DNA of 64,000 nt from Candidatus Babeliales bacterium (GCA_963701665.1 OY969622.1:832001-896000); one strand, 5' to 3'; shown: positions 1 through 64,000, numbered from the stretch's first letter. The notes: generated from the sequence alone by a model not told the origin. Made by a program: numbers and translations.

Positions 1-1865
1 TTTTAGCTGCTGGATTCAATGGAACTTTCAGCGTTATCGCAAACATTAATGCTCAAGCAAATGCTACTTTTACTGCCTTAGCAGATTTAAAAATTACTAT
101 CACCAATGATTTTGCTGCAACATGGACAATTTTGGCTGCCGGTTTCAATGGAACTTTCTCTGCACTCAATGCCTGCTGCACGAATATAAATTCCGAATTC
201 CAACAAACATGGACGATCTTAGCCGCCGGATTTAATGGCACCTTCAGCTCACTCCCTGCTTTTATGAGCGATTTTAACGCAACATGGACTATTTTAAATG
301 CTGGTTTCAATGGCACATTCTCTGCTCTCAATGCTTGTTGCACGAATATAAATTCTGAATTCCAGCAAACATGGACTATCCTAGGTGCCGGCTTCAATGG
401 AACTTTCAGCACATTCGCCACTATTATTTCAGATTTTAATGATACATGGTCTACTCTAGCAGCAGGCTTTAACGGAACAGCCTCGGCACTCAACGCCTGT
501 TGTACCAACATTACTTCCGAATTTCAACAAACATGGACAATTTTAAATGTCTCAACTGAAAACCTTTCAAATCCAGTTATGATTACACAAGCAAATTTTG
601 GAGCAACAGGTGGAACACAATACGTCATTTCAACATCTGGTGTCTATAGGTTGGGTAGTAACATTGTCTTTACACCAGCTACAGCAATACCCGCTATTCT
701 TATTACAACAACCAATGTCGTTCTTGATTTACAACTCTTCACCTTAAGCCAGGGAAATAGTACCACGGGTGTGAATGCTATCCAAGTTAGTTCTGGTATG
801 GCCAGTGTGTATATTCAAAATGGCATGATAGAAAATTTCACGCGAGCGGCAATATCATTCCAAGGAAATAATCAAGGAGTGGGAATTGATAATACCACCA
901 CCCTATCATGTGCCGTGCGCGGTATCGAGTTCATTGCATCAGGAACTAGCCAAAACATTACCATTCAAAATTGCAAAGTATACAATTGCTCAACATCAGC
1001 GAGCGCTGATAATGCAATGATCTTACAAGCATGTAAAAAGGGAATAATAAAGAATTGTGCCTTGAACGGAAATGGCGTTGCTTCAAAAAACATAACGGCA
1101 CTTAATTTTAACGGCTGCATTGAATTTAATGTATCTGACATCAGTATGTATGAAAATCTTGGTTCAAGCTTCAATGGCGTACAATTAGATAGCACGTCAT
1201 CACTCAATAATTTTACTAATTGCATCATCATAAATAATCAAAGTTCAGGATCGTCCGGAACATGCGCAGGAATTAACCTTAACGGAAGCTCCTCTAATAC
1301 TTTTAATTCTTGTATCATTAATAATAATAACGCTAGCAACAGCGGAGCATTCAATGGCATTTGGCTTCAAGGTTCTGCCCCAAATAATAATACGTTTAAC
1401 TCATGTAAAGTATCTTTTAACACAGCGGCGTTGCTCTGTACTGCAATTTATGGCAACGCTGGTTCTTCTAATTCCTTTAACTTCTGCCAAACAAATGCAA
1501 ATACATCAACTTCTTCCTACGGATCAGGAATTACTATTAATTCCAACTCTAACACGCTTAACAATTGCATAGTACTCTCTAATAAAGGACCAGCCGTTCA
1601 AGGCTTTGGTATCACTACGACAGGAAATGATTGTGTGGTTAAGGATTGTCTGAGTGCATTTAACCTAGGATCCAGTGGCGGCAATGGCTTTGGGTTTAAT
1701 AATACCAGCAATGCAATTCTCTATTATAGGAATGTTGCTTATGATAATCCGGGTACGCAAGCTTTTGGTATAGCAGCTGGATCTTTAACGACGCCAACAG
1801 CACCAGCATCACAACACTTGGCAACCGTCACATCACCTTGGACTAATTTAGCACTCGCTGCTTAA
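1..1865 (+). CDS. Large repetitive fibre/adhesin-like protein 1 (5'-truncated by the window): CC-containing stalk repeats plus C-terminal right-handed beta-helix domain
   Basis: Frame is open from position 3 (LAAGFNGTFS...). Same repeats as the next two genes, then ISTSGVYRLGSNI and Asn/Cys/Gly-rich beta-helix-like turns; ends PWTNLALAA. Confidence 0.85.
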   Translation, partial: LAAGFNGTFSVIANINAQANATFTALADLKITITNDFAATWTILAAGFNGTFSALNACCTNINSEFQQTWTILAAGFNGTFSSLPAFMSDFNATWTILNAGFNGTFSALNACCTNINSEFQQTWTILGAGFNGTFSTFATIISDFNDTWSTLAAGFNGTASALNACCTNITSEFQQTWTILNVSTENLSNPVMITQANFGATGGTQYVISTSGVYRLGSNIVFTPATAIPAILITTTNVVLDLQLFTLSQGNSTTGVNAIQVSSGMASVYIQNGMIENFTRAAISFQGNNQGVGIDNTTTLSCAVRGIEFIASGTSQNITIQNCKVYNCSTSASADNAMILQACKKGIIKNCALNGNGVASKNITALNFNGCIEFNVSDISMYENLGSSFNGVQLDSTSSLNNFTNCIIINNQSSGSSGTCAGINLNGSSSNTFNSCIINNNNASNSGAFNGIWLQGSAPNNNTFNSCKVSFNTAALLCTAIYGNAGSSNSFNFCQTNANTSTSSYGSGITINSNSNTLNNCIVLSNKGPAVQGFGITTTGNDCVVKDCLSAFNLGSSGGNGFGFNNTSNAILYYRNVAYDNPGTQAFGIAAGSLTTPTAPASQHLATVTSPWTNLALAA

Positions 1866-1922
1866 AAGGAGATAAACACCATGGAACGTATTCCTCTTTT
1901 TAACATATAGAAAAGGAACTTA

Positions 1923-4900
1923 ATGAAGCAATCCCTCGTTTTCTATACTATTGTATTGAGCATTCTGTTTTGCACTTCAGCAATCTCAGGTTCAATAGAT
2001 ATGCTACATCAGCCACGCTTTACTCCTGATATTGTCATCGACACAGCATGTAAAAAGTTTATTCAAGATATAATTGAAGAAGCGCTCACTGAAAATATGT
2101 ATGAACAACTTTCTGAGGGATTATTAACATGTTACGCAACGATTCAATGCGAACCCGAATGTTGCACATTGCCGCTTAATGATCTCATAGACGCTTTCCC
2201 AGAATTAGTAGCGAAATTAGAAGATAAGCTTAAAGCACCTCGCCCACAAGGCGGTCATGCTATTGTTGGCAGCAGTACCATAGATTTTGAATCTATTATA
2301 GCCTTCTTATTACGCTTAGAATTTCTCATCAATCAAATAAGTCAACAACAAACATTTTGCTGTAACCAAATACTCGCTGATTTTCAACAAACATGGACAA
2401 TTCTTGCCAATCTCTCAATTACTACTACAGTAGATCTTTCTCCTGTGTTTACCACACTCGATGCATGTTGTTCTAATATAACCTCGGAATTCCAGCAAAC
2501 ATGGACAATTCTTGCCAATCTTTCAATTACTGCTACGGCGGATCTTGCTCCTGTGTTTACCTCACTCGATGCATGTTGCTCTAACATAACCTCGGAGTTC
2601 CAGCAAACATGGACCATACTAGCCAATCTCTCAGTTACTGCCACGGCTGATCTTTCTTCCGTATTCACTGCACTTAATGCGTGCTGCTCAAACATAAATT
2701 CTGAATTTCAACAAACATGGACTATCTTAGCTGCTGGGTTTAATGGTACCTTCTCTGCTATCAATAGTTTCAATACCACTATTACTGCAGATTTTTCATC
2801 AACGTGGACTATTTTAAATGCTGGATTTAATGGAACCTTCAGCGCACTCAATACCTGCTGCACAAATATAAACTCGGAATTCCAACAAACATGGACTATC
2901 TTAGCTGCTGGTTTTAATGGTACATTCTCTGCGATTAATGCCATCACTATCGATACAAATGGTACTTTAACCGCAATTGTTGATTTAACAACTACTATCA
3001 CTAATGACTTTGCTGCAACATGGACTATTTTAAATGCCGGATTTAATGGAACTTTCTCTACGCTCAATACCTGCTGCACGAATATAAACTCGGAATTCCA
3101 ACAAACATGGACTATCTTAGCTGCTGGTTTTAATGGTACATTCTCTGCAATTAATGCCATCACTATCGATACAAATGGTACTTTAACCGCAATTGCTGAT
3201 TTAACAACTACTATCACTAATGACTTTGCTGCAACGTGGACAATTTTAAATGCCGGATTCAATGGAACCTTCAGCGTACTCAATGCTTGTTGCGCGAATA
3301 TAAATTCTGAGTTTCAACAGACGTGGACTATTTTAGCTGCTGATTTTAATGGTACATTCTCTGCAATTAATGCCATCACTATCGATACAAATAGTACTTT
3401 AACCGCAATTGCTGATTTAACAACTACTATCACTAATGACTTTGCTGCAACGTGGACAATTTTAAACGCTGGTTTCAATGGCACATTTTCTGCTCTCAAT
3501 GCTTGTTGCACAACTATAAACTCTGAATTCCAACAAACGTGGACTATCTTAGCTGCTGATTTTAATGGTACATTCTCTGCAATTAATGCCATCACTATCG
3601 ATACAAATGGTACTTTAACCGCAATTGCTGATTTAACAACTGCTATCACCAATGACTTTGCTGCAACGTGGACAATTCTTAATGCTGGATTCAATGGCAC
3701 TTTCTCCGCTCTCAATGCTTGCTGCACAACTATAAACTCTGAGTTTCAACAGACGTGGACTATGTTAGCCGCTGATTTCAATGGCACATTCTCTGTAATT
3801 AATGCGATCACTATTGATGCAAATGGTACTTTAACCGCAATTGCAGATTTAACAACTACTATCACTAATGATTTTGCTGCAACATGGACAATTATTAATG
3901 CTGGATTTAATGGAACTTTCAGCGTACTCAATGACTGTTGCACAACTATAAATTCCGAATTTCAACAAACATGGACCATTTTAGCTGCTGATTTCAATGG
4001 CACATTCTCTGCAATTAATGCAATTAATGAGTCGAATGGCACTTTTACTGCGTTAGCAGATTTAAAAACTACCATCACGAATGACTTTGCTGCAACATGG
4101 ACGATTCTTAATGCTGGATTCAATGGCACTTTCTCTGCTCTCAATGCTTGTTGCACGAATATAAATTCTGAATTTCAACAAACGTGGACCATTTTAGCCG
4201 CTGATTTCAATGGCACATTCTCTGTAATTAATGCGATCACTATTGATGCAAATGGTACTTTAACCGCAATTGCAGATTTAACAACTACTATCACTAATGA
4301 TTTTGCTGCAACGTGGACAATTCTTAATGCTGGATTCAATGGCACATTCTCCGCGCTCAATGCTTGCTGCACCAATATAAATTCAGAATTTCAACAAACA
4401 TGGACAATTCTTAATGCTGGATTCAATGGCACATTCTCCGCAATCAATGCAATAAATACGAATGCAAATAGCACTTTCACCGCCTTAGCAGATTTAAAAA
4501 CTACTATCACCAATGATTTTGCTGCAACATGGACTCTGTTAAATACTGGATTCAATGGCACTTTTTCCGCTCTCAATGCTTGTTGCACGAATATCAATTC
4601 CGAATTCCAACAAACGTGGACTATTTTAGCTACCGGGTTCAATGGCACCTTCAGTACACTCTCAAATCTTACTACTACGGTGACCAATGACTTTGCAGCA
4701 ACGTGGACCATTTTAGCTGCTGGTTTTAATGGAACTTTCAGCACTATCGCAAACATTAATGAAGCAAATGCTACTTTTACTGCATTAGCAGATTTAACAA
4801 CTACTATCACTAATGATTTTGCTGCAACATGGACTATTTTAGCCACTGGTTTCAATGGAACGTTCTCTGCGCTCAATGCTTGTTGCACAAATATAAATTC

Positions 4901-6587
4901 TGAATTCCAACAAACATGGACTATTTTAGCTGCCGGATTTAATGGCACTTTCAGCACACTCCCAAATCTTACTGCTGACTTTGCAGCAACATGGACAATT
5001 TTAGCTGCAGGCTTTAATGGGACATTCTCGGCACTCAACGCGTGTTGTACCAACATTACTTCCGAATTCCAACAAACATGGACTATCTTAGCTGCTGGAT
5101 TCAATGGAACTTTCAGCACGCTCGCCGCTATTCTTGGTGATTTTAACGCTACATGGACTATTCTAGCTGCAGGCTTTAATGGGACATTCTCGGCACTCAA
5201 CACCTGTTGTACCAACATCACTTCTGAGTTCCAACAAACCTGGACTATTTTAAATGTCTTAACCGAAAACCTTTCAAATCCGGTTATGATTACCCAAGCA
5301 AATTTTGGTGCAACGGGAGGAACTACCTATACCATTTCAACATCGGGTGTGTATAGATTAGGGAGTAACATCGTCTTTACCCCAGCAACAGCAATACCTG
5401 CTATTCTTATTACCACGACTGATGTCGTTCTTGATTTGCAGCTTTTCAACCTCACTCAAGGAAATGCCACTACCGGTGTAAATGCCATCCAAGTTAGTTC
5501 TGGTATGGCTGACGTTTACATTAAAAATGGTTTGATAGAAAATTTCACACGCGCAGCAATATCGTTTCAGGGAAGCAATCAAAGAGTTGGCATTGATACT
5601 ACAACCACCATATCATGTGCCGTAACTGGCATTGAATTCGTTTCAACAGGAACGCCTAGTCAAAACATTACTATTCAACATTGTAATATTTATAACTGCT
5701 CAACGGCATCAGGTGCCACTTTCCCACTGAATTTACAATTATGTAAAGAAGGAAAAATAAAAAATTGTAACTTTAATAGTAATGGTACTTCATCAAACAA
5801 CATAAATGTGCTTAATTTTAGCGGCTGTGTTGAATTTATTGTGAAAGATATCAGTGTGAAAGAAAATCTTGGTTCATTTCTCAATTGTGTATCATTAGAT
5901 AGCACATCTTCCCTTAATTATTTCAATAATTGCAGCATTCTCAATAATCAAAGCAATGGTAATACCCTCGATGGATTTGTCATGAATGGCAGCAACTCTA
6001 ATATTTTCAATAATTGTATTGTAAATGGAAACCAAGGCACCTCAAATGGCTCTTTTAATGGATTCATAATGCAAAGTGGCGCATATAACAACACATTTAA
6101 TAGTTGCACAGCTTCCTATAATACTACATCAGGAAGTACAGCAACTATTGTTGCGTTTAACTTAGGGGGACCTTATAACTTCGCATTTAATTGCGTAGCA
6201 GAGTCAAATATCTGCGGGGGTAACCAATGTTATGGCTGCCTTGTCAGTACATCCACCAATATAATCGATAACTTCGTAGCAGCCAATAATATGTCTGGAG
6301 GTACTTCTGATTGTTATGGCATCAATATTAATCAAGCAGCTGCTTATAACAATGTAATAAGCAATTGTTTGTGCTCGAATAATAACAGTGCTACAAACGG
6401 CGATACTGTTGGAATAAGCAATTCAAGTTTACAATATTTATTCTATCGTAATGTTTCCTACTCGAATAATGGAACACAAATTAGCGGTATAGCTTCCCCT
6501 GGATCGTTGACAACGCCAACAGCACCAGCATCACAGAACCTAGGAACTGTGACGGGCGCTTGGACTAATTTAGCTCTTGCAAGTTAA
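1923..6587 (+). CDS. Large secreted repetitive fibre/adhesin-like protein 2 (1554 aa)
   Basis: Signal-peptide-like N-terminus, RBS AAGGA, about 16 CCxxIxxE/DFQQTWTIL units (72-aa/216-nt main period), beta-helix-like C-terminal domain ending WTNLALAS. Confidence 0.9.
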   Translation: MKQSLVFYTIVLSILFCTSAISGSIDMLHQPRFTPDIVIDTACKKFIQDIIEEALTENMYEQLSEGLLTCYATIQCEPECCTLPLNDLIDAFPELVAKLEDKLKAPRPQGGHAIVGSSTIDFESIIAFLLRLEFLINQISQQQTFCCNQILADFQQTWTILANLSITTTVDLSPVFTTLDACCSNITSEFQQTWTILANLSITATADLAPVFTSLDACCSNITSEFQQTWTILANLSVTATADLSSVFTALNACCSNINSEFQQTWTILAAGFNGTFSAINSFNTTITADFSSTWTILNAGFNGTFSALNTCCTNINSEFQQTWTILAAGFNGTFSAINAITIDTNGTLTAIVDLTTTITNDFAATWTILNAGFNGTFSTLNTCCTNINSEFQQTWTILAAGFNGTFSAINAITIDTNGTLTAIADLTTTITNDFAATWTILNAGFNGTFSVLNACCANINSEFQQTWTILAADFNGTFSAINAITIDTNSTLTAIADLTTTITNDFAATWTILNAGFNGTFSALNACCTTINSEFQQTWTILAADFNGTFSAINAITIDTNGTLTAIADLTTAITNDFAATWTILNAGFNGTFSALNACCTTINSEFQQTWTMLAADFNGTFSVINAITIDANGTLTAIADLTTTITNDFAATWTIINAGFNGTFSVLNDCCTTINSEFQQTWTILAADFNGTFSAINAINESNGTFTALADLKTTITNDFAATWTILNAGFNGTFSALNACCTNINSEFQQTWTILAADFNGTFSVINAITIDANGTLTAIADLTTTITNDFAATWTILNAGFNGTFSALNACCTNINSEFQQTWTILNAGFNGTFSAINAINTNANSTFTALADLKTTITNDFAATWTLLNTGFNGTFSALNACCTNINSEFQQTWTILATGFNGTFSTLSNLTTTVTNDFAATWTILAAGFNGTFSTIANINEANATFTALADLTTTITNDFAATWTILATGFNGTFSALNACCTNINSEFQQTWTILAAGFNGTFSTLPNLTADFAATWTILAAGFNGTFSALNACCTNITSEFQQTWTILAAGFNGTFSTLAAILGDFNATWTILAAGFNGTFSALNTCCTNITSEFQQTWTILNVLTENLSNPVMITQANFGATGGTTYTISTSGVYRLGSNIVFTPATAIPAILITTTDVVLDLQLFNLTQGNATTGVNAIQVSSGMADVYIKNGLIENFTRAAISFQGSNQRVGIDTTTTISCAVTGIEFVSTGTPSQNITIQHCNIYNCSTASGATFPLNLQLCKEGKIKNCNFNSNGTSSNNINVLNFSGCVEFIVKDISVKENLGSFLNCVSLDSTSSLNYFNNCSILNNQSNGNTLDGFVMNGSNSNIFNNCIVNGNQGTSNGSFNGFIMQSGAYNNTFNSCTASYNTTSGSTATIVAFNLGGPYNFAFNCVAESNICGGNQCYGCLVSTSTNIIDNFVAANNMSGGTSDCYGININQAAAYNNVISNCLCSNNNSATNGDTVGISNSSLQYLFYRNVSYSNNGTQISGIASPGSLTTPTAPASQNLGTVTGAWTNLALAS

Positions 6588-6600
6588 AAAGGAGATAAAT

Positions 6601-9600
6601 ATGGGGTACATCCCTCTTTTTAAAATATATAGTCGCGCCTTTATTTTTCTGATTTTATGCTCACATTATGCAACTCTACCATCAGAAAATGAAAATTTTC
6701 GGGCAACTACACCATGCTTGGTTGAAAATGCTTCAGCAATTCTCGATCAAGAATTTCCCATTACTGAAGCATTCAAAGTTTTCATAAAAAATAACGTTGA
6801 GAAAATACTTTTACAAAAAGAGGCTACACTTTCACCTGCATTGCAGAAATGTTATGAGATACTATGCGATAATCCGACATGCCTCTCGTTACCAACAAAA
6901 CATCTGCTTGGCGCATTTCCAGAACTGATAACAGCATTCCATACGAGCATAAAATATTCTCCACCTAACGTTGCTGCAAACAACCCACCTGAAGACGTAG
7001 AGTCTATTATTATTATATTATTGCGTTTGCAGGTTCTTTTAAATGAATTCAACCAACAACAAATTTCATGCTGCAACCAAATATTGGCTGATTTTCAACA
7101 AACGTGGACCATCCTTGCTCAGATTTCAGGTATCTCCCACGTTGATTTTTCTCCTGTCTTTACGGCACTCGATGCATGTTGCTCGAACATTACTTCAGAA
7201 TTCCAACAGACGTGGACTATTCTTTCAAGCATTACAACGCCCACGTTGACCGTTGATTTTTCTCCTGTATTCACTGCACTCGATGCATGTTGCTCGAATA
7301 TTACTTCAGAATTTCAACAGACGTGGACTATTCTTGGACACCTTTCAACAATGACGGCAGCAGTCGATTTTTCTTCTGTCTTTACAGCACTCAACGCATG
7401 CTGCTCAAACATAAATTCTGAATTCCAACAGACATGGACTATTTTAAATGCTGATTTCAATGGAACTTTCTCTTCTCTTGCTATGCCTACGATAGACTTT
7501 GCTGAAACATGGACCATTTTAAATGCCGGATTTAATGGAACCTTCTCCGCACTCAACGCATGCTGTAACAACATCAATTCTGAATTCCAACAAACATGGA
7601 CCATTTTAGCCGCCGATTTTAATGGAACTTTTACTGCACTTAGTGCAATCAGCACTGAACCTAATGGCACTTTCACGGTTATCGCAGATTTAACAACTAC
7701 TATTACTAACGACTTTGCTGCAACGTGGACAATTATTAATGCTGGATTCAATGGAACCTTCAGTGCACTCAACGCCTGCTGCATGAATATAAATTCCGAA
7801 TTCCAACAAACATGGACTATCCTAGCTGCTGATTTCAATGGTACATTCTCTGCAATCAATGCAATAAACATAGATGCAAATGGCACCTTCACCGCAATCG
7901 CAGATCTAACAACTACTATAACCAATGACTTTGCTGCAACATGGACAATTATTAACGCTGGATTCAATGGAACCTTCTCTGCCCTCAATGCTTGTTGCAC
8001 AACTATAAACTCTGAATTTCAACAAACATGGACTATCTTAGGCGCGGGTTTTAATGGAACCTTCAGCGCTATCGCAAACATTAATGCTGAAACAAACGGT
8101 ACTTTCACCGCGATAGCAGATTTAACAACTACGGTCACCAATGATTTTGCTGCAACATGGACAATTTTTAATGCTGGGTTCAATGGAACCTTCTCTGCTC
8201 TCAATGCTTGTTGCACAACTATAAACTCTGAATTTCAACAAACATGGTCAATTTTAGCTGCTGATTTCAATGGAACTTTCAGCACCATCGCAAACATTAA
8301 TGCTGAAACAAACGGTACTTTCACTGCGTTAGCAGATTTAACAACTACGGTAACCAATGACTTTGCTGCAACGTGGACAATTATTAATGCTGGATTTAAT
8401 GGCACTTTCTCTGCGCTCGATGCTTGTTGCACGAATATAAACTCTGAGTTTCAACAGACATGGACTATTCTAGCTGCTGGGTTTGATGGAACTTTCAGCG
8501 CCATCGCAAACATTAATGCCGAAACAAACGGTACTTTCACTGCGTTAGCAGATTTAACAACTACTATCACTAATGATTTTGCCGCAACATGGACAATTAT
8601 TAATGCTGGATTTAATGGAACTTTCAGCGCACTCAATGCCTGTTGCACAACTATAAATTCCGAATTTCAACAAACATGGACCATTTTAGCTGCTGATTTC
8701 AATGGTACATTCTCTGCAATTAATGCCATCACTATTGATTCAAATGGCACACTTACTGCAATCGCTGATCTAACAACTACTATAACCAATGACTTTGCTG
8801 CAACATGGACAATTCTTAATGCCGGATTCAATGGAACCTTCTCTGCGCTCAATGCTTGTTGCATAACTATAAACTCTGAATTTCAACAAACATGGACTAT
8901 TTTAGCTGCTGGGTTTAATGGCACCTTCTCCGCAATCAATGCAATAAACACAGATGTAAATAGCACTTTCACAGCAATTGCGGATTTAAAAAACACTATC
9001 ACCAATGACTTTGCTGCGACATGGACGATTCTTAATGCTGGATTCAATGGAACTTTCTCTGCGCTCAATGCTTGTTGCTCAAATATCAATTCTGAGTTTC
9101 AACAAACATGGTCAATTCTAGGGGCTGGTTTTAATGGCACATTCTCCGCAATTAATGCGATCAGCACCGAACCTAATGGCACTTTCACAGCAATTGCGGA
9201 TTTAAAAAACACTATCACCAATGACTTTGTTGCAACGTGGACCATTCTTAATGCTGGATTTAATGGAACTTTTTCTGCACTTAATGCATGTTGCACAACT
9301 ATAAATTCCGAATTTCAACAAACGTGGACTATTTTAAGTGCAGGTTTCAATGACACCTTCAGTACACTCTCAACTCTTACTACTCTTACAACTGACTTTT
9401 CTGCAACATGGACTATTTTAGCCGCCGGATTTAATGGCACCTTCTCTGCACTCAATGCCATCACTAGTGATGGAAATGGTACCTTTAGCGCAATTGCTGA
9501 CTTAAAAAATACTACTACTAATGATTTTGCAGCGACATGGACTATTTTAGCTGCTGGCTTTAATGGCACCTTCTCTGCCCTCAATGCCTGTTGCACTAAC

Positions 9601-11346
9601 ATCAATTCTGAATTCCAACAAACATGGTCCATCTTAGCCGCAGGCTTTAATGGCACATTTAGTACTGTTGCCAATCTTATCACTTTTACCACTGAATTCT
9701 TTCCCACATGGACTATTTTAGCTGCTGGATTTAACGGCACCTTCTCTGCCCTCAATGCCTGTTGCACTAACATCAATTCTGAATTTCAACAAACATGGTC
9801 TATCTTAGCCGCAGGCTTTAATGGCACGTTTAGTATTGTTTCTAATCTTAACACTACTATTGCCGCCGACCTTGCTTTCACAGCAACGATTATTAATGCC
9901 GGATTTAATGGAACCTTCTCTGCTCTCAATGCATGTTGTAATAATATAACGTCTGAATTTCAACAAACATGGACGATTTTAAACGTCTTAATTGAAAATC
10001 TTTCTAATCCAACCATGATTACGCAAGCAAATTTTGGAGTAGGAGGACAATCATCATATGCTATCTCCTCGCCGGGAGTATATCGATTGGGTGCTAATAT
10101 CACGTTCAACCCTACCGGGCCAGGATTTAATGCAATTTTTATCACAACTTCTAGTGTTATTCTCGACTTACAGGATTTCACGCTTACACAAGGCAATTCC
10201 CAAAGTAACACGTTTGGTGTTGCTGTTATTGCCGGTTCAAACTATGTCTATATTAAAAATGGTGCCATCTCAAACTTCAGTTCCTCAGCCATAGATTTCC
10301 AAGGCAACAATCAGTTCATAGGAGTTGACAACACAACCACTATATCGTGCGGAGGTTGTGGTATCGAAATCGATCCTTTTGGAAACCCTACCCTAGATTT
10401 TAGTATTCAAAATTGCAATATATATAATTGCGCAAGCGGTAGCACCCTCCCCTACGGCATGCGATTATGGAACTGTCAAAACGGTTCTGTGAAGAATTGC
10501 ACTATCTCCGGATGCGGTAATAGTGCAAATAATGTCACGGCACTCGATGTAATTGATTTTCTCTACAACGACGTATCTAATATCAACATTTATGAAAATT
10601 TTGGTTCTAGTGTAAATGGCATAGAATTTGATTATAGCTCTTCTTATAATAGGTTCACTAATTGTACTGTTATAAATAATCAAGCGGTATCATCAACGGG
10701 ACAATCTACGGGAATTAATATTTTTGGAGGCGCTTATAATATTTTTGATAACTGTACTGTTAACAACAATGGTGCGCCCACAAATGGAACCGTATATGGC
10801 ATTCTCACGCAAAATAATGGAGGGATACCAGGTAATGCTGCTTCTTATAACACCTTTCGTAATTGTTCTGCTTCATTTAACAATGCTGGAACAACAGCCG
10901 GCATTTATATAAGTGGCGGTTCTAACAACAACATAGTTAATTGTCAAACAATTGCAAATCTTGCAACAAATGGTCAGTGTGTAGGATGTTATCTTCTCAC
11001 CGGTTCCAATATAGTTGACACTTGTGTTACCTCGAGCAATGTAAGTACGACAGGTGCATGTTATGGCGTTTACGTTGGCAGTAATTCTTGTGTCATCAAG
11101 GATACTCTTTCTGCAAATAACAGTGGAACAGGTGCTACTGGTGGCGTAGGTTTTTTCAATGGGGGAACCTCAGTTTTGTTTTATAGAAACGTGGCTTATG
11201 ACAACTCAACAACTTCATCACAATGGATCTATACAGGAGGATTTGGAGGTTCTTTAACACCACCAACACCAGCAGTCACATCTCCTGTATCACAAAATTT
11301 AAATAGTGCTACATCGTGGTGGACCAATCTGAATGTTGCCAGTTAA
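6601..11346 (+). CDS. Large secreted repetitive fibre/adhesin-like protein 3
   Basis: AGGAG RBS at 6590-6594 favours ATG 6601 over the ORF-track start. Same architecture as protein 2 with a more divergent head; ends WWTNLNVAS. Confidence 0.9.
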   Translation: MGYIPLFKIYSRAFIFLILCSHYATLPSENENFRATTPCLVENASAILDQEFPITEAFKVFIKNNVEKILLQKEATLSPALQKCYEILCDNPTCLSLPTKHLLGAFPELITAFHTSIKYSPPNVAANNPPEDVESIIIILLRLQVLLNEFNQQQISCCNQILADFQQTWTILAQISGISHVDFSPVFTALDACCSNITSEFQQTWTILSSITTPTLTVDFSPVFTALDACCSNITSEFQQTWTILGHLSTMTAAVDFSSVFTALNACCSNINSEFQQTWTILNADFNGTFSSLAMPTIDFAETWTILNAGFNGTFSALNACCNNINSEFQQTWTILAADFNGTFTALSAISTEPNGTFTVIADLTTTITNDFAATWTIINAGFNGTFSALNACCMNINSEFQQTWTILAADFNGTFSAINAINIDANGTFTAIADLTTTITNDFAATWTIINAGFNGTFSALNACCTTINSEFQQTWTILGAGFNGTFSAIANINAETNGTFTAIADLTTTVTNDFAATWTIFNAGFNGTFSALNACCTTINSEFQQTWSILAADFNGTFSTIANINAETNGTFTALADLTTTVTNDFAATWTIINAGFNGTFSALDACCTNINSEFQQTWTILAAGFDGTFSAIANINAETNGTFTALADLTTTITNDFAATWTIINAGFNGTFSALNACCTTINSEFQQTWTILAADFNGTFSAINAITIDSNGTLTAIADLTTTITNDFAATWTILNAGFNGTFSALNACCITINSEFQQTWTILAAGFNGTFSAINAINTDVNSTFTAIADLKNTITNDFAATWTILNAGFNGTFSALNACCSNINSEFQQTWSILGAGFNGTFSAINAISTEPNGTFTAIADLKNTITNDFVATWTILNAGFNGTFSALNACCTTINSEFQQTWTILSAGFNDTFSTLSTLTTLTTDFSATWTILAAGFNGTFSALNAITSDGNGTFSAIADLKNTTTNDFAATWTILAAGFNGTFSALNACCTNINSEFQQTWSILAAGFNGTFSTVANLITFTTEFFPTWTILAAGFNGTFSALNACCTNINSEFQQTWSILAAGFNGTFSIVSNLNTTIAADLAFTATIINAGFNGTFSALNACCNNITSEFQQTWTILNVLIENLSNPTMITQANFGVGGQSSYAISSPGVYRLGANITFNPTGPGFNAIFITTSSVILDLQDFTLTQGNSQSNTFGVAVIAGSNYVYIKNGAISNFSSSAIDFQGNNQFIGVDNTTTISCGGCGIEIDPFGNPTLDFSIQNCNIYNCASGSTLPYGMRLWNCQNGSVKNCTISGCGNSANNVTALDVIDFLYNDVSNINIYENFGSSVNGIEFDYSSSYNRFTNCTVINNQAVSSTGQSTGINIFGGAYNIFDNCTVNNNGAPTNGTVYGILTQNNGGIPGNAASYNTFRNCSASFNNAGTTAGIYISGGSNNNIVNCQTIANLATNGQCVGCYLLTGSNIVDTCVTSSNVSTTGACYGVYVGSNSCVIKDTLSANNSGTGATGGVGFFNGGTSVLFYRNVAYDNSTTSSQWIYTGGFGGSLTPPTPAVTSPVSQNLNSATSWWTNLNVAS

Positions 11347-11377
11347 AAATTAACTAAAAAGGATTATATTTTATTAT

Positions 11378-11642
11378 TGGATTCTTCTTCGTTAAAACTT
11401 CGAAGAACAGGTTCCCACGACCCTTCGAAGCTCTTTGAGCGGAGTAGGGTCGGAATAACGAATATGCGCCACTATGTCATTACGAGTACGAACAAAGTGA
11501 TACGTGGTAATCCAAACTTTATTCTTCCTTAACAAGCCATGTAAAGGTGGGCGTGGCAATCCAGATTATAAAAATTAATTCCTATTTTTTTTCACAATTT
11601 TAATGCCACTATCGTACCATAACGATCTAATTAAAGTTCCCC
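11378..11642. repeat. Cluster of REP/MITE-like palindromic element arms with nested hairpin cassettes
   Basis: Shares TGTCATTxCGAG, CGTGGCAATCCAG, the AT core and CTTCG hairpin cassettes with the copies at 14111, 18108, 34063 and 59948. Confidence 0.75.
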
Positions 11643-12119
11643 GGTGTCATCCGCTGGGGAATGTTTTCTTTGCACAGCATTTTGATCGTTACCGCAAAAA
11701 ACTGTCACCACTCTATATTTTTTTTTATCAGGAATTCTATTTGGCTCATATCTTGATGTTATTAATTTTTTTAATTCATCATTATCTTCCATACGCTCAA
11801 CAGCTTCGAGATGCCGACCTTCAACAACCGCACCATTGTTAAGCAATATTTCTGCACAGTTACAAGATTTGCACCTTATACATGTATCTAAAAAATCCCC
11901 TTTATCTAAATCATCGGGGAAATGTTTTCGCTCAAACATTTGTTGCAATAGCTCATGCTTATCAGTTCCACATAACTCCTCAAGAGAATCCGGATTAGAA
12001 AGTTTAAAGAATGGAAGATCACCTGCACCCTTGTATCGTGCACCCTCTCGCATTGCATTAATGAGAAAGTTAGCCTGTAACAACATAAATATAAAAAATA
12101 AATTACATAATTTCATCAT
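11631..12119 (-). CDS. Secreted hypothetical protein with a possible single ankyrin-like repeat
   Basis: Hydrophobic N-terminus followed by AMRE; AEILLNNGAVV resembles an ankyrin repeat. Start uncertain (12140 or 12119). Confidence 0.6.
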   Translation of the reverse strand: MMKLCNLFFIFMLLQANFLINAMREGARYKGAGDLPFFKLSNPDSLEELCGTDKHELLQQMFERKHFPDDLDKGDFLDTCIRCKSCNCAEILLNNGAVVEGRHLEAVERMEDNDELKKLITSRYEPNRIPDKKKYRVVTVFCGNDQNAVQRKHSPADDTGEL

Positions 12120-12279
12120 GGAACCCCTTATAAAAAACATTATTTTTTAACAGTATAATTATATACTTTAAAACATATCTTTAAAGACTATTTTTTTTCA
12201 CAATTTTTCATTATACTCACGCTTTGTACAAAGCAGATCACTACTACAATAAGCATATGAAAAATTAGATAGGGACCAC

Positions 12280-14046
12280 ATGATCAAACACCATTCTTTC
12301 ACACGACATGCACTCGCTGCACTTTGTTTATTCGCGCTCAACGCGCGCGCCGTACACATTTCATTTTCTTCAAAAGTTGTTGATCCTAAAACGCTCGACA
12401 TCTCAATACGCGCGCAGTTAGCACCTGAAGAATGGTTGTACAAAGATTTAATGTCATTTTCCGTTGATTCTCCCGATGTAGAATTAACGCAATGGCATGC
12501 ATCGCCATCTGCAAAAGCGGTGTATGATCCTGCGTTCAAGACAACGAAAAAAATATTCGAGGGTTTAGTGACGTTTTCTATGCAAGCACGCGCCAAACAA
12601 GAAACCTCGCCTGAGCAAACACGCGTTCATATTACTTTTTACCGCAATAAGCAGCAAAATCCCGAAGAAGTTACCTTTCCACTTTCATTTACACAACCCT
12701 CGCAGAGCCAAAAAGATATCGCACAAGAACCTCAAAAACTCGATACAGCTGCATCAAAACCAAAACAAGATCAACCGTTGCAAACACAAAATTATATAAC
12801 GCCATCGTTATCAGCGACTATTTCATCGATCGTAAAGCAAACTGAATCAACACCAATTCGTTTATTGCTCGTTTTCTTATTAGGAATTTTACTCAGCCTC
12901 ACGCCATGCATTTATCCAATGGTGCCAATCACCGCGGGCATTTTACAAGCACAAGGCAGCAAATCTTTGATCTATAATTTTTTGCTTTCATGTTCATATG
13001 CATTTGGTATGGCAACAACGTTTGCAATCTTTGGCTTACTTGCCGGATGCACTGGCCCATTATGCGGACGATTGCTCATGGAACCATTATTTATCGCCGG
13101 GCTCGTTGCTATTTTAGCCTACTTAGCACTCTCCATGTTCGGTTTTTATGAAATATATGTTCCCTCGTTTTTCAAACCCTCAACGAATGTTAAAAGCAGT
13201 TCCCTCGCTTCCACGTTTCTTTTTGGCGCAGCGAGCGGCACTATTGCTTCGCCGTGCGTTTCACCAGGACTTGCGCTGCTTTTAAGCATCGTAGCAACTC
13301 TAGGAAGCAGAATTTTAGGATTTATGTTGCTATTCACGTTCGGCCTTGGCTTGAGCATGCCACTTTTAATTATTGGTACTTTTTCTAGTTCCATTAATTT
13401 GTTACCACGAGCGGGTTCATGGATGATTGAAATTAAAAAAATGTTTGGCTTTATGATGCTTGGCATGTGCCTTTATTATATAAGTTATGTTGTCCCAGCC
13501 AATTTCATGATTTGGATCATCGTACTTTTCATATTCATTTGTGGCCTCTATTATCTTTATAACGGTGAAACTTACCGCTCTTCATTAGCAAAAAATAGTA
13601 ATCGCATTGTGGGCACAACATTAATCCTTGGAGCTTTTGTATTATCATTTTATGGCGTACGCAATTATTACCTACCTCATGAGGTTGTTGATAAAAATTG
13701 GCACACTGATTATCAAACTGCTCGTGATGAAGCAATCAAATCTCACAAAAAACTCTTTATCGATTTCTGGGCTACCTTCTGCCCTGTTTGCTTAGCAATC
13801 AATAAAACAGTATTAACAAAAGCAAACATCGCTCATGAACTTGCTGGTTTTGCAATGCTAAAAGTTGATGGCACACATGCGCATCATCAGCCGTATGCAA
13901 GATTACAACAAAAATTCACCATTACCGGATTTCCGACATTCCTTATTGTTGATCCTACTAATGAACAGATTGTTGCCAAATTCGGCGGTGAGATATATGA
14001 CATGTCTGAAGAAGCACTGATTGCCTTGCTACAACAATATAAATAA
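12280..14046 (+). CDS. dsbD: Thiol:disulfide interchange protein DsbD
   Basis: LTPCIYPMVP and ASPCVSP transmembrane motifs, LPRAGSWM, C-terminal thioredoxin domain DFWATFCPVC. Confidence 0.92.
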   Translation: MIKHHSFTRHALAALCLFALNARAVHISFSSKVVDPKTLDISIRAQLAPEEWLYKDLMSFSVDSPDVELTQWHASPSAKAVYDPAFKTTKKIFEGLVTFSMQARAKQETSPEQTRVHITFYRNKQQNPEEVTFPLSFTQPSQSQKDIAQEPQKLDTAASKPKQDQPLQTQNYITPSLSATISSIVKQTESTPIRLLLVFLLGILLSLTPCIYPMVPITAGILQAQGSKSLIYNFLLSCSYAFGMATTFAIFGLLAGCTGPLCGRLLMEPLFIAGLVAILAYLALSMFGFYEIYVPSFFKPSTNVKSSSLASTFLFGAASGTIASPCVSPGLALLLSIVATLGSRILGFMLLFTFGLGLSMPLLIIGTFSSSINLLPRAGSWMIEIKKMFGFMMLGMCLYYISYVVPANFMIWIIVLFIFICGLYYLYNGETYRSSLAKNSNRIVGTTLILGAFVLSFYGVRNYYLPHEVVDKNWHTDYQTARDEAIKSHKKLFIDFWATFCPVCLAINKTVLTKANIAHELAGFAMLKVDGTHAHHQPYARLQQKFTITGFPTFLIVDPTNEQIVAKFGGEIYDMSEEALIALLQQYK

Positions 14047-14110
14047 ACAAAATAGGATGGCGTAAATCCAATGAGTGACTATACAGCATTAGATACATAT
14101 TGAAAACAAA

Positions 14111-14216
14111 ATGTCATTGCGAGCGTAAGCGCGGCAACCCAGCTTATAAAATTATTCCTTTAAGGAATTAATTAAAGTTCTGGATCCCCACGTCGCTACG
14201 CTCCTCGGGAAGACAT
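14111..14216. repeat. REP/MITE-like element, simplest copy (no cassettes)
   Basis: ATGTCATTGCGAG...CCAG-[AT core]-CTGG...CTCGGGAAGACAT imperfect inverted arms. Confidence 0.8.
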
Positions 14217-14431
14217 TCTTGTTTTTATTACGTAAGTTTCATCGAATTTGCATTACATAAACAGATAGTTCTCTACAAAAAAATGCGTTATTTTTAGCCA
14301 TTTATGAATAACTATTCAATCTGTAATTCTATTGATTCAGAGAGGCTTTTTATGCTATTATTATAAAAACAGGGAGCCTGCCAAAAACAGTAATTTCCAG
14401 AAGCAAAATAGTATAAAAAAAAGGTTATAAA

Positions 14432-14842
14432 ATGAAGTTAAAAAATATATTATGTATTACCATTATTTTCGCCACATTGCAGCTACAAGCAGCCAGTAAT
14501 CAGTCATCCTACGACTTGTCTACATTGACTCGTTATTTGACGACAAATAACAATTCCTCACAAGAACAAACAAATACACAACAAAACAGTTTCGCTAATC
14601 AAAGTACACTCGCTACATTGAATACATTGTTAAATTCAACCCCAGATTCATTCAAAAGTACGGTTTTAGATAAAATACCAACCTCATGGAAAATATATCT
14701 CGTTAAGTTAATCGAATTTATAAAAACGTATTTGAATGATGAAAATAAACAAAATTTACAGAAAATTCAAAATATATTGCAGCAAAATATAGCCGCCACC
14801 CAGCAACAACACACTCCAGCTTTTGGCCAAACTGAACAATAA
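14432..14842 (+). CDS. Secreted hypothetical protein, Q/N-rich
   Basis: Signal peptide MKLKNILCITIIFATLQLQA. Confidence 0.75.
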   Translation: MKLKNILCITIIFATLQLQAASNQSSYDLSTLTRYLTTNNNSSQEQTNTQQNSFANQSTLATLNTLLNSTPDSFKSTVLDKIPTSWKIYLVKLIEFIKTYLNDENKQNLQKIQNILQQNIAATQQQHTPAFGQTEQ

Positions 14843-14856
14843 TTGGGAGTTAAAAA

Positions 14857-15372
14857 ATGAAGAATTTAAAATTAATTATCGCTATTGCAGCAATTGCAAT
14901 AGCGATAATCACCAACATATCCGCTATGGAACAACGGCCATCAGGGATGATGGAAGATTGGACAGGGATGATGGAAGATTGGATGGCAGAATACTCTGCC
15001 ACACTAGATCCGGAAGGATACGCAAGGGAACAGGCATCAAAACAGACGGAAGAACAAGGAGAAGAACAAGAAAAGGAAAAGAGACTACGAGAATTACAAC
15101 AGCTAGAACAAAGACGTGAAATGGAAAAAATGAAAATGAAGCCTGCTACAAAAATTTTCGGTATTTCTGTCTTAAACCAATTAATGGAACAAAAATCCGA
15201 TGAAGCACGAAATGCAACATTAAACACATTACCAACCGAAATAAAAGAATCTTTAATTTCGGTAATTGATGATCGAAGACAACTTTTAGATAGAAATCAA
15301 CCTGATCAAGCAGCTTTAGTAGAAGATTTAAATATGTTGCAAAAGCAAATTCAACAAAATTTAAGTCAATAA
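14857..15372 (+). CDS. Secreted hypothetical protein (paralogue cluster), coiled-coil
   Basis: Signal peptide then AMEQ; C-terminal half similar to 15929..16321 (LNTLPTEIKESLISVIDDR vs LNKLPIEMQEYLIPTIDNR). Confidence 0.8.
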   Translation: MKNLKLIIAIAAIAIAIITNISAMEQRPSGMMEDWTGMMEDWMAEYSATLDPEGYAREQASKQTEEQGEEQEKEKRLRELQQLEQRREMEKMKMKPATKIFGISVLNQLMEQKSDEARNATLNTLPTEIKESLISVIDDRRQLLDRNQPDQAALVEDLNMLQKQIQQNLSQ

Positions 15373-15391
15373 TTACGATGAAAGAAAAAAA

Positions 15392-15775
15392 ATGAAGAAT
15401 TTAAAATTAATTATTCTCGTAATTACGATAGCATCCCCGATTACAAATGCGTTAGCAATGATTGAACCAAAAAAAACAGAAGACGTTTCTTATGGTTTTT
15501 ATGCTCCACGAGAACGTAGAATACGACTGGGAGAACATAAAATACAACTGCAGCAAAAACAAAAATTAAAAGAACAAAAGCAACGAAATACGGAAGCTGC
15601 GAAGCCCCTTTTAGCCGTAAGCAAAGAATTAAAACCAAAGATGATGGAAGAAAGTTACGATTCCAACTGGGATATTCCCGAGGAAGATGTAGGAATCAAG
15701 TCAGATTGGGCAAAATATAATATGGAATATCACCTGAGGAAAACATCTGCAAAAGCACGAGAACAAAAATATTAA
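15392..15775 (+). CDS. Secreted hypothetical protein sharing its signal peptide with 14857..15372
   Basis: Identical MKNLKLII start, then AMIE. Confidence 0.7.
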   Translation: MKNLKLIILVITIASPITNALAMIEPKKTEDVSYGFYAPRERRIRLGEHKIQLQQKQKLKEQKQRNTEAAKPLLAVSKELKPKMMEESYDSNWDIPEEDVGIKSDWAKYNMEYHLRKTSAKAREQKY

Positions 15776-15928
15776 GAAAAAGGCAACTAGTATCACTACT
15801 ATGCTATTAAATCAGTGTTATTGCTACAAGATTCCGATAAGGCAGCTTTAGTAGAAGATTTAAATATGTTGCAAAAACAAATTCAACAAAACTTGAGTCA
15901 ATAATTAAATTTATAAAGGAAAAATATT

Positions 15929-16321
15929 ATGAAAATAACAAAAATTTTATTCATTTTAATGTTAACGTTATGCGCACTATCTTCCAACGCAATACCAATA
16001 CCTAATCCGGAAGAGGAAGATATAGACTATGAATTAGAAAAGCGAAAAGCCTTAGAAAAAACAAGAATGAAATCGCTTACAGAAATCACTGCACTATCTA
16101 CATTGAAAAAATTACTAGCCGAACCTTCACGTGAAGAAAGAGAACAGGTTCTGAATAAACTACCAATTGAAATGCAAGAATATCTTATTCCAACCATTGA
16201 TAATCGTATAAGCCTCTTAGACACATCTATAGTAGATGAAGCGGAACAAGCAAAGAAATTGCAAGAATTAAAAGAAGAATTAACAGAAGAAATATTTATC
16301 AAGCAATTATTCGTAGAATAA
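15929..16321 (+). CDS. Secreted hypothetical protein, paralogue of 14857..15372
   Basis: RBS AAGGA, signal peptide, shared C-terminal helical motif. Confidence 0.8.
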   Translation: MKITKILFILMLTLCALSSNAIPIPNPEEEDIDYELEKRKALEKTRMKSLTEITALSTLKKLLAEPSREEREQVLNKLPIEMQEYLIPTIDNRISLLDTSIVDEAEQAKKLQELKEELTEEIFIKQLFVE

Positions 16322-16333
16322 ACTAATCAAACC

Positions 16334-16371
16334 TTAAAAAAGAGAGAGTAAAGTTACTCTCTCTTTTTTAA
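16334..16371. terminator. Bidirectional intrinsic terminator
   Basis: TTAAAAAAGAGAGAGTAA-AG-TTACTCTCTCTTTTTTAA perfect hairpin with A/T tails. Confidence 0.75.
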
Positions 16372-16492
16372 TCCCGTCTTTTGCTCATCAACGCGACGTT
16401 GTTTTTCTTTATGCAAACTCTCATACATAACATCAGCGACTTCATTGACAAGCTTATACATATCTGGACCCTCTTTATGAACATGAAGATCA
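16341..16492 (-). pseudogene. Orphan duplicate of the last ~45 codons plus terminator of hpf (direct repeat of 17736..17888)
   Basis: Translates DLHVHKEGPDMYKLVNEVADVMYESLHKEKQRRVDEQKTGLKKRE* with no start; near-identical to the hpf 3' end. Confidence 0.9.
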
Positions 16493-16499
16493 AGCTGAT

Positions 16500-16527
16500 T
16501 TGACATAACATTTATGAAGATTAAGAT
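16500..16527 (+). promoter_or_regulatory. Putative sigma70 promoter of the YhcG-family gene
   Basis: TTGACA-16 nt-TAAGAT just inside the left direct repeat. Confidence 0.45.
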
Positions 16528-16587
16528 TTTAATAAAGAAGATACTTTTGCCTGCTTGCCAGCAGCTTCAAAAAGATGAAAGATATCT

Positions 16588-17712
16588 ATGAAAAAAAAGA
16601 ATACCGTTCAAAAAAAAACTATGGAGCCTAAAAACTATGCTCAGTTTTTAGAACACATAAAAAAAGATATTCACCAAACACAACTTAAAGCTGCTTTATC
16701 CGTTACACAAAATCTAACATTGCTCTATTGGCGAATTGGAAAAGATCTTTCAGAGAAAATTAATATTGAAGGCTGGGGCGCAAAAGTTGTAGAAAAGTTA
16801 GCACATGATTTAGAAATAGCATTTCCCGGAATAACCGGATTTTCAAGAACAAATATATACAGAATGATCTCATTTTATACAGCTTATCCAATTTGTCCCA
16901 CAGCTGTGGGACAAATAGAAGATAATCCCCTTTTAATGCTGCCATGGGGCCATAACGCCGTTATCCTAGAAAAAATTCAGGATAATAAACAACGGCTTTG
17001 GTATGCCAAAAAAACCATTGAAAATGGCTGGAGCAGAAGTGTGCTTTCTATGTGGATCGAATCCGATTTATATAGCCGACAAGGCAAATCGATAACCAAT
17101 TTTAAAATCACTTTGCCTGAACCTAATTCTGATTTAGCGCAACAAACGCTAAAAGATCCTTATAATTTTGACTTTCTCACCATTGATGAAAAAGCACGAG
17201 AACGAGAAATTGAATTGGGCCTCATGGAACATATCCAAAAGTTTTTGTTAGAACTTGGACAAGGATTTGCTTTTATAGGAAGGCAATATCCTCTAAAAGT
17301 AGGCGCCAAAGAATTTTTTATTGACATGCTTTTTTATCATGTACAACTACGATGTTTTATTGTTGTTGAACTGAAAGCAGAAGAATTTGATGCCAGAGAT
17401 TTAGGCCAAATTAATTTATATTTAGCTGCAGTTGATAAGCTATTAAGGCATCAAGGAGATTTGCCCACCATAGGGCTATTACTTTGCAAATCAAAAGATA
17501 ATTTTGTAGCCGAATATGCGTTAAGCACAAGCAAACAACCCATTGGCATATCAAGTTATACAACCAAACTAGTTGAAACATTGCCAAAAGAATTTAAAGG
17601 CAAGTTACCTACCATAAAAGAAATTGAAGCAGAGCTAAGCAAGAGTGAAGTTTCAGAAAAAAAACAAGCACCAGAAAAAACAAAGAAACCTCGCAAAAAG
17701 AAAGCAAGCTAA
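16588..17712 (+). CDS. yhcG: YhcG/DUF1016 family PD-(D/E)XK nuclease-domain protein
   Basis: LYWRIG, GWGAKVVEKLA, LPWGHN, ENGWSR, LKDPYNFDFL, FLLELGQGFAFIGRQ, IDMLFYH, VVELK, GQINLYL motifs. Confidence 0.92.
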   Translation: MKKKNTVQKKTMEPKNYAQFLEHIKKDIHQTQLKAALSVTQNLTLLYWRIGKDLSEKINIEGWGAKVVEKLAHDLEIAFPGITGFSRTNIYRMISFYTAYPICPTAVGQIEDNPLLMLPWGHNAVILEKIQDNKQRLWYAKKTIENGWSRSVLSMWIESDLYSRQGKSITNFKITLPEPNSDLAQQTLKDPYNFDFLTIDEKAREREIELGLMEHIQKFLLELGQGFAFIGRQYPLKVGAKEFFIDMLFYHVQLRCFIVVELKAEEFDARDLGQINLYLAAVDKLLRHQGDLPTIGLLLCKSKDNFVAEYALSTSKQPIGISSYTTKLVETLPKEFKGKLPTIKEIEAELSKSEVSEKKQAPEKTKKPRKKKAS

Positions 17713-17749
17713 CTCGTCTTGTCAAAGAATTTGTTAGAGAGAGTAAAGT

Positions 17750-18085
17750 TTACTCTCTCTTTTTTATTCCTATCTTTTGCTCATCAACGCGGCGTTGTTT
17801 TTCTTTATGCAAGCTCTCATACATAACATCAGCAACTTCATTGACAAGCTTATACATATCTGGACCCTCTTTATGAACATGAATATCATAACGAGGTGAT
17901 TTTAAATTAAATTCGATTTTATGATGATGATGCGTTGTTTCTGCATCAAATGACATACGCATATAGATCGGATCACGTTCTTGCTCTTCTTGCAAGAAAA
18001 TTTCAATTTTTTTTATGTGTTCACGTGCATAGGTTTCAAGTGCGTTTGAATGCTCCATACCTTTGAAAGTAAATTGTTTGTTCAT
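17750..18085 (-). CDS. hpf: Ribosome hibernation promoting factor / RaiA family
   Basis: TFKGMEHSNALETYAREHIKKIE...DMYKLVNEVAD fits the short HPF fold; GAGGAG RBS. Confidence 0.85.
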   Translation of the reverse strand: MNKQFTFKGMEHSNALETYAREHIKKIEIFLQEEQERDPIYMRMSFDAETTHHHHKIEFNLKSPRYDIHVHKEGPDMYKLVNEVADVMYESLHKEKQRRVDEQKIGIKKRE

Positions 18086-18107
18086 TGCTTAGCTCCTCAC
18101 CGAAGGG

Positions 18108-18316
18108 TGTCATCCCGACCCTACTTCGCTCTGCGAGCTCCGAAGGGGTTGTGGCGAACCTATCCTCCGAAGTCTTGATGCGGGAGGATCCAGAACTTTA
18201 ATACATTCCCTATTTTTAGGAACTAATTTTATTATCTGGCTTCTACTTCGTTAAAACTTCGTAGAACAAGTTGCTTACCCCTTCGAAGCTCTTAGCGAAG
18301 TAGGGTCACAATGACA
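18108..18316. repeat. REP/MITE-like element carrying four nested hairpin cassettes
   Basis: TGTCATCCCGA...TCACAATGACA ends; the right part is the reverse complement of the left part of the 34063 copy. Confidence 0.85.
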
Positions 18317-18419
18317 ACTGGTCTTTTATATTTATTTAGAAAAATATAATTCTCTTTTTTACATACTCACCTGGTAGCGTAGCATGCACGAGCAAAATTC
18401 TCTAGAGAAGAGGGTAACG

Positions 18420-19736
18420 TTAATCTGTTTTACGAGGGATAAAGGTCAATGGGACACCAACTAAATCATACTGTCCACGCATAACGTTCTCAAAGAATGC
18501 CAATTGGCTATCGCCAAACCATTTCGGTTCGTTCACTAATAATAAAAATGTCAGCGGCGCTTTTCTAATTTGTTTTACTTTGCGCACCAACAAACGATGT
18601 GAGCTTATATAAAGTGGGGTTTTCTCAAGAGCATTTTTAAATAATTCAGTCAGCTCTTGATTGGAAAATGATTGATTCGCGCGCTCCCATATTTTTTGAA
18701 CGAGTGGCAAAATCTTGCCACAATTTTTCTTCGTTTTGCAGGAAATAGTTAATACCGGAATCTTTTTTAAAAGATGTTTATATTTTTCACAATCGTAGGC
18801 AAAGTCGGCACGTTGCTGATCGGTAACTAGATCTTCTTTATTGACAAGCAATGCGAGTGATTTTTGATGCTCAAAAGCATAAAATGCTAATTTAAGTTCT
18901 TGATCGCTCAAATGCCCTTCAGTTCCCTCGATCATGAGTAAAATGATATCCGCATTATCGACCGCGCGAAAAGAAGATTTCACCATCAGTGTTTCAAGCA
19001 GTTCAGTAACCCCTCGTTTTCTGCGAATACCAGGCGTATCAGTTATTTGAATAGTCTCTTTATAAAAGCGTAAACGCTCGGAGATAGCTTCGCGCGTTGT
19101 TCCGGCGTGCGCATCAACAATCGAGCGTTCTTCTTCAAGAAGGAAATTCATGAGCGATGATTTGCCAACGTTCGGTTTGCCAATCAGTGCAATTGAAAAT
19201 GCGGGCGCTTCTTCCTCAAAATTCGATTCTTTTGTCGCAACTTTTTTTACAATTTCATCAAGAAGATCTCCTGACCCAGTACCATGCTGCGCAGAAAGTT
19301 CAACGGCGACATTATAGCCTAATTTTTCAAACTCGTAGCTTTTTTCCTGTGCTTCATGTGAATCAATTTTATTAATGGCAAGAATCACATCTTTATCATG
19401 TTTGCGCAGAAAATTATTAATGTCCCTATCTTCAGGTAGCAGCCCAACTTTTCCATCGCACACAAACACAATAAGGTCAGCCTTTTCTACAAGAGAAAGG
19501 GCAACCATCCTGACTTTTTCTGTTAACGAATCTTGTGATTTTTTAAAACTAATACCACCCGAATCGACCAGTTCAAATGCAATTCCTTTCCATGTTATGA
19601 CATCAGAAAGAAAATCGCGGGTGACACCGGCAAAATCCAAAGTAAGGCTTTTTACGTTGACTGATAAACGATTGAATAAGGTAGATTTCCCAACATTGGC
19701 TCTACCAACGATAACAACTTTTGGCAATTTACTCAT
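18420..19736 (-). CDS. der: Ribosome biogenesis GTPase Der (EngA)
   Basis: Two GTPase domains: GRANVGKSTLFN/DSGG/NKID and GKPNVGKSSL/DTPG/NKED. Confidence 0.96.
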   Translation of the reverse strand: MSKLPKVVIVGRANVGKSTLFNRLSVNVKSLTLDFAGVTRDFLSDVITWKGIAFELVDSGGISFKKSQDSLTEKVRMVALSLVEKADLIVFVCDGKVGLLPEDRDINNFLRKHDKDVILAINKIDSHEAQEKSYEFEKLGYNVAVELSAQHGTGSGDLLDEIVKKVATKESNFEEEAPAFSIALIGKPNVGKSSLMNFLLEEERSIVDAHAGTTREAISERLRFYKETIQITDTPGIRRKRGVTELLETLMVKSSFRAVDNADIILLMIEGTEGHLSDQELKLAFYAFEHQKSLALLVNKEDLVTDQQRADFAYDCEKYKHLLKKIPVLTISCKTKKNCGKILPLVQKIWERANQSFSNQELTELFKNALEKTPLYISSHRLLVRKVKQIRKAPLTFLLLVNEPKWFGDSQLAFFENVMRGQYDLVGVPLTFIPRKTD

Positions 19737-21432
19737 GAGAACTTTCTTTTACTTCGTGAACAGTACCCGGAAAATGCTGCAAAATAAGCGTTGCATTTTT
19801 CCATACTGATGCATCTGAAACATCAAATGATGATGTTTGTCTTGGCGCTATCTTGCGCGCACTAGAAGGATACACAGGTGTTGGTGTAGTTCGCGGTTGC
19901 GGTATTTGTTTAATAATTTTCTGTTCAGGTTGAGGACTCGGCGCTGCACTTTTTTGTTCAGATTGCATTGCTATAAAAACTGGTTTGCAGGTGACCTGAT
20001 TGCCAAATATTTTTTTGAGCAATGGCTGCCACGAAGCGTGCGTATTTTCTAACCACTCATTAAAAAAAATAAAATCTTTTGAAAAAGTTAAGGTAAGAAC
20101 GTGCGTAGTTTCATCTAATGCGAGTGTCTGCATCTGTGTAAATACTGAACTTAATAAAGGATCATTCAATTGCGCTATAGCATCTAAAAACTTTTGCCAA
20201 CGCTCGTTTGCAGCAACTGGCGCACGCGCTTCCTCATCCTCCTTAAGCATTACAGATTCTGGAACACTCGTTACGGAAGCTGTTTGTCGCGCAGGAGGTT
20301 CAGATTGCGGCTCACTTGGCGATATTGCCACACTTTTTCGATCTTGAAAACGAAGTAGCATAAGTTCTAGAAAAATATATTGATTGCGCACTTTTGAAAA
20401 GAGCAGTTCATTTTCATAGAGCATGGTTAACAACTGATGTATTTTTTCACGTGAATGCTGTTCAAAGATCTTTTTTAGTGATTCTTTGTAATCATTAAAA
20501 AAGGGCAATGCAAGTTCATAATGCGCTAATACTGTTGCGTGAGCAATCATGCACAGTGCTTGCCAAACTACATCAGCGGTAATGTTTTTTGCGGCAACAT
20601 CTTTCAACAGTCTCAACATAGTTTTTATAGATCCAGTCAAAACCGCTTCAAAAAGTGCAAAAACGAGTGCATCTTCTAAATGCCCGACAACCGTGCTCAC
20701 ACTTGAACGCGTGACAACAGGGACTGCAAACCTCGCTTGCTCTAAAAGATTTAATGCATCGCGCACGGATCCTTGTGATTCTTGCGCAATAAGCAGTAAT
20801 CCATCTTTTTCATACGCAATATGTTCCGTTTTACAAATATGTTCAAGATAATCTGCAAGCACTGCCGTAGGAACTGCTTTGAAAAATAATTGGAAACTGC
20901 GTGATTTCACGGTCTCAATAATTTTTTGAATTTCTGTCGTTGCTAAAATAAAAAGGACTGAAGCAGGCGGATCTTCCAAGACTTTTAAAAAAGCATTGAA
21001 CGCCGCTTTACTCAACATATGTGCTTCATCGATTAAATATATTTTTTTTCTACCCGTCAGCGGCATTAATGCAGCAGTATCGATAATATGTCTAACATTA
21101 TCCACGCCTGTATAGGAGGCACCATCAATCTCGATAAAATCAGGATGTTTACCCTCGCTCATGGAAACACATGAAGCGCACGTCAAACATGGCACTGAAA
21201 AATTTTTAGGATCTTTTTGAAACTGCGGCAAATTATGACAATTGAGCGCCGTTGCAAAAACGCGCGCCATGGTTGTCTTACCACACCCTCGTTGGCCGGA
21301 AAATAAATATAAAGGAAAACAGTGATTCACATAGAGACTATTCTTCAAAATGCGAACAGAAATATCTTGTCCAACAAGTTGATCGAATGTCTGTGAACGC
21401 CATTTTCTGGCAAAATTAAGTGGTGCATTCAT
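19729..21432 (-). CDS. dnaX: DNA polymerase III subunit gamma/tau
   Basis: ARKWRSQTFDQLVGQ, GQRGCGKTT, Zn-binding Cys cluster, IDEAHMLS, FNAFLKVLEDPP. Confidence 0.95.
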   Translation of the reverse strand: MNAPLNFARKWRSQTFDQLVGQDISVRILKNSLYVNHCFPLYLFSGQRGCGKTTMARVFATALNCHNLPQFQKDPKNFSVPCLTCASCVSMSEGKHPDFIEIDGASYTGVDNVRHIIDTAALMPLTGRKKIYLIDEAHMLSKAAFNAFLKVLEDPPASVLFILATTEIQKIIETVKSRSFQLFFKAVPTAVLADYLEHICKTEHIAYEKDGLLLIAQESQGSVRDALNLLEQARFAVPVVTRSSVSTVVGHLEDALVFALFEAVLTGSIKTMLRLLKDVAAKNITADVVWQALCMIAHATVLAHYELALPFFNDYKESLKKIFEQHSREKIHQLLTMLYENELLFSKVRNQYIFLELMLLRFQDRKSVAISPSEPQSEPPARQTASVTSVPESVMLKEDEEARAPVAANERWQKFLDAIAQLNDPLLSSVFTQMQTLALDETTHVLTLTFSKDFIFFNEWLENTHASWQPLLKKIFGNQVTCKPVFIAMQSEQKSAAPSPQPEQKIIKQIPQPRTTPTPVYPSSARKIAPRQTSSFDVSDASVWKNATLILQHFPGTVHEVKESSHE

Positions 21433-21500
21433 GGTTACCCTAAATGGCCATCAACGGTATGGATTATTGCAATGAAAAGATAGTTGCTTTCCAACTATGA

Positions 21501-21553
21501 CCAGTCTTCGTTTATCCGGGGCCTTCAGGCTCGGCAAACTACGCCTGGCTTCG
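21501..21553 (+). repeat. RNA-gene-associated palindromic repeat, copy 1
   Basis: CCAGTCTTCGTTTATCCGGGGCCTTCAGGCTCGGCAAACTACGCCTGGCTTCG; inverted copies at 21795 and 46864. Confidence 0.85.
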
Positions 21554-21596
21554 AAGTATTTAAGAAAAAGTATAGCAGAATTGCACAAAAGAAGAA

Positions 21597-21682
21597 GGGG
21601 AAGCGCATACAAAAACTGAGGTACCCGTGCTGCTTCTTTTCAGACCTGACACGTTAGATACAAGTTTTTTATACACTTCCCC
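21597..21682 (-). ncRNA. ffs: Signal recognition particle RNA (4.5S, small bacterial type)
   Basis: Minus strand contains GTCAGGTCT-GAAA-AGAAGCAGCAC (domain IV) within a long hairpin GGGGAAG...CTTCCCC; usual position upstream of dnaX. Confidence 0.92.
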
Positions 21683-21794
21683 AAAGTTATTAACATTGGC
21701 CTGTCAGTCCAGGCTACGCTTATCCACGCTTTCCAGCTTGGCAAGCTTCGCCGGACAGTCTTCGTTTTATTCTTATTACAATCTACCTACATGG

Positions 21795-21842
21795 CGAAGC
21801 CAGGCGTAGTTTGCCGAGCCTGAAGGCCCGGATAAACGAAGA
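21795..21842 (-). repeat. RNA-gene-associated palindromic repeat, copy 2
   Basis: Reverse complement of 21505..21553 apart from one base. Confidence 0.85.
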
Positions 21843-21992
21843 TAAGCCCGTCGTCGCTTTTTCTTTGATAAAGTCAATTGCTACGTTGGTTCATGCTATG
21901 CCGGGCAGTCTTCGCATCTGCCAATATTATTTTTTTAATTATAATACATTTAGTACTGGCCGCGCCAGGCGTAGCTCCAAAGGAGCGAAGAC

Positions 21993-22084
21993 TGGTGGAG
22001 AGAGAGGGATTCGAACCCTCGATGCCCCTTTCGGAACATACACGATTTCCAATCGTGCTCCTTCAACCACTCAGACACCTCTCC
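21993..22084 (-). tRNA. tRNA-Ser(GGA)
   Basis: GGAGAGG acceptor stem, anticodon arm CACGA-TTGGAAA-TCGTG, long variable arm, GAGGG-TTCGAAT-CCCTC, encoded CCA. Confidence 0.95.
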
Positions 22085-22132
22085 GCTGAAATCACAACCC
22101 TTAATCTGGGTAAAGCGCAAGAGAGATTTGTC

Positions 22133-22999
22133 TTAACTCTTTTTGCCTGGCCCTTCAGATTTTTGTTTTACCGGCTCTTTAAATTTCTTAACTTTTGCCA
22201 TTTTCAGCGTATCAACAGATTGATCATCTTCTACAGATTCAAGAAGCACTGCAACATCATCTGTTTTTTCAGGAGCTTCAACAGCCACTTCTTGTGCTGC
22301 TTTCTTACCTTGTGTAGCAGCTTGTTGTTGTGCTTCCTTAACGGAATCTGCCAAATAATCAACAATAATTTTAATCGATTTTGGCGCATCATCGTTAGCA
22401 GGAATAACATATTGTACAAGCGAAGGATCACTGTTGGTATCAACTAATGCAACAACTGGAATACCAAGCCCTGCTGCTTCTTTAAGAGCCGCTTGTTCTT
22501 TTTTTACATCAACAATAACGAGCGCGCCTAATGGCCAGCGCAAATTGAGAATACCGCCAATATTTGCTTTAAGACGTAATTGCTTTTTTTGTAAGGTACT
22601 AATTTCTTTTTTGGTGTAATGCTCATGATCAGTTTTTGATAAGATATCATCATAATGAAGTAACTTGGTAACTGATTTTTTCACTTGAATAAAATTTGAT
22701 AGCGTACCACCAATCCAACGGTGAGCAACATAAGGACAGTTTAATGCTGATGCCGTTGCTTGAATAATATCACGAGCAGGCTTTTTAGTCCCAACCCACA
22801 AAATTGATTTTCCATCCATAATGATAGATTTCAAGAAATCAGCTGATTTCTGCATCTGATGTGCTGTTTTTGAAACATCAATCAAATACACCTTGTTTTT
22901 ATGACCCCAAATATAAGGAGCCATTTTTGGTGACCAGCTTGATGTTGGATGACCAAACGGGACACCCGCTTGAATCAATTTTCTTAAGTCGATTGACAT
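22133..22999 (-). CDS. rpsB: 30S ribosomal protein S2
   Basis: LIQAGVPFGH, WSPKMAPYI, RWIGGTLSNF, VDTNSDP, IPANDDA. Confidence 0.96.
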   Translation of the reverse strand: MSIDLRKLIQAGVPFGHPTSSWSPKMAPYIWGHKNKVYLIDVSKTAHQMQKSADFLKSIIMDGKSILWVGTKKPARDIIQATASALNCPYVAHRWIGGTLSNFIQVKKSVTKLLHYDDILSKTDHEHYTKKEISTLQKKQLRLKANIGGILNLRWPLGALVIVDVKKEQAALKEAAGLGIPVVALVDTNSDPSLVQYVIPANDDAPKSIKIIVDYLADSVKEAQQQAATQGKKAAQEVAVEAPEKTDDVAVLLESVEDDQSVDTLKMAKVKKFKEPVKQKSEGPGKKS

Positions 23000-23133
23000 G
23001 TATAAGACCTTTCTGGGTTTTCACCGTACTTTTTGGCATGCTCTTTAAGCATTTGCCACCCATAATAAAAAGTAAGGATTTTAGTATAAAATAACTTTAA
23101 ATAATGTAACAAAAATCACAAAAAATGCAATTC

Positions 23134-24537
23134 CTATGCTGAAACTGGCTCTAAACCAATGACCTCATTTTTAGCTATCGCTCTGTTATAACGATTACCA
23201 AGCAATAGTGCCGTCAATAACCAGCATCCAAAAATGAGAGCAAAGAAGACCGAATGCAGCGGTAAAAAGAGCGCCGGTCCAGCAGCTTCGGCAAAAACGA
23301 CAAATGTGGATCCTACACCCTTACCAAACCGTGAACCAAATGAATCGATCCATGACTTAGATTTAAATTTAATGTCTTTAACTGTTGGGATGTATAAGCT
23401 TTCTCGTACTGGCTGCGCAAACGCATAATTAATTGCCTGCAATAAAATAATGCTCACAATCACGGCAAATGGGGTATAGCTGAAAATAAAATAGGCAAGT
23501 ACACACCCCGTAATAATAGGGATTAGCATCAGACAAACTTTTTCGCCAAATAAATTTAATAAGGTGCGAGTGCCTAAAAATGAAATCAAAATACCAAAAA
23601 AGTGTTGTATGAATGCAACTTTAAAGAGAAACGCACTCACGCCAGAAATATCAGCAGAGTTTTCTTGAGCAACGCCCAAACGCTGATAGCTTAAAACGGT
23701 ACTTAAAATTTCGTAAAAAAAGAGCATCCCAAATATCCCTAAAATATACGGGTACCTCATAAGTAGGGTAAGGCCAGAGAATAAACTAATTTTTTCCTCA
23801 CCAGTTTTTTCTTTTGCTTTTTCAATTTTGTACACAGCTTCATAACCATGCAAGTTTTTTCGAGGAACCTTTGTCATCAAAAGGTACACTAAAAACGGAA
23901 CAAAAAGGCTTAAAAGTGAGAAAAGCCCTAACATGAATTGATGACTCTGAACATCATTGAGGCAATAAGTACCAAACGTACCGTGACAGGTAAAAAGTGC
24001 CCACGCTATCCCTGCCGTAAACATACCGCCAAACTTGGAACCAGACACCAGCAAAGCATAATTATGTTTTGCCGCTTCGGGGCTATAGACTGAATTTGCA
24101 AATGCCCAAAAGACACTAATAACAAAGGGAGAAAAGACTTCAATAAAAAAGTAAAATAACCAACCAAAAATTCTAAAAGGACTTGTCTCAGTATTTGCAA
24201 GACCAATCGTTGGATGACCTACTAAATACATACTGAGAAGTCCCATCAAGCCGTACGCTATGCTATAAATATATAAGAGCTGATGGCGACGCACCTTATC
24301 AACTAAAAATGAGTAAAACAAAACGCCAGGCACTAAAATTAACATAGCCGTCATTCTTGCCCACGGAATATATTCTTTTCCCACAGTGCTCATAAAAATA
24401 GAACTTTTAAGTTCACGCACTAACGTGTATGAGCCAATTACAAGAAAAAAAGACATTCCCAATAACAAAAGCTTTAATCGTTCTTCTCGCTCTATAGTAA
24501 AGAAAGATTTAAAAAATAATGTGAGCTTCGAACTCAT
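23134..24537 (-). CDS. Npt/TLC-family nucleotide (ATP/ADP) translocase
   Basis: About 12 TM segments; FWAFANSV and RESLYIP...KFKSKSWIDSFGSRFGKG motifs. Confidence 0.88.
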   Translation of the reverse strand: MSSKLTLFFKSFFTIEREERLKLLLLGMSFFLVIGSYTLVRELKSSIFMSTVGKEYIPWARMTAMLILVPGVLFYSFLVDKVRRHQLLYIYSIAYGLMGLLSMYLVGHPTIGLANTETSPFRIFGWLFYFFIEVFSPFVISVFWAFANSVYSPEAAKHNYALLVSGSKFGGMFTAGIAWALFTCHGTFGTYCLNDVQSHQFMLGLFSLLSLFVPFLVYLLMTKVPRKNLHGYEAVYKIEKAKEKTGEEKISLFSGLTLLMRYPYILGIFGMLFFYEILSTVLSYQRLGVAQENSADISGVSAFLFKVAFIQHFFGILISFLGTRTLLNLFGEKVCLMLIPIITGCVLAYFIFSYTPFAVIVSIILLQAINYAFAQPVRESLYIPTVKDIKFKSKSWIDSFGSRFGKGVGSTFVVFAEAAGPALFLPLHSVFFALIFGCWLLTALLLGNRYNRAIAKNEVIGLEPVSA

Positions 24538-24589
24538 TGAGTCCCCCAGTATGTTATGATGAAATACGTGCCACGTTCTGACTTTTTAC

Positions 24590-24633
24590 TTAAAAAGCCT
24601 TCTTAACGATAGTTCATTAAGAAGGCTTTTTAA
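24590..24633. terminator. Intrinsic terminator between the two translocase genes
   Basis: TTAAAAAGCCTTCTTAA-10 nt-TTAAGAAGGCTTTTTAA. Confidence 0.8.
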
Positions 24634-24657
24634 TTTCATATACTCACAATCATCTGA

Positions 24658-26004
24658 TTAACAAACAACTTGTTTAGCAGTAACTGCTTTCTTGTGTGTG
24701 CGTGCTAAATAGATAGCAGCATATAACCAAACACCAACCATGCCGAGTGAAGCTATGGTTGAGAATAAAATAAATGATTCTACTGCCATGAAACTCTTAA
24801 GCGCATTGATGCCTGAGCCCAACGCTTTTGAACCGCGTGAACCAAACATTTCCATGAAAGCTTTAACTTTATATTTTGTTTCAGGGGTTGTAGGAATGTA
24901 AAGCTGCTCTTTTGAAGGTTGGTTAAGAGCGTAGTTAAGACCTTTACAGAACACCATAATCCAGAATGCCGTAGTAAGCGTCGCAGCTGAAGCCAACACT
25001 AATGATGCAATTGCAATAACAATAGGCATAATAACGAGTGCAACGGTAAGACCTAATTTACGTCCAATGTTGTTAACGCCAACCGCAACACAGATCCACG
25101 CTACAATATTAGTATAGACACCAAACACACCCATATAGGCGGTATAGGCATTAGCACCAGTAATTTCAAGCGATGCATAATATTTTAGATAGAAATCAAA
25201 AATGGTCACAATAACTTCAAACAATGAAATTACGGCAAAAATACCAAGAAGATATGGTTGAGAAAGGAATAATTTCATATCACTAAAGAAACTTGTTTTT
25301 TCTTTAGGTTTTGAATGTGCACCAGCTGCTTGATAGCCAGCCAATTCTTCTTTTGGCGTTACACGCACAAAGTACCATACCAATACTGCGATACAAAGCA
25401 TTGCGATACTTGCAGAAATTAATAAGGTAGGAATCCCCAACCTATCAGCTTGGGTAGCAACAACAAGGGGCCCAAGAACACCGCCGGTTTGTGCACCAAA
25501 GGCAATAACTGCATAGCCCTTTTTTGCTGATTCTGGTGTTGTGGTATCTGCCGCAAATGCCCAGAAGAGCGCGACCATGATAGAACCAAAGCTTTCAACA
25601 AACACATAAGAAGTCCAGCCAATTAATCGGCCTAAAAAATGAGGATGGCCAAGTTTTGGTAACGCTTGATAAATGCCAAGTTCTGGATGTAACATGCAAA
25701 GAGCAAGGCCTAGTGAAATTAGGGCATAAATGACACTGAGCGCATAGAAAACACGCTGACGTGGAAATGCATCAACTAATTTGGAATAGATGACAATTAA
25801 GGGAATAACAACAGCCAGAGATACCCATTTTGCAAAGGGTATAAACTCTGCACCAACGTACGCATTAAAAACACCGTCCTTGATTGGTCTCAAGAGCCAA
25901 TAAACACCTATGGTAAAGCAAAATATTCCAGCTAGCAAAGAAAATTTCTTAAGCTCTTCCTTGGTGAATTCTCCCCACCAAGTTTTAATAGTCGCACCTT
26001 GCAT
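24658..26004 (-). CDS. Npt/TLC-family nucleotide (ATP/ADP) translocase
   Basis: EELKKF, YWLLRPIKD, FWAFAAD, KEQLYIP...KYKVKAFMEMFGSRGSKALG motifs. Confidence 0.9.
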   Translation of the reverse strand: MQGATIKTWWGEFTKEELKKFSLLAGIFCFTIGVYWLLRPIKDGVFNAYVGAEFIPFAKWVSLAVVIPLIVIYSKLVDAFPRQRVFYALSVIYALISLGLALCMLHPELGIYQALPKLGHPHFLGRLIGWTSYVFVESFGSIMVALFWAFAADTTTPESAKKGYAVIAFGAQTGGVLGPLVVATQADRLGIPTLLISASIAMLCIAVLVWYFVRVTPKEELAGYQAAGAHSKPKEKTSFFSDMKLFLSQPYLLGIFAVISLFEVIVTIFDFYLKYYASLEITGANAYTAYMGVFGVYTNIVAWICVAVGVNNIGRKLGLTVALVIMPIVIAIASLVLASAATLTTAFWIMVFCKGLNYALNQPSKEQLYIPTTPETKYKVKAFMEMFGSRGSKALGSGINALKSFMAVESFILFSTIASLGMVGVWLYAAIYLARTHKKAVTAKQVVC

Positions 26005-26382
26005 AATGCCCTCATAAAATTTGTTAAAATATGTATACTACCATCACACTTTAACAAAAGATTACTCATTTGTAAAAAAAAAGTACGGTTTTTTTCAGAA
26101 CATTAAAGATGCTATGTTACCCCTAGAAAATATACCCCCCCTCCCTTAGGAATACCGTCCTCCTTGGGGGGTCACCCCCCATATGTAGCCAACATTTACT
26201 AACTAATGACTCTTTGATAAACTAGCTATGAATAAAAAGGGCTAAAAAACCCTTTTAAATCTGGCACAAAAGCACTTTTTACTAATTTTTCTTGTATGGT
26301 GCGCTCACCATAACTAATGTGAATATTAATGCTTAAAAAGCAAAAAGCGTATTAAAAAAGTAACTGGAGGTAGGTTTACACT

Positions 26383-28812
26383 ATGAACTATGATGAAACA
26401 AAACACATAACCGATGGGCCTATGGAAAATAGCACTCATTTAGCATTATTACCCTTAAAAAATGTCATTATTTTACCTAAAAGCATCCTTCCTATTATTG
26501 TAGGCAGACCGATCTCAATTCAGGCGGTTGAATATGCTTTAAAACATGATAAGTCTATTTTTATATCAACGCAAAGAGATTCAACGGTAGAGAATCCTAC
26601 TGATCGGGATGTTTATCAAGTAGGTATTCGAGCAACTATTTTGCAAGTTATGCGCATGCCAAATGGCGCATTAAAAATTTTAGTTGAGGGCATCTGCCGC
26701 GCACAAATCAAAATTGTAGACCAATCTCATTCCTTTATATGTGTCTACGCGCAAGATCTAACATCACAATATTCGGAAAAGACCGTTGAAATTGAAGCAT
26801 TATGGCGTGCGTTAAAAGAGCATTATGAAGATTATGCTAAAATTAATGAAAAAATTCCTCACGATTTGATGTCATTGGCAAAAACAATCGAAGATATGGA
26901 TGCCATTGCTGATACGATCGCCGTCCATATAAATCTTTCTTTTGACGAGCGCCAAGCGATGCTTGAGACGCCCGATTTAAAAGAACGGCTCATCAAATTG
27001 AATGCCCTCCTTCAAAAAGAAATTCAAATTGCGCAAACTGAACAACGCATAAAAGGTCGCATCAAAAGTCAGTTTGAAAAAAGTCAGCGCGAATATTATT
27101 TACATGAACAAATTAAGGCTATTAATAAAGAACTAGGCCGCGAAGATCAAACAGCAGAAATTGCACAGATTAAAGCTAAAATAAAAACATTAGGATTATC
27201 AGATGAAGCGAGTGAAAAAGTTGATAAAGAATTAAAACGCCTTGAACAAATGCCACCATTTTCTTCTGAAGCTGTTGTATCACGTAATTACATTGATTGG
27301 ATCATTTCCATTCCGTGGAAAAAACAAAGCAAAGATACTATAAGTTTAGAACAAGCAGAAAAAATTCTTAATAAACAACATGCAGGATTGCATAAACCAA
27401 AAGAGCGTATCATTGAGTTCATTGCTGCAAAGAAATTTGCCAAAACGATGGAACGATCACCTATTATTTGTTTAGTAGGGCCTCCGGGCGTTGGTAAAAC
27501 ATCATTAGGTCAATCAATTGCAAAAAGTTTAGGCCGTGAATTTGTACGTATTTCACTAGGCGGTATTAAAGATGAGGCTGAAATTCGCGGGCATCGCCGT
27601 ACCTACATCGGTGCATTACCCGGAAAAATTATTCATGCTATGAAAAAAGCAAAAACGGTTAATCCACTTATTTTGCTTGATGAAATTGATAAAATTTCTC
27701 GCGATGTTCATGGGGATCCTTCTTCTGCCCTTTTAGAAGTATTGGATCCTGAACAAAACTAAACCTTTGTCGATCATTTCCTTGATGTTGAATATGATTT
27801 ATCAAAAGTCATGTTTATCGCAACAGCAAATATGATTGAAGGTATTCCTTATCCATTGTTCGACCGTATGGAAATTATTACGCTCTCGGGATACACAGAA
27901 GCTGAAAAACTTGCTATTGCTCGACATTTCTTACTACCAAAAGGATTAAAAGAATATCATTTATCAAAAACACAATTTCGCATTCCCGACGATATGTTGG
28001 AAAAAATTATCAGCGAATATACAAAAGAAGCGGGTGTTCGACAACTTGAACGCGTGCTTACTAAATTAATGCGCAAAGCAATTCAAAGTCTTTTAAAAGA
28101 GCCAAAACAAGCAACTATTGTCGTCACTCCTGATCGCATACAAGAATGGCTTGGCTATCCTAAATTCAAAAAGACGCCACTCGATTTACACAAAAAACGT
28201 ATTGGTATTGCAACAGGACTTGCGTGGACAGAAGTTGGCGGTGATATGCTTGAGATTGAAGCAACGGTACTTTCAGGAAAAGGTGGACTCACGCTCACTG
28301 GCCAACTTGGCGAAGTGATGCAAGAATCAGCCTATGCAGCATTAAGTTATATTCGCTCACGCGCAAAAGAACTAGGATTAAAGGAATCATTTTATTCTTC
28401 AAAAGATCTTCATATTCATATTCCCGAGGGTGCAACACCAAAAGATGGTCCATCAGCGGGTATTACGATTTGCACTGCACTCGTTTCAGCATTAACAAAA
28501 AATCCAACGCGCGCAGATATTGCTATGACGGGTGAAATTACGTTACGTGGACGCGTGTTCTCAATAGGTGGTCTCAAAGAAAAATTATTGGCAGCAAAAC
28601 AACACTCTATTAAGACCGTGTTAGTACCTAAAGAAAACAGCGACGATCTTGCTGAAATATTAAAAGAAGCACCTGATCTTGGGCTCAACATCATTTTTGT
28701 TGAATCAATGGACGAAGTACTGACATATGCCCTTGAAAAAGATCCATTTGCCCATAAAAATACCCACAACGGCAAAAAAACGAAATCTAAATCTGCTAAA
28801 AAGAAAAAATAA
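26383..28812 (+). pseudogene. lon: ATP-dependent Lon protease interrupted by one in-frame TAA at 27760..27762 (nonsense allele or sequence error)
   Basis: Both ORFs are in the same frame and read [28 protein letters not shown]. Walker A GPPGVGKT and catalytic PKDGPSAG / IGGLKEK are intact. Confidence 0.9.
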
Positions 28813-28946
28813 ACTACGCCAACTACATTGACTCGCAACGACAATAAGATGTAGGTAATTTGTAAAACTTGCAATACCATGCTTTTTTTGATTACATTAT
28901 CTGCAGGTTTGATGTTCAATCTTTAAATCCCAAAAGGAGAATGGGT

Positions 28947-29345
28947 ATGAAAAAATTATTAGCGACATTATTATGCATCGGCGCCCTGGTCGGGCTTCCG
29001 GGTTGTGGTGGCAAGAAGTCCTACTACGACGAAAATCGCATGGAATGCCATGATGAAATGCAAGATGACGGCTCAATGAAAAGAGTTTGTTCAGATGGCA
29101 ACGTAGTTACCGTATACGAAGGTGTTGAAGGCAAGAGGGGTAAACATAGAGGTAAAGGCGAGAGAACAGTTCCTAATAAAGCTGTGATGGTAAACAAAAT
29201 GCTTCCAGAAGGAACACCGGTTAAACCTTGTGGTGGCGTCCCAGTATGGGAAGAAGTGGCAACAGAAGAAGTAAAACCGCAAAGAAGAGCATCACGCGGC
29301 CGCGCACCCCGTAAAGATATGATGCAAGAAATGGAAATGGAATAA
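28947..29345 (+). CDS. Hypothetical lipoprotein
   Basis: AGGAG RBS; MKKLLATLLCIGALVGLPG-C lipobox. Confidence 0.8.
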   Translation: MKKLLATLLCIGALVGLPGCGGKKSYYDENRMECHDEMQDDGSMKRVCSDGNVVTVYEGVEGKRGKHRGKGERTVPNKAVMVNKMLPEGTPVKPCGGVPVWEEVATEEVKPQRRASRGRAPRKDMMQEMEME

Positions 29346-29386
29346 CATCAGCTTAATTCATACTAAATTACCAATTGAGGAAGCGC

Positions 29387-30070
29387 TTATGCTTCCTCTT
29401 TTTTTTGCGCAATACGCTGCATAACCCATGCCAGCGTCTCTTCTCGTGTCATATGCGTTGTATCAAGAATAATTGCATCTTTGGGTACAACCAACGGGGA
29501 GTACTCTCTTTCTGAATCATTTTTATCACGTGTCTGCAAAAAATCTTTCGCTTCTTCTAATGAAAATCGAGCGCCAAGGTTGGCTTGATCGGCTTGCCAA
29601 CGTTGTGCGCGCACATCAAGAGAAGCGGTCACATAAAATTTGTAATCGGCATTAGGAAACGTCATCGAACCGCAATCACGCCCATCAATGGTGATCGATT
29701 TATATTTCTGTGCAAGTTCACGTATGTACTTGGTGATAGCAATGCGTGCTGCTTTATCGTTGCCTAGAAGTGATGAGGCTAAATCGATTTCTTTTGTTTT
29801 TAAACAATGCGTTATATCAACACTATTAAGAACAATAGTTACATTTCCTGTTAGAAGATCGTAGCAATAGGTGATTTGTTTAAAACAGTCTAAAAACTCT
29901 TCATCATACTGTAAGCGCTCGGGCAACACATGATAACGTTTCAATAAGCAGTAGGACAATCCTCTAAACAACATACCACTATTAATATAATAATAGCCCA
30001 AACGAACTGCTAACGCCTTTGCAAGAGTCGATTTACCACTTACTGATGGTCCATCAAACGTTATAATCAT
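29387..30070 (-). CDS. cmk: Cytidylate kinase
   Basis: ITFDGPSVSGKST, INSGMLFR, DGRDCG, RDKNDSEREYSPL. Confidence 0.95.
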   Translation of the reverse strand: MIITFDGPSVSGKSTLAKALAVRLGYYYINSGMLFRGLSYCLLKRYHVLPERLQYDEEFLDCFKQITYCYDLLTGNVTIVLNSVDITHCLKTKEIDLASSLLGNDKAARIAITKYIRELAQKYKSITIDGRDCGSMTFPNADYKFYVTASLDVRAQRWQADQANLGARFSLEEAKDFLQTRDKNDSEREYSPLVVPKDAIILDTTHMTREETLAWVMQRIAQKKEEA

Positions 30071-31806
30071 TATGCTCCTTGAGAATAAGCAATATCAACA
30101 CCCAACAGTTCAAGTGATACCATATCATTCCAATGATTTTCACTAACTTGTGCAGCTACTTTGAATGAGCGCTGTTCCCGCTCAAGCTGCATAAGTACCT
30201 CAAATAATTCAGGACGATTGAAAAAAATAAGTGGTTTAATGATACCGTGAGCAAATACTGAACATTTTACGTGCGCATCTTTTAACAATTGCGGTTTCTG
30301 CACGAGTGAAACATCGTCTAACAAAAATGTTGGTTGAGGGTTTTCACTGCCAAATGGCTGTAAATATTCGACATCTTTCATAAATTTGGTAGTCACGTCA
30401 GATAAATACAATCCTGCATCTATCGTTAATTTTTGTTTGAGATCTTCAGGCGTTAACAACGTTCTTATGCGTTGTTCGATATGGTGCTTAAGCGCGGGAA
30501 TATTATCAATGGGCAGTGAAAGTCCTGCTGCCACCGAGTGCCCACCAAATGTTGTTAATAAGTCGCGTGCATCATGTAAGGCATCAAACATATTGAAAGC
30601 AGAAATCGAGCGACATGAACCTTTTGCAATCCCATCACGCGTGATGTGTAACAAAATCGTCGGTTTTCCGTACGCACCAACAAGTCGTGATGCAACAAGC
30701 CCAATAACGCCCGGAGGCCATGAAGAACTCGCTGCAATAATACATAATTCATGATCAAGATCGATGCTCTTTTTTTCAATTTGCTCAACAACTTGTGTAA
30801 AAATAGAACGCTCAATATCTTTGCGCGCCTGATTGAGTTCGTAAAGCACTCGCCCTACTGAAGTTACTTCTTCAACATCAGTACCAATTAAAAATTTCAC
30901 ACCGTGTCGCGGATCTTCTAACCTACCTAATGCATTCAATTGCGGTGCCAACAAAAATCCAACATCCAACGATGATAACGTTGGTTTTTTGAAGTTGCCA
31001 TTCTGTTTGAGCACACGCAGTGAATTACTTTCTGTTCCATTCACATAGGTAAGGCCGTGACGCACCCAATATCTATTTTCGCCCGTAAGCGGCACAACAT
31101 CTGCCACCGTGCCCAATAAGAGTAGTTCATATGCTTTTGATGGCATTGGCAAACCAAGCTTTTCATATAACAACGTCATAAGCTTAAATCCAACGCCAAC
31201 ACCGGCAAATTTTTTATACGGATAAGGACAATCATGTTGATGAGGGTTAATAATGGCGTACGCATCAGGAACATGATCGTGCGGCCGATGGTGATCGGTA
31301 ATAATAAGATCTATTCCTAATTTTTTAGCGAGCGCAGCAGGCTCAAAAGCAGTAATGCCGTTATCAACGGTCATGATCACGCTATAGCCATTATCAAACG
31401 CGCGTTGCACAACTTTAGTCGAGAGTCCATAGCCATCATGCACGCGATGTGGCAGAAAAAAATTAACGCGCGCATCAAGTGGCGCTAAACAGATCATCAT
31501 TAATGCTGATGAGGTAATCCCATCAACATCATAATCTCCCGCGATTAATATTTTTTCTTTTTTGTGGATAGCCTCAATAATTCTTTCAACCGCGCGCGTT
31601 GCATCTTTAAGCATACTCGGATGTGCAACATGGTCCGGTGATGAAAATAAATAATTTTCAATCGCATCCGGCGTTGTATACCCTCGACCTACAAGGGTTG
31701 CAGCAACTGGTAATGAAAGATTATATTTTGCGGCAATCGTAAGGGCTTGTTGCTGATCAACGGAAGCGACACGCCATAGATATTTCGCACCTTGAATAGT
31801 GTTCAT
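30070..31806 (-). CDS. recJ: Single-stranded DNA exonuclease RecJ
   Basis: GDYDVDG, TVDNG, ITDHH, GTVADVVPL, GSCRS, FGGHSVAAG. Start placed at MNTIQG (uncertain). Confidence 0.95.
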   Translation of the reverse strand: MNTIQGAKYLWRVASVDQQQALTIAAKYNLSLPVAATLVGRGYTTPDAIENYLFSSPDHVAHPSMLKDATRAVERIIEAIHKKEKILIAGDYDVDGITSSALMMICLAPLDARVNFFLPHRVHDGYGLSTKVVQRAFDNGYSVIMTVDNGITAFEPAALAKKLGIDLIITDHHRPHDHVPDAYAIINPHQHDCPYPYKKFAGVGVGFKLMTLLYEKLGLPMPSKAYELLLLGTVADVVPLTGENRYWVRHGLTYVNGTESNSLRVLKQNGNFKKPTLSSLDVGFLLAPQLNALGRLEDPRHGVKFLIGTDVEEVTSVGRVLYELNQARKDIERSIFTQVVEQIEKKSIDLDHELCIIAASSSWPPGVIGLVASRLVGAYGKPTILLHITRDGIAKGSCRSISAFNMFDALHDARDLLTTFGGHSVAAGLSLPIDNIPALKHHIEQRIRTLLTPEDLKQKLTIDAGLYLSDVTTKFMKDVEYLQPFGSENPQPTFLLDDVSLVQKPQLLKDAHVKCSVFAHGIIKPLIFFNRPELFEVLMQLEREQRSFKVAAQVSENHWNDMVSLELLGVDIAYSQGA

Positions 31807-31895
31807 GTATTTGTTGTCTAATGTACGATGAGTAGTATTATATACTTTTTTAAGTGTACCGATGAACACAAAAAGTGCAATGAGCTCTGAGACGA

Positions 31896-33932
31896 TTAAA
31901 ATTCAAATTCGATATCTTCTAGATTTGGCTTTTTGAATTCTTTTAATATAAAGTTCTCGATGAGCGGTTTATTTGCTTTTAAGTTAAATTCCGTAATACC
32001 GCTCAATTGTATAAAATCTTTTTCTGTGTACAAGAAATTAAAGGTAGCACAGCTTCCCAAATTTAAACAACGAGCAACATCAAAGGTGGTTAAATCATAC
32101 TCTTCAATTAATTTTTTCAATGCAGCATTCTTTTGTGCTTGCGTCAACAGGCGGTCATCTTTTAAGAAGTTAAGATAAATAATGCGAGGCGCTCGACTAT
32201 TTTTAGGATCTTTAAATATATGAATCGTCGCATTTGATTGGTCATCAACCCGAACATATTTATAATCGTAAAACCGGCGTGCGTCATCAAAAAGTTTTCT
32301 CAGATCGGTCGTTGTATCGGCATTACTGGAAGCATCAAGTATAAACATAACATCAACCTTACGCTCCGGTAACAAGAGCGAACGACCCGGAATATTATAA
32401 TCAATACCGCCATCAACTAAGGTTATGAATTCACGTTTTTTTAACCATTCAGGAACTTCACTCATTCCCTTAAATGGATTGTTAACCTGTGCAGGAGAAG
32501 CACGCAACGCACCAAAAGAAGTACCCCCCATTACACTTACCAATTCTGCTGATGCGAGATATTTAATTTTTTCAAAAGCGCTTTGTCGCTTTTCTTGCTC
32601 AGCGATCTCTTTAAAGAATATGGTATTTATATCTTTCAAATTCACCGCATATGCTGAACCAAAAATTCCCATCAAAAAGCCTAAACTTTGTTCAGGCGCT
32701 ACTTCTTTTGCCACACCGTCTTCAAAAATGCTATTAAATGAGTATGCGGGAATAGCCAGATTTAACTCTAGATTACGCACATCAACAGGATTAAACTCAT
32801 ACCAATTATAAAGATATTGGTTATTTTCTTGTTTATGCATAGACACTGCCGTATAGATAGGAAACGGTTTTGATCCATCTTGAATCATAGACCATTGTGC
32901 AGATAAGTGTTGCTTTTGTCTTTGATCACCAAAATCTGCCAATAATGTTCTTGCTAATAAAGAACCATAAAGATCTATTGAACCAATCGGCTGATCAAAA
33001 AGGAACTTTGGCCACATAATATCATTAACCAATAACTTTATATCTGATTGTATGACTGCTCCTATATTTTTAAGATCGAGTTTATTGGCACGTAACTTGC
33101 CTAATAAGTTTTCTTTATAGTCTGCTACGGACAATTGCAATAACGTCCAAGGAACTAAAAACCAGGTCGAACCGGAAAGTGTTGCAGCATACATTGTTGC
33201 ATCTAATAACCCTGTATCAGACATCCCTTTAAAAAAACCAAGCGATGCAATCATTGCACGGTAGCCACCACCGCTACACGCAACACCTATAGTGATCGGT
33301 TTCTCTAATTGATTGTTAAAGAATTGCGCAAGTCCTCTTTTGACAAATGGCATGCGACGTGATCGGTATACTTCTTCATTATAGGAGAGGTTCGTATCTT
33401 TTTTTGCTTGTGCTTTATAGGCAGCAAGTGGGTTGCGAGATTTAACTTGTTCTTTAAAACTAGGAATCGCGTACTTATTCCAAATACTAAGCAATCCATT
33501 TGCAACGTTAGCAACCGTTAATTCTTTAGTAATCAATGCCAATCGATTATCAACTGCTGTTTTTAAGCGCGTATAATCCTCTGGCGCCATAGCTTTCTGC
33601 GCCTCAGCTAAAATATTAATTTCTTCTTTTTTTAATTCTTCAACGAGTTCTTTGATTTTTTTAAGGGCCCCTGCGTCAGGATTTTTTGACATTAAAGCAG
33701 TTTGAGCTGCTATTTTGCGTTGGGTTTCAGAGAGTTTCAATTTGAATGTATTAAATTTCGCAGGATCTTTGAACGGCACGCCATTAAATTGTTGTATAAG
33801 ACTTTCTACGGCAAGATTAAGCATTAAGTTATTTTCATTAACACCTTGAGAAAGCCATTCCCATGGTGCTGCATATATCATGAAAACAACGGAACTGACC
33901 AGAAACCCTGATACGAGCACCTTCTTATTCAT
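31896..33932 (-). CDS. Secreted cPLA2/lysophospholipase-B-like phospholipase
   Basis: SGGGYRAM oxyanion motif, TLSGSTW nucleophile, PFPIYTAV, WYEFNP, LVDGG catalytic Asp; N-terminal signal peptide. Confidence 0.85.
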   Translation of the reverse strand: MNKKVLVSGFLVSSVVFMIYAAPWEWLSQGVNENNLMLNLAVESLIQQFNGVPFKDPAKFNTFKLKLSETQRKIAAQTALMSKNPDAGALKKIKELVEELKKEEINILAEAQKAMAPEDYTRLKTAVDNRLALITKELTVANVANGLLSIWNKYAIPSFKEQVKSRNPLAAYKAQAKKDTNLSYNEEVYRSRRMPFVKRGLAQFFNNQLEKPITIGVACSGGGYRAMIASLGFFKGMSDTGLLDATMYAATLSGSTWFLVPWTLLQLSVADYKENLLGKLRANKLDLKNIGAVIQSDIKLLVNDIMWPKFLFDQPIGSIDLYGSLLARTLLADFGDQRQKQHLSAQWSMIQDGSKPFPIYTAVSMHKQENNQYLYNWYEFNPVDVRNLELNLAIPAYSFNSIFEDGVAKEVAPEQSLGFLMGIFGSAYAVNLKDINTIFFKEIAEQEKRQSAFEKIKYLASAELVSVMGGTSFGALRASPAQVNNPFKGMSEVPEWLKKREFITLVDGGIDYNIPGRSLLLPERKVDVMFILDASSNADTTTDLRKLFDDARRFYDYKYVRVDDQSNATIHIFKDPKNSRAPRIIYLNFLKDDRLLTQAQKNAALKKLIEEYDLTTFDVARCLNLGSCATFNFLYTEKDFIQLSGITEFNLKANKPLIENFILKEFKKPNLEDIEFEF

Positions 33933-34062
33933 AGAAACCCTTCATTAAACTCTACCCTTGAACATCTAAGAATAATTATAATGATTTATATTTCAGATGG
34001 TCAATAAATTGATTATAAAATATAGAATTTCCTCTGCGCAGAAAAGAAATTATAAACCAAAA

Positions 34063-34215
34063 TGTCATTGCGACCCTACTTCGCTAAGAGCTTCGAAGGG
34101 GTAGGCAACTTGTTCTACGAAGTTTTAACGAAGTAGAACCCAGATAATAAAATTAATTCCTTAAGGATTTATTAAAGTTCTGGTTCCCCGCGGCACTTCG
34201 TGCCTCGGGATGACA
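34063..34215. repeat. REP/MITE-like element with two nested hairpin cassettes
   Basis: TGTCATTGCGA...CTCGGGATGACA ends with the shared AT core. Confidence 0.85.
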
Positions 34216-34225
34216 GTTGGGAAGC

Positions 34226-35737
34226 TTAATGCTCTTTTTTCTTGAGCGTAGGGAAAAGAATGACATCTTTAATGGATGTTGTGTTAGTAACGATCATAGC
34301 AAGACGATCAATACCAATACCAACGCCAACGGTAGGCGGCAGTCCATATTCGAGCGCTAAAATATAATCGGCATCATAGTGATGTGCTTCTGTATCGCCC
34401 GCTTTATGCGCTTTTACTTGCTCATGAAAACGTTCTGCTTGATCAAAAGGATCATTCAGCTCATTAAATCCATTAGCAAGTTCCATGCAGCCAATAAAAA
34501 GTTCAAAGCGCGCTGCGATATTCGGATTGTTAGAATCTCGCTTTGAAAGTGGTGAAATTTCAATAGGATAGCCGATAATGAAGGTTGGTTGAATCAACTT
34601 TGGTTCAACAAAACGTTCAAATAAGGCAAAAATTTGTTGCGCTGCGCCTGCTTGTTTATTTTCAAGCGTAATATCATGCTTTTTCAACAATGAGGGAAGA
34701 TTTTTTTCTTGCAGGTCTTGTTCAGAAAAACCGCCAACTTCTATAACTGCTTGCTTGATAGTCATTTTTTTGAATGATTTTGCAAAATCAAGAACATGAT
34801 CACCGAAAGGAACCTGCAAATTCCCCGCGCTTTCACGCACAATGGTACGCAGTAGCTCTTCAACAAAAACCATGATGTATTCATAGTCTTTATTTGCCGT
34901 ATAAAACTCGAGCATCGTAAATTCTGGGTTATGGCGCGTTGAAATGCCCTCGTTTCTGAAGTTTCGGTTAATTTCATACACGCGTTCAATACCGCCAACA
35001 ACTAAACGTTTTAGGTACAATTCTGGCGCAATACGCATATATAAATCTTGGTGCAAGGCATTATGATGGGTAATAAATGGTTTTGCTGCTGCACCGCCTG
35101 GAATTGGATGCAACATCGGCGTTTCAACTTCAACATACCCGTGACCGTTAAGATATTCACGGATCGATTGTACTATTTTACTACGTTTAAGGAATTTTTC
35201 TTTACTTTCTGCATTGGTAATTAAATCTAAATACCGTTGCCGATATTTTATTTCTATATCAGTTAAGCCATGAAATTTTTCTGGCAAAGGATATAAACAT
35301 TTACTCAACAGTTCAAAATCATCAACGTGCAAAGAGATTTCGCCCATTTTGGTTCTAAAAGAATAGCCTTTGAACCAGACAATATCGCCGATATCAACAA
35401 AATGCTCGAGAAGATTGAATTTTTCATCACCAACAATGTCTTTTCTGATGTAAACTTGAACTCTACCACTTTCATCCTGTACATGGGCAAAAGCTGTTTT
35501 TCCATGCAAGCGGATGGTCATGAGGCGACCTGCAATCTCGTATTTTTTTTGCTGTGTTTCATCAAATTGTGCAACAACATCAGCACAACGAGCGGTTACT
35601 TCTTTTGCGGCAGGCCAAGGATTAATATCCTTTTTGCGTAATGCTATAACTTTTTCAATGCGGATTCGGTGCTCTTCAGAGTCATGGGCATCATCAACAA
35701 GATTCAGTAATTCTTCAACAGTGGCATTTTTATTCAT
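34226..35737 (-). CDS. lysS: Lysine--tRNA ligase (class II)
   Basis: YRQRYLDL, EVETPML, LRIAPELYLKRL-type motif, FRNEG, HNPEFTMLEFY, GIGIDRL. Confidence 0.97.
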   Translation of the reverse strand: MNKNATVEELLNLVDDAHDSEEHRIRIEKVIALRKKDINPWPAAKEVTARCADVVAQFDETQQKKYEIAGRLMTIRLHGKTAFAHVQDESGRVQVYIRKDIVGDEKFNLLEHFVDIGDIVWFKGYSFRTKMGEISLHVDDFELLSKCLYPLPEKFHGLTDIEIKYRQRYLDLITNAESKEKFLKRSKIVQSIREYLNGHGYVEVETPMLHPIPGGAAAKPFITHHNALHQDLYMRIAPELYLKRLVVGGIERVYEINRNFRNEGISTRHNPEFTMLEFYTANKDYEYIMVFVEELLRTIVRESAGNLQVPFGDHVLDFAKSFKKMTIKQAVIEVGGFSEQDLQEKNLPSLLKKHDITLENKQAGAAQQIFALFERFVEPKLIQPTFIIGYPIEISPLSKRDSNNPNIAARFELFIGCMELANGFNELNDPFDQAERFHEQVKAHKAGDTEAHHYDADYILALEYGLPPTVGVGIGIDRLAMIVTNTTSIKDVILFPTLKKKEH

Positions 35738-35955
35738 ATAACAGCTTCTTTAAAATTTTCTTTAGACGATCAGTAATAAGTATGGCGCTAGAATAGGTTT
35801 TTGACAAGAAAACTCAAGTATCCTGCACATGCTATTCTAGATCATCCTGAGGCATATCACCTCTACCATGATGGTAAACATTTACAAGAGTTCATGTAAT
35901 GTATTAGTTTAAAAACGTTATGGCATGATTCCTAGTCTTATACCAAAAAGAATCG

Positions 35956-36804
35956 ATGAAAAACAGCAGCTTTTTTTTATATTTTTTATTTTTTATTCAG
36001 TATTCCAGCTTTGCGTTTATCATCAATCCTCCTACAAAATCAACCAACCTTACGCCTTCAAACACGGTATTTATGTTTGATGTCGATGGCATACTCATCA
36101 AGCGAGGGTTTTGGGAAAATTGGCAGGAATATTGGCATATCATACGAGATTGTAATTTTTTTGATGTGTTTAAATTTTTAGGGTGGCACCTTTTACATTT
36201 ACCTTCATTAGCCAACAACCTCTATAATCGTGATATTGATCTCTATCTTGATGAGCTCGCTCAAGAGTGGCCATTCTTACAACAAGAAACTGCGCAAGGC
36301 ACTATACTCGCAAGAATTAAGCGTGCAATTACCGCGTCTAAGCCTCTAACGCGCATGCAAGAAATTTTACTCAATTTGCATGATCAAGGATATCCAGTTG
36401 CGCTTACAACTAATCAATCTTTTAGCACCCTGAAAAGAATTATAGATGTTGGCAATCTACCCGATTACTCCTATTATACCCTCATTTTTACTTCGGATCG
36501 CTGTAAACCTGATAGCCCTTTGCTAACAAGAAAACCTCATAAAGAATATTACCAATGCTTTAAGAAAATTCTGGCGCAACAAACCGGTCTCACCCCTTTC
36601 CATTACATTTTTATTGATGATACGTATAAAAATGTCGTCAATTCTGCAAAAGAGGGAATAATTAGCATTCATGTAAACAATTATGAACGTGATCCTGCTC
36701 AAAAGCTGATTGATGATTTGGCACAACTTGGCATTTTTATGCGCAAATCTCATGCAAAAGAAAAAGGCAGAGAAAAATTCCCTGCCTTAAATAAATTTTG
36801 TTAA
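35956..36804 (+). CDS. Secreted HAD-superfamily hydrolase
   Basis: FDVDGIL (motif I), TTNQ, RKP, FIDD (motif IV); signal peptide. Confidence 0.85.
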   Translation: MKNSSFFLYFLFFIQYSSFAFIINPPTKSTNLTPSNTVFMFDVDGILIKRGFWENWQEYWHIIRDCNFFDVFKFLGWHLLHLPSLANNLYNRDIDLYLDELAQEWPFLQQETAQGTILARIKRAITASKPLTRMQEILLNLHDQGYPVALTTNQSFSTLKRIIDVGNLPDYSYYTLIFTSDRCKPDSPLLTRKPHKEYYQCFKKILAQQTGLTPFHYIFIDDTYKNVVNSAKEGIISIHVNNYERDPAQKLIDDLAQLGIFMRKSHAKEKGREKFPALNKFC

Positions 36805-36820
36805 AAGCTCAAAAAATTTT

Positions 36821-37684
36821 TTATTTTTTTGAAATTAATGGTGTTTCTTTTGAATCTGTCAAATTTTTGTGATACTCACATAACTTATTATCTTTTTCTA
36901 AATCTTGAGCGATCGTTTTTAGCTCATTAGCACTTAAATAGCCATTATTTTTTAAAGGACTATTCTCTACTTCAAAAGTTATGCGTCTTTGCTCGGCAGC
37001 TTCATCAACACACCGAGAACATTGCGCCGCATAATGACCTTCAATATCCGCACGGCGTTCCATAAAATGGTGGTATTGGCTGCTTGTTAATGAAACTCCC
37101 GTTATTCCTGCTGCTAGTACACCAAGAACATGAACTACTTTAAACTTACCCTTGGGCTTAATTGCTTTAATCAACGCATGGGCACCATATGAGGAAGCTA
37201 ATAATGCGCATAATTCAAAAAAAGTATCACTTGCAAAATCGTGATACTTAATATGCACCGCTTCGTGTAATAAACCACAGCGCTGGGCACCATAAGTGCG
37301 TTTGCTTAATTTCTCTTCATTAACATAGATTGCATCAGATTCTGCATATGCTGCTCCACCTATAGTTGCATAGAGGCTTGACGGATTTACTTTCTTGACG
37401 GGCAACATGCGATCGTCCTGAACACCAACTTCAATCTGAGCTTTTCTACCAAGCTCTTGAAAATTATACGAAGCCGCCTCCTCGCCAATAGGTATAATTT
37501 TATGGAGGCGATTAGCCATTGGCTGCGTTACACAGCTATTAAAAGCATGCATCAATTTCGATTCAGAAATATACCCAAGAGTTTTATTGAATAGTGATTT
37601 TTTAGGTAACACCTCATGGGCATGTAGGTTTACACCCAACGTAGCAATGAGAGAAAACAAAAAAATTTGCTTTTTAAATTTCAT
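36821..37684 (-). CDS. Secreted zinc metalloprotease-like protein (M48-like)
   Basis: LLHEAVH (HExxH), two hydrophobic helices, then ERRAD; CSRC and C-terminal CEYH. Confidence 0.7.
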   Translation of the reverse strand: MKFKKQIFLFSLIATLGVNLHAHEVLPKKSLFNKTLGYISESKLMHAFNSCVTQPMANRLHKIIPIGEEAASYNFQELGRKAQIEVGVQDDRMLPVKKVNPSSLYATIGGAAYAESDAIYVNEEKLSKRTYGAQRCGLLHEAVHIKYHDFASDTFFELCALLASSYGAHALIKAIKPKGKFKVVHVLGVLAAGITGVSLTSSQYHHFMERRADIEGHYAAQCSRCVDEAAEQRRITFEVENSPLKNNGYLSANELKTIAQDLEKDNKLCEYHKNLTDSKETPLISKK

Positions 37685-37807
37685 GAAGTTGTTCCTTTCA
37701 CTTTATTTAAACGATATCCTATAGAAAAGCTTAACCAATTTATTAGTTTTCTCAACAAAATAATTTATTTTGTTTTTAATTTCTATAAGAATTTATTTAA
37801 TCACATA

Positions 37808-37834
37808 AAAAAGGCAAAGATTTCTCTTTGCCTT
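37808..37834 (-). terminator. Intrinsic terminator after the small peptide gene
   Basis: AAGGCAAAGA-TTTC-TCTTTGCCTT hairpin with a T tail on the minus strand. Confidence 0.65.
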
Positions 37835-37875
37835 CGTTGAATTAATGCTCAAAAAATGTTTATTTTTTGAATATA

Positions 37876-38013
37876 TTAATGCTTACATTTACCATTACAT
37901 TGATGTTGGCCCTGCTGATTATTGTTTGGTTGTTGTTGAGTTTGTGCAACAACAGAAGAAACAATAAGAGACATGCCTAACAATGTAACAAAAAATAACT
38001 TTTGGATTTTCAT
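37876..38013 (-). CDS. Small secreted peptide (45 aa), not in the ORF track
   Basis: MKIQKLFFVTLLGMSLIVSSVVA-QTQQQPNNNQQGQHQCNGKCKH*; GGAAGGA RBS; downstream terminator. Confidence 0.7.
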   Translation of the reverse strand: MKIQKLFFVTLLGMSLIVSSVVAQTQQQPNNNQQGQHQCNGKCKH

Positions 38014-38105
38014 GAAAATTCCTTCCATTCAATGTGTTGAAACTGTTGTAATAACCATCACATAGTTTAGAGATTTTTTTCTTTTTCTCAACCGGTACAA
38101 ATTTC

Positions 38106-38714
38106 TTACAATGCCGTGCGATAATTTTCTTCAACTTGATCCCAATTGACAACATGCCACCACGCTGAAATATAATCCCCTCGCCTATTTTGATAATGCA
38201 AATAATACGCGTGTTCCCATACATCAAGCCCTAAAATTGGTATCATGCCACTCGAAAATGGATTATCTTGATTTGCTGTTGAGGTTATTATCAGATCCCC
38301 TTTTGTATCGAGGCATAGCCATGCCCATCCACTGCCAAAGCGTGTTTTTGCTGCTTTAGAAAATTCTTCTTTGAACGGTTCAGATCCTCCAAATTTTTTA
38401 TGAATTGCTTCCGCAGACTTGCCTTTTGGTTCACCACCACCATTTTTCTTCATCATCTTCCAAAACATTGCGTGGTTTAATTCTCCACCGCCAGAATTGC
38501 GTATTCCGGTACGCGCGCCTTCGGGCAATGAATTTAAATTGCGCAAAAGCTCAACTAATGGTGTAGCTTGCAATTCAGGATAATCTTCCAGCGTTTTATT
38601 AAGCCCATCAATATACGCTTGTTGATGCATGTCATGATGAAGTTCCATAGTACGTGTATCAATATATGGTTCTAACGCATCATAGGAATAAGGAAGTGCC
38701 GATAATTTATACAT
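38106..38714 (-). CDS. sodA: Superoxide dismutase (Mn/Fe family)
   Basis: LPYSYDALEPYID, HHDMH, FGSGWAWL, DVWEHAYY; the GGG motif suggests the Mn type. Confidence 0.93.
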   Translation of the reverse strand: MYKLSALPYSYDALEPYIDTRTMELHHDMHQQAYIDGLNKTLEDYPELQATPLVELLRNLNSLPEGARTGIRNSGGGELNHAMFWKMMKKNGGGEPKGKSAEAIHKKFGGSEPFKEEFSKAAKTRFGSGWAWLCLDTKGDLIITSTANQDNPFSSGMIPILGLDVWEHAYYLHYQNRRGDYISAWWHVVNWDQVEENYRTAL

Positions 38715-38729
38715 TCGATGTTTCCTTTT

Positions 38730-39011
38730 TTAGGAAGTAAAATAGACAATATCATCTTTATATGCCATATGCAGTTTTTCTCGTGCCAGTTGTTCATAAT
38801 AAAATTCCGCGTATGATTGCCACAATATTTCTTCTTCATGGAGCTTTTCAAGGTCTTGTTTGAGCGTCGCAATATCAACTTGTAAATCACCATTTTCTTT
38901 TTTGAGCGCTCGATAGGTATGAATGCCATGCGAACCAAAAATAAAAATTGCTAGCACTATCATAACCTCACCAATACACACTAAGCGAATAGTTTTATGA
39001 AATACTGTCAT
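38730..39011 (-). CDS. Septum formation initiator (FtsB/DivIC family)
   Basis: TM helix, leucine-zipper-like segment, EQLAREKLHM motif. Confidence 0.75.
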   Translation of the reverse strand: MTVFHKTIRLVCIGEVMIVLAIFIFGSHGIHTYRALKKENGDLQVDIATLKQDLEKLHEEEILWQSYAEFYYEQLAREKLHMAYKDDIVYFTS

Positions 39012-39029
39012 CCTATCCCTCTCTCTTTT

Positions 39030-39923
39030 TTATGGTTCTGCTTGAGCATATTGCACGCTATCACGATGGCGCACAATATAATGTACATTCTCCAAGGGTA
39101 ATGCGGCTAACGCTTCAACAAGCGCAACTGAACGATGTCGCCCCCCAGTACAGCCAATTGCAATATTCATAAAAAACCGCCCTTCTGCCGATGCTTTTTT
39201 TATCGAATAATGCACAAAATCAACCAGTTTTGGCCAATACTCGTTCAATTCTGGCTGTGCAAATAAGAAATCTCGAATTTCTTGCGATGTGCCATCAAGC
39301 GGTCGTAGTGATGGAATAAAATACGGGTTTGGTAAAAAACGTACGTCATATACTGAGTTACTTTCATGCGGCACACCATATTTGAACCCAAACGAAATCA
39401 AATTCACAATCAATTGAGGCTGCGCGCTTTGTGCAAATGAATTACGCACAAACCTGCGCAGTTGATGAATCGTTAGTTGATCGGTTGCTAACACTAAATC
39501 TGATAATTCCATAAGGGGTTTGAGCAACTGTTGTTCATACGCGATCGCCTCAGAAAGAGAACGCGTGTGTGCAAGAGGATGATTTCTGCGCGTTTCTTGA
39601 AAACGTTTCATCAAAACTTCTGGGCTCGATGTTAAAAAAAATATTTTCATGGGATACGTACGCAGTGCGTTTCCTTTATTTAATTCATCAACTAAATCGT
39701 GCATATTTTGGCCGCTGCGCACATCAATGCCAAGCGCAACTTTTTGGCCAATCATGGTCGATTGAGAAACTAATTGAAAGAAAGAATGTAATAAAGGAAT
39801 TGGTAAGTTATCAACACAAAAAAAACCGATATCTTCAAGCGCACGCAGTACGGTACTTTTACCTGCACCTGAATAACCAGTAACCATCAACAACTGTGAT
39901 TGATTATCCGCGCTTAAGTACAT
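39030..39923 (-). CDS. rapZ: RNase adapter RapZ / YvcJ family P-loop protein
   Basis: VTGYSGAGKS, FCVDNLP, ETRRNHPL, SFGFKYG, DVRFLPNP, IGCTGGRHRSV. Start estimated. Confidence 0.93.
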   Translation of the reverse strand: MYLSADNQSQLLMVTGYSGAGKSTVLRALEDIGFFCVDNLPIPLLHSFFQLVSQSTMIGQKVALGIDVRSGQNMHDLVDELNKGNALRTYPMKIFFLTSSPEVLMKRFQETRRNHPLAHTRSLSEAIAYEQQLLKPLMELSDLVLATDQLTIHQLRRFVRNSFAQSAQPQLIVNLISFGFKYGVPHESNSVYDVRFLPNPYFIPSLRPLDGTSQEIRDFLFAQPELNEYWPKLVDFVHYSIKKASAEGRFFMNIAIGCTGGRHRSVALVEALAALPLENVHYIVRHRDSVQYAQAEP

Positions 39924-40148
39924 TGATGATGAAGCATCGTGGCATTTTTCTATCATTCTCATCTTCTTTGCATGAAAAAAAGCGTACTTTATTTGATTTT
40001 TACCATGTTTTGTGATTTTAATGCAAGGCTTACGCTTGCGTAATTTTAGATTTCTGAGTATGTATGATGAGTATAATCGCAAAAAAATAACATGACTACT
40101 CAAAAGGCGTGTTCATAAGGATTTTATAGCGTAAAAAAAGGAAAGCTC

Positions 40149-41621
40149 ATGAAATGCTCCGCGTATATTGTCCCCTTTATTATCCTCATGCTTATGTTTT
40201 CATATTTTGATAACGGAGTTTATGCCGTAGAAGAAGCACCAGATTTTGAAACGTGCGCTTATCGAGGCTGCAAAACCATTGCAGAATCATTTCACCTCAT
40301 TCAGCATAAATATTTTGAAAAAGTAAATCCTGAAAAAGCGATCGTTAATTCCCTCGATACCCTTTTTCAAACACTCGATCCGCATTCAAAATTTATGGAT
40401 CAAAAACAATTTAAAGAAATTTTAGAGTCAACCCAAGGTGAATTTTGTGGTATTGGTATCATTGTTGATAATACTAAAAAAGATAAAGATGAATTCCTTA
40501 AAATTGTTGATACCATTCCAGCCGGCCCATCTGATAAAGCTGGATTACGCCCTGGCGATACGATCGTTCAAATTAATGATGACACCGTAAAAGATATGTC
40601 AGTGGAAGAGATTATTGCTAAATTGAAAGGCAAACGTAATACGACCGTCAATCTGCGCGTGCAACGCACAGGAAATCGCGAATTGCTTTCTTTTACCATT
40701 ACGCGTGATATCGTCAAAGAACAAAACGCATTGTGCTACCATTTTAAAGATCACAATATGTATTATCTTGCCCTCAATATGTTTACCGAAAAATCATGTA
40801 AACAGTTAGAGGCCCTCATCAAAAAATGCATATCAACAAAATCAAAAGGGCTCATTCTTGATTTACGTAACAATTCCGGTGGCCTTTTAACCTCCGTTGT
40901 TGATATCTCCGGTCTTTTCATCGAGAAAAACTCAGTTGTTGTCGTAACCAAAGATCGTGAAAAAAATGCCATAAACACATTTTCAACGACACGAAATGAA
41001 CCCATATCCGTTAATGGGCTTCCTATTTTCATTCTTACCAATAATTTTACCGCGTCAGCAGCAGAAATTTTGGCAGGCGTATTGCGTTCCTATTCAGATG
41101 ATTATTCAAAACAAGCTGCCAACAAACAAAAGTTATTAGTATTCATCGCAGGTTCGACAACCTATGGCAAAGGTTCAGTACAAGAAGTTATTCCTGTAAG
41201 CAATGATTGTGCCGTAAAATTAACGACCGCACTATATTATTTACCCCATGATATTTCTATTCAAGGCGTTGGGATTAAGCCTGATTTTCCCATTGAACAA
41301 CGCTTTGCACCAACAGCAGACATGGAATGGTTTACTAACTTTTTTGGCTATGAGCACAATCTCAAAAACTCAATTAAACATGAACGTACGCCTCAATCAA
41401 AAAAAGAAGAGCCAAAAAAGGAAAAAACCTGGCAAGAAAAGAAACAGGATCTTATTGGATCCGATTATGTTATTTTGAGCACCATGCGCCTTATTGAAAT
41501 GCTTGATATGGGCAAAAAAGCATATCCAAATAAATTACAATCTCGCGCGGAATGTATTACGTTTTTGAATCGTACCTACAATGTGCAGGATTCAATAACC
41601 ATGGAAGAAATCAAGTGCTAA
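40149..41621 (+). CDS. ctpA: Carboxyl-terminal processing protease (S41, PDZ domain)
   Basis: LDPHS, GIGI PDZ, ILDLRNNSGG, TASAAEILAG, TYGKGSVQ. Confidence 0.92.
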   Translation: MKCSAYIVPFIILMLMFSYFDNGVYAVEEAPDFETCAYRGCKTIAESFHLIQHKYFEKVNPEKAIVNSLDTLFQTLDPHSKFMDQKQFKEILESTQGEFCGIGIIVDNTKKDKDEFLKIVDTIPAGPSDKAGLRPGDTIVQINDDTVKDMSVEEIIAKLKGKRNTTVNLRVQRTGNRELLSFTITRDIVKEQNALCYHFKDHNMYYLALNMFTEKSCKQLEALIKKCISTKSKGLILDLRNNSGGLLTSVVDISGLFIEKNSVVVVTKDREKNAINTFSTTRNEPISVNGLPIFILTNNFTASAAEILAGVLRSYSDDYSKQAANKQKLLVFIAGSTTYGKGSVQEVIPVSNDCAVKLTTALYYLPHDISIQGVGIKPDFPIEQRFAPTADMEWFTNFFGYEHNLKNSIKHERTPQSKKEEPKKEKTWQEKKQDLIGSDYVILSTMRLIEMLDMGKKAYPNKLQSRAECITFLNRTYNVQDSITMEEIKC

Positions 41622-41675
41622 TTCTTGCCTTATGTAAGACCACTACGGTAGGCTTACAATAAACAAGGACGGTAT

Positions 41676-42524
41676 ATGATAGTAAAAATATTCAAATATT
41701 TCTTCAGCGTAGCACTTATATGCTCATATTATCTCTGTTATGGCGCACAGATTGGCGAAAGAGTTGAACCTCAAGAACGACTTGAAGTTATTGATGGAAA
41801 AATTGAGGAAAGCAAAAGAAAATCATTAGAAGAAGAACGCGCAATAAAAAAAGCTGAAGATGAACTGAGAAAATACAAGCAGAACTTGAAAGATGCCCAA
41901 TCTCCAGAGCAAAAAAAAAGAGTTGAAGAAAAAATATCCATCGCTCAAAAAACGCGCGACACCGCATCAGAAAATAAAAGCAAAGAAGATACGATAATCA
42001 AAAAGTTAGTTTCAGAAAAAGAAACGGTGCAAGCACTTCAAAAGAGCTTGGTCGCAGAAGCTTCCTCAACAGGGCAAGGACAAGAATCTCTCGTTGAAGA
42101 GCAATATAAACGGTGCATCGAAGAAAAAATAGCTGAATATTTCGAACTTAAAAAAGAACGTACAACTCAATCACAGAAAAAAGTTCTTGAACAATTGGCA
42201 ACGGCAATAAAAAAATTGATTTCATATGAATGGGTTACGTTTGCAAATTCTGATACGTATACACAGCCCATGTGGGAAGCAGTGAGAGAAAAAGCACTCA
42301 AGGCAAAGCCCGGTGACAAAAGTTATGATGCTACCTATAAAAAATTATTGGACGATGTTACCGATTTAAGAACAAGCCTTGAACGACTAACGGGAAAAAA
42401 ATTACTTGCATCACCAGGTAAGATTGGCATTGATTGCTCATTTGGCTATTTTGCAACAAAGACTATCACAAAAAAAATCTTAGAAACAGTAGATATAGAT
42501 GCTGGCTCAGGTTATGATATGTAA
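41676..42524 (+). CDS. Secreted coiled-coil hypothetical protein
   Basis: Signal peptide; E/K-rich helical sequence. Confidence 0.75.
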   Translation: MIVKIFKYFFSVALICSYYLCYGAQIGERVEPQERLEVIDGKIEESKRKSLEEERAIKKAEDELRKYKQNLKDAQSPEQKKRVEEKISIAQKTRDTASENKSKEDTIIKKLVSEKETVQALQKSLVAEASSTGQGQESLVEEQYKRCIEEKIAEYFELKKERTTQSQKKVLEQLATAIKKLISYEWVTFANSDTYTQPMWEAVREKALKAKPGDKSYDATYKKLLDDVTDLRTSLERLTGKKLLASPGKIGIDCSFGYFATKTITKKILETVDIDAGSGYDM

Positions 42525-42571
42525 AATACTTAGACATATTTTCTATTTGTAATCAAAAGCACAATACCCTT

Positions 42572-42600
42572 TTGACAGAATCCCCCAAAAAAGGTAATCT
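42572..42600 (+). promoter_or_regulatory. Putative sigma70 promoter
   Basis: TTGACA-17 nt-TAATCT. Confidence 0.5.
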
Positions 42601-42667
42601 TTTTGATGTATAGTATTAAAATTACTGAGTAATTCAGCTAATTTTTTCTTTGCGAAAGTGTCTGTGT

Positions 42668-42802
42668 ATGTGTAAAAAAAATAAATATCGTATTATTGCT
42701 TCAATTAGCTCCAGTTTAGTTTTTTTATTCATCTTTATTCTAGCAAGCACTAACCCGCCTCACACCCCAAAATCTCCCCTTAAAATTCATGAAAATCGCT
42801 AA
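42668..42802 (+). CDS. Putative small single-TM protein (44 aa), not in the ORF track
   Basis: MCKKNKYRIIASISSSLVFLFIFILASTNPPHTPKSPLKIHENR*; basic N-terminus plus hydrophobic helix, downstream of a consensus-like promoter; no clear RBS. Confidence 0.4.
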   Translation: MCKKNKYRIIASISSSLVFLFIFILASTNPPHTPKSPLKIHENR

Positions 42803-42871
42803 AAACAAACTCTAAGCTGTTTTTTAGGTTCAACAACTATAACTCCCTTAAGACCTATAGCTTTCTTCAAA

Positions 42872-42899
42872 TTGACAAATATAAATATATTGCTATATT
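42872..42899 (+). promoter_or_regulatory. Putative sigma70 promoter of the LRR gene
   Basis: TTGACA-16 nt-TATATT with TGn extension. Confidence 0.55.
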
Positions 42900-42935
42900 T
42901 ATAGTATATTTAAGCATTTTTTAAAAGAGTCTTTT

Positions 42936-44315
42936 ATGAAGAAACTATATCTCATAGCATTAGTATTTATTTCTTCCATCTCGAGTATGGAACAGCAGCC
43001 TTTGCTCGTTCAAGCACAGACTACCAATAAAATCATTGAAGATTACTATGGCAATAGATTTACTATTCCGGCATCATGCGTCGGTTTGGTCAAATTGTTT
43101 GATCATGCCAATATTTTTGAAAATGAATCGCCTATTGATTATGCTTTTTCAAAAAAGGAATTTGATTTTCAGTATGATGACGGACTACATGATAAGTTTA
43201 AAGCAGTAGATACATCCGCCCAACCCTTTTTTAGTTTTTTCGAACGTAAAGCAGGTGATGTACCACTTTCAAGAAAAATCTTAATCAATGCATTAACCTG
43301 CATTAAAAGACCTAGATACAGTTCTTATTATGAAAAAGATACTATCAAATCTGTTTTGGCTGCGATAAATTATCTTAGTCCCCAAAAAGAAAAAGTTCTG
43401 AAGAAATTTGTTCAACGAGCAAAAGAGATAATTCCTGAAGAAGAATTAGATAACGATGATCAAATCGATACTACTATTCTAAATGATTTTTATGGGATTG
43501 GTGCCGTTACGCGATTATTAAACCAAAATGATGTTCTTGTAAAATATGATGGTAACCTATGTTTCATAGACCTCTCCGGAAAATCACTTAATAATCTCAA
43601 TGGAATAGCAAAAATAAAGATCCTTAATGGCGCAAAGTGTTATCTTATTGATATTAGCAATAATAATCTGAAGGAACTTGATATAAATCGTCTTCTCAAA
43701 GAAATTCCTACATTAACTGGTCTAAACGCACCTACAGGTTTAAGCGCACCCACTGGGATAGCCGCACTCAATAATAAGATAACAAAAGTCATTTTCCCCC
43801 GATGTCCTTTACCCAGGGGACTGTGGATTGATTTAAATAAAAATAACATTACTAATCTGAAAGAGATGTATTTAAATATGGGATCTAAGATTGATCTAAG
43901 GAATAATCCTTTAACTGAAGATAGCCGCAAAAATGTAGAAAGAGCTTGTAAATTAGGCTTTCTATTAAGAAACAAATTTTGGTTACTGGATGGGACAAAA
44001 ACATGGGCTAACAATATTCCTGAAATCTTGTATTCAAGTGGGATAGCTGCGGCACTTGTTCCCGGAGTTTTTTATGGGGGCGCGATTATTACTAATTGGA
44101 GAGATGCAAATCTTTTACGCGAATCTGTAAATCTTTTATTTGATAAAGGCTTCTGGATAGTTAGTGCAGCATTTTCTGCCGTAGTATTTACCATAGGTTC
44201 AGTAGGTATTTCGACCCTCTCACTCCCGTGCCATATAGCTTATGGTCATTATAAAAGTTATTCTGATTTCCCCGAAGTTTTTTTACCTGAAAAAAACCCA
44301 ACAGAAAATAAGTAA
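42936..44315 (+). CDS. Secreted leucine-rich-repeat protein with C-terminal hydrophobic helices
   Basis: IDLSGKSLNNL, IDISNNNLKEL, IDLNKNNITNL, IDLRNNPL repeats; signal peptide then SMEQ. Confidence 0.8.
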   Translation: MKKLYLIALVFISSISSMEQQPLLVQAQTTNKIIEDYYGNRFTIPASCVGLVKLFDHANIFENESPIDYAFSKKEFDFQYDDGLHDKFKAVDTSAQPFFSFFERKAGDVPLSRKILINALTCIKRPRYSSYYEKDTIKSVLAAINYLSPQKEKVLKKFVQRAKEIIPEEELDNDDQIDTTILNDFYGIGAVTRLLNQNDVLVKYDGNLCFIDLSGKSLNNLNGIAKIKILNGAKCYLIDISNNNLKELDINRLLKEIPTLTGLNAPTGLSAPTGIAALNNKITKVIFPRCPLPRGLWIDLNKNNITNLKEMYLNMGSKIDLRNNPLTEDSRKNVERACKLGFLLRNKFWLLDGTKTWANNIPEILYSSGIAAALVPGVFYGGAIITNWRDANLLRESVNLLFDKGFWIVSAAFSAVVFTIGSVGISTLSLPCHIAYGHYKSYSDFPEVFLPEKNPTENK

Positions 44316-44319
44316 CATC

Positions 44320-46164
44320 TCACTCCACCGTCACTGATTTTGCCAAATTGCGCGGTTTATCGATAGGACAGCCAAGTTCTTTGGCAATTTGATAGACAAA
44401 GAATTGCATGAGCCCCGTCATGGCGAGTGGCGCAAGCAGTTTCGAAACGCGCGGAATAACAAATAATTGATCAGCTAATTGCATGAGCTCTTCTTGCCCC
44501 TCGAATGCAAAAATCACTAAATGGCCTTTGCGCGCTTTCACTTCTTGAGCGTTTGAAACCAATTTTGGATATACTAGTTCATCGAGACAAGAAAATAAAA
44601 AGATCGGCGTTTCAGCATCAATGAGCGCAATCGGCCCGTGTTTGAGCTCTCCTGCAGGATAACATTGCGCAAATATATAAGAAATTTCTTTAAGTTTTAG
44701 CGCCGATTCCATGGCAAATGGATAACTAATATGCCTGCCTAAAAAAATGCATCTTTTATATTCAGCATAACGAGGCGCGAGTGTTGAGATGATATCATCT
44801 TTATATAATTCGATCGCATCTTCAAGAACGTGTGCCGCAATAGCAAGATCTTGGCACGCGCGTTCAATTGCATCAGCAGGCAAAATACCTTTTTCAATAG
44901 CAATTTTATGCGCGAGCCAATATAAGGTAGCAAGTTGCGTGGAAAATGCTTTTGTTGACGCCACGGCAATCTCTTGCCCCGCGTGCGTTACTAAGTATCC
45001 GCCCGCTTCACGCGCAACGGTGCTTGATGCAACATTGGTGAGCCCAACGGTGTGTAATCCATGGCCATTAACCATGCGTAATGCTTCTAACGTATCAGCC
45101 GTTTCGCCAGATTGTGTAATGGCGACATATAACCCCTGTGTATCGGGAAAGAATGACATGAGACGAAATTCTGAAGCGAGTGCAACTTTGGTGGGAAGTT
45201 TGGTGATTTCTTCAAAAAAGAATTGCGCAATACGCGCGGCATGCCAGGAAGTTCCACAGCCAATGAGCGTTAAAGAGCTCATTTTTTTTATGTAATCTGC
45301 CGAAACTCCGAGATTTGACCATAAATTTTGGCCAAGAATCTGTAATGAAAGAATAGTTTTTTGTATGACTTGTTTTTGCTCATAAATCTCTTTGAGCATA
45401 AAATGCTCGAATCCCTTTTTTTCAATGTCAATCCAACTGGTATCAACTTCTTGCACAACAGTAGGTAAAGGTATGCCAGAAAAACTATACAGTTTTACTT
45501 CATCTTTTTTTAATAATGCATAGGAATTATTGGGCAAAAAAAGTACTTTATTTGTTTTATCGGCGAATGCTAATAAATCTGATGACACAAACATTTCATG
45601 CTCGCCCACGCCGACACATAAAGGCGAACCTCGGCGCGCAATCAAAAGTTGATCAGGAAAATCTTGGCATATGCAAACGAGTGCATAAGCGCCCTCGAGT
45701 CGGTTAACGAGTGCCTCAAATGCTTCTTTGATAGATTTTTTTTCTTGTAACAATGATTCTAAAAGATGCGCCACTACTTCCGTATCAGTTTGTGAAACGA
45801 ACACGTGACCTTGGGCATGCAATTCTTGTTTGAGCGCGCGATAATTTTCAATGATGCCGTTGTGAGCGAGGGAAATTTTTCTATGACAATCAAATTGTGG
45901 ATGAGCGTTTTCTTGTGAAATGGCCCCGTGCGTTGCCCAACGGGTATGGCCGATACCCAGATGACCATCGATGGGTGATGCTTCGAGACACTCAATGAGA
46001 TTTGCTAAATGCCCTGTTGTTTTATGAGAAAGGATGCATGAATGTGCATCATTAAGACATGAAAATCCTGCTGAATCATAGCCTCGATATTCTAGGCGCG
46101 ATAAGCCTTGGATAACATATCCTTTGCTCCAACCATGACCAATATATCCTGCCAAACCACACAT
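44320..46164 (-). CDS. glmS: Glutamine--fructose-6-phosphate transaminase
   Basis: MCG start, LEYRGYDSAG, GHTRWATHG, QSGETADT, PRNLAKSVTVE. Confidence 0.97.
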   Translation of the reverse strand: MCGLAGYIGHGWSKGYVIQGLSRLEYRGYDSAGFSCLNDAHSCILSHKTTGHLANLIECLEASPIDGHLGIGHTRWATHGAISQENAHPQFDCHRKISLAHNGIIENYRALKQELHAQGHVFVSQTDTEVVAHLLESLLQEKKSIKEAFEALVNRLEGAYALVCICQDFPDQLLIARRGSPLCVGVGEHEMFVSSDLLAFADKTNKVLFLPNNSYALLKKDEVKLYSFSGIPLPTVVQEVDTSWIDIEKKGFEHFMLKEIYEQKQVIQKTILSLQILGQNLWSNLGVSADYIKKMSSLTLIGCGTSWHAARIAQFFFEEITKLPTKVALASEFRLMSFFPDTQGLYVAITQSGETADTLEALRMVNGHGLHTVGLTNVASSTVAREAGGYLVTHAGQEIAVASTKAFSTQLATLYWLAHKIAIEKGILPADAIERACQDLAIAAHVLEDAIELYKDDIISTLAPRYAEYKRCIFLGRHISYPFAMESALKLKEISYIFAQCYPAGELKHGPIALIDAETPIFLFSCLDELVYPKLVSNAQEVKARKGHLVIFAFEGQEELMQLADQLFVIPRVSKLLAPLAMTGLMQFFVYQIAKELGCPIDKPRNLAKSVTVE

Positions 46165-46234
46165 GATGGCTACTCCCCTTTTGAGTTTTTCTTGGCTTAT
46201 ATGTTACCAAAAGGCAAGCAAGACGAAAACGTTT

Positions 46235-46699
46235 TTAACGTTTAACAAACTGGAATTTACGTCGCGCTGCTTTTTGACCAGGTTTTTTACGTTCCTTAAG
46301 GCGAGCATCAACTGTCAATAGACCTGCTGCACGTAATACTGCACGATCAGCTTCATTTAATTTGACTAGTGCACGTGCAATACCCAATTTTACAGCATCA
46401 GCTTGCGAATTAAGACCACCGCCATTTACATTGGCATGAGCATCATAATGTAATGCGCTGCTTAATACCACAAAAGGTTTGTGGGCACTGATACGAGCAA
46501 CATCAGTATCAAAATAAACTTCATAATTTTTATCATTGACTGTGATTTTGCCGGAACCACGTCGCAAATCAACGCGCGCAACAGAGCTTTTACGTCTGCC
46601 AACACCATGTGATAAAGGCGCAGTTTTTACCTGCTTTTGACGAGGTTTGCTTGATTCGGCTTTTTTGCTTGGTGCCTTAACTTTTTTTGTTTCTTCCAT
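46235..46699 (-). CDS. rpsI: 30S ribosomal protein S9
   Basis: GRRKSSVARV, GGGLNSQADA, ERKKPG...ARRKFQFVKR. Confidence 0.96.
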   Translation of the reverse strand: MEETKKVKAPSKKAESSKPRQKQVKTAPLSHGVGRRKSSVARVDLRRGSGKITVNDKNYEVYFDTDVARISAHKPFVVLSSALHYDAHANVNGGGLNSQADAVKLGIARALVKLNEADRAVLRAAGLLTVDARLKERKKPGQKAARRKFQFVKR

Positions 46700-46863
46700 G
46701 AACAGTTTTTTAAAATCCTATTTTGAAAGGTTATTATTAATAAAAGTAATATATTTTATAATGCCAAAAATGAGGAAAATGTCAAAGTGATCTTTGACAT
46801 AAGAGAAGACCTATATTTTTTACAGTCTTCGTTTTATTTTTCTATTTATAACTTCCTGCAGGG

Positions 46864-47004
46864 CGAAGCCAGGCGTAGTTTGCCGAGCCTGAAGGCCCCT
46901 CCGTCGCTCATGAGCTATGGCGGGCTTCGCCGGATAAACGAAGACTGGCGAAGCCAATCGTAGCCAAGTAGTACATCGAAGTTTTTCCCCATGCAGGCGT
47001 AGAT
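46864..47004 (-). repeat. Two tandem tRNA-linked palindromic repeat units, one with a nested ~33-nt insert
   Basis: Starts at the tRNA-Thr CCA; units read CCARTCTWCG...CTACGnnTGGCTTCG; the second matches the 21501 copy plus an insert at about 46898..46930. Confidence 0.8.
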
Positions 47005-47080
47005 TGGAGCCGATGATCGGAGTCGAACCGACGACCTATTGATTACGAATCAATTGCTCTACCAACTGAGCTACATCGGC
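47005..47080 (-). tRNA. tRNA-Thr(CGT)
   Basis: GCCGATG acceptor stem, TAGCTCAGTTGGTAGAGC, anticodon arm ATTGA-TTCGTAA-TCAAT, GGTTCGACTCC, CCA; 76 nt. Confidence 0.96.
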
Positions 47081-47142
47081 TTACGACATCGTAGCGTAGC
47101 AAAAAAGAGCCCTTTTGTATAAATTTTCTAGAAAAAATACCG

Positions 47143-47511
47143 TTAGAGTTCTTTTTTTTCTTCTAACTGTTCTTGGCATAGCAAGCAACGCATCGCATTT
47201 GGATAGAGTTTGAGCCTTTTTTCAGATATGGGCTGGCTACAATCAAAACACTTGCCGTAGCTACCGTCATCGATCATTTCTAGTGCTTTTATGATACGGT
47301 TATATTCTTCAATTTCTGCATCCTGCAAAGAAATTTTGAGTGTTTCAAGAGAAGAGGACGAGGCTTGGTCACCACTATCTTGAACTTCGCCTGTGACTTT
47401 TTGCGAGTATAATTCCCCTAATTCAGAATCAAGCTCTTTCTTGCGTTTAAGAAGATCGTTTTTTATCGCTTCTAGCTGCTTTGGAGTGAGCCTGTTTTTA
47501 TCATCATTCAC
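47143..47511 (-). CDS. DksA/TraR family C4 zinc-finger protein
   Basis: DSGDQAS, GSYGKCFDC...ISEKRL..YP...CLLCQ; GTG start with AAGGAG RBS. Confidence 0.88.
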   Translation of the reverse strand: MNDDKNRLTPKQLEAIKNDLLKRKKELDSELGELYSQKVTGEVQDSGDQASSSSLETLKISLQDAEIEEYNRIIKALEMIDDGSYGKCFDCSQPISEKRLKLYPNAMRCLLCQEQLEEKKEL

Positions 47512-47987
47512 ACGTTCTCCTTTCTTTTTTCAGTAAAAAATCTTTTTAACAAGGCTGCTGATTCTTGTTGGCCTACCCCCTTAATTATCTGTAAAGTGTC
47601 TCTTCTGTATAGCTGAAGGGGGCCGCTATTGTCAAGATGATAGCCAAACACGGGAGACTCCGTCCCAAAGACTATGCCTTCCAGCCGGCTTAATAATGCC
47701 AGATTAAAGCACATTGCGCATGGTTCCAGGGTTACATAAAGCCAATGCCCTTCAAGACGCCAGTTGCCCCTTTTTTTACAAGCCTTAGCGATCGCCTGAA
47801 CCTCGGCGTGCGCCATTTGCTGACGCTTGCCCTCAACTTGGTTATATGCTCGGCTCACTATTTCCCCCGAGGGCCCGACGATAACCGCTCCAATGGGAAC
47901 CTCGTCTTTTTCATAAGCCTTTTGGGCCTGCTTGAGGGCCTTTTTCATATATTTAGGGTGATCGGTATGAGAAATAGGGTTCACCAT
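47508..47987 (-). CDS. tadA: tRNA adenosine(34) deaminase
   Basis: EVPIGAVIV, AHAE, NWRL, LYVTLEPCAMC. Confidence 0.92.
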   Translation of the reverse strand: MVNPISHTDHPKYMKKALKQAQKAYEKDEVPIGAVIVGPSGEIVSRAYNQVEGKRQQMAHAEVQAIAKACKKRGNWRLEGHWLYVTLEPCAMCFNLALLSRLEGIVFGTESPVFGYHLDNSGPLQLYRRDTLQIIKGVGQQESAALLKRFFTEKRKENV

Positions 47988-48083
47988 GAAAACTTTTAAA
48001 ATAAATAGCTAATGATATACTAAAAACCATAAGTTTTTAACAAATATACTATTTTTTTAAATTTTAATAAACAGGGCTATTAA

Positions 48084-48377
48084 ATGAAAAATACACATAA
48101 CATCATTAAAGCAGTATTGGCTAGTACTCTATTCTTCAGTATACCCGTTCTCCTCAAGGCTGATGAATCTCAGGAAAAGACGAAATCCGATAACTCAACA
48201 CTTAATCGCCATATAAAAGAGATAGAATTTAATATGTCTGAAAAATTCGAAGAATGGAAATGTAATACAGAATGCATATTAAATTCTGAATATCTTGAAT
48301 TCTGCAAAGCACAATGCACAGCAAAACATTTCATAAGAGTTGGTAGATTCAAAGTCAAACGTTTTTTTGAGCAATAA
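48084..48377 (+). CDS. Small secreted protein with a twin CX3C motif
   Basis: Signal peptide; CNTEC-x9-CKAQC; paralogue of the next gene. Confidence 0.7.
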   Translation: MKNTHNIIKAVLASTLFFSIPVLLKADESQEKTKSDNSTLNRHIKEIEFNMSEKFEEWKCNTECILNSEYLEFCKAQCTAKHFIRVGRFKVKRFFEQ

Positions 48378-48421
48378 GTTCCAATAAATATATTTTAAAA
48401 CTTTAAAACTGGATTCGACTT

Positions 48422-48874
48422 ATGAATAATTTCTCTACCATTTTTGTAAAAACAGCAGTATTAGTAACAGGACTCATTTTAACAAATCCTAGTTCATTGA
48501 AGGCGGTAAAAATAGACACTTCGGCTCAAGAAGCAGAATTACGTAAGGATCTTGAAACACTAATTAATGATTTACGAACATTAGACGATGCAGAATTTGA
48601 AATGAATTCATATTGGGAAAAAATTGAGTGTAAATCTAAATGCAAACTCAGTCCAGAACACTTAGAAATATATCGACATGAGTTCGAAAACATGTGTCAA
48701 TATAAGTGCAAAATTGAATATTTAATGAGATTTGCAAAATTTTGGCAAGATCGAATCAATAATATGGAGCGAAATATACAAGTTAGTGAAGATGCTGAAC
48801 GTGCAAAAGAAGCTCAACGGAAAATGGATTTAGAAGAGTTCAAGAACAGTATTGAAATTAAACACGCATCATAG
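48422..48874 (+). CDS. Small secreted protein with a twin CX3C motif
   Basis: Signal peptide; CKSKC-x17-CQYKC. Confidence 0.72.
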   Translation: MNNFSTIFVKTAVLVTGLILTNPSSLKAVKIDTSAQEAELRKDLETLINDLRTLDDAEFEMNSYWEKIECKSKCKLSPEHLEIYRHEFENMCQYKCKIEYLMRFAKFWQDRINNMERNIQVSEDAERAKEAQRKMDLEEFKNSIEIKHAS

Positions 48875-48959
48875 ATATAATACCTTGTCTAAAAATAGAA
48901 AAATCATCTAAATTCTTTTATACTAAGCGTACTTAATGTTACCTGTTATACCGCGATAA

Positions 48960-51419
<2,460 letters not shown>

Positions 51420-51510
51420 TAAATCTGCAATTTTTTTTGTAATTTAGCTGCATCTATTTTATACTGATTCATCATAATCTCTAAATAATTCTCTATTTGA
51501 AAGCATACTC

Positions 51511-52410
51511 ATGAGATCTCTTATTTACAAAAACTTAAGATTTTTATTAATTTTCATTACTTTTATTCCTATGCAAGCAATGGAAAAAAAATCACTAAAT
51601 ACGCCCCTTGATCAAGATAGAGCAATCACCGGATGTTTAACTGAACTCATAAACGATCACATTGATACAATCTTCAGCGAAAAACCAACTACAGTTAAAG
51701 ATGCCTTAATTAGAATTCAGTCCATTGCCAGAATAATCAAAACATCTCATCTCTATAGTGGTGATGCGGAGATTACCAAAGATGCACTCATCATTAATGG
51801 ACGTATTTTTCCCAATCACATACATCCTATTGTACCTCCAATTGCGGATCATTGGTCTAATATTATAGAGAACCCAGCGACACTTAATTCCCTGATCATT
51901 TCACATGAAAAATCAGTTGAAGCCATCAATATAATTCTTGGTACATTGCATAAAAAAGCTAACAATGAAAATGTTGAAATGTGCTATAAAGTAGTTAATA
52001 GTTTACCTCCTTGTGTAAGCGAACACATTAAATCTCAGTTTATTGCCAAGCATCCTTCAAGGAAGCATAATATTCTCTATAACTCAACTGGCACCATACA
52101 ACTCCTCCACTATAATAAAGATGGTTTGCTTATTGCAGCAAAACCAAATAAAAGCAGAATAGATATAGGAGTAGTATATAAGGATTTTTGCCATCAATAT
52201 AATGGTCCCCTTGATCGTGATTTCTCAAGTGCACTTCATAATTCACTTGGCCTTCTTAAGGCGCGAACTTTATATGATGTTTCAATAGAAACTATATTAA
52301 CACCGCCTTCTTTTGAAAAAAGATTAAAAAAACACGCGAAAAGAAATTCCAGACTTTTATCACAAAATGTTGAAGATAACGGGCAATTTGTTAAAAATCT
52401 CGATATTTAA
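51511..52410 (+). CDS. Secreted hypothetical protein (family with 53103 and 54115) ending in a copy of the GyrB C-terminal 12 aa
   Basis: Signal peptide then AMEK; KPTTVKDALIRIQSIARII family motif; ends [12 protein letters not shown]. Confidence 0.8.
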   Translation: MRSLIYKNLRFLLIFITFIPMQAMEKKSLNTPLDQDRAITGCLTELINDHIDTIFSEKPTTVKDALIRIQSIARIIKTSHLYSGDAEITKDALIINGRIFPNHIHPIVPPIADHWSNIIENPATLNSLIISHEKSVEAINIILGTLHKKANNENVEMCYKVVNSLPPCVSEHIKSQFIAKHPSRKHNILYNSTGTIQLLHYNKDGLLIAAKPNKSRIDIGVVYKDFCHQYNGPLDRDFSSALHNSLGLLKARTLYDVSIETILTPPSFEKRLKKHAKRNSRLLSQNVEDNGQFVKNLDI

Positions 52411-52970
52411 TTTTTTTCTAAAGATTTGGGCTGAAAATAATGGGTTATTTCACAAGAAGATTTGTTCAATTTTTGTCCTTTTAAGCAGAGCTGTGCTGTT
52501 ACCACATACATATCTTCTTGAGAAAGCAAATCATTATGGATAAAACAATTTTCACTAAGAGTTTTTGACCAAAACAAATTGTCACTTATTTCTTTTACTG
52601 TATATAAGTTAGTACCACTCGTAATACTAGGCAGACCTTCATAAAAAATGGCGCTAAAGCACAATAAACCGAAGAAACTTTTTTGATGCACAGGTTTAAT
52701 GTGTAAATTTTCTACTTTATACATCATTATGTCCTTAGAATCATAGTAGCGTTCTAAGGGTATCAGTGTTATTTCATCTAATGCCTGTCCTGATCGAAGA
52801 TTTAAAAGCTCTTTTTCATTATGGCTCAGCACCACATCATATTCACTTTCATTTGAAATAGAAGTAATACAAAAGCTGGGCGCTGCAAGCCTTGCTAAGC
52901 CGTTTTCCATGCTTTTGATACTAAAAAAACAGGTTATTACACCTAAAAATAGTAGCTTTTTGCCCACCAT
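52407..52970 (-). CDS. Secreted hypothetical protein
   Basis: G-rich RBS; signal peptide then SMEN. Confidence 0.7.
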   Translation of the reverse strand: MVGKKLLFLGVITCFFSIKSMENGLARLAAPSFCITSISNESEYDVVLSHNEKELLNLRSGQALDEITLIPLERYYDSKDIMMYKVENLHIKPVHQKSFFGLLCFSAIFYEGLPSITSGTNLYTVKEISDNLFWSKTLSENCFIHNDLLSQEDMYVVTAQLCLKGQKLNKSSCEITHYFQPKSLEKN

Positions 52971-53032
52971 AGCTTCCCCCCCATAAAAATAGATTTTTTA
53001 ACTGTTTCTTCCCTTAAATGTATATGGTTTCA

Positions 53033-53060
53033 TTGACATTTTTCAACATTATTTTATAAT
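53033..53060 (+). promoter_or_regulatory. Sigma70 promoter of the 53103-56309 effector-like cluster
   Basis: Consensus hexamers TTGACA-16 nt-TATAAT. Confidence 0.7.
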
Positions 53061-53102
53061 TGAATTTATAATAGGTAAAAATACCTTTAAAATGGAGAAA
53101 TT

Positions 53103-54101
53103 ATGAATAGAGTATTTACAGGCAAAATTATCACCTTACTTTTAGCATCATTTTTGTCCTTCGGACTTTCATATGGAATGGAAGAGAGTACTTCAGATGC
53201 CCTTAGTTCCTATAAAGAACCTGCTGCATTAAAAATTCCTCATAAAGGCAAAGATATCGTTGTTCTATTTAGAAATACTTTGCTTGAAGATCAAGAAATC
53301 ATTAAAGCTCTCTATTATGCTTTTAGTGATAAAATTAATAAAAAATTAACCTCAACGCCAAAAACTTTTTATGAAGCAATTGTACGCTTGCAGTGTATTG
53401 CAAAACTCCTTGAAAAATCGCTCATTAACCCGACAGCCTTAGGAAAAAATTTACACTTTACTTCCCATGAATGCCAAATAACCGTTGATGGCACAACTTA
53501 CACAATTCCTCACGATATGCTTCATCCAATTTTTAATGAGCTAATCAAAAAAGCTTGTCACAAAATTTTTCTTGAACATCCAAAATCACTACAAGCAATA
53601 GATATCATTCTTAATGAAATAAGCCAGAAGGTTACTCATCAAAATATGAAGAACTATCAAAAAGCAATCGAAGAGTTACCTAAAACGGTTTCACAATGCA
53701 TACAACAAGAATTCATTAACATGCATGGTTGGCCGCATGGTATTAAACCCGAATTTATAGTAGACCCGCAAGGAATACTATCATTAAGATTTGTTAACAA
53801 TGACCGCCTTATCACTTTTAAAAATGACTACATTATTTCGACCCCCCTCCCGTTTGAAGGCGGCTGGCGAAGTGCAGATTTGGTTAATGATAATTACTTT
53901 GACACAATTGCGTTCGTAGTTTGGAGACATCATAATGCAATGCAAGAAGATGGCACCTATCCATCATTATGGGAAGTGCCAACGTTTGCACAAGCATTAG
54001 AGAAAAGAGTACAAGAAAATGCTAAAACGTTATTAACCCGTATCAAAGAACATATATACCCTTTAATGATTGCATTTGACGACTTTATGGACAGGTTTTA
54101 A
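53103..54101 (+). CDS. Secreted hypothetical protein, tandem paralogue
   Basis: Signal peptide then GMEE; TSTPKTFYEAIVRLQCIAKLLEKS nearly identical in the next gene. Confidence 0.8.
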   Translation: MNRVFTGKIITLLLASFLSFGLSYGMEESTSDALSSYKEPAALKIPHKGKDIVVLFRNTLLEDQEIIKALYYAFSDKINKKLTSTPKTFYEAIVRLQCIAKLLEKSLINPTALGKNLHFTSHECQITVDGTTYTIPHDMLHPIFNELIKKACHKIFLEHPKSLQAIDIILNEISQKVTHQNMKNYQKAIEELPKTVSQCIQQEFINMHGWPHGIKPEFIVDPQGILSLRFVNNDRLITFKNDYIISTPLPFEGGWRSADLVNDNYFDTIAFVVWRHHNAMQEDGTYPSLWEVPTFAQALEKRVQENAKTLLTRIKEHIYPLMIAFDDFMDRF

Positions 54102-54114
54102 GATTGGTTATTTT

Positions 54115-55080
54115 ATGAAATTATTTAGAAAAATCTCTTTATCTTTATTTTTCGTAGCTTTTCTCTTTGGAAATACAATTCAATGTATGGAATCGCTTGG
54201 ATCCTACAAAGAACCTGCTGAGCTAAAGACGAGCTTTTCAGATCAAGATATTGTTGATTTAATCTATCATGATCTGAGCAATAAAATTAATGAAAGATTA
54301 ACGTCAACGCCTAAAACATTTTATGATGCAATTGTTTGCCTGCAGTGTATCGCAAAACTCCTTGAAAAGTCACAAATCACCTCGGAAGTTTTTGGTAAAA
54401 ATTTCATTATTACCCCTCACGAATGTCAAATAACTACTGACGAAATGTACTCAATCCCTCACGATATACTTCATCCGGTCTTCGATTCATGGTGTCAAAA
54501 AGCCCACACAAAAATATTTATAGAACATCCTAAATCAATGGCAGCAACCACTATAATTTTAAATGCATTAAGTAATAATGTAACCTTAGAAAACCTTGAA
54601 AAGTACCAAAGCGCTCTTGCAACCTTACCTCTAGAAGCAAAAAAATATATCGAAGAAAAATTTATTGAAAAGTATGGCTGGGAAATTAAAGATTTGGATA
54701 TTGAATTAGATAATAATGGAAATATTGCCGATATTCAGTTCACAATCGATAATTTTTTTGTTAAAGGTCGCACATCATTTGGCATGCCGCCCTCTGTGGC
54801 CATACTTGACATGTCAACCCTTGAATGCCTGTATTGTATCAGGTTACCTAACTTGGATTTATCTAGGGGAGTTTATTATGCTTTGGGCAGTTTCTTTGGT
54901 ATTCGTTTATCACAATCTGAGGTCGATTCGCTGCAAGATTTCCTTGCCACAAAACCAACATTCGAACAGGTGTTACTTAATCATGCGAAAAACCACAAAG
55001 GAACACTATTAACTCGCATTAAAATGAGCGCATATTATTTAACAACAGCTTTCACTAAATTACTTAAGGGACATTTATGA
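54115..55080 (+). CDS. Secreted hypothetical protein, tandem paralogue
   Basis: ATG 54115, signal peptide then CMES; TSTPKTFYDAIVCLQCIAKLLEKS. Confidence 0.8.
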   Translation: MKLFRKISLSLFFVAFLFGNTIQCMESLGSYKEPAELKTSFSDQDIVDLIYHDLSNKINERLTSTPKTFYDAIVCLQCIAKLLEKSQITSEVFGKNFIITPHECQITTDEMYSIPHDILHPVFDSWCQKAHTKIFIEHPKSMAATTIILNALSNNVTLENLEKYQSALATLPLEAKKYIEEKFIEKYGWEIKDLDIELDNNGNIADIQFTIDNFFVKGRTSFGMPPSVAILDMSTLECLYCIRLPNLDLSRGVYYALGSFFGIRLSQSEVDSLQDFLATKPTFEQVLLNHAKNHKGTLLTRIKMSAYYLTTAFTKLLKGHL

Positions 55081-56309
55081 AATTAGTTAACGAACAACCA
55101 CTTTTAAAAAGCTTCTTATTTGTGTTGGCATTGAGTGCAATAATTAATACACAGGCAATGGAAAAACAAGAAGAAGATTATCAATTAGCATCCCTATCAA
55201 TGGGCCAGACAATAGACATAGGCGAATTAACGGACGTTGTCGAAAATTTGCACGAGGCACACAAAGCACAAAATCGAGAACTTTTTGCAAATATTTTCCA
55301 ACATTTTACAGAAGATCTAAATCAAAAAGATCCCGTTGAACAATTAGCAACTTGGGTTGAAGCAACTAAAATAGCTGCTAAAAAAAGTAAACCGCTTACT
55401 CTCGCTTTTTGTGATAACCTTTTAAACATTTGCAATGCTTATCCGGACCTCTCAGAGATAACACCAGAAATAGTAAGACCACTCATCCCTAATTTACACA
55501 AAAATAAGCACCCCGAAGCAATTAAAAAAATTATTTGTATTTTTGCTAATAATGCTGACAGCGAAGAATATCATGCTATGCAAAGTAGCATACAGCATGG
55601 TTTGAATACTAGTACAACCCCAAGCATTGATAATGATGAAGCAATTGCACGCGCATACCAACAAGGCTCCCAACATATTAGCAATACAGAATATGATCTA
55701 GCATTAGCAAAAGCACTAGCCGCCAGTATGCAGATCAACGACAACAAAAATGCTGGTACATTGCAACCCAGTCCTCATTATCCTACTGGTTATAATGAAG
55801 ATTGGGCATTAGCACAAGCTCTAAGTGAAAGTGTGAAAGAAGTCAAATCAGAAAAACGCGCTTTCTTGGATCAACTGACAGATGAAGACTTGATCCAAGA
55901 GTCAGAACGTTTGAATACATCGAACCGACAATTACTTACAAACGTGCCAACTACATTTTATTCAGATTTGGATCAACTGACTGATGAAGAATTACTCCAA
56001 GAGGCAGACGATCTACTTACATCAAACCAAACATTATTAGAAGTACCTCCGGTCCCACCCGTCACCGTCACAGTTTATTCTGCTCCTCCTAAAGAAATAG
56101 AGGAATCAGACATACAAGAAGTACTCGCAGAAGGTATGCAATTTAACGCTCCTCCTCGTGAAGAAATAGCTGACCTTGAAGAGGAAGAGGATTTAAGTAT
56201 CGCGATCGAAGAAAGCCTACAAAGCCCTTCTACAAACGATACGCTATCATTCCTGAGAAGAATCCGTGATAATTTACGTGATAATTTAATCGGAGGCTTT
56301 GGTAGTTAA
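55077..56309 (+). CDS. Secreted acidic protein with multiple ubiquitin-interacting-motif (UIM)-like repeats
   Basis: Signal peptide then AMEK; LAKALAAS, LAQALSES and EEEEDLSIAIEES fit acidic-LxxAxxxS. Confidence 0.72.
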   Translation: MKLVNEQPLLKSFLFVLALSAIINTQAMEKQEEDYQLASLSMGQTIDIGELTDVVENLHEAHKAQNRELFANIFQHFTEDLNQKDPVEQLATWVEATKIAAKKSKPLTLAFCDNLLNICNAYPDLSEITPEIVRPLIPNLHKNKHPEAIKKIICIFANNADSEEYHAMQSSIQHGLNTSTTPSIDNDEAIARAYQQGSQHISNTEYDLALAKALAASMQINDNKNAGTLQPSPHYPTGYNEDWALAQALSESVKEVKSEKRAFLDQLTDEDLIQESERLNTSNRQLLTNVPTTFYSDLDQLTDEELLQEADDLLTSNQTLLEVPPVPPVTVTVYSAPPKEIEESDIQEVLAEGMQFNAPPREEIADLEEEEDLSIAIEESLQSPSTNDTLSFLRRIRDNLRDNLIGGFGS

Positions 56310-56401
56310 TTCTATGGGGCAGATACTCTTACACATCGCGGTTTTAATCTTCTTGTTGATAATCAATCGTATCGCAGTAAAATTTTTGCTAAAATAAGAT
56401 T

Positions 56402-57409
56402 ATGTTACGACAAGAAATTACGACTTTTATCGAAAAACATTCCCTTTTGCCGCAAGGCAGCCGCATTGTTGTCGGCTTATCAGGTGGGCCTGATTCTGTG
56501 TTTTTGCTCCATGTCCTACATGGGCTTCAAAAAACATTGAATTTAACTCTTGTTGCCGCCCATTTGGATCACCAATGGCGCATTGATTCCGAATATGATG
56601 TCTTTTTTTGCCAAAGCATGGCCCAGACATTAGGTATCCCTTTTATAAGCGCTAAGGCTGGAACTTTACACACCCCAGTAAAAAATAATGGCTCTCAAGA
56701 AGAAGTGGGCAGGAAGCTGCGCCGTCAATTTTTAGAGCAGGTTCGCGAACAATTTAATGCTGATTATATTGCACTCGGGCATCACGCTCAAGATCAACAA
56801 GAAACCTTTTTCTTACGCCTCATTCGGGGTACCACCTTATCCGGATTAGTAAGCATGCGGCCAAAAAGTGGTTTTTATATTCGGCCTTTATTGGGGATTA
56901 ACAAATCAGAAATTATTGCATCCCTCAAACAAAAAAATATTCCTTTTTTGATTGACCCTACTAATGATTCAGATCTTTATCTGCGCAACCGTATTCGCTC
57001 AAAAGTGTTACCGGCACTCGAATTATGTGACGCGCGCTTCAATCATAATTTTGAACGTACGTTAAAATCGTTACATGAAACAGAAGATTTTCTCACGCGT
57101 TTAACAGAACAAGCATTCCTGCAAGTTACTCATTTTGATGGCATCCTGTATCACCTTGATATTGCCGCATTCTTTGCTCTTGATCCTGTGATACAAAATC
57201 GCGTTCTCATGGCATGGCTCATTAAGGAACAAGTGCCTTACACACCCGCCGATACTTTTTTACAAGAAATAAAACGTTTCTTAAGTAATAAAAAACACAA
57301 AGAACATGCTATGCACCATCTTTGGTCATTACAAAAACATGATGGCAAAGCTACGCTTCTAAAAAATCAGCCTTATACTTTTGAAACAAACGAATTGTCT
57401 TTGCAATAA
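56402..57409 (+). CDS. tilS: tRNA(Ile)-lysidine synthase
   Basis: VGLSGGPDS, HLDHQWR, GHHAQDQQET, IRPLL, DPTN, RNRIR. Confidence 0.95.
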   Translation: MLRQEITTFIEKHSLLPQGSRIVVGLSGGPDSVFLLHVLHGLQKTLNLTLVAAHLDHQWRIDSEYDVFFCQSMAQTLGIPFISAKAGTLHTPVKNNGSQEEVGRKLRRQFLEQVREQFNADYIALGHHAQDQQETFFLRLIRGTTLSGLVSMRPKSGFYIRPLLGINKSEIIASLKQKNIPFLIDPTNDSDLYLRNRIRSKVLPALELCDARFNHNFERTLKSLHETEDFLTRLTEQAFLQVTHFDGILYHLDIAAFFALDPVIQNRVLMAWLIKEQVPYTPADTFLQEIKRFLSNKKHKEHAMHHLWSLQKHDGKATLLKNQPYTFETNELSLQ

Positions 57410-57963
57410 AAGCGCCACGCGCGTTCTTGCTCTTTGCTAATACCGATTCTTTTTGTCGCAACAATGTCACTTTTTTTGAGCTCGATACCCTGCACAATGT
57501 ATAACGGCCCTTTTTTAGTTATATCGCAACCGTATAATGCTTTAGTAATATGCAATGCTTGCGCGAGTTTTCCTGGCCCACTCGTTAAGTTATGTAATGC
57601 ACTCGTTTTTCGCCGCGCGCTCATGAGCTCAATGCCCTCGACTGGTTCAAGCGCGCGTATCAAAATACCTCCGGCAAGCATCGTGCTTTTGCGGGCTACG
57701 ACATTCAAACAAAAGTGCATGCCATACGTAAAATAAATATACGCATGCCCTACAGGCCCAAAAAGTGCTTCATTAGATTTTGTTTTGCCTCGATAGGCGT
57801 GACACGCGGCATCAGTGCATACGTACGCTTCCGTTTCAACAATAATCCCTGCACATATATTTCCTTTTTCTTCACGTACAACAATATTTCCTAAAAGTTT
57901 GCGCGCCACAAGCACCGTATCACGCGCATAAAAAGTTCGTGGCAGCAATTTTCCAACAGCCAT
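57373..57963 (-). CDS. mpg: 3-methyladenine DNA glycosylase (AAG/MPG family)
   Basis: IVETEAY, YIYFTYGMHFCLNVV, LIRALEP, GPGKL, RIGIS. Confidence 0.93.
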   Translation of the reverse strand: MAVGKLLPRTFYARDTVLVARKLLGNIVVREEKGNICAGIIVETEAYVCTDAACHAYRGKTKSNEALFGPVGHAYIYFTYGMHFCLNVVARKSTMLAGGILIRALEPVEGIELMSARRKTSALHNLTSGPGKLAQALHITKALYGCDITKKGPLYIVQGIELKKSDIVATKRIGISKEQERAWRFYCKDNSFVSKV

Positions 57964-58063
57964 AGTAAAAACCTTACAATTAAACGTCTTTATTTACTCA
58001 ATACATAGTTCTCGAGTAATCTTACAATAAGAGCACAAAAAAAGGTTAGCAAGGAAAATAGAA

Positions 58064-59086
58064 ATGATGTACAAAAAACCATATGAAAGAAATATGAGCT
58101 GGCTTTTACTGCTCGCCTTATTGCTTAATCTCCTTTTTTTGTATGTTATTTTTTTTATCGCCTTTGATATGCATGATTTTTTTTCGCCAAAAAAAGAAAT
58201 TTTTGAACATGATGCGCCTGTTGTTTTTGAATCGCCACAGCAAGAAGAACCTCAAGAACAACCGCCTCCCATTAACGAGGTTGCTGCATTAAAACCACGA
58301 GCATCGCAGTTTGGCGCTACAGAACTTGTGCAAGATGAACCGGAATTCACGCCCGGTGTGTATGATAAACTTATCCCTGAAGTTCTTGGCAAAGATGAAA
58401 GCGATAACGAAAAAACAGAAGAAATTTCTACGGAACAAACAAAAGATTTTGACACAAAATCAGAAAAGCAAGAAGAACCCACCCAAGAAATTGTTTCTGA
58501 AAGTTCTGATGTTTTATTCAAACCAATCGTAAAACCCGAACCCGCTCTTAAGCCCTCAAAAAGCATAGAACAAGGTAAGCAGCAAAAAGCAAGCCAACGC
58601 ACTACACTCGGCGCTCAAGCAAAAATTGCATCTCCCATGGAAAAAAAATTAACCTTCAATGATTTAGCGACAGGATTTTTAGCTTCATGGCAAAACGAGG
58701 GCAGCGATTGGTTTGAGCGGAAAGGTAATGAAAATATTCGTCCTGATTTTGAAGAAATGAAATATTTAAGTTATTTACAAAAAATTGCTTGGTATATGCA
58801 AAACGCGTGGCAACGTCAAGAACGCGTGCAAGTGCACAATCCACCCGCAGATATTGTCGTAACCGGCGTACGCGTTACGCTCGATAAATTAGGCAATCTT
58901 GTTAATGCTGCCATGTTGCAATCGTGTGGCGTTGCACAACTTGACGATATGGTTATGCGCGGCATTCGTGAAGGCGGCCCTTATCCGCCATTACCCGAAC
59001 ATTTTAAAAAAGAAATTATGTCATTTGAATTTGGCGTAAAGCATTTGCTCTCGCATAATCCATTTGCTTATAACTTTGGTAGATAA
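58064..59086 (+). CDS. TonB/TolA C-terminal-domain membrane protein
   Basis: N-terminal TM anchor, acidic/Pro-rich linker, C-terminal SCGVAQLDD...PYPPLP. Confidence 0.8.
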   Translation: MMYKKPYERNMSWLLLLALLLNLLFLYVIFFIAFDMHDFFSPKKEIFEHDAPVVFESPQQEEPQEQPPPINEVAALKPRASQFGATELVQDEPEFTPGVYDKLIPEVLGKDESDNEKTEEISTEQTKDFDTKSEKQEEPTQEIVSESSDVLFKPIVKPEPALKPSKSIEQGKQQKASQRTTLGAQAKIASPMEKKLTFNDLATGFLASWQNEGSDWFERKGNENIRPDFEEMKYLSYLQKIAWYMQNAWQRQERVQVHNPPADIVVTGVRVTLDKLGNLVNAAMLQSCGVAQLDDMVMRGIREGGPYPPLPEHFKKEIMSFEFGVKHLLSHNPFAYNFGR

Positions 59087-59166
59087 GGTTAAATAAAATA
59101 TCCTTTATAAAATTTAATTTTACGGCCTTTGCAAACAATTACCCAGTTGTTTAAAGTTATTTGAGG

Positions 59167-59496
59167 TTAAACTTTTTTAGATTTTGTTTTATTTACTGAT
59201 GTCTTTTTAGGTGATAAAGAAATTTTCATCGAATAACCCAAAGCATCAGCAACTTGAGCGAGTTTTCCAACAGATGTTGTAGTGTACCCACCCTTTTCTA
59301 GTCGTGCGATAGCTGGTTGTTGAAGATGAAGGCGCTTAGCAAGTTCTGATTGAGAATAACGCGCTTTTTTTCTTGCCTTTATAAACTTTTCAAGTAATGC
59401 AAATTCTGGTTCTAATAAGTCATATGCAGTTTTAAGTTCTTTATTTTCTAAAGCTCTTTTTTTATATGCTGCAAAGCTTGGTCTTTTATTCTTCAT
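59167..59496 (-). CDS. XRE-family HTH antitoxin (HigA-like)
   Basis: ARKKARYSQSELAKRL...QPAIARLEKG; overlaps the end of an upstream RelE-like toxin gene. Confidence 0.88.
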   Translation of the reverse strand: MKNKRPSFAAYKKRALENKELKTAYDLLEPEFALLEKFIKARKKARYSQSELAKRLHLQQPAIARLEKGGYTTTSVGKLAQVADALGYSMKISLSPKKTSVNKTKSKKV

Positions 59497-59816
59497 TTTT
59501 TACCTCTTTCATGCGCCGTATTGCTATTTCCATTTCCCTTGGCGGAGTTTTTTGTGTTTTCTTTATAAATTCGCTCAGTACTATTACAATTTTCCCTTTT
59601 ATAGTACAAAAAGGAGCCCGAGCGATGCCTTCAGGCCCCTTTACTCTACTCAAAAAGTCCTTTTTTTAAAGGCTTAATATGAGGCATTCCTAATTCATCA
59701 GGGCCCATTTTTTCAATAAGTTCAGCTACTTTTAAAAACTTAGCCCTTAAATGTACTGGCCATTCATCAATACCCTTTTCAACCTTAGTACTATAAAATT
59801 CTACTTTCCAGCTCAT
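59486..59816 (-). pseudogene. RelE/Gp49 (HigB-like) toxin, frameshifted
   Basis: MSWKVEFY...LGMPHIKPLKKGLFE* (TAG 59646..59648); the +1 frame continues RVKGPEGIARA...FIKKTQKTPPREMEIAIRRMKEV. Confidence 0.88.
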
Positions 59817-59947
59817 TTAAATCTCGCTTTTTTTAATAAAAAACACCTTAAAATTATAACAAATATATTATATTTTCGCAATATAATTAGCAACAATTTA
59901 AGAAAGCCAGAAGCGTAACATGAGGCCCGCATAACTGCGTAAGTTAC

Positions 59948-60014
59948 AATAAAAGAGTTTTTCTAAAGGATTTATTTAGGTTCCGGATTCCCACGGCTTC
60001 GCCTCGGAATGACA
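59948..60014. repeat. Partial REP/MITE-like element (core plus right arm)
   Basis: TAAAGGATTTATTTAGGTTCCGGATTCCCACGGCTTCGCCTCGGAATGACA matches the right arms at 14160..14216 and 34160..34215. Confidence 0.7.
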
Positions 60015-60149
60015 TTTTTTGTTTGAATTTATCCCACGCCTACATCGTATTTACGAAAAAATTAAAACTTTAAGCTTCTAGACTTTTTACAACTTTCGTT
60101 TTATAACTAGACCCACATTTGATAGGTATGAAGCACGCGAGAGGAGTCA

Positions 60150-61457
60150 ATGGCGAAAGTAGTGATTATTGGGGCTGGCTTAACAGGTATTTCAACCGCG
60201 TATTATTTAGAAAAACATAATTTCTTCGATTACATCATGGTTGAAAAAGATGATTCTATCGGTGGATTATGCAGATCTATCTATCATGACGGCTTCACTT
60301 TCGATTACACCGGACACTTATTACATGCAAGCGATCCTGGCTTTCAGCAACTTATTCGCGATGTTGTCGGTATCGATACCCTAAACAGTATTTTAAGACG
60401 TTCTTATATTTATTCACATGAAAGTTACACGAAATATCCATTTCAAGTAAATTTATTTGGATTGCCATCTGAGGTGATAGCTGAATGTATCGAAGGTTTT
60501 GTCAAACGAAAAAAAAGTAAAAAAAGAATACAGGCATTTTATGATTTTGTGTTAGAGAATTTTGGGAAAGGCTTAGCAAAACATTTTTTCTTTCCTTATC
60601 AAAAAAAAATCTGTTCCTACAACTTAAAAAAACTTACCTCAAGTTGGATGGGAAGATTTGTTCCCTCCACCTCACTACAACAAATGATACATGGTGCGCT
60701 TAAGGATCCTTCATCAGAAATTGGTATCGGCTATAATGCTCATTTTTATTATCCAAAACAAGGCGGCATACAAACATGGGTACTGAAACTTGCGCATGCA
60801 TTAAAAAACCCCATCCGCGTTAATCACGCTGTTAAGATAATTGATGCTGCCAAAAAACAGGTAATTTTCCACAACAATGAATCTGAACCGTATGATATTT
60901 TAATTAACACGATGCCCCTCGATTATTTCCTTGGCAGCCTGCAAGAAAAATCTTCAACAGCGCTCAAAAATGCCATCCCTCATCTTATTTGCAACTCAGT
61001 AATCAATTTCAATCTCGGCATCGCACGCGCTGATCTTTCCGATAAGCATTGGATATATTTTCCTGAATCAAGCTATCCTTTTTATCGACTTGGATTCCCG
61101 CACAATTTTGCATCTTCAATGGCACCAGAAGGATGCAGCTCATTGTATGGTGAATTTTCTCATATCAAAAAATCTTCTTCTACGGTTAAAAAAACGTTAG
61201 ACACAGCATTACATGCAACAAAAAAGCTGTTCAAATTGGCATCACACGACATTATAACTGAAAAAATTATATCAATTCCTCATGCCTATGTAATTTATGA
61301 TTTTTGGCGCGAAAAAAATCTACCAAAAATTCACGAAACATTACGTTCTGATAACATATACTCAATAGGACGATATGGCGCTTGGAAATATTCAAGCATG
61401 CAAGAAGCAGTCCTTGATGGAAAAAAAATGGCTGAAGAGCTCATTGCATATATATAA
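60150..61457 (+). CDS. FAD-dependent oxidoreductase (HemY / UDP-galactopyranose mutase-like)
   Basis: IIGAGLTG, GGLCRS, FDYTGH, FYYPKQGG, GRYGAWKY. Confidence 0.8.
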   Translation: MAKVVIIGAGLTGISTAYYLEKHNFFDYIMVEKDDSIGGLCRSIYHDGFTFDYTGHLLHASDPGFQQLIRDVVGIDTLNSILRRSYIYSHESYTKYPFQVNLFGLPSEVIAECIEGFVKRKKSKKRIQAFYDFVLENFGKGLAKHFFFPYQKKICSYNLKKLTSSWMGRFVPSTSLQQMIHGALKDPSSEIGIGYNAHFYYPKQGGIQTWVLKLAHALKNPIRVNHAVKIIDAAKKQVIFHNNESEPYDILINTMPLDYFLGSLQEKSSTALKNAIPHLICNSVINFNLGIARADLSDKHWIYFPESSYPFYRLGFPHNFASSMAPEGCSSLYGEFSHIKKSSSTVKKTLDTALHATKKLFKLASHDIITEKIISIPHAYVIYDFWREKNLPKIHETLRSDNIYSIGRYGAWKYSSMQEAVLDGKKMAEELIAYI

Positions 61458-61472
61458 AAAGGAATTGGTAGT

Positions 61473-62438
61473 ATGAAAGCATCATATAATCGCTGTAATG
61501 TTTTGGTTACGGGCGGCGCAGGATTCATTGGCTCACATCTTGCTGAGGCATTGGTACATCTTGGTGCCTATGTCACCATTCTTGATAATTTCAAAACAGG
61601 ACGACGAGAAAATATAGCCGGCATCAAGGAATCAATTGCCCTTATTGAAGGCGATATAACCGATTTCCAAACATGCAAAGAAGCAACAAGTCATCAAGAA
61701 TTAATTTTTCATTGCGCAGCTGAAACATCAGTACCTGAATCAATGCAAACTCCTTTTATCACCCATCACGTGAATGTTAATGGCACTGCCAACTTGCTTG
61801 AAGCAGCTCGTATCAATGCCGTTAAACGATTTATTTTTTCATCATCATCGGCCGTCTATGGACAACAATTAGGATTGTGCACCGAAACAGCACAATGCAA
61901 ACCCGCCTCACCCTATGGGCTTTCAAAGCTCATCGGTGAAATGATGTGTAAACAATATACGCAAAATTTTGGATTGAAAACGATCAGTTTACGTTACTTT
62001 AATGTCTACGGCCCTCGCCAGGACCCTTTTGCCTCTTATGCATCCGTTATTGCACATTTTAGGGCTGCCATGGCGGCTAATAAACCAATTACCGTATATG
62101 GTGACGGCTTACAAACGCGCGATTTTGTACCGGTCAGACAAGTGGTGGAAACGAATCTTAAGGTAGGCATTCTTGCGAGCACCTTTGTTTCTGATCTTGC
62201 ACTCAACTGTGCAACGGGAAATAGTATTACAGTCCTACAACTTATTCAAAAATTGAAACATGAATTTCCTCATTTTTCTGAAGGGATTTATTTTGCGCCT
62301 GCACGTCCAGGGGATATAAAACACACCGCTGCAGATTGCACACGATATAAAAAGATCATGGAAGATTACCAAAAATATTCGGAAGCGTTGCCGGCATTTA
62401 TCCCAGAAGAACCTTCACAACAGCACCAAGTAACATAG
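61473..62438 (+). CDS. NAD-dependent nucleotide-sugar epimerase/dehydratase
   Basis: VTGGAGFIGSH, SSSAVYG, YGLSK, LRYFNVYGPRQD, GDGLQTRDF. Confidence 0.92.
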   Translation: MKASYNRCNVLVTGGAGFIGSHLAEALVHLGAYVTILDNFKTGRRENIAGIKESIALIEGDITDFQTCKEATSHQELIFHCAAETSVPESMQTPFITHHVNVNGTANLLEAARINAVKRFIFSSSSAVYGQQLGLCTETAQCKPASPYGLSKLIGEMMCKQYTQNFGLKTISLRYFNVYGPRQDPFASYASVIAHFRAAMAANKPITVYGDGLQTRDFVPVRQVVETNLKVGILASTFVSDLALNCATGNSITVLQLIQKLKHEFPHFSEGIYFAPARPGDIKHTAADCTRYKKIMEDYQKYSEALPAFIPEEPSQQHQVT

Positions 62439-62549
62439 GCTCAACTATGATTATATCAGTATGGTTTTGGCGTTTTTTTTATTTGATGGTATACTTGCTT
62501 GCAGCATCTAATTCTTTAAACCTCTTTTTTCTCGTAACTCCATATCATT

Positions 62550-63677
62550 ATGAAACAAGATTTTTATGAAACTTTAGGCGTTTCTAAAACTGCTACCCAA
62601 GAAGAAATTAAAAACGCTTATCGAAAATTAGCTCTCAAATATCACCCAGATCGTAATCCGGGCAATAAAGAAGCTGAAGAAAAGTTCAAAGCTGCTGCTG
62701 AAGCATATCAAATTTTATCTGATCCTGAAAAACGTAAACGTTATGATCAATTTGGTACTGCTGATACGGGCAACATGGGCGGCTTTGGCCAAGAAATGAA
62801 TATGGAAGATATCTTCGAGAATTTCGGTGATATTTTCGAAACATTATTTGGGGGTGCTGGCGGACGAAGAAAAAGCAGTAAAGCAACAGGCCCAACGGCA
62901 CGCCGTGGCCATGATTTAAATAAAGAAATTACTATCACCCTAAAAGAATCGTATTTAGGCACTAAAAAAGATATTAGTTATTATCGGTTTGTTATCTGCG
63001 AAACGTGCGCTGGTAAAGGCGCAAAGCCAGGCACAACGACTCAAGTATGTCCGACATGCCATGGATCTGGACAACAACAATATAGGCAAGGCTTTTTTGC
63101 ATTTAGCCAACCATGCCCAACGTGTGCTGGCCAAGGTTTTATCATTCCAACACCGTGCACCGTGTGCAAAGGTCAAACGCGCGTCCAAAAACTTGATAAA
63201 TTCTCTATCACGATCCCAAAAGGTATTTTTAACAATGCTGAATTGCGCGTGCAAGGGAAAGGTGATGATGGCGTTTTTGGCGGCCAAGCTGGCGATTTAT
63301 TTGTCAGAATTATTGTTACTCCTGATAAAAAATTCAAACGCATCGATGATGATTTAACGTGTTCGCTTATGGTTACCTATCCTGAATTAGTATTCGGTTC
63401 TCAAGTTGAAATGGAACTCATTGATGGCAGTAAAGAAACAGTCAAAATTCCAAAAGGCTCGCCGGTACATCATCAGATTGTCATCCCTGGCAAAGGATTC
63501 GCTCATCTTCGCGGTAAAGGAGCAGGCAATCTTATTATTACGGTACAATGTCATATACCTACAAAATTAACAAAAGAAGCAAAAGAAACTTTATCAAAAT
63601 ATTCTGAATTGATCGGTACCAATGTTACCGATTCTGATTCGAACATCGTAGGGTTTTTCAAAAAATTTTTAGGTTAA
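62550..63677 (+). CDS. dnaJ: Chaperone DnaJ
   Basis: J domain with HPD, G/F region, four CxxCxGxG/T repeats. Confidence 0.97.
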
Positions 63678-63705
63678 TCCCATTACGCTAAAAGGAGCAT
63701 ATATA

Positions 63706-64000
63706 ATGAAACGTTCATTAAAAGTAAGCGTTGCAAGCAGTTTTGTTGTAACGAGCTTATTACTTGCTACAGGTTGTTCAGACAAAGAACAATGTTCTGT
63801 AGAAAATTCTGAAATTGACCAGATTACATTGCAGCAACCTTCAAGTAGTTCACAAGCATCTGAAATGGAAGAAACCCCTATGCAAACGGAAGAAAACAAA
63901 AAACCTATGACCGCCGTACATACTGCCTCAGGATTATCATATACCATACTCAAAGAAGGTGATCCTAATTCAGCAACACCTATCCGCGGCTCAAAAGTTA
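63706..64000 (+). CDS. FKBP-type peptidyl-prolyl isomerase lipoprotein (3'-truncated by the window)
   Basis: AAGGAG RBS; LLLATG-C lipobox; TASGLSYTILKEG...PIRGSKV is a typical FKBP domain start. Confidence 0.8.
   Translation, partial: MKRSLKVSVASSFVVTSLLLATGCSDKEQCSVENSEIDQITLQQPSSSSQASEMEETPMQTEENKKPMTAVHTASGLSYTILKEGDPNSATPIRGSKV

Follow-up and report, generated by a model that had tools for sequence, protein, structure and literature searches.

In trimeric autotransporter adhesins (TAAs; YadA, BadA and SadA, type Vc), a beta-structured adhesion head, left-handed and trimeric in YadA, sits on a long coiled-coil stalk whose sequence is repetitive, polar and low in charge; these adhesins occur as tandem or multiple paralogues of differing lengths. 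The phage tailspikes and pre-neck appendages phi29 gp12, Sf6, HK620 and CBA120 TSP3 are elongated proteins with a short neck and a distal beta-helix. Phage tape measure proteins are long and helical with regularly spaced aromatic residues, and length is apparently the property selected. The collagen III Cys-Cys knot, matrilin and COMP form inter-chain disulfide knots or rings, once, at an end. The giant proteins described in this study resemble each of these in part and are regarded as a variant of stalk-and-head adhesins, set apart from TAAs, tape measure proteins and phage parts. In our view these exported rod-and-head proteins belong to an unstudied family and most likely act as fibres for attachment to the host; no paper on a family with this N-domain and a Cys-Cys rod was found in the literature.

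A window of 64,000 nucleotides from Candidatus Babeliales bacterium (GCA_963701665.1 OY969622.1:832001-896000) was used for the analysis. The bacterium belongs to the Babeliales (Dependentiae), energy parasites of protists, and the window encodes TLC ATP/ADP translocases. The array is chromosomal and consists of four tandem giant paralogues (824458 to 843346 in the numbering of this genome, G000), three of which reach into the window, where the larger part of the array lies. A sequence-only reading of the window had proposed at least three co-oriented paralogues; the orientation was right and the true number is four. Gene 1 lies wholly upstream of the window, with its start 7.5 kb away, and gene 2 (829204 to 833865; frame of 1553 aa) lies mostly upstream. 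Open reading frames in the window run on the plus strand from 3 to 1865 (5' end open), 1923 to 6587 (1554 aa) and 6577 to 11346 (probable ATG at 6601). Each giant is composed of a Sec signal, a conserved N-domain of about 120 aa, a repeat rod of 965 to 971 aa and a head of about 445 aa, and translations and region comparison thus agree with the layout read earlier, namely a signal peptide, a repeat region of about 1000 aa and a head of about 430 to 450 aa.

All features in the window are on the plus strand. Gene 2 is represented by the last 181 or so amino acids of its rod (3 to 545; three Cys-Cys pairs and six TWTIL motifs in the translation, with the head starting at residue 182) and by its beta-helix head and stop codon (546 to 1865). 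Gene 3 (P0001) comprises a signal peptide and N-domain of 145 aa (1923 to 2357; translation and N-domain alignment), a rod of 965 aa (2358 to 5252; tandem repeats, Cys-Cys ladder and a 3.59-residue periodicity) and a head of 444 aa ending in GAWTNLALAS and a stop codon (5253 to 6587; head alignment and paralogue model). Gene 4 (P0002) comprises a signal peptide and a divergent N-domain (6601 to 7068; translation and N-domain alignment), a rod of 971 aa with 16 Cys-Cys rungs (7069 to 9981; repeats, ladder and periodicity) and a beta-helix head of 454 aa with a stop codon (9982 to 11346; 46-47% identity to the other heads). In the two complete giants the head begins at residues 1111 and 1136. 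Identities among the giants are 82-86% for rods, 32-80% for N-domains and 46-64% for heads. The same genome holds two shorter (medium) paralogues and one paralogue with a different head. A tail-fibre-like gene with a C1q head adjoins the medium paralogues.

Comparison with TAAs revealed a shared plan of stalk and head and of paralogues differing in length. TAAs are obligate homotrimers; an oligomeric state is proposed for the giants. However, the polarity is reversed, since the giants carry the head at the C-terminus and a small conserved domain at the N-terminus; their head is a single-chain right-handed parallel beta-helix, and they contain a Cys-Cys ladder that TAAs lack. The YadA_anchor family (PF03895) found no Pfam match on the giants or anywhere in the genome (93.6% complete). 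TAA (type Vc) identity is ruled out by the missing YadA-type barrel, the C-terminus being the beta-helix head. The proteins, the flanking genes and the genome search for YadA_anchor yielded neither an anchor for the outer membrane nor a sorting signal nor a gene dedicated to secretion. The genome holds two secretins, a candidate export route. A location of the fibre proteins at the cell surface is proposed.

The N-domain of gene 3 bears the motif LPLNDLIDAFPELV...KAPRP. Alignment of 10 sequences gave the family motif LP..DL..A.PEL...KAPRP...CC, followed by FxxTWTIL/CC repeats. In the AlphaFold2 model of a paralogue this domain is helical (residues 46-115, pLDDT 80-89). The N-domain of gene 4 is 32-33% identical to those of genes 1-3. 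Profile searches found no family for the N-domain in Pfam, NCBIfam or PHROG. It may serve as a cell-proximal anchor or as an assembly nucleus.

Analysis of the rods with TRF revealed tandem repeats with a period of 216 nt, in 8.6 copies with 87% match in gene 3 (2800-4652) and 8.5 copies with 82% match in gene 4 (7495-9336), next to sub-periods of 108/111 nt and 87/162 nt. The main unit of 72 aa proposed earlier is correct; the Cys-Cys spacing in the central array is also 72 aa. The rod of gene 3 is built of 36-aa, 29-aa and eight 72-aa units, and 29 and 28 TW(T/S)xx motifs occur in the two complete giants. The proposed F-x-x-T-W-x-x-L pattern agrees with the F-A-A-T-W-T-I-L found; the proposed anchor spacings are the same as a set and sum to 72, but their order is 11, 18, 11, 18, 14 (F4, F15, F33, F44, L62). 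The rod is almost free of charge and rich in threonine, alanine, asparagine, phenylalanine and tryptophan (gene 3: T 20%, A 13.8%, N 11.5%, K 0.2%, R 0%). With T 20%, N 11.5% and G 5.4% it is poor in helix-favouring composition, and each 72-aa unit contains three invariant Asn-Gly dipeptides, with proline in the 36-aa units.

Along the rod runs a single alpha-helical hydrophobic seam, which repeats every 3.6 residues and extends through every repeat type. The hydrophobic period is 3.59-3.60 residues (18/5), with a spectral power of 19.1 in gene 3 and 15.1 in gene 4; the maximum in 50 shuffles was 2.76, which excludes chance, and the head sequence shows no 3.59-residue peak. The hendecad coiled coil suggested by the sequence-only reading is thus retained as an alpha-helical seam and not as a strict hendecad, which would have a period of 3.67. 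Among divergent homologues with at least three Cys-Cys pairs (three members with fewer were left out), all 17 had a top peak that stood above shuffles and fell at 3.47-3.68, while their Cys-Cys spacings ranged from 11 to 137 residues. The seam keeps its phase over hundreds of residues, as from residue 262 to 910 of gene 4, and in helical projection the polar face holds the invariant glycine (-136 degrees) and asparagine (+123 degrees) of FNGTF.

Sixteen Cys-Cys pairs straddle this seam at fixed heights along the rod. All four giants have 16 vicinal Cys-Cys rungs per rod, in accord with the earlier estimate of about 16 per complete gene; the complete giants contain 17 (gene 3) and 16 (gene 4) pairs in total, the 17th of gene 3 being located in the N-domain, and 53-55 cysteines each. 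Fifteen of the 16 rung heights coincide within two residues across the four giants, and the two medium paralogues have six identical rungs. In 19 of 19 proteins the first cysteine lies at about -65 degrees from the hydrophobic moment and the second at about +33 degrees; as their repeats are homologous, these proteins do not count as 19 independent tests. The phase concentration R across proteins is 0.97, against 0.04 for random residues. In a homologue of 2424 aa (G104), about 30 TWTIL-like motifs are accompanied by just two Cys-Cys pairs, and hence cysteine staples are not essential to the rod.

Rod lengths of the four giants are 967, 966, 965 and 971 aa, and with the rungs in register the match in stalk length is tighter than had been noted before. 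Repeat units are closest to others within their gene and not to those at the same position in other genes (mean nucleotide identity 83% within genes and 80% for the same index between genes), and judged from these identities the repeats are homogenised within each gene. Since rod length and rung positions are nevertheless equal between genes, length and register appear to be under selection.

Our preferred explanation, to which we give about an even chance, is that the giants are surface fibres for binding the protist host, made of parallel, in-register, disulfide-ringed rods with glycan-binding heads. Several chains, at least three as a guess, would lie parallel and in register and form a nearly straight coiled coil. 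We infer that the rod oligomerises and is stapled by inter-chain disulfides: the cysteine pair of each chain would bond at every rung with the two neighbouring chains and close a disulfide ring. As in collagen III, matrilin and COMP, a pair of cysteines at the same level of each chain could close such a ring, but here the proposed ring would recur 16 times along the rod, and no homology is implied. A continuous helix would give a stiff rod of about 145 nm, or about 37 nm in the two shorter paralogues. Equal length may be kept because the fibres must reach equally far, or because paralogues co-assemble.

Alternatively, the rod may be monomeric, its helices breaking at Asn-Gly, proline or ITIDTNG and folding back into short intramolecular bundles (spectrin-like or alpha-solenoid-like), with the Cys-Cys pairs as vicinal or inter-repeat disulfides; the product would be an exported spacer with a head, shorter, thicker and single-chain. 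We consider this unlikely. The seam amplitude falls in the ITIDTNG segment, and at a few sites (near residues 690 and 937 of gene 3, for instance) the seam is displaced by about 100 degrees through single-residue indels, so the helix may be broken or folded back; the three invariant Asn-Gly per 72-aa unit and the proline of the 36-aa units point the same way, as do the monomer helices of 10-34 residues with loops between them in AlphaFold2. However, the seam phase is unbroken across GFNG sites, and repeat lengths of 29, 36, 43, 54 and 72 are near-integral in 3.6-residue turns, which fold-back bundles do not need. One AlphaFold2 run predicted helices (pLDDT 40-55) and another strands (pLDDT 43), so that neither fold is supported and no confident intramolecular packing was predicted. 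Furthermore, with one Cys-Cys pair per helix-loop unit, the cysteines of antiparallel neighbours would lie at opposite helix ends.

The head was correctly described before as a parallel beta-helix. The AlphaFold2 model of paralogue m1 (residues 420-843) is a right-handed parallel beta-helix with a three-sheet coil stack (pLDDT 95-99), and it matches about 50 solved beta-helix entries (Z 28-36, rmsd 2.2-3.7 A), with Z 30-36 to epimerases, lyases and tailspikes. The structural matches include AlgE4 (Z 35.8), phi29 gp12 (Z 33.6) and the Sf6 tailspike (Z 32.6), and the best of them are mannuronan C5-epimerases, capsule lyases K5A and K1, PL6 alginate lyases, inulin fructotransferases and phage depolymerase tailspikes. 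The gene 2 head, 58% identical to that of m1, scored 24.8 bits with Pfam Beta_helix (PF13229; P0003, cut-off 25.9); P0001 and P0002 had no match to this family, and precomputed PF13229 annotation is present on many homologues. Giant heads have no propeller insert; WD40-bearing members occur among family homologues. The head is of a sugar-binding type and may bind carbohydrate.

The structural matches of the head are also consistent with a secreted enzyme that degrades or modifies polysaccharides and sits on a long spacer, in which the head would be a lyase, hydrolase or epimerase acting on host glycocalyx, cyst wall or food-vacuole contents and the rod would only distance or tether it. We consider this improbable, even though the top structural matches are epimerases (Z 35.8), lyases, fructotransferases and depolymerase tailspikes. 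Nearly all conserved head columns in 62 sequences are asparagine, cysteine, glycine, phenylalanine or isoleucine ladder positions, and in the central coils (model residues 540 to 780) not one acidic (D/E) or basic (K/R/H) column reached 60%; histidine makes up 0.2% of the head. A sequence search against solved structures gave no PDB match to an enzyme or other protein (best E-value 0.26), and the fast divergence of heads between paralogues (46-64% identity) is usual for binding surfaces. As attachment devices, the distal heads, with conserved structural ladders and variable surfaces, would bind, or possibly cut, protist host glycans, leading to capture and uptake of the parasite's extracellular stage.

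The family is confined to Dependentiae/Babeliales, with the rod in 24 of 261 genomes and the head in 82 of 261, and the homologues carry Babeliales or Dependentiae names. Homologues carry other heads on the same N-domain and rod, and one such head matches the phage virion structural protein phrog_1645 (E 5.9e-44). A DsbD-type thiol:disulfide interchange protein with DsbD_TM, DsbD_N and thioredoxin domains neighbours the array (12280 to 14046, plus strand; Pfam DsbD_TM 164.8 bits and DsbD_N 27.7; NCBIfam DsbD 252 bits, below its cut-off of 330). DsbD lay within 25 kb of a rod gene in none of five related genomes; it is not a conserved partner, and its link to the fibres is putative. The genome encodes VKOR (93.9 bits), DsbD and thioredoxin-fold proteins, with which oxidative folding in the cell is possible. 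Against disulfide stapling, DsbA and DsbB had no Pfam match.

Chlamydial elementary bodies have disulfide-cross-linked cysteine-rich envelope proteins. By this parallel, the giants could form an envelope scaffold, cross-linked by disulfides in the periplasm or outer layer and stiffening the extracellular stage, in place of projecting fibres; to this we assign a slim chance. The 53-55 cysteines per protein in a regular ladder and the presence of VKOR and DsbD would suit a scaffold, as would the lack of LPS synthesis genes reported for a cultured Dependentiae (PMC6561590). However, the heads are distal, diverge fast and are interchangeable, one of them being homologous to a phage virion protein, which suits recognition better than scaffolding, and a core envelope component would not be expected to be so patchy (rod in 24 of 261 genomes).

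The claim that the locus shows no phage tail genes and no autotransporter anchor held, as the flanks of the array are housekeeping genes (Tol, FtsH, DsbD, Der and DnaX) and Phage_sheath_1, Baseplate_J and YadA_anchor are absent from the genome. The proposed "tape-measure-like" stalk fared less well. The giants share with tape measure proteins a long helical form, regularly spaced aromatics and a length apparently selected, and there is one marginal PHROG match (phrog_1272, E 1.1e-5, 24.3 bits, rod residues 28-276), with no Pfam tape measure family; this match is weak enough that it could be convergence between periodic helices. Unlike tape measure proteins, the giants are exported, have a folded head and lie outside any tail gene module, and tape measure identity is ruled out by the Sec signals, the housekeeping flanks and the lack of Phage_sheath_1 and Baseplate_J in the genome. 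Another family, PF04513, scored 46.8 bits for P0001 (cut-off 38) and 34.3 for P0002, and the same region also matches the unrelated helical families HTH_Mga, ATG17_like and KxDL. PMC3695513 names PF04513 as one of the 20 Pfam families that most readily give overlapping matches of the coiled-coil type. We read the PF04513 match as probable convergence.

With the tailspikes phi29 gp12, Sf6, HK620 and CBA120 TSP3 the giants share the head fold (Z 31.6-33.6 over 331-383 aligned residues) and its distal position, but they show no sequence similarity, particle-binding N-domain or phage context, and have a Sec signal peptide and a helical rod of about 970 aa in place of a short neck. That the array descends from a phage or phage-tail-like particle, its rod having been a tape measure or tail fibre shaft and its head a tailspike, is very improbable. 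The tailspike-like head fold, the C1q-head gene and weak matches to tape-measure PHROGs (phrog_1272, with E 1.1e-5 for the rod; 1e-7 for P0007) speak for it. Against it stand a Sec signal peptide on every copy, the housekeeping flanks, a genome with no sheath or Baseplate_J family, no tblastn match of the head in 50,697 phage records and, for the N-domain in viral contigs, 27 pattern matches with none confirmed. In a Foldseek search of a viral library, the best matches to the head were right-handed beta-helix proteins of Klosneuvirinae (Klosneuvirus, Hyperionvirus and Barrevirus; E 4e-15 to 3e-12, TM 0.50-0.64 on target, 14-18% identity), which also have protist hosts; the likeness is structural only.

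Analysis of the translated window revealed a long open reading frame that is open at the window start (3-1865, +), followed by P0001 (giant gene 3; 1554 aa, 1923-6587, +) and P0002 (giant gene 4; 6577-11346, +, with a probable ATG at 6601). Tandem Repeats Finder identified 216-nt arrays of 8.6 copies at 87% match and 8.5 copies at 82%, with sub-periods of 108/111 nt and 87/162 nt. The translations run from a hydrophobic N-terminal signal peptide through a non-repetitive domain of about 120 aa (N-domain) and repeats with the core FxxTWTIL...GFNGTFSALNACC (rod) to a non-repetitive C-terminal region rich in Asn, Ser, Thr and Gly (head), which starts at residue 1111 in P0001 and residue 1136 in P0002. 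Motif counting found 17 and 16 vicinal Cys-Cys (CC) pairs and 29 and 28 TWTIL-type motifs in P0001 and P0002, respectively, with one CC pair every 72 aa in the central array. A sequence-only reading had described a tandem array of stalk-and-head proteins here, and its observation was correct, since the translations and motif counts reproduce the array, the CC pairs and the heads. The array itself extends beyond the window. A genome-wide motif scan and protein search of the Babeliales genome (a single contig of 1.337 Mb, 93.6% complete) found four tandem giants (g1-g4; frames of 1566, 1553, 1558 and 1590 aa) at 824458-843346, two tandem medium paralogues (m1 and m2; frames of 850 and 883 aa) at 1293633-1298769 and one further member, bearing another type of beta-helix head, at 104895-107435 (-); the window covers 832001-896000 (G000:C1) of that contig. 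P0122 (2809 aa) was dropped as a family protein, being judged a repeat translated out of frame.

The best-supported interpretation is that these proteins form an exported fibre, consisting of the N-domain, a helical rod and a distal beta-helix head, which the extracellular stage uses to bind its protist host. The rod is composed of T (20%), A (13.8%), N (11.5%), I (9.1%), F (9.0%) and K (0.2%), among other residues, and contains no R, H or Y. Fourier analysis of core-type residues revealed one dominant peak at 3.59 residues (power 19.1 and 15.1 vs at most 2.76 in 50 shuffles), which is absent from the head. The phase of this seam is steady through hundreds of rod residues; the lack of a single residue shifts it by about 100 degrees at a few sites, and its amplitude is lower within the ITIDTNG segment. 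Twenty divergent homologues were taken for the same test and three with fewer than three CC pairs were left out; in all 17 others the top peak lay at 3.47-3.68 residues, above shuffles, and CC spacings ranged from 11 to 137 residues. Projected on a helix of 3.6 residues per turn, 19 of 19 proteins have the first Cys some -65 degrees and the second some +33 degrees away from the hydrophobic moment (R 0.04 for random residues); this counts as one conserved property and not 19 tests because the proteins are homologous. Gly and Asn, both invariant in FNGTF, lie on the polar side of the helix.

Pfam matches of the rod (Baculo_PEP_C at 46.8 bits, HTH_Mga, ATG17_like and KxDL) are to helical families, apparently of the convergent coiled-coil kind. 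PMC3695513 counts PF04513 as one of the 20 coiled-coil-type families most prone to overlap. Against PHROGs, the tape measure family phrog_1272 gave a marginal match (E 1.1e-5), and nothing significant was found among PDB sequences (best E 0.14, a coronavirus S2 helical-bundle construct). AlphaFold2 placed helices in the m1 rod at pLDDT 40-55 and strands in three 72-aa units at a mean pLDDT of 43. We conclude that the rod is probably alpha-helical with a straight seam, a point which AlphaFold2 does not decide. An alpha-helix rises 1.5 A per residue; a continuous helix of 966 residues would thus give a giant rod of about 145 nm, and the 248-aa medium rods would measure about 37 nm. N-x-S/T sequons occur 46 times in the rod vs 28.9 +/- 4.3 in shuffles and D/E-x-N-x-S/T 14 times vs 1.7, in repeats that are not independent. 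The latter motif (DFNGT) appears 14 times at window positions 2358-5252 and 12 times at 7069-9981, with three NGT per 72-aa unit. STT3/PglB had no match in the genome, and the idea of N-glycosylation of the rod was dropped.

Comparison of the paralogues revealed rods of 967, 966, 965 and 971 aa in g1-g4 and of 248 aa in both m1 and m2. Each giant rod carries 16 CC rungs, 15 of which lie within 2 residues across genes, and each medium rod carries six at identical positions. Among the giants, identity is 82-86% in the rod, 32-80% in the N-domain and 46-64% in the head. The 72-aa units are closer to units of the same gene than to the same-index unit of another gene (mean nucleotide identity 83% within a gene, with up to 94% in gene 1, against 80% for same-index units of different genes). 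Since same-gene units are more alike while the layout is constant, the repeats have been homogenised within genes with unit number and layout fixed, a pattern that we read as probable selection on rod length and register. From seam geometry and register we infer that the chains would run parallel and that inter-chain disulfide rings would close at the 16 rungs. A trimer prediction with three copies of a 216-aa rod segment, run without controls, scored 0.12 and 0.02 (mark 0.42) and speaks neither for nor against such oligomers. That the rod instead folds back on itself as a monomer is unlikely.

A further proposal, which we consider rather improbable, is that the rods act as molecular rulers and as a co-assembly register. 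Giants g1-g4, and separately m1 and m2, would form mixed parallel disulfide-laddered bundles, their register held by the 16 Cys-Cys rungs at identical heights. The fibre of about 145 nm would then show several distinct beta-helix heads and that of about 37 nm two more, as a two-tier combinatorial host-range device. Such a device is likened to phages with several receptor-binding proteins, but in a bacterium, and its nearly charge-free Thr/Asn/Phe/Trp coiled coil would, if this reading is true, be a new extracellular coiled-coil class.

With regard to disulfide formation, a DsbD gene lies 0.9 kb downstream of giant gene 4, and the genome encodes VKOR and thioredoxin-fold proteins; DsbA and DsbB had no Pfam match in it. 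DsbD was rejected as a dedicated fibre partner because the linkage is not conserved: none of five related genomes has it within 25 kb of a rod gene (closest about 27 kb, in a same-genus genome). The rod does not require the CC pairs, which are an added feature, since a 2424-aa homologue (genome G104) has about 30 TWTIL-like motifs but just 2 CC pairs. A gene cluster at G000:C1:100368-115424 (L015:369-15425) includes a VKOR gene, the other-head family member, three Sulfotransfer_1 paralogues and four ORFs of 301-345 aa, three with weak rod-query matches (E 2e-6 to 4e-4) and the fourth with a weak Baculo_PEP_C match. The sulfotransferases beside fibre genes may hint at modification.

The head was modelled with AlphaFold2 on the 843-aa paralogue m1, using a 62-sequence alignment. 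Residues ~420-843 form a beta-helix (pLDDT 95-99) and residues 46-115 a small helical N-domain (pLDDT 80-89). Foldseek against PDB matched the head model to polysaccharide lyases, epimerases and tailspikes (TM 0.4-0.5 on target). VIA-align superposed 317 residues on the AlgE4 A-module (Z 35.8, 2.3 A) and 380 on phi29 gp12 (Z 33.6); Z was 32.6 for both NosD and the Sf6 tailspike and about 28-30 for K5A lyase, AlgG, PL6 lyases, inulin fructotransferases and the adhesin PfbA. In a viral structure library the top matches were right-handed beta-helix proteins of Klosneuvirinae giant viruses (E 4e-15 to 3e-12). At the sequence level, the head profile found nothing significant in PDB (best E 0.26), tblastn of the head found no match in phage records, and no NCBIfam model matches head, N-domain or rod. 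Nearly all columns conserved across the family alignment are ladder positions occupied by Asn, Cys, Gly, Phe or Ile, and acidic or basic columns are all below 60% over m1 model residues 540-780. This pattern fits a variable binding surface and is also compatible with an enzyme; we hold it rather unlikely that the protein is an enzyme on a spacer.

Homologues with a named source come from 'Candidatus Babeliales bacterium' or 'Candidatus Dependentiae bacterium'. The rod query matched 24 of 261 Dependentiae genomes (15 of 145 genera) and the head profile 82 of 261 (54 of 145 genera; E <= 1e-10). A DFQ[QT]TW[TS]I scan of one genome per species gave 12 pattern matches, two of them confirmed, both in Babeliales/Dependentiae; for N-domain relatives in viral contigs, none of 27 pattern matches was confirmed. 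An exhaustive phmmer search with a 620-aa fragment returned 450 proteins at E <= 1e-3, of which 35 reached E <= 1e-30, and among the matches listed many are proteins of about 440 aa with a signal peptide and the head alone, sharing the ...WTN(L/I/M)... C-terminal motif. In relatives, a single stalked gene often precedes two to seven head-only genes with signal peptides, while in the array studied here every head has a rod of its own. Stalked giants of 1850, 2424 and 2005 aa precede head-only tandems at G025:C1:1090000-1106000 (L026), G104:C4:156000-175000 (L027) and G110:C6:257000-271000 (L025), respectively, where each tandem head-only gene bears its own signal peptide. Some homologues join this N-domain and rod to other heads, namely a second beta-helix type, propeller-containing heads and a phage-virion-protein-like domain. 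P0007, P0110 and P0174, encoded outside the window, keep the N-domain and rod and share a different C-terminal domain ending ...GWEELF; P0007 alone was scanned, and its domain matched phrog_1645 'virion structural protein' (E 5.9e-44). A sequencing-run search returned four DNA runs of one study (word shares 0.09-0.24), with no RNA run among them.

The flanks of the array are chromosomal housekeeping genes. Upstream are genes for a PBP transpeptidase, FtsH, TolQ/TolR-type proteins, a PD40 propeller, a CCA/poly(A) polymerase-type protein and a WD40 protein; downstream are DsbD, Der, DnaX, ribosomal protein S2 and two TLC ATP/ADP translocases. An envelope scaffold is very unlikely as an account of these proteins. 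Phage_sheath_1, Baseplate_J and YadA_anchor had no match anywhere in the 93.6% complete genome. A trimeric autotransporter was rejected, the anchor being absent and the polarity reversed, and so was a tape measure protein, as the proteins are exported and a tail module is absent. With no phage genes among the neighbours of the array, a phage remnant is scarcely credible.

Dependentiae are widespread obligate protist parasites with, to our knowledge, hardly any experimental biology. In the fibre genes, they have concrete candidates for the apparatus by which the extracellular stage would attach to its host, and the diverging heads may set host range. The rod is unusual in its ~970 residues with 0.2% Lys and zero Arg, its aromatic 3.6-residue seam and its 16-rung vicinal-cysteine ladder, and its length is constant in four paralogues despite homogenisation of the repeats within each gene. 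If true, the best-supported interpretation would add a new kind of extracellular coiled coil, stapled by disulfides, and provide a clear example of fibre-length selection. A search of the literature on Dependentiae/Babeliales for beta-helix, attachment, surface, repeat, coiled-coil, adhesin and fibres, partly at the level of titles and abstracts, found no published description of these proteins, and the Chromulinavorax paper contains fiber, fibre, adhesin and beta-helix zero times each. We class the fibre proteins among stalk-and-head adhesins, as a form for which no published account was found.

Several minor observations were made in the same genome. P0180 (1683 aa; L014:12868-17919 (-), G000:C1:1298867-1303918), tail-to-tail with the medium paralogues, has many 'NTIVxRDxSGNF..ITA' repeats, a match to tail fibre phrog_5342 (E 1.6e-25) and a C1q domain at its C-terminus (Pfam 38.3 bits against a cut-off of 23.7). 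An obvious signal peptide was not seen, and the protein seems to represent a second type of fibre, similar to those of phages. The WD40 propeller protein directly upstream of the array (L013:12566-13873 (-), G000:C1:822565-823872) has a weak Skp1_POZ-like N-terminus and looks like a eukaryote-like effector candidate. A terminator-like hairpin follows the array (window 11636-11662, +), and a 169-aa ORF without any family (11631-12140, -) lies between the last giant and DsbD. The two TLC ATP/ADP translocase genes adjoin each other (23134-26004, -), consistent with an energy-parasitic lifestyle. Window positions 14000-18000 are AT-rich and AT-skewed (GC 0.33-0.34, AT skew 0.14-0.24), with four small ORFs of no Pfam family at 14432-16321 and a YhcG-type PDDEXK nuclease gene at 16588-17712, and may be an inserted element.
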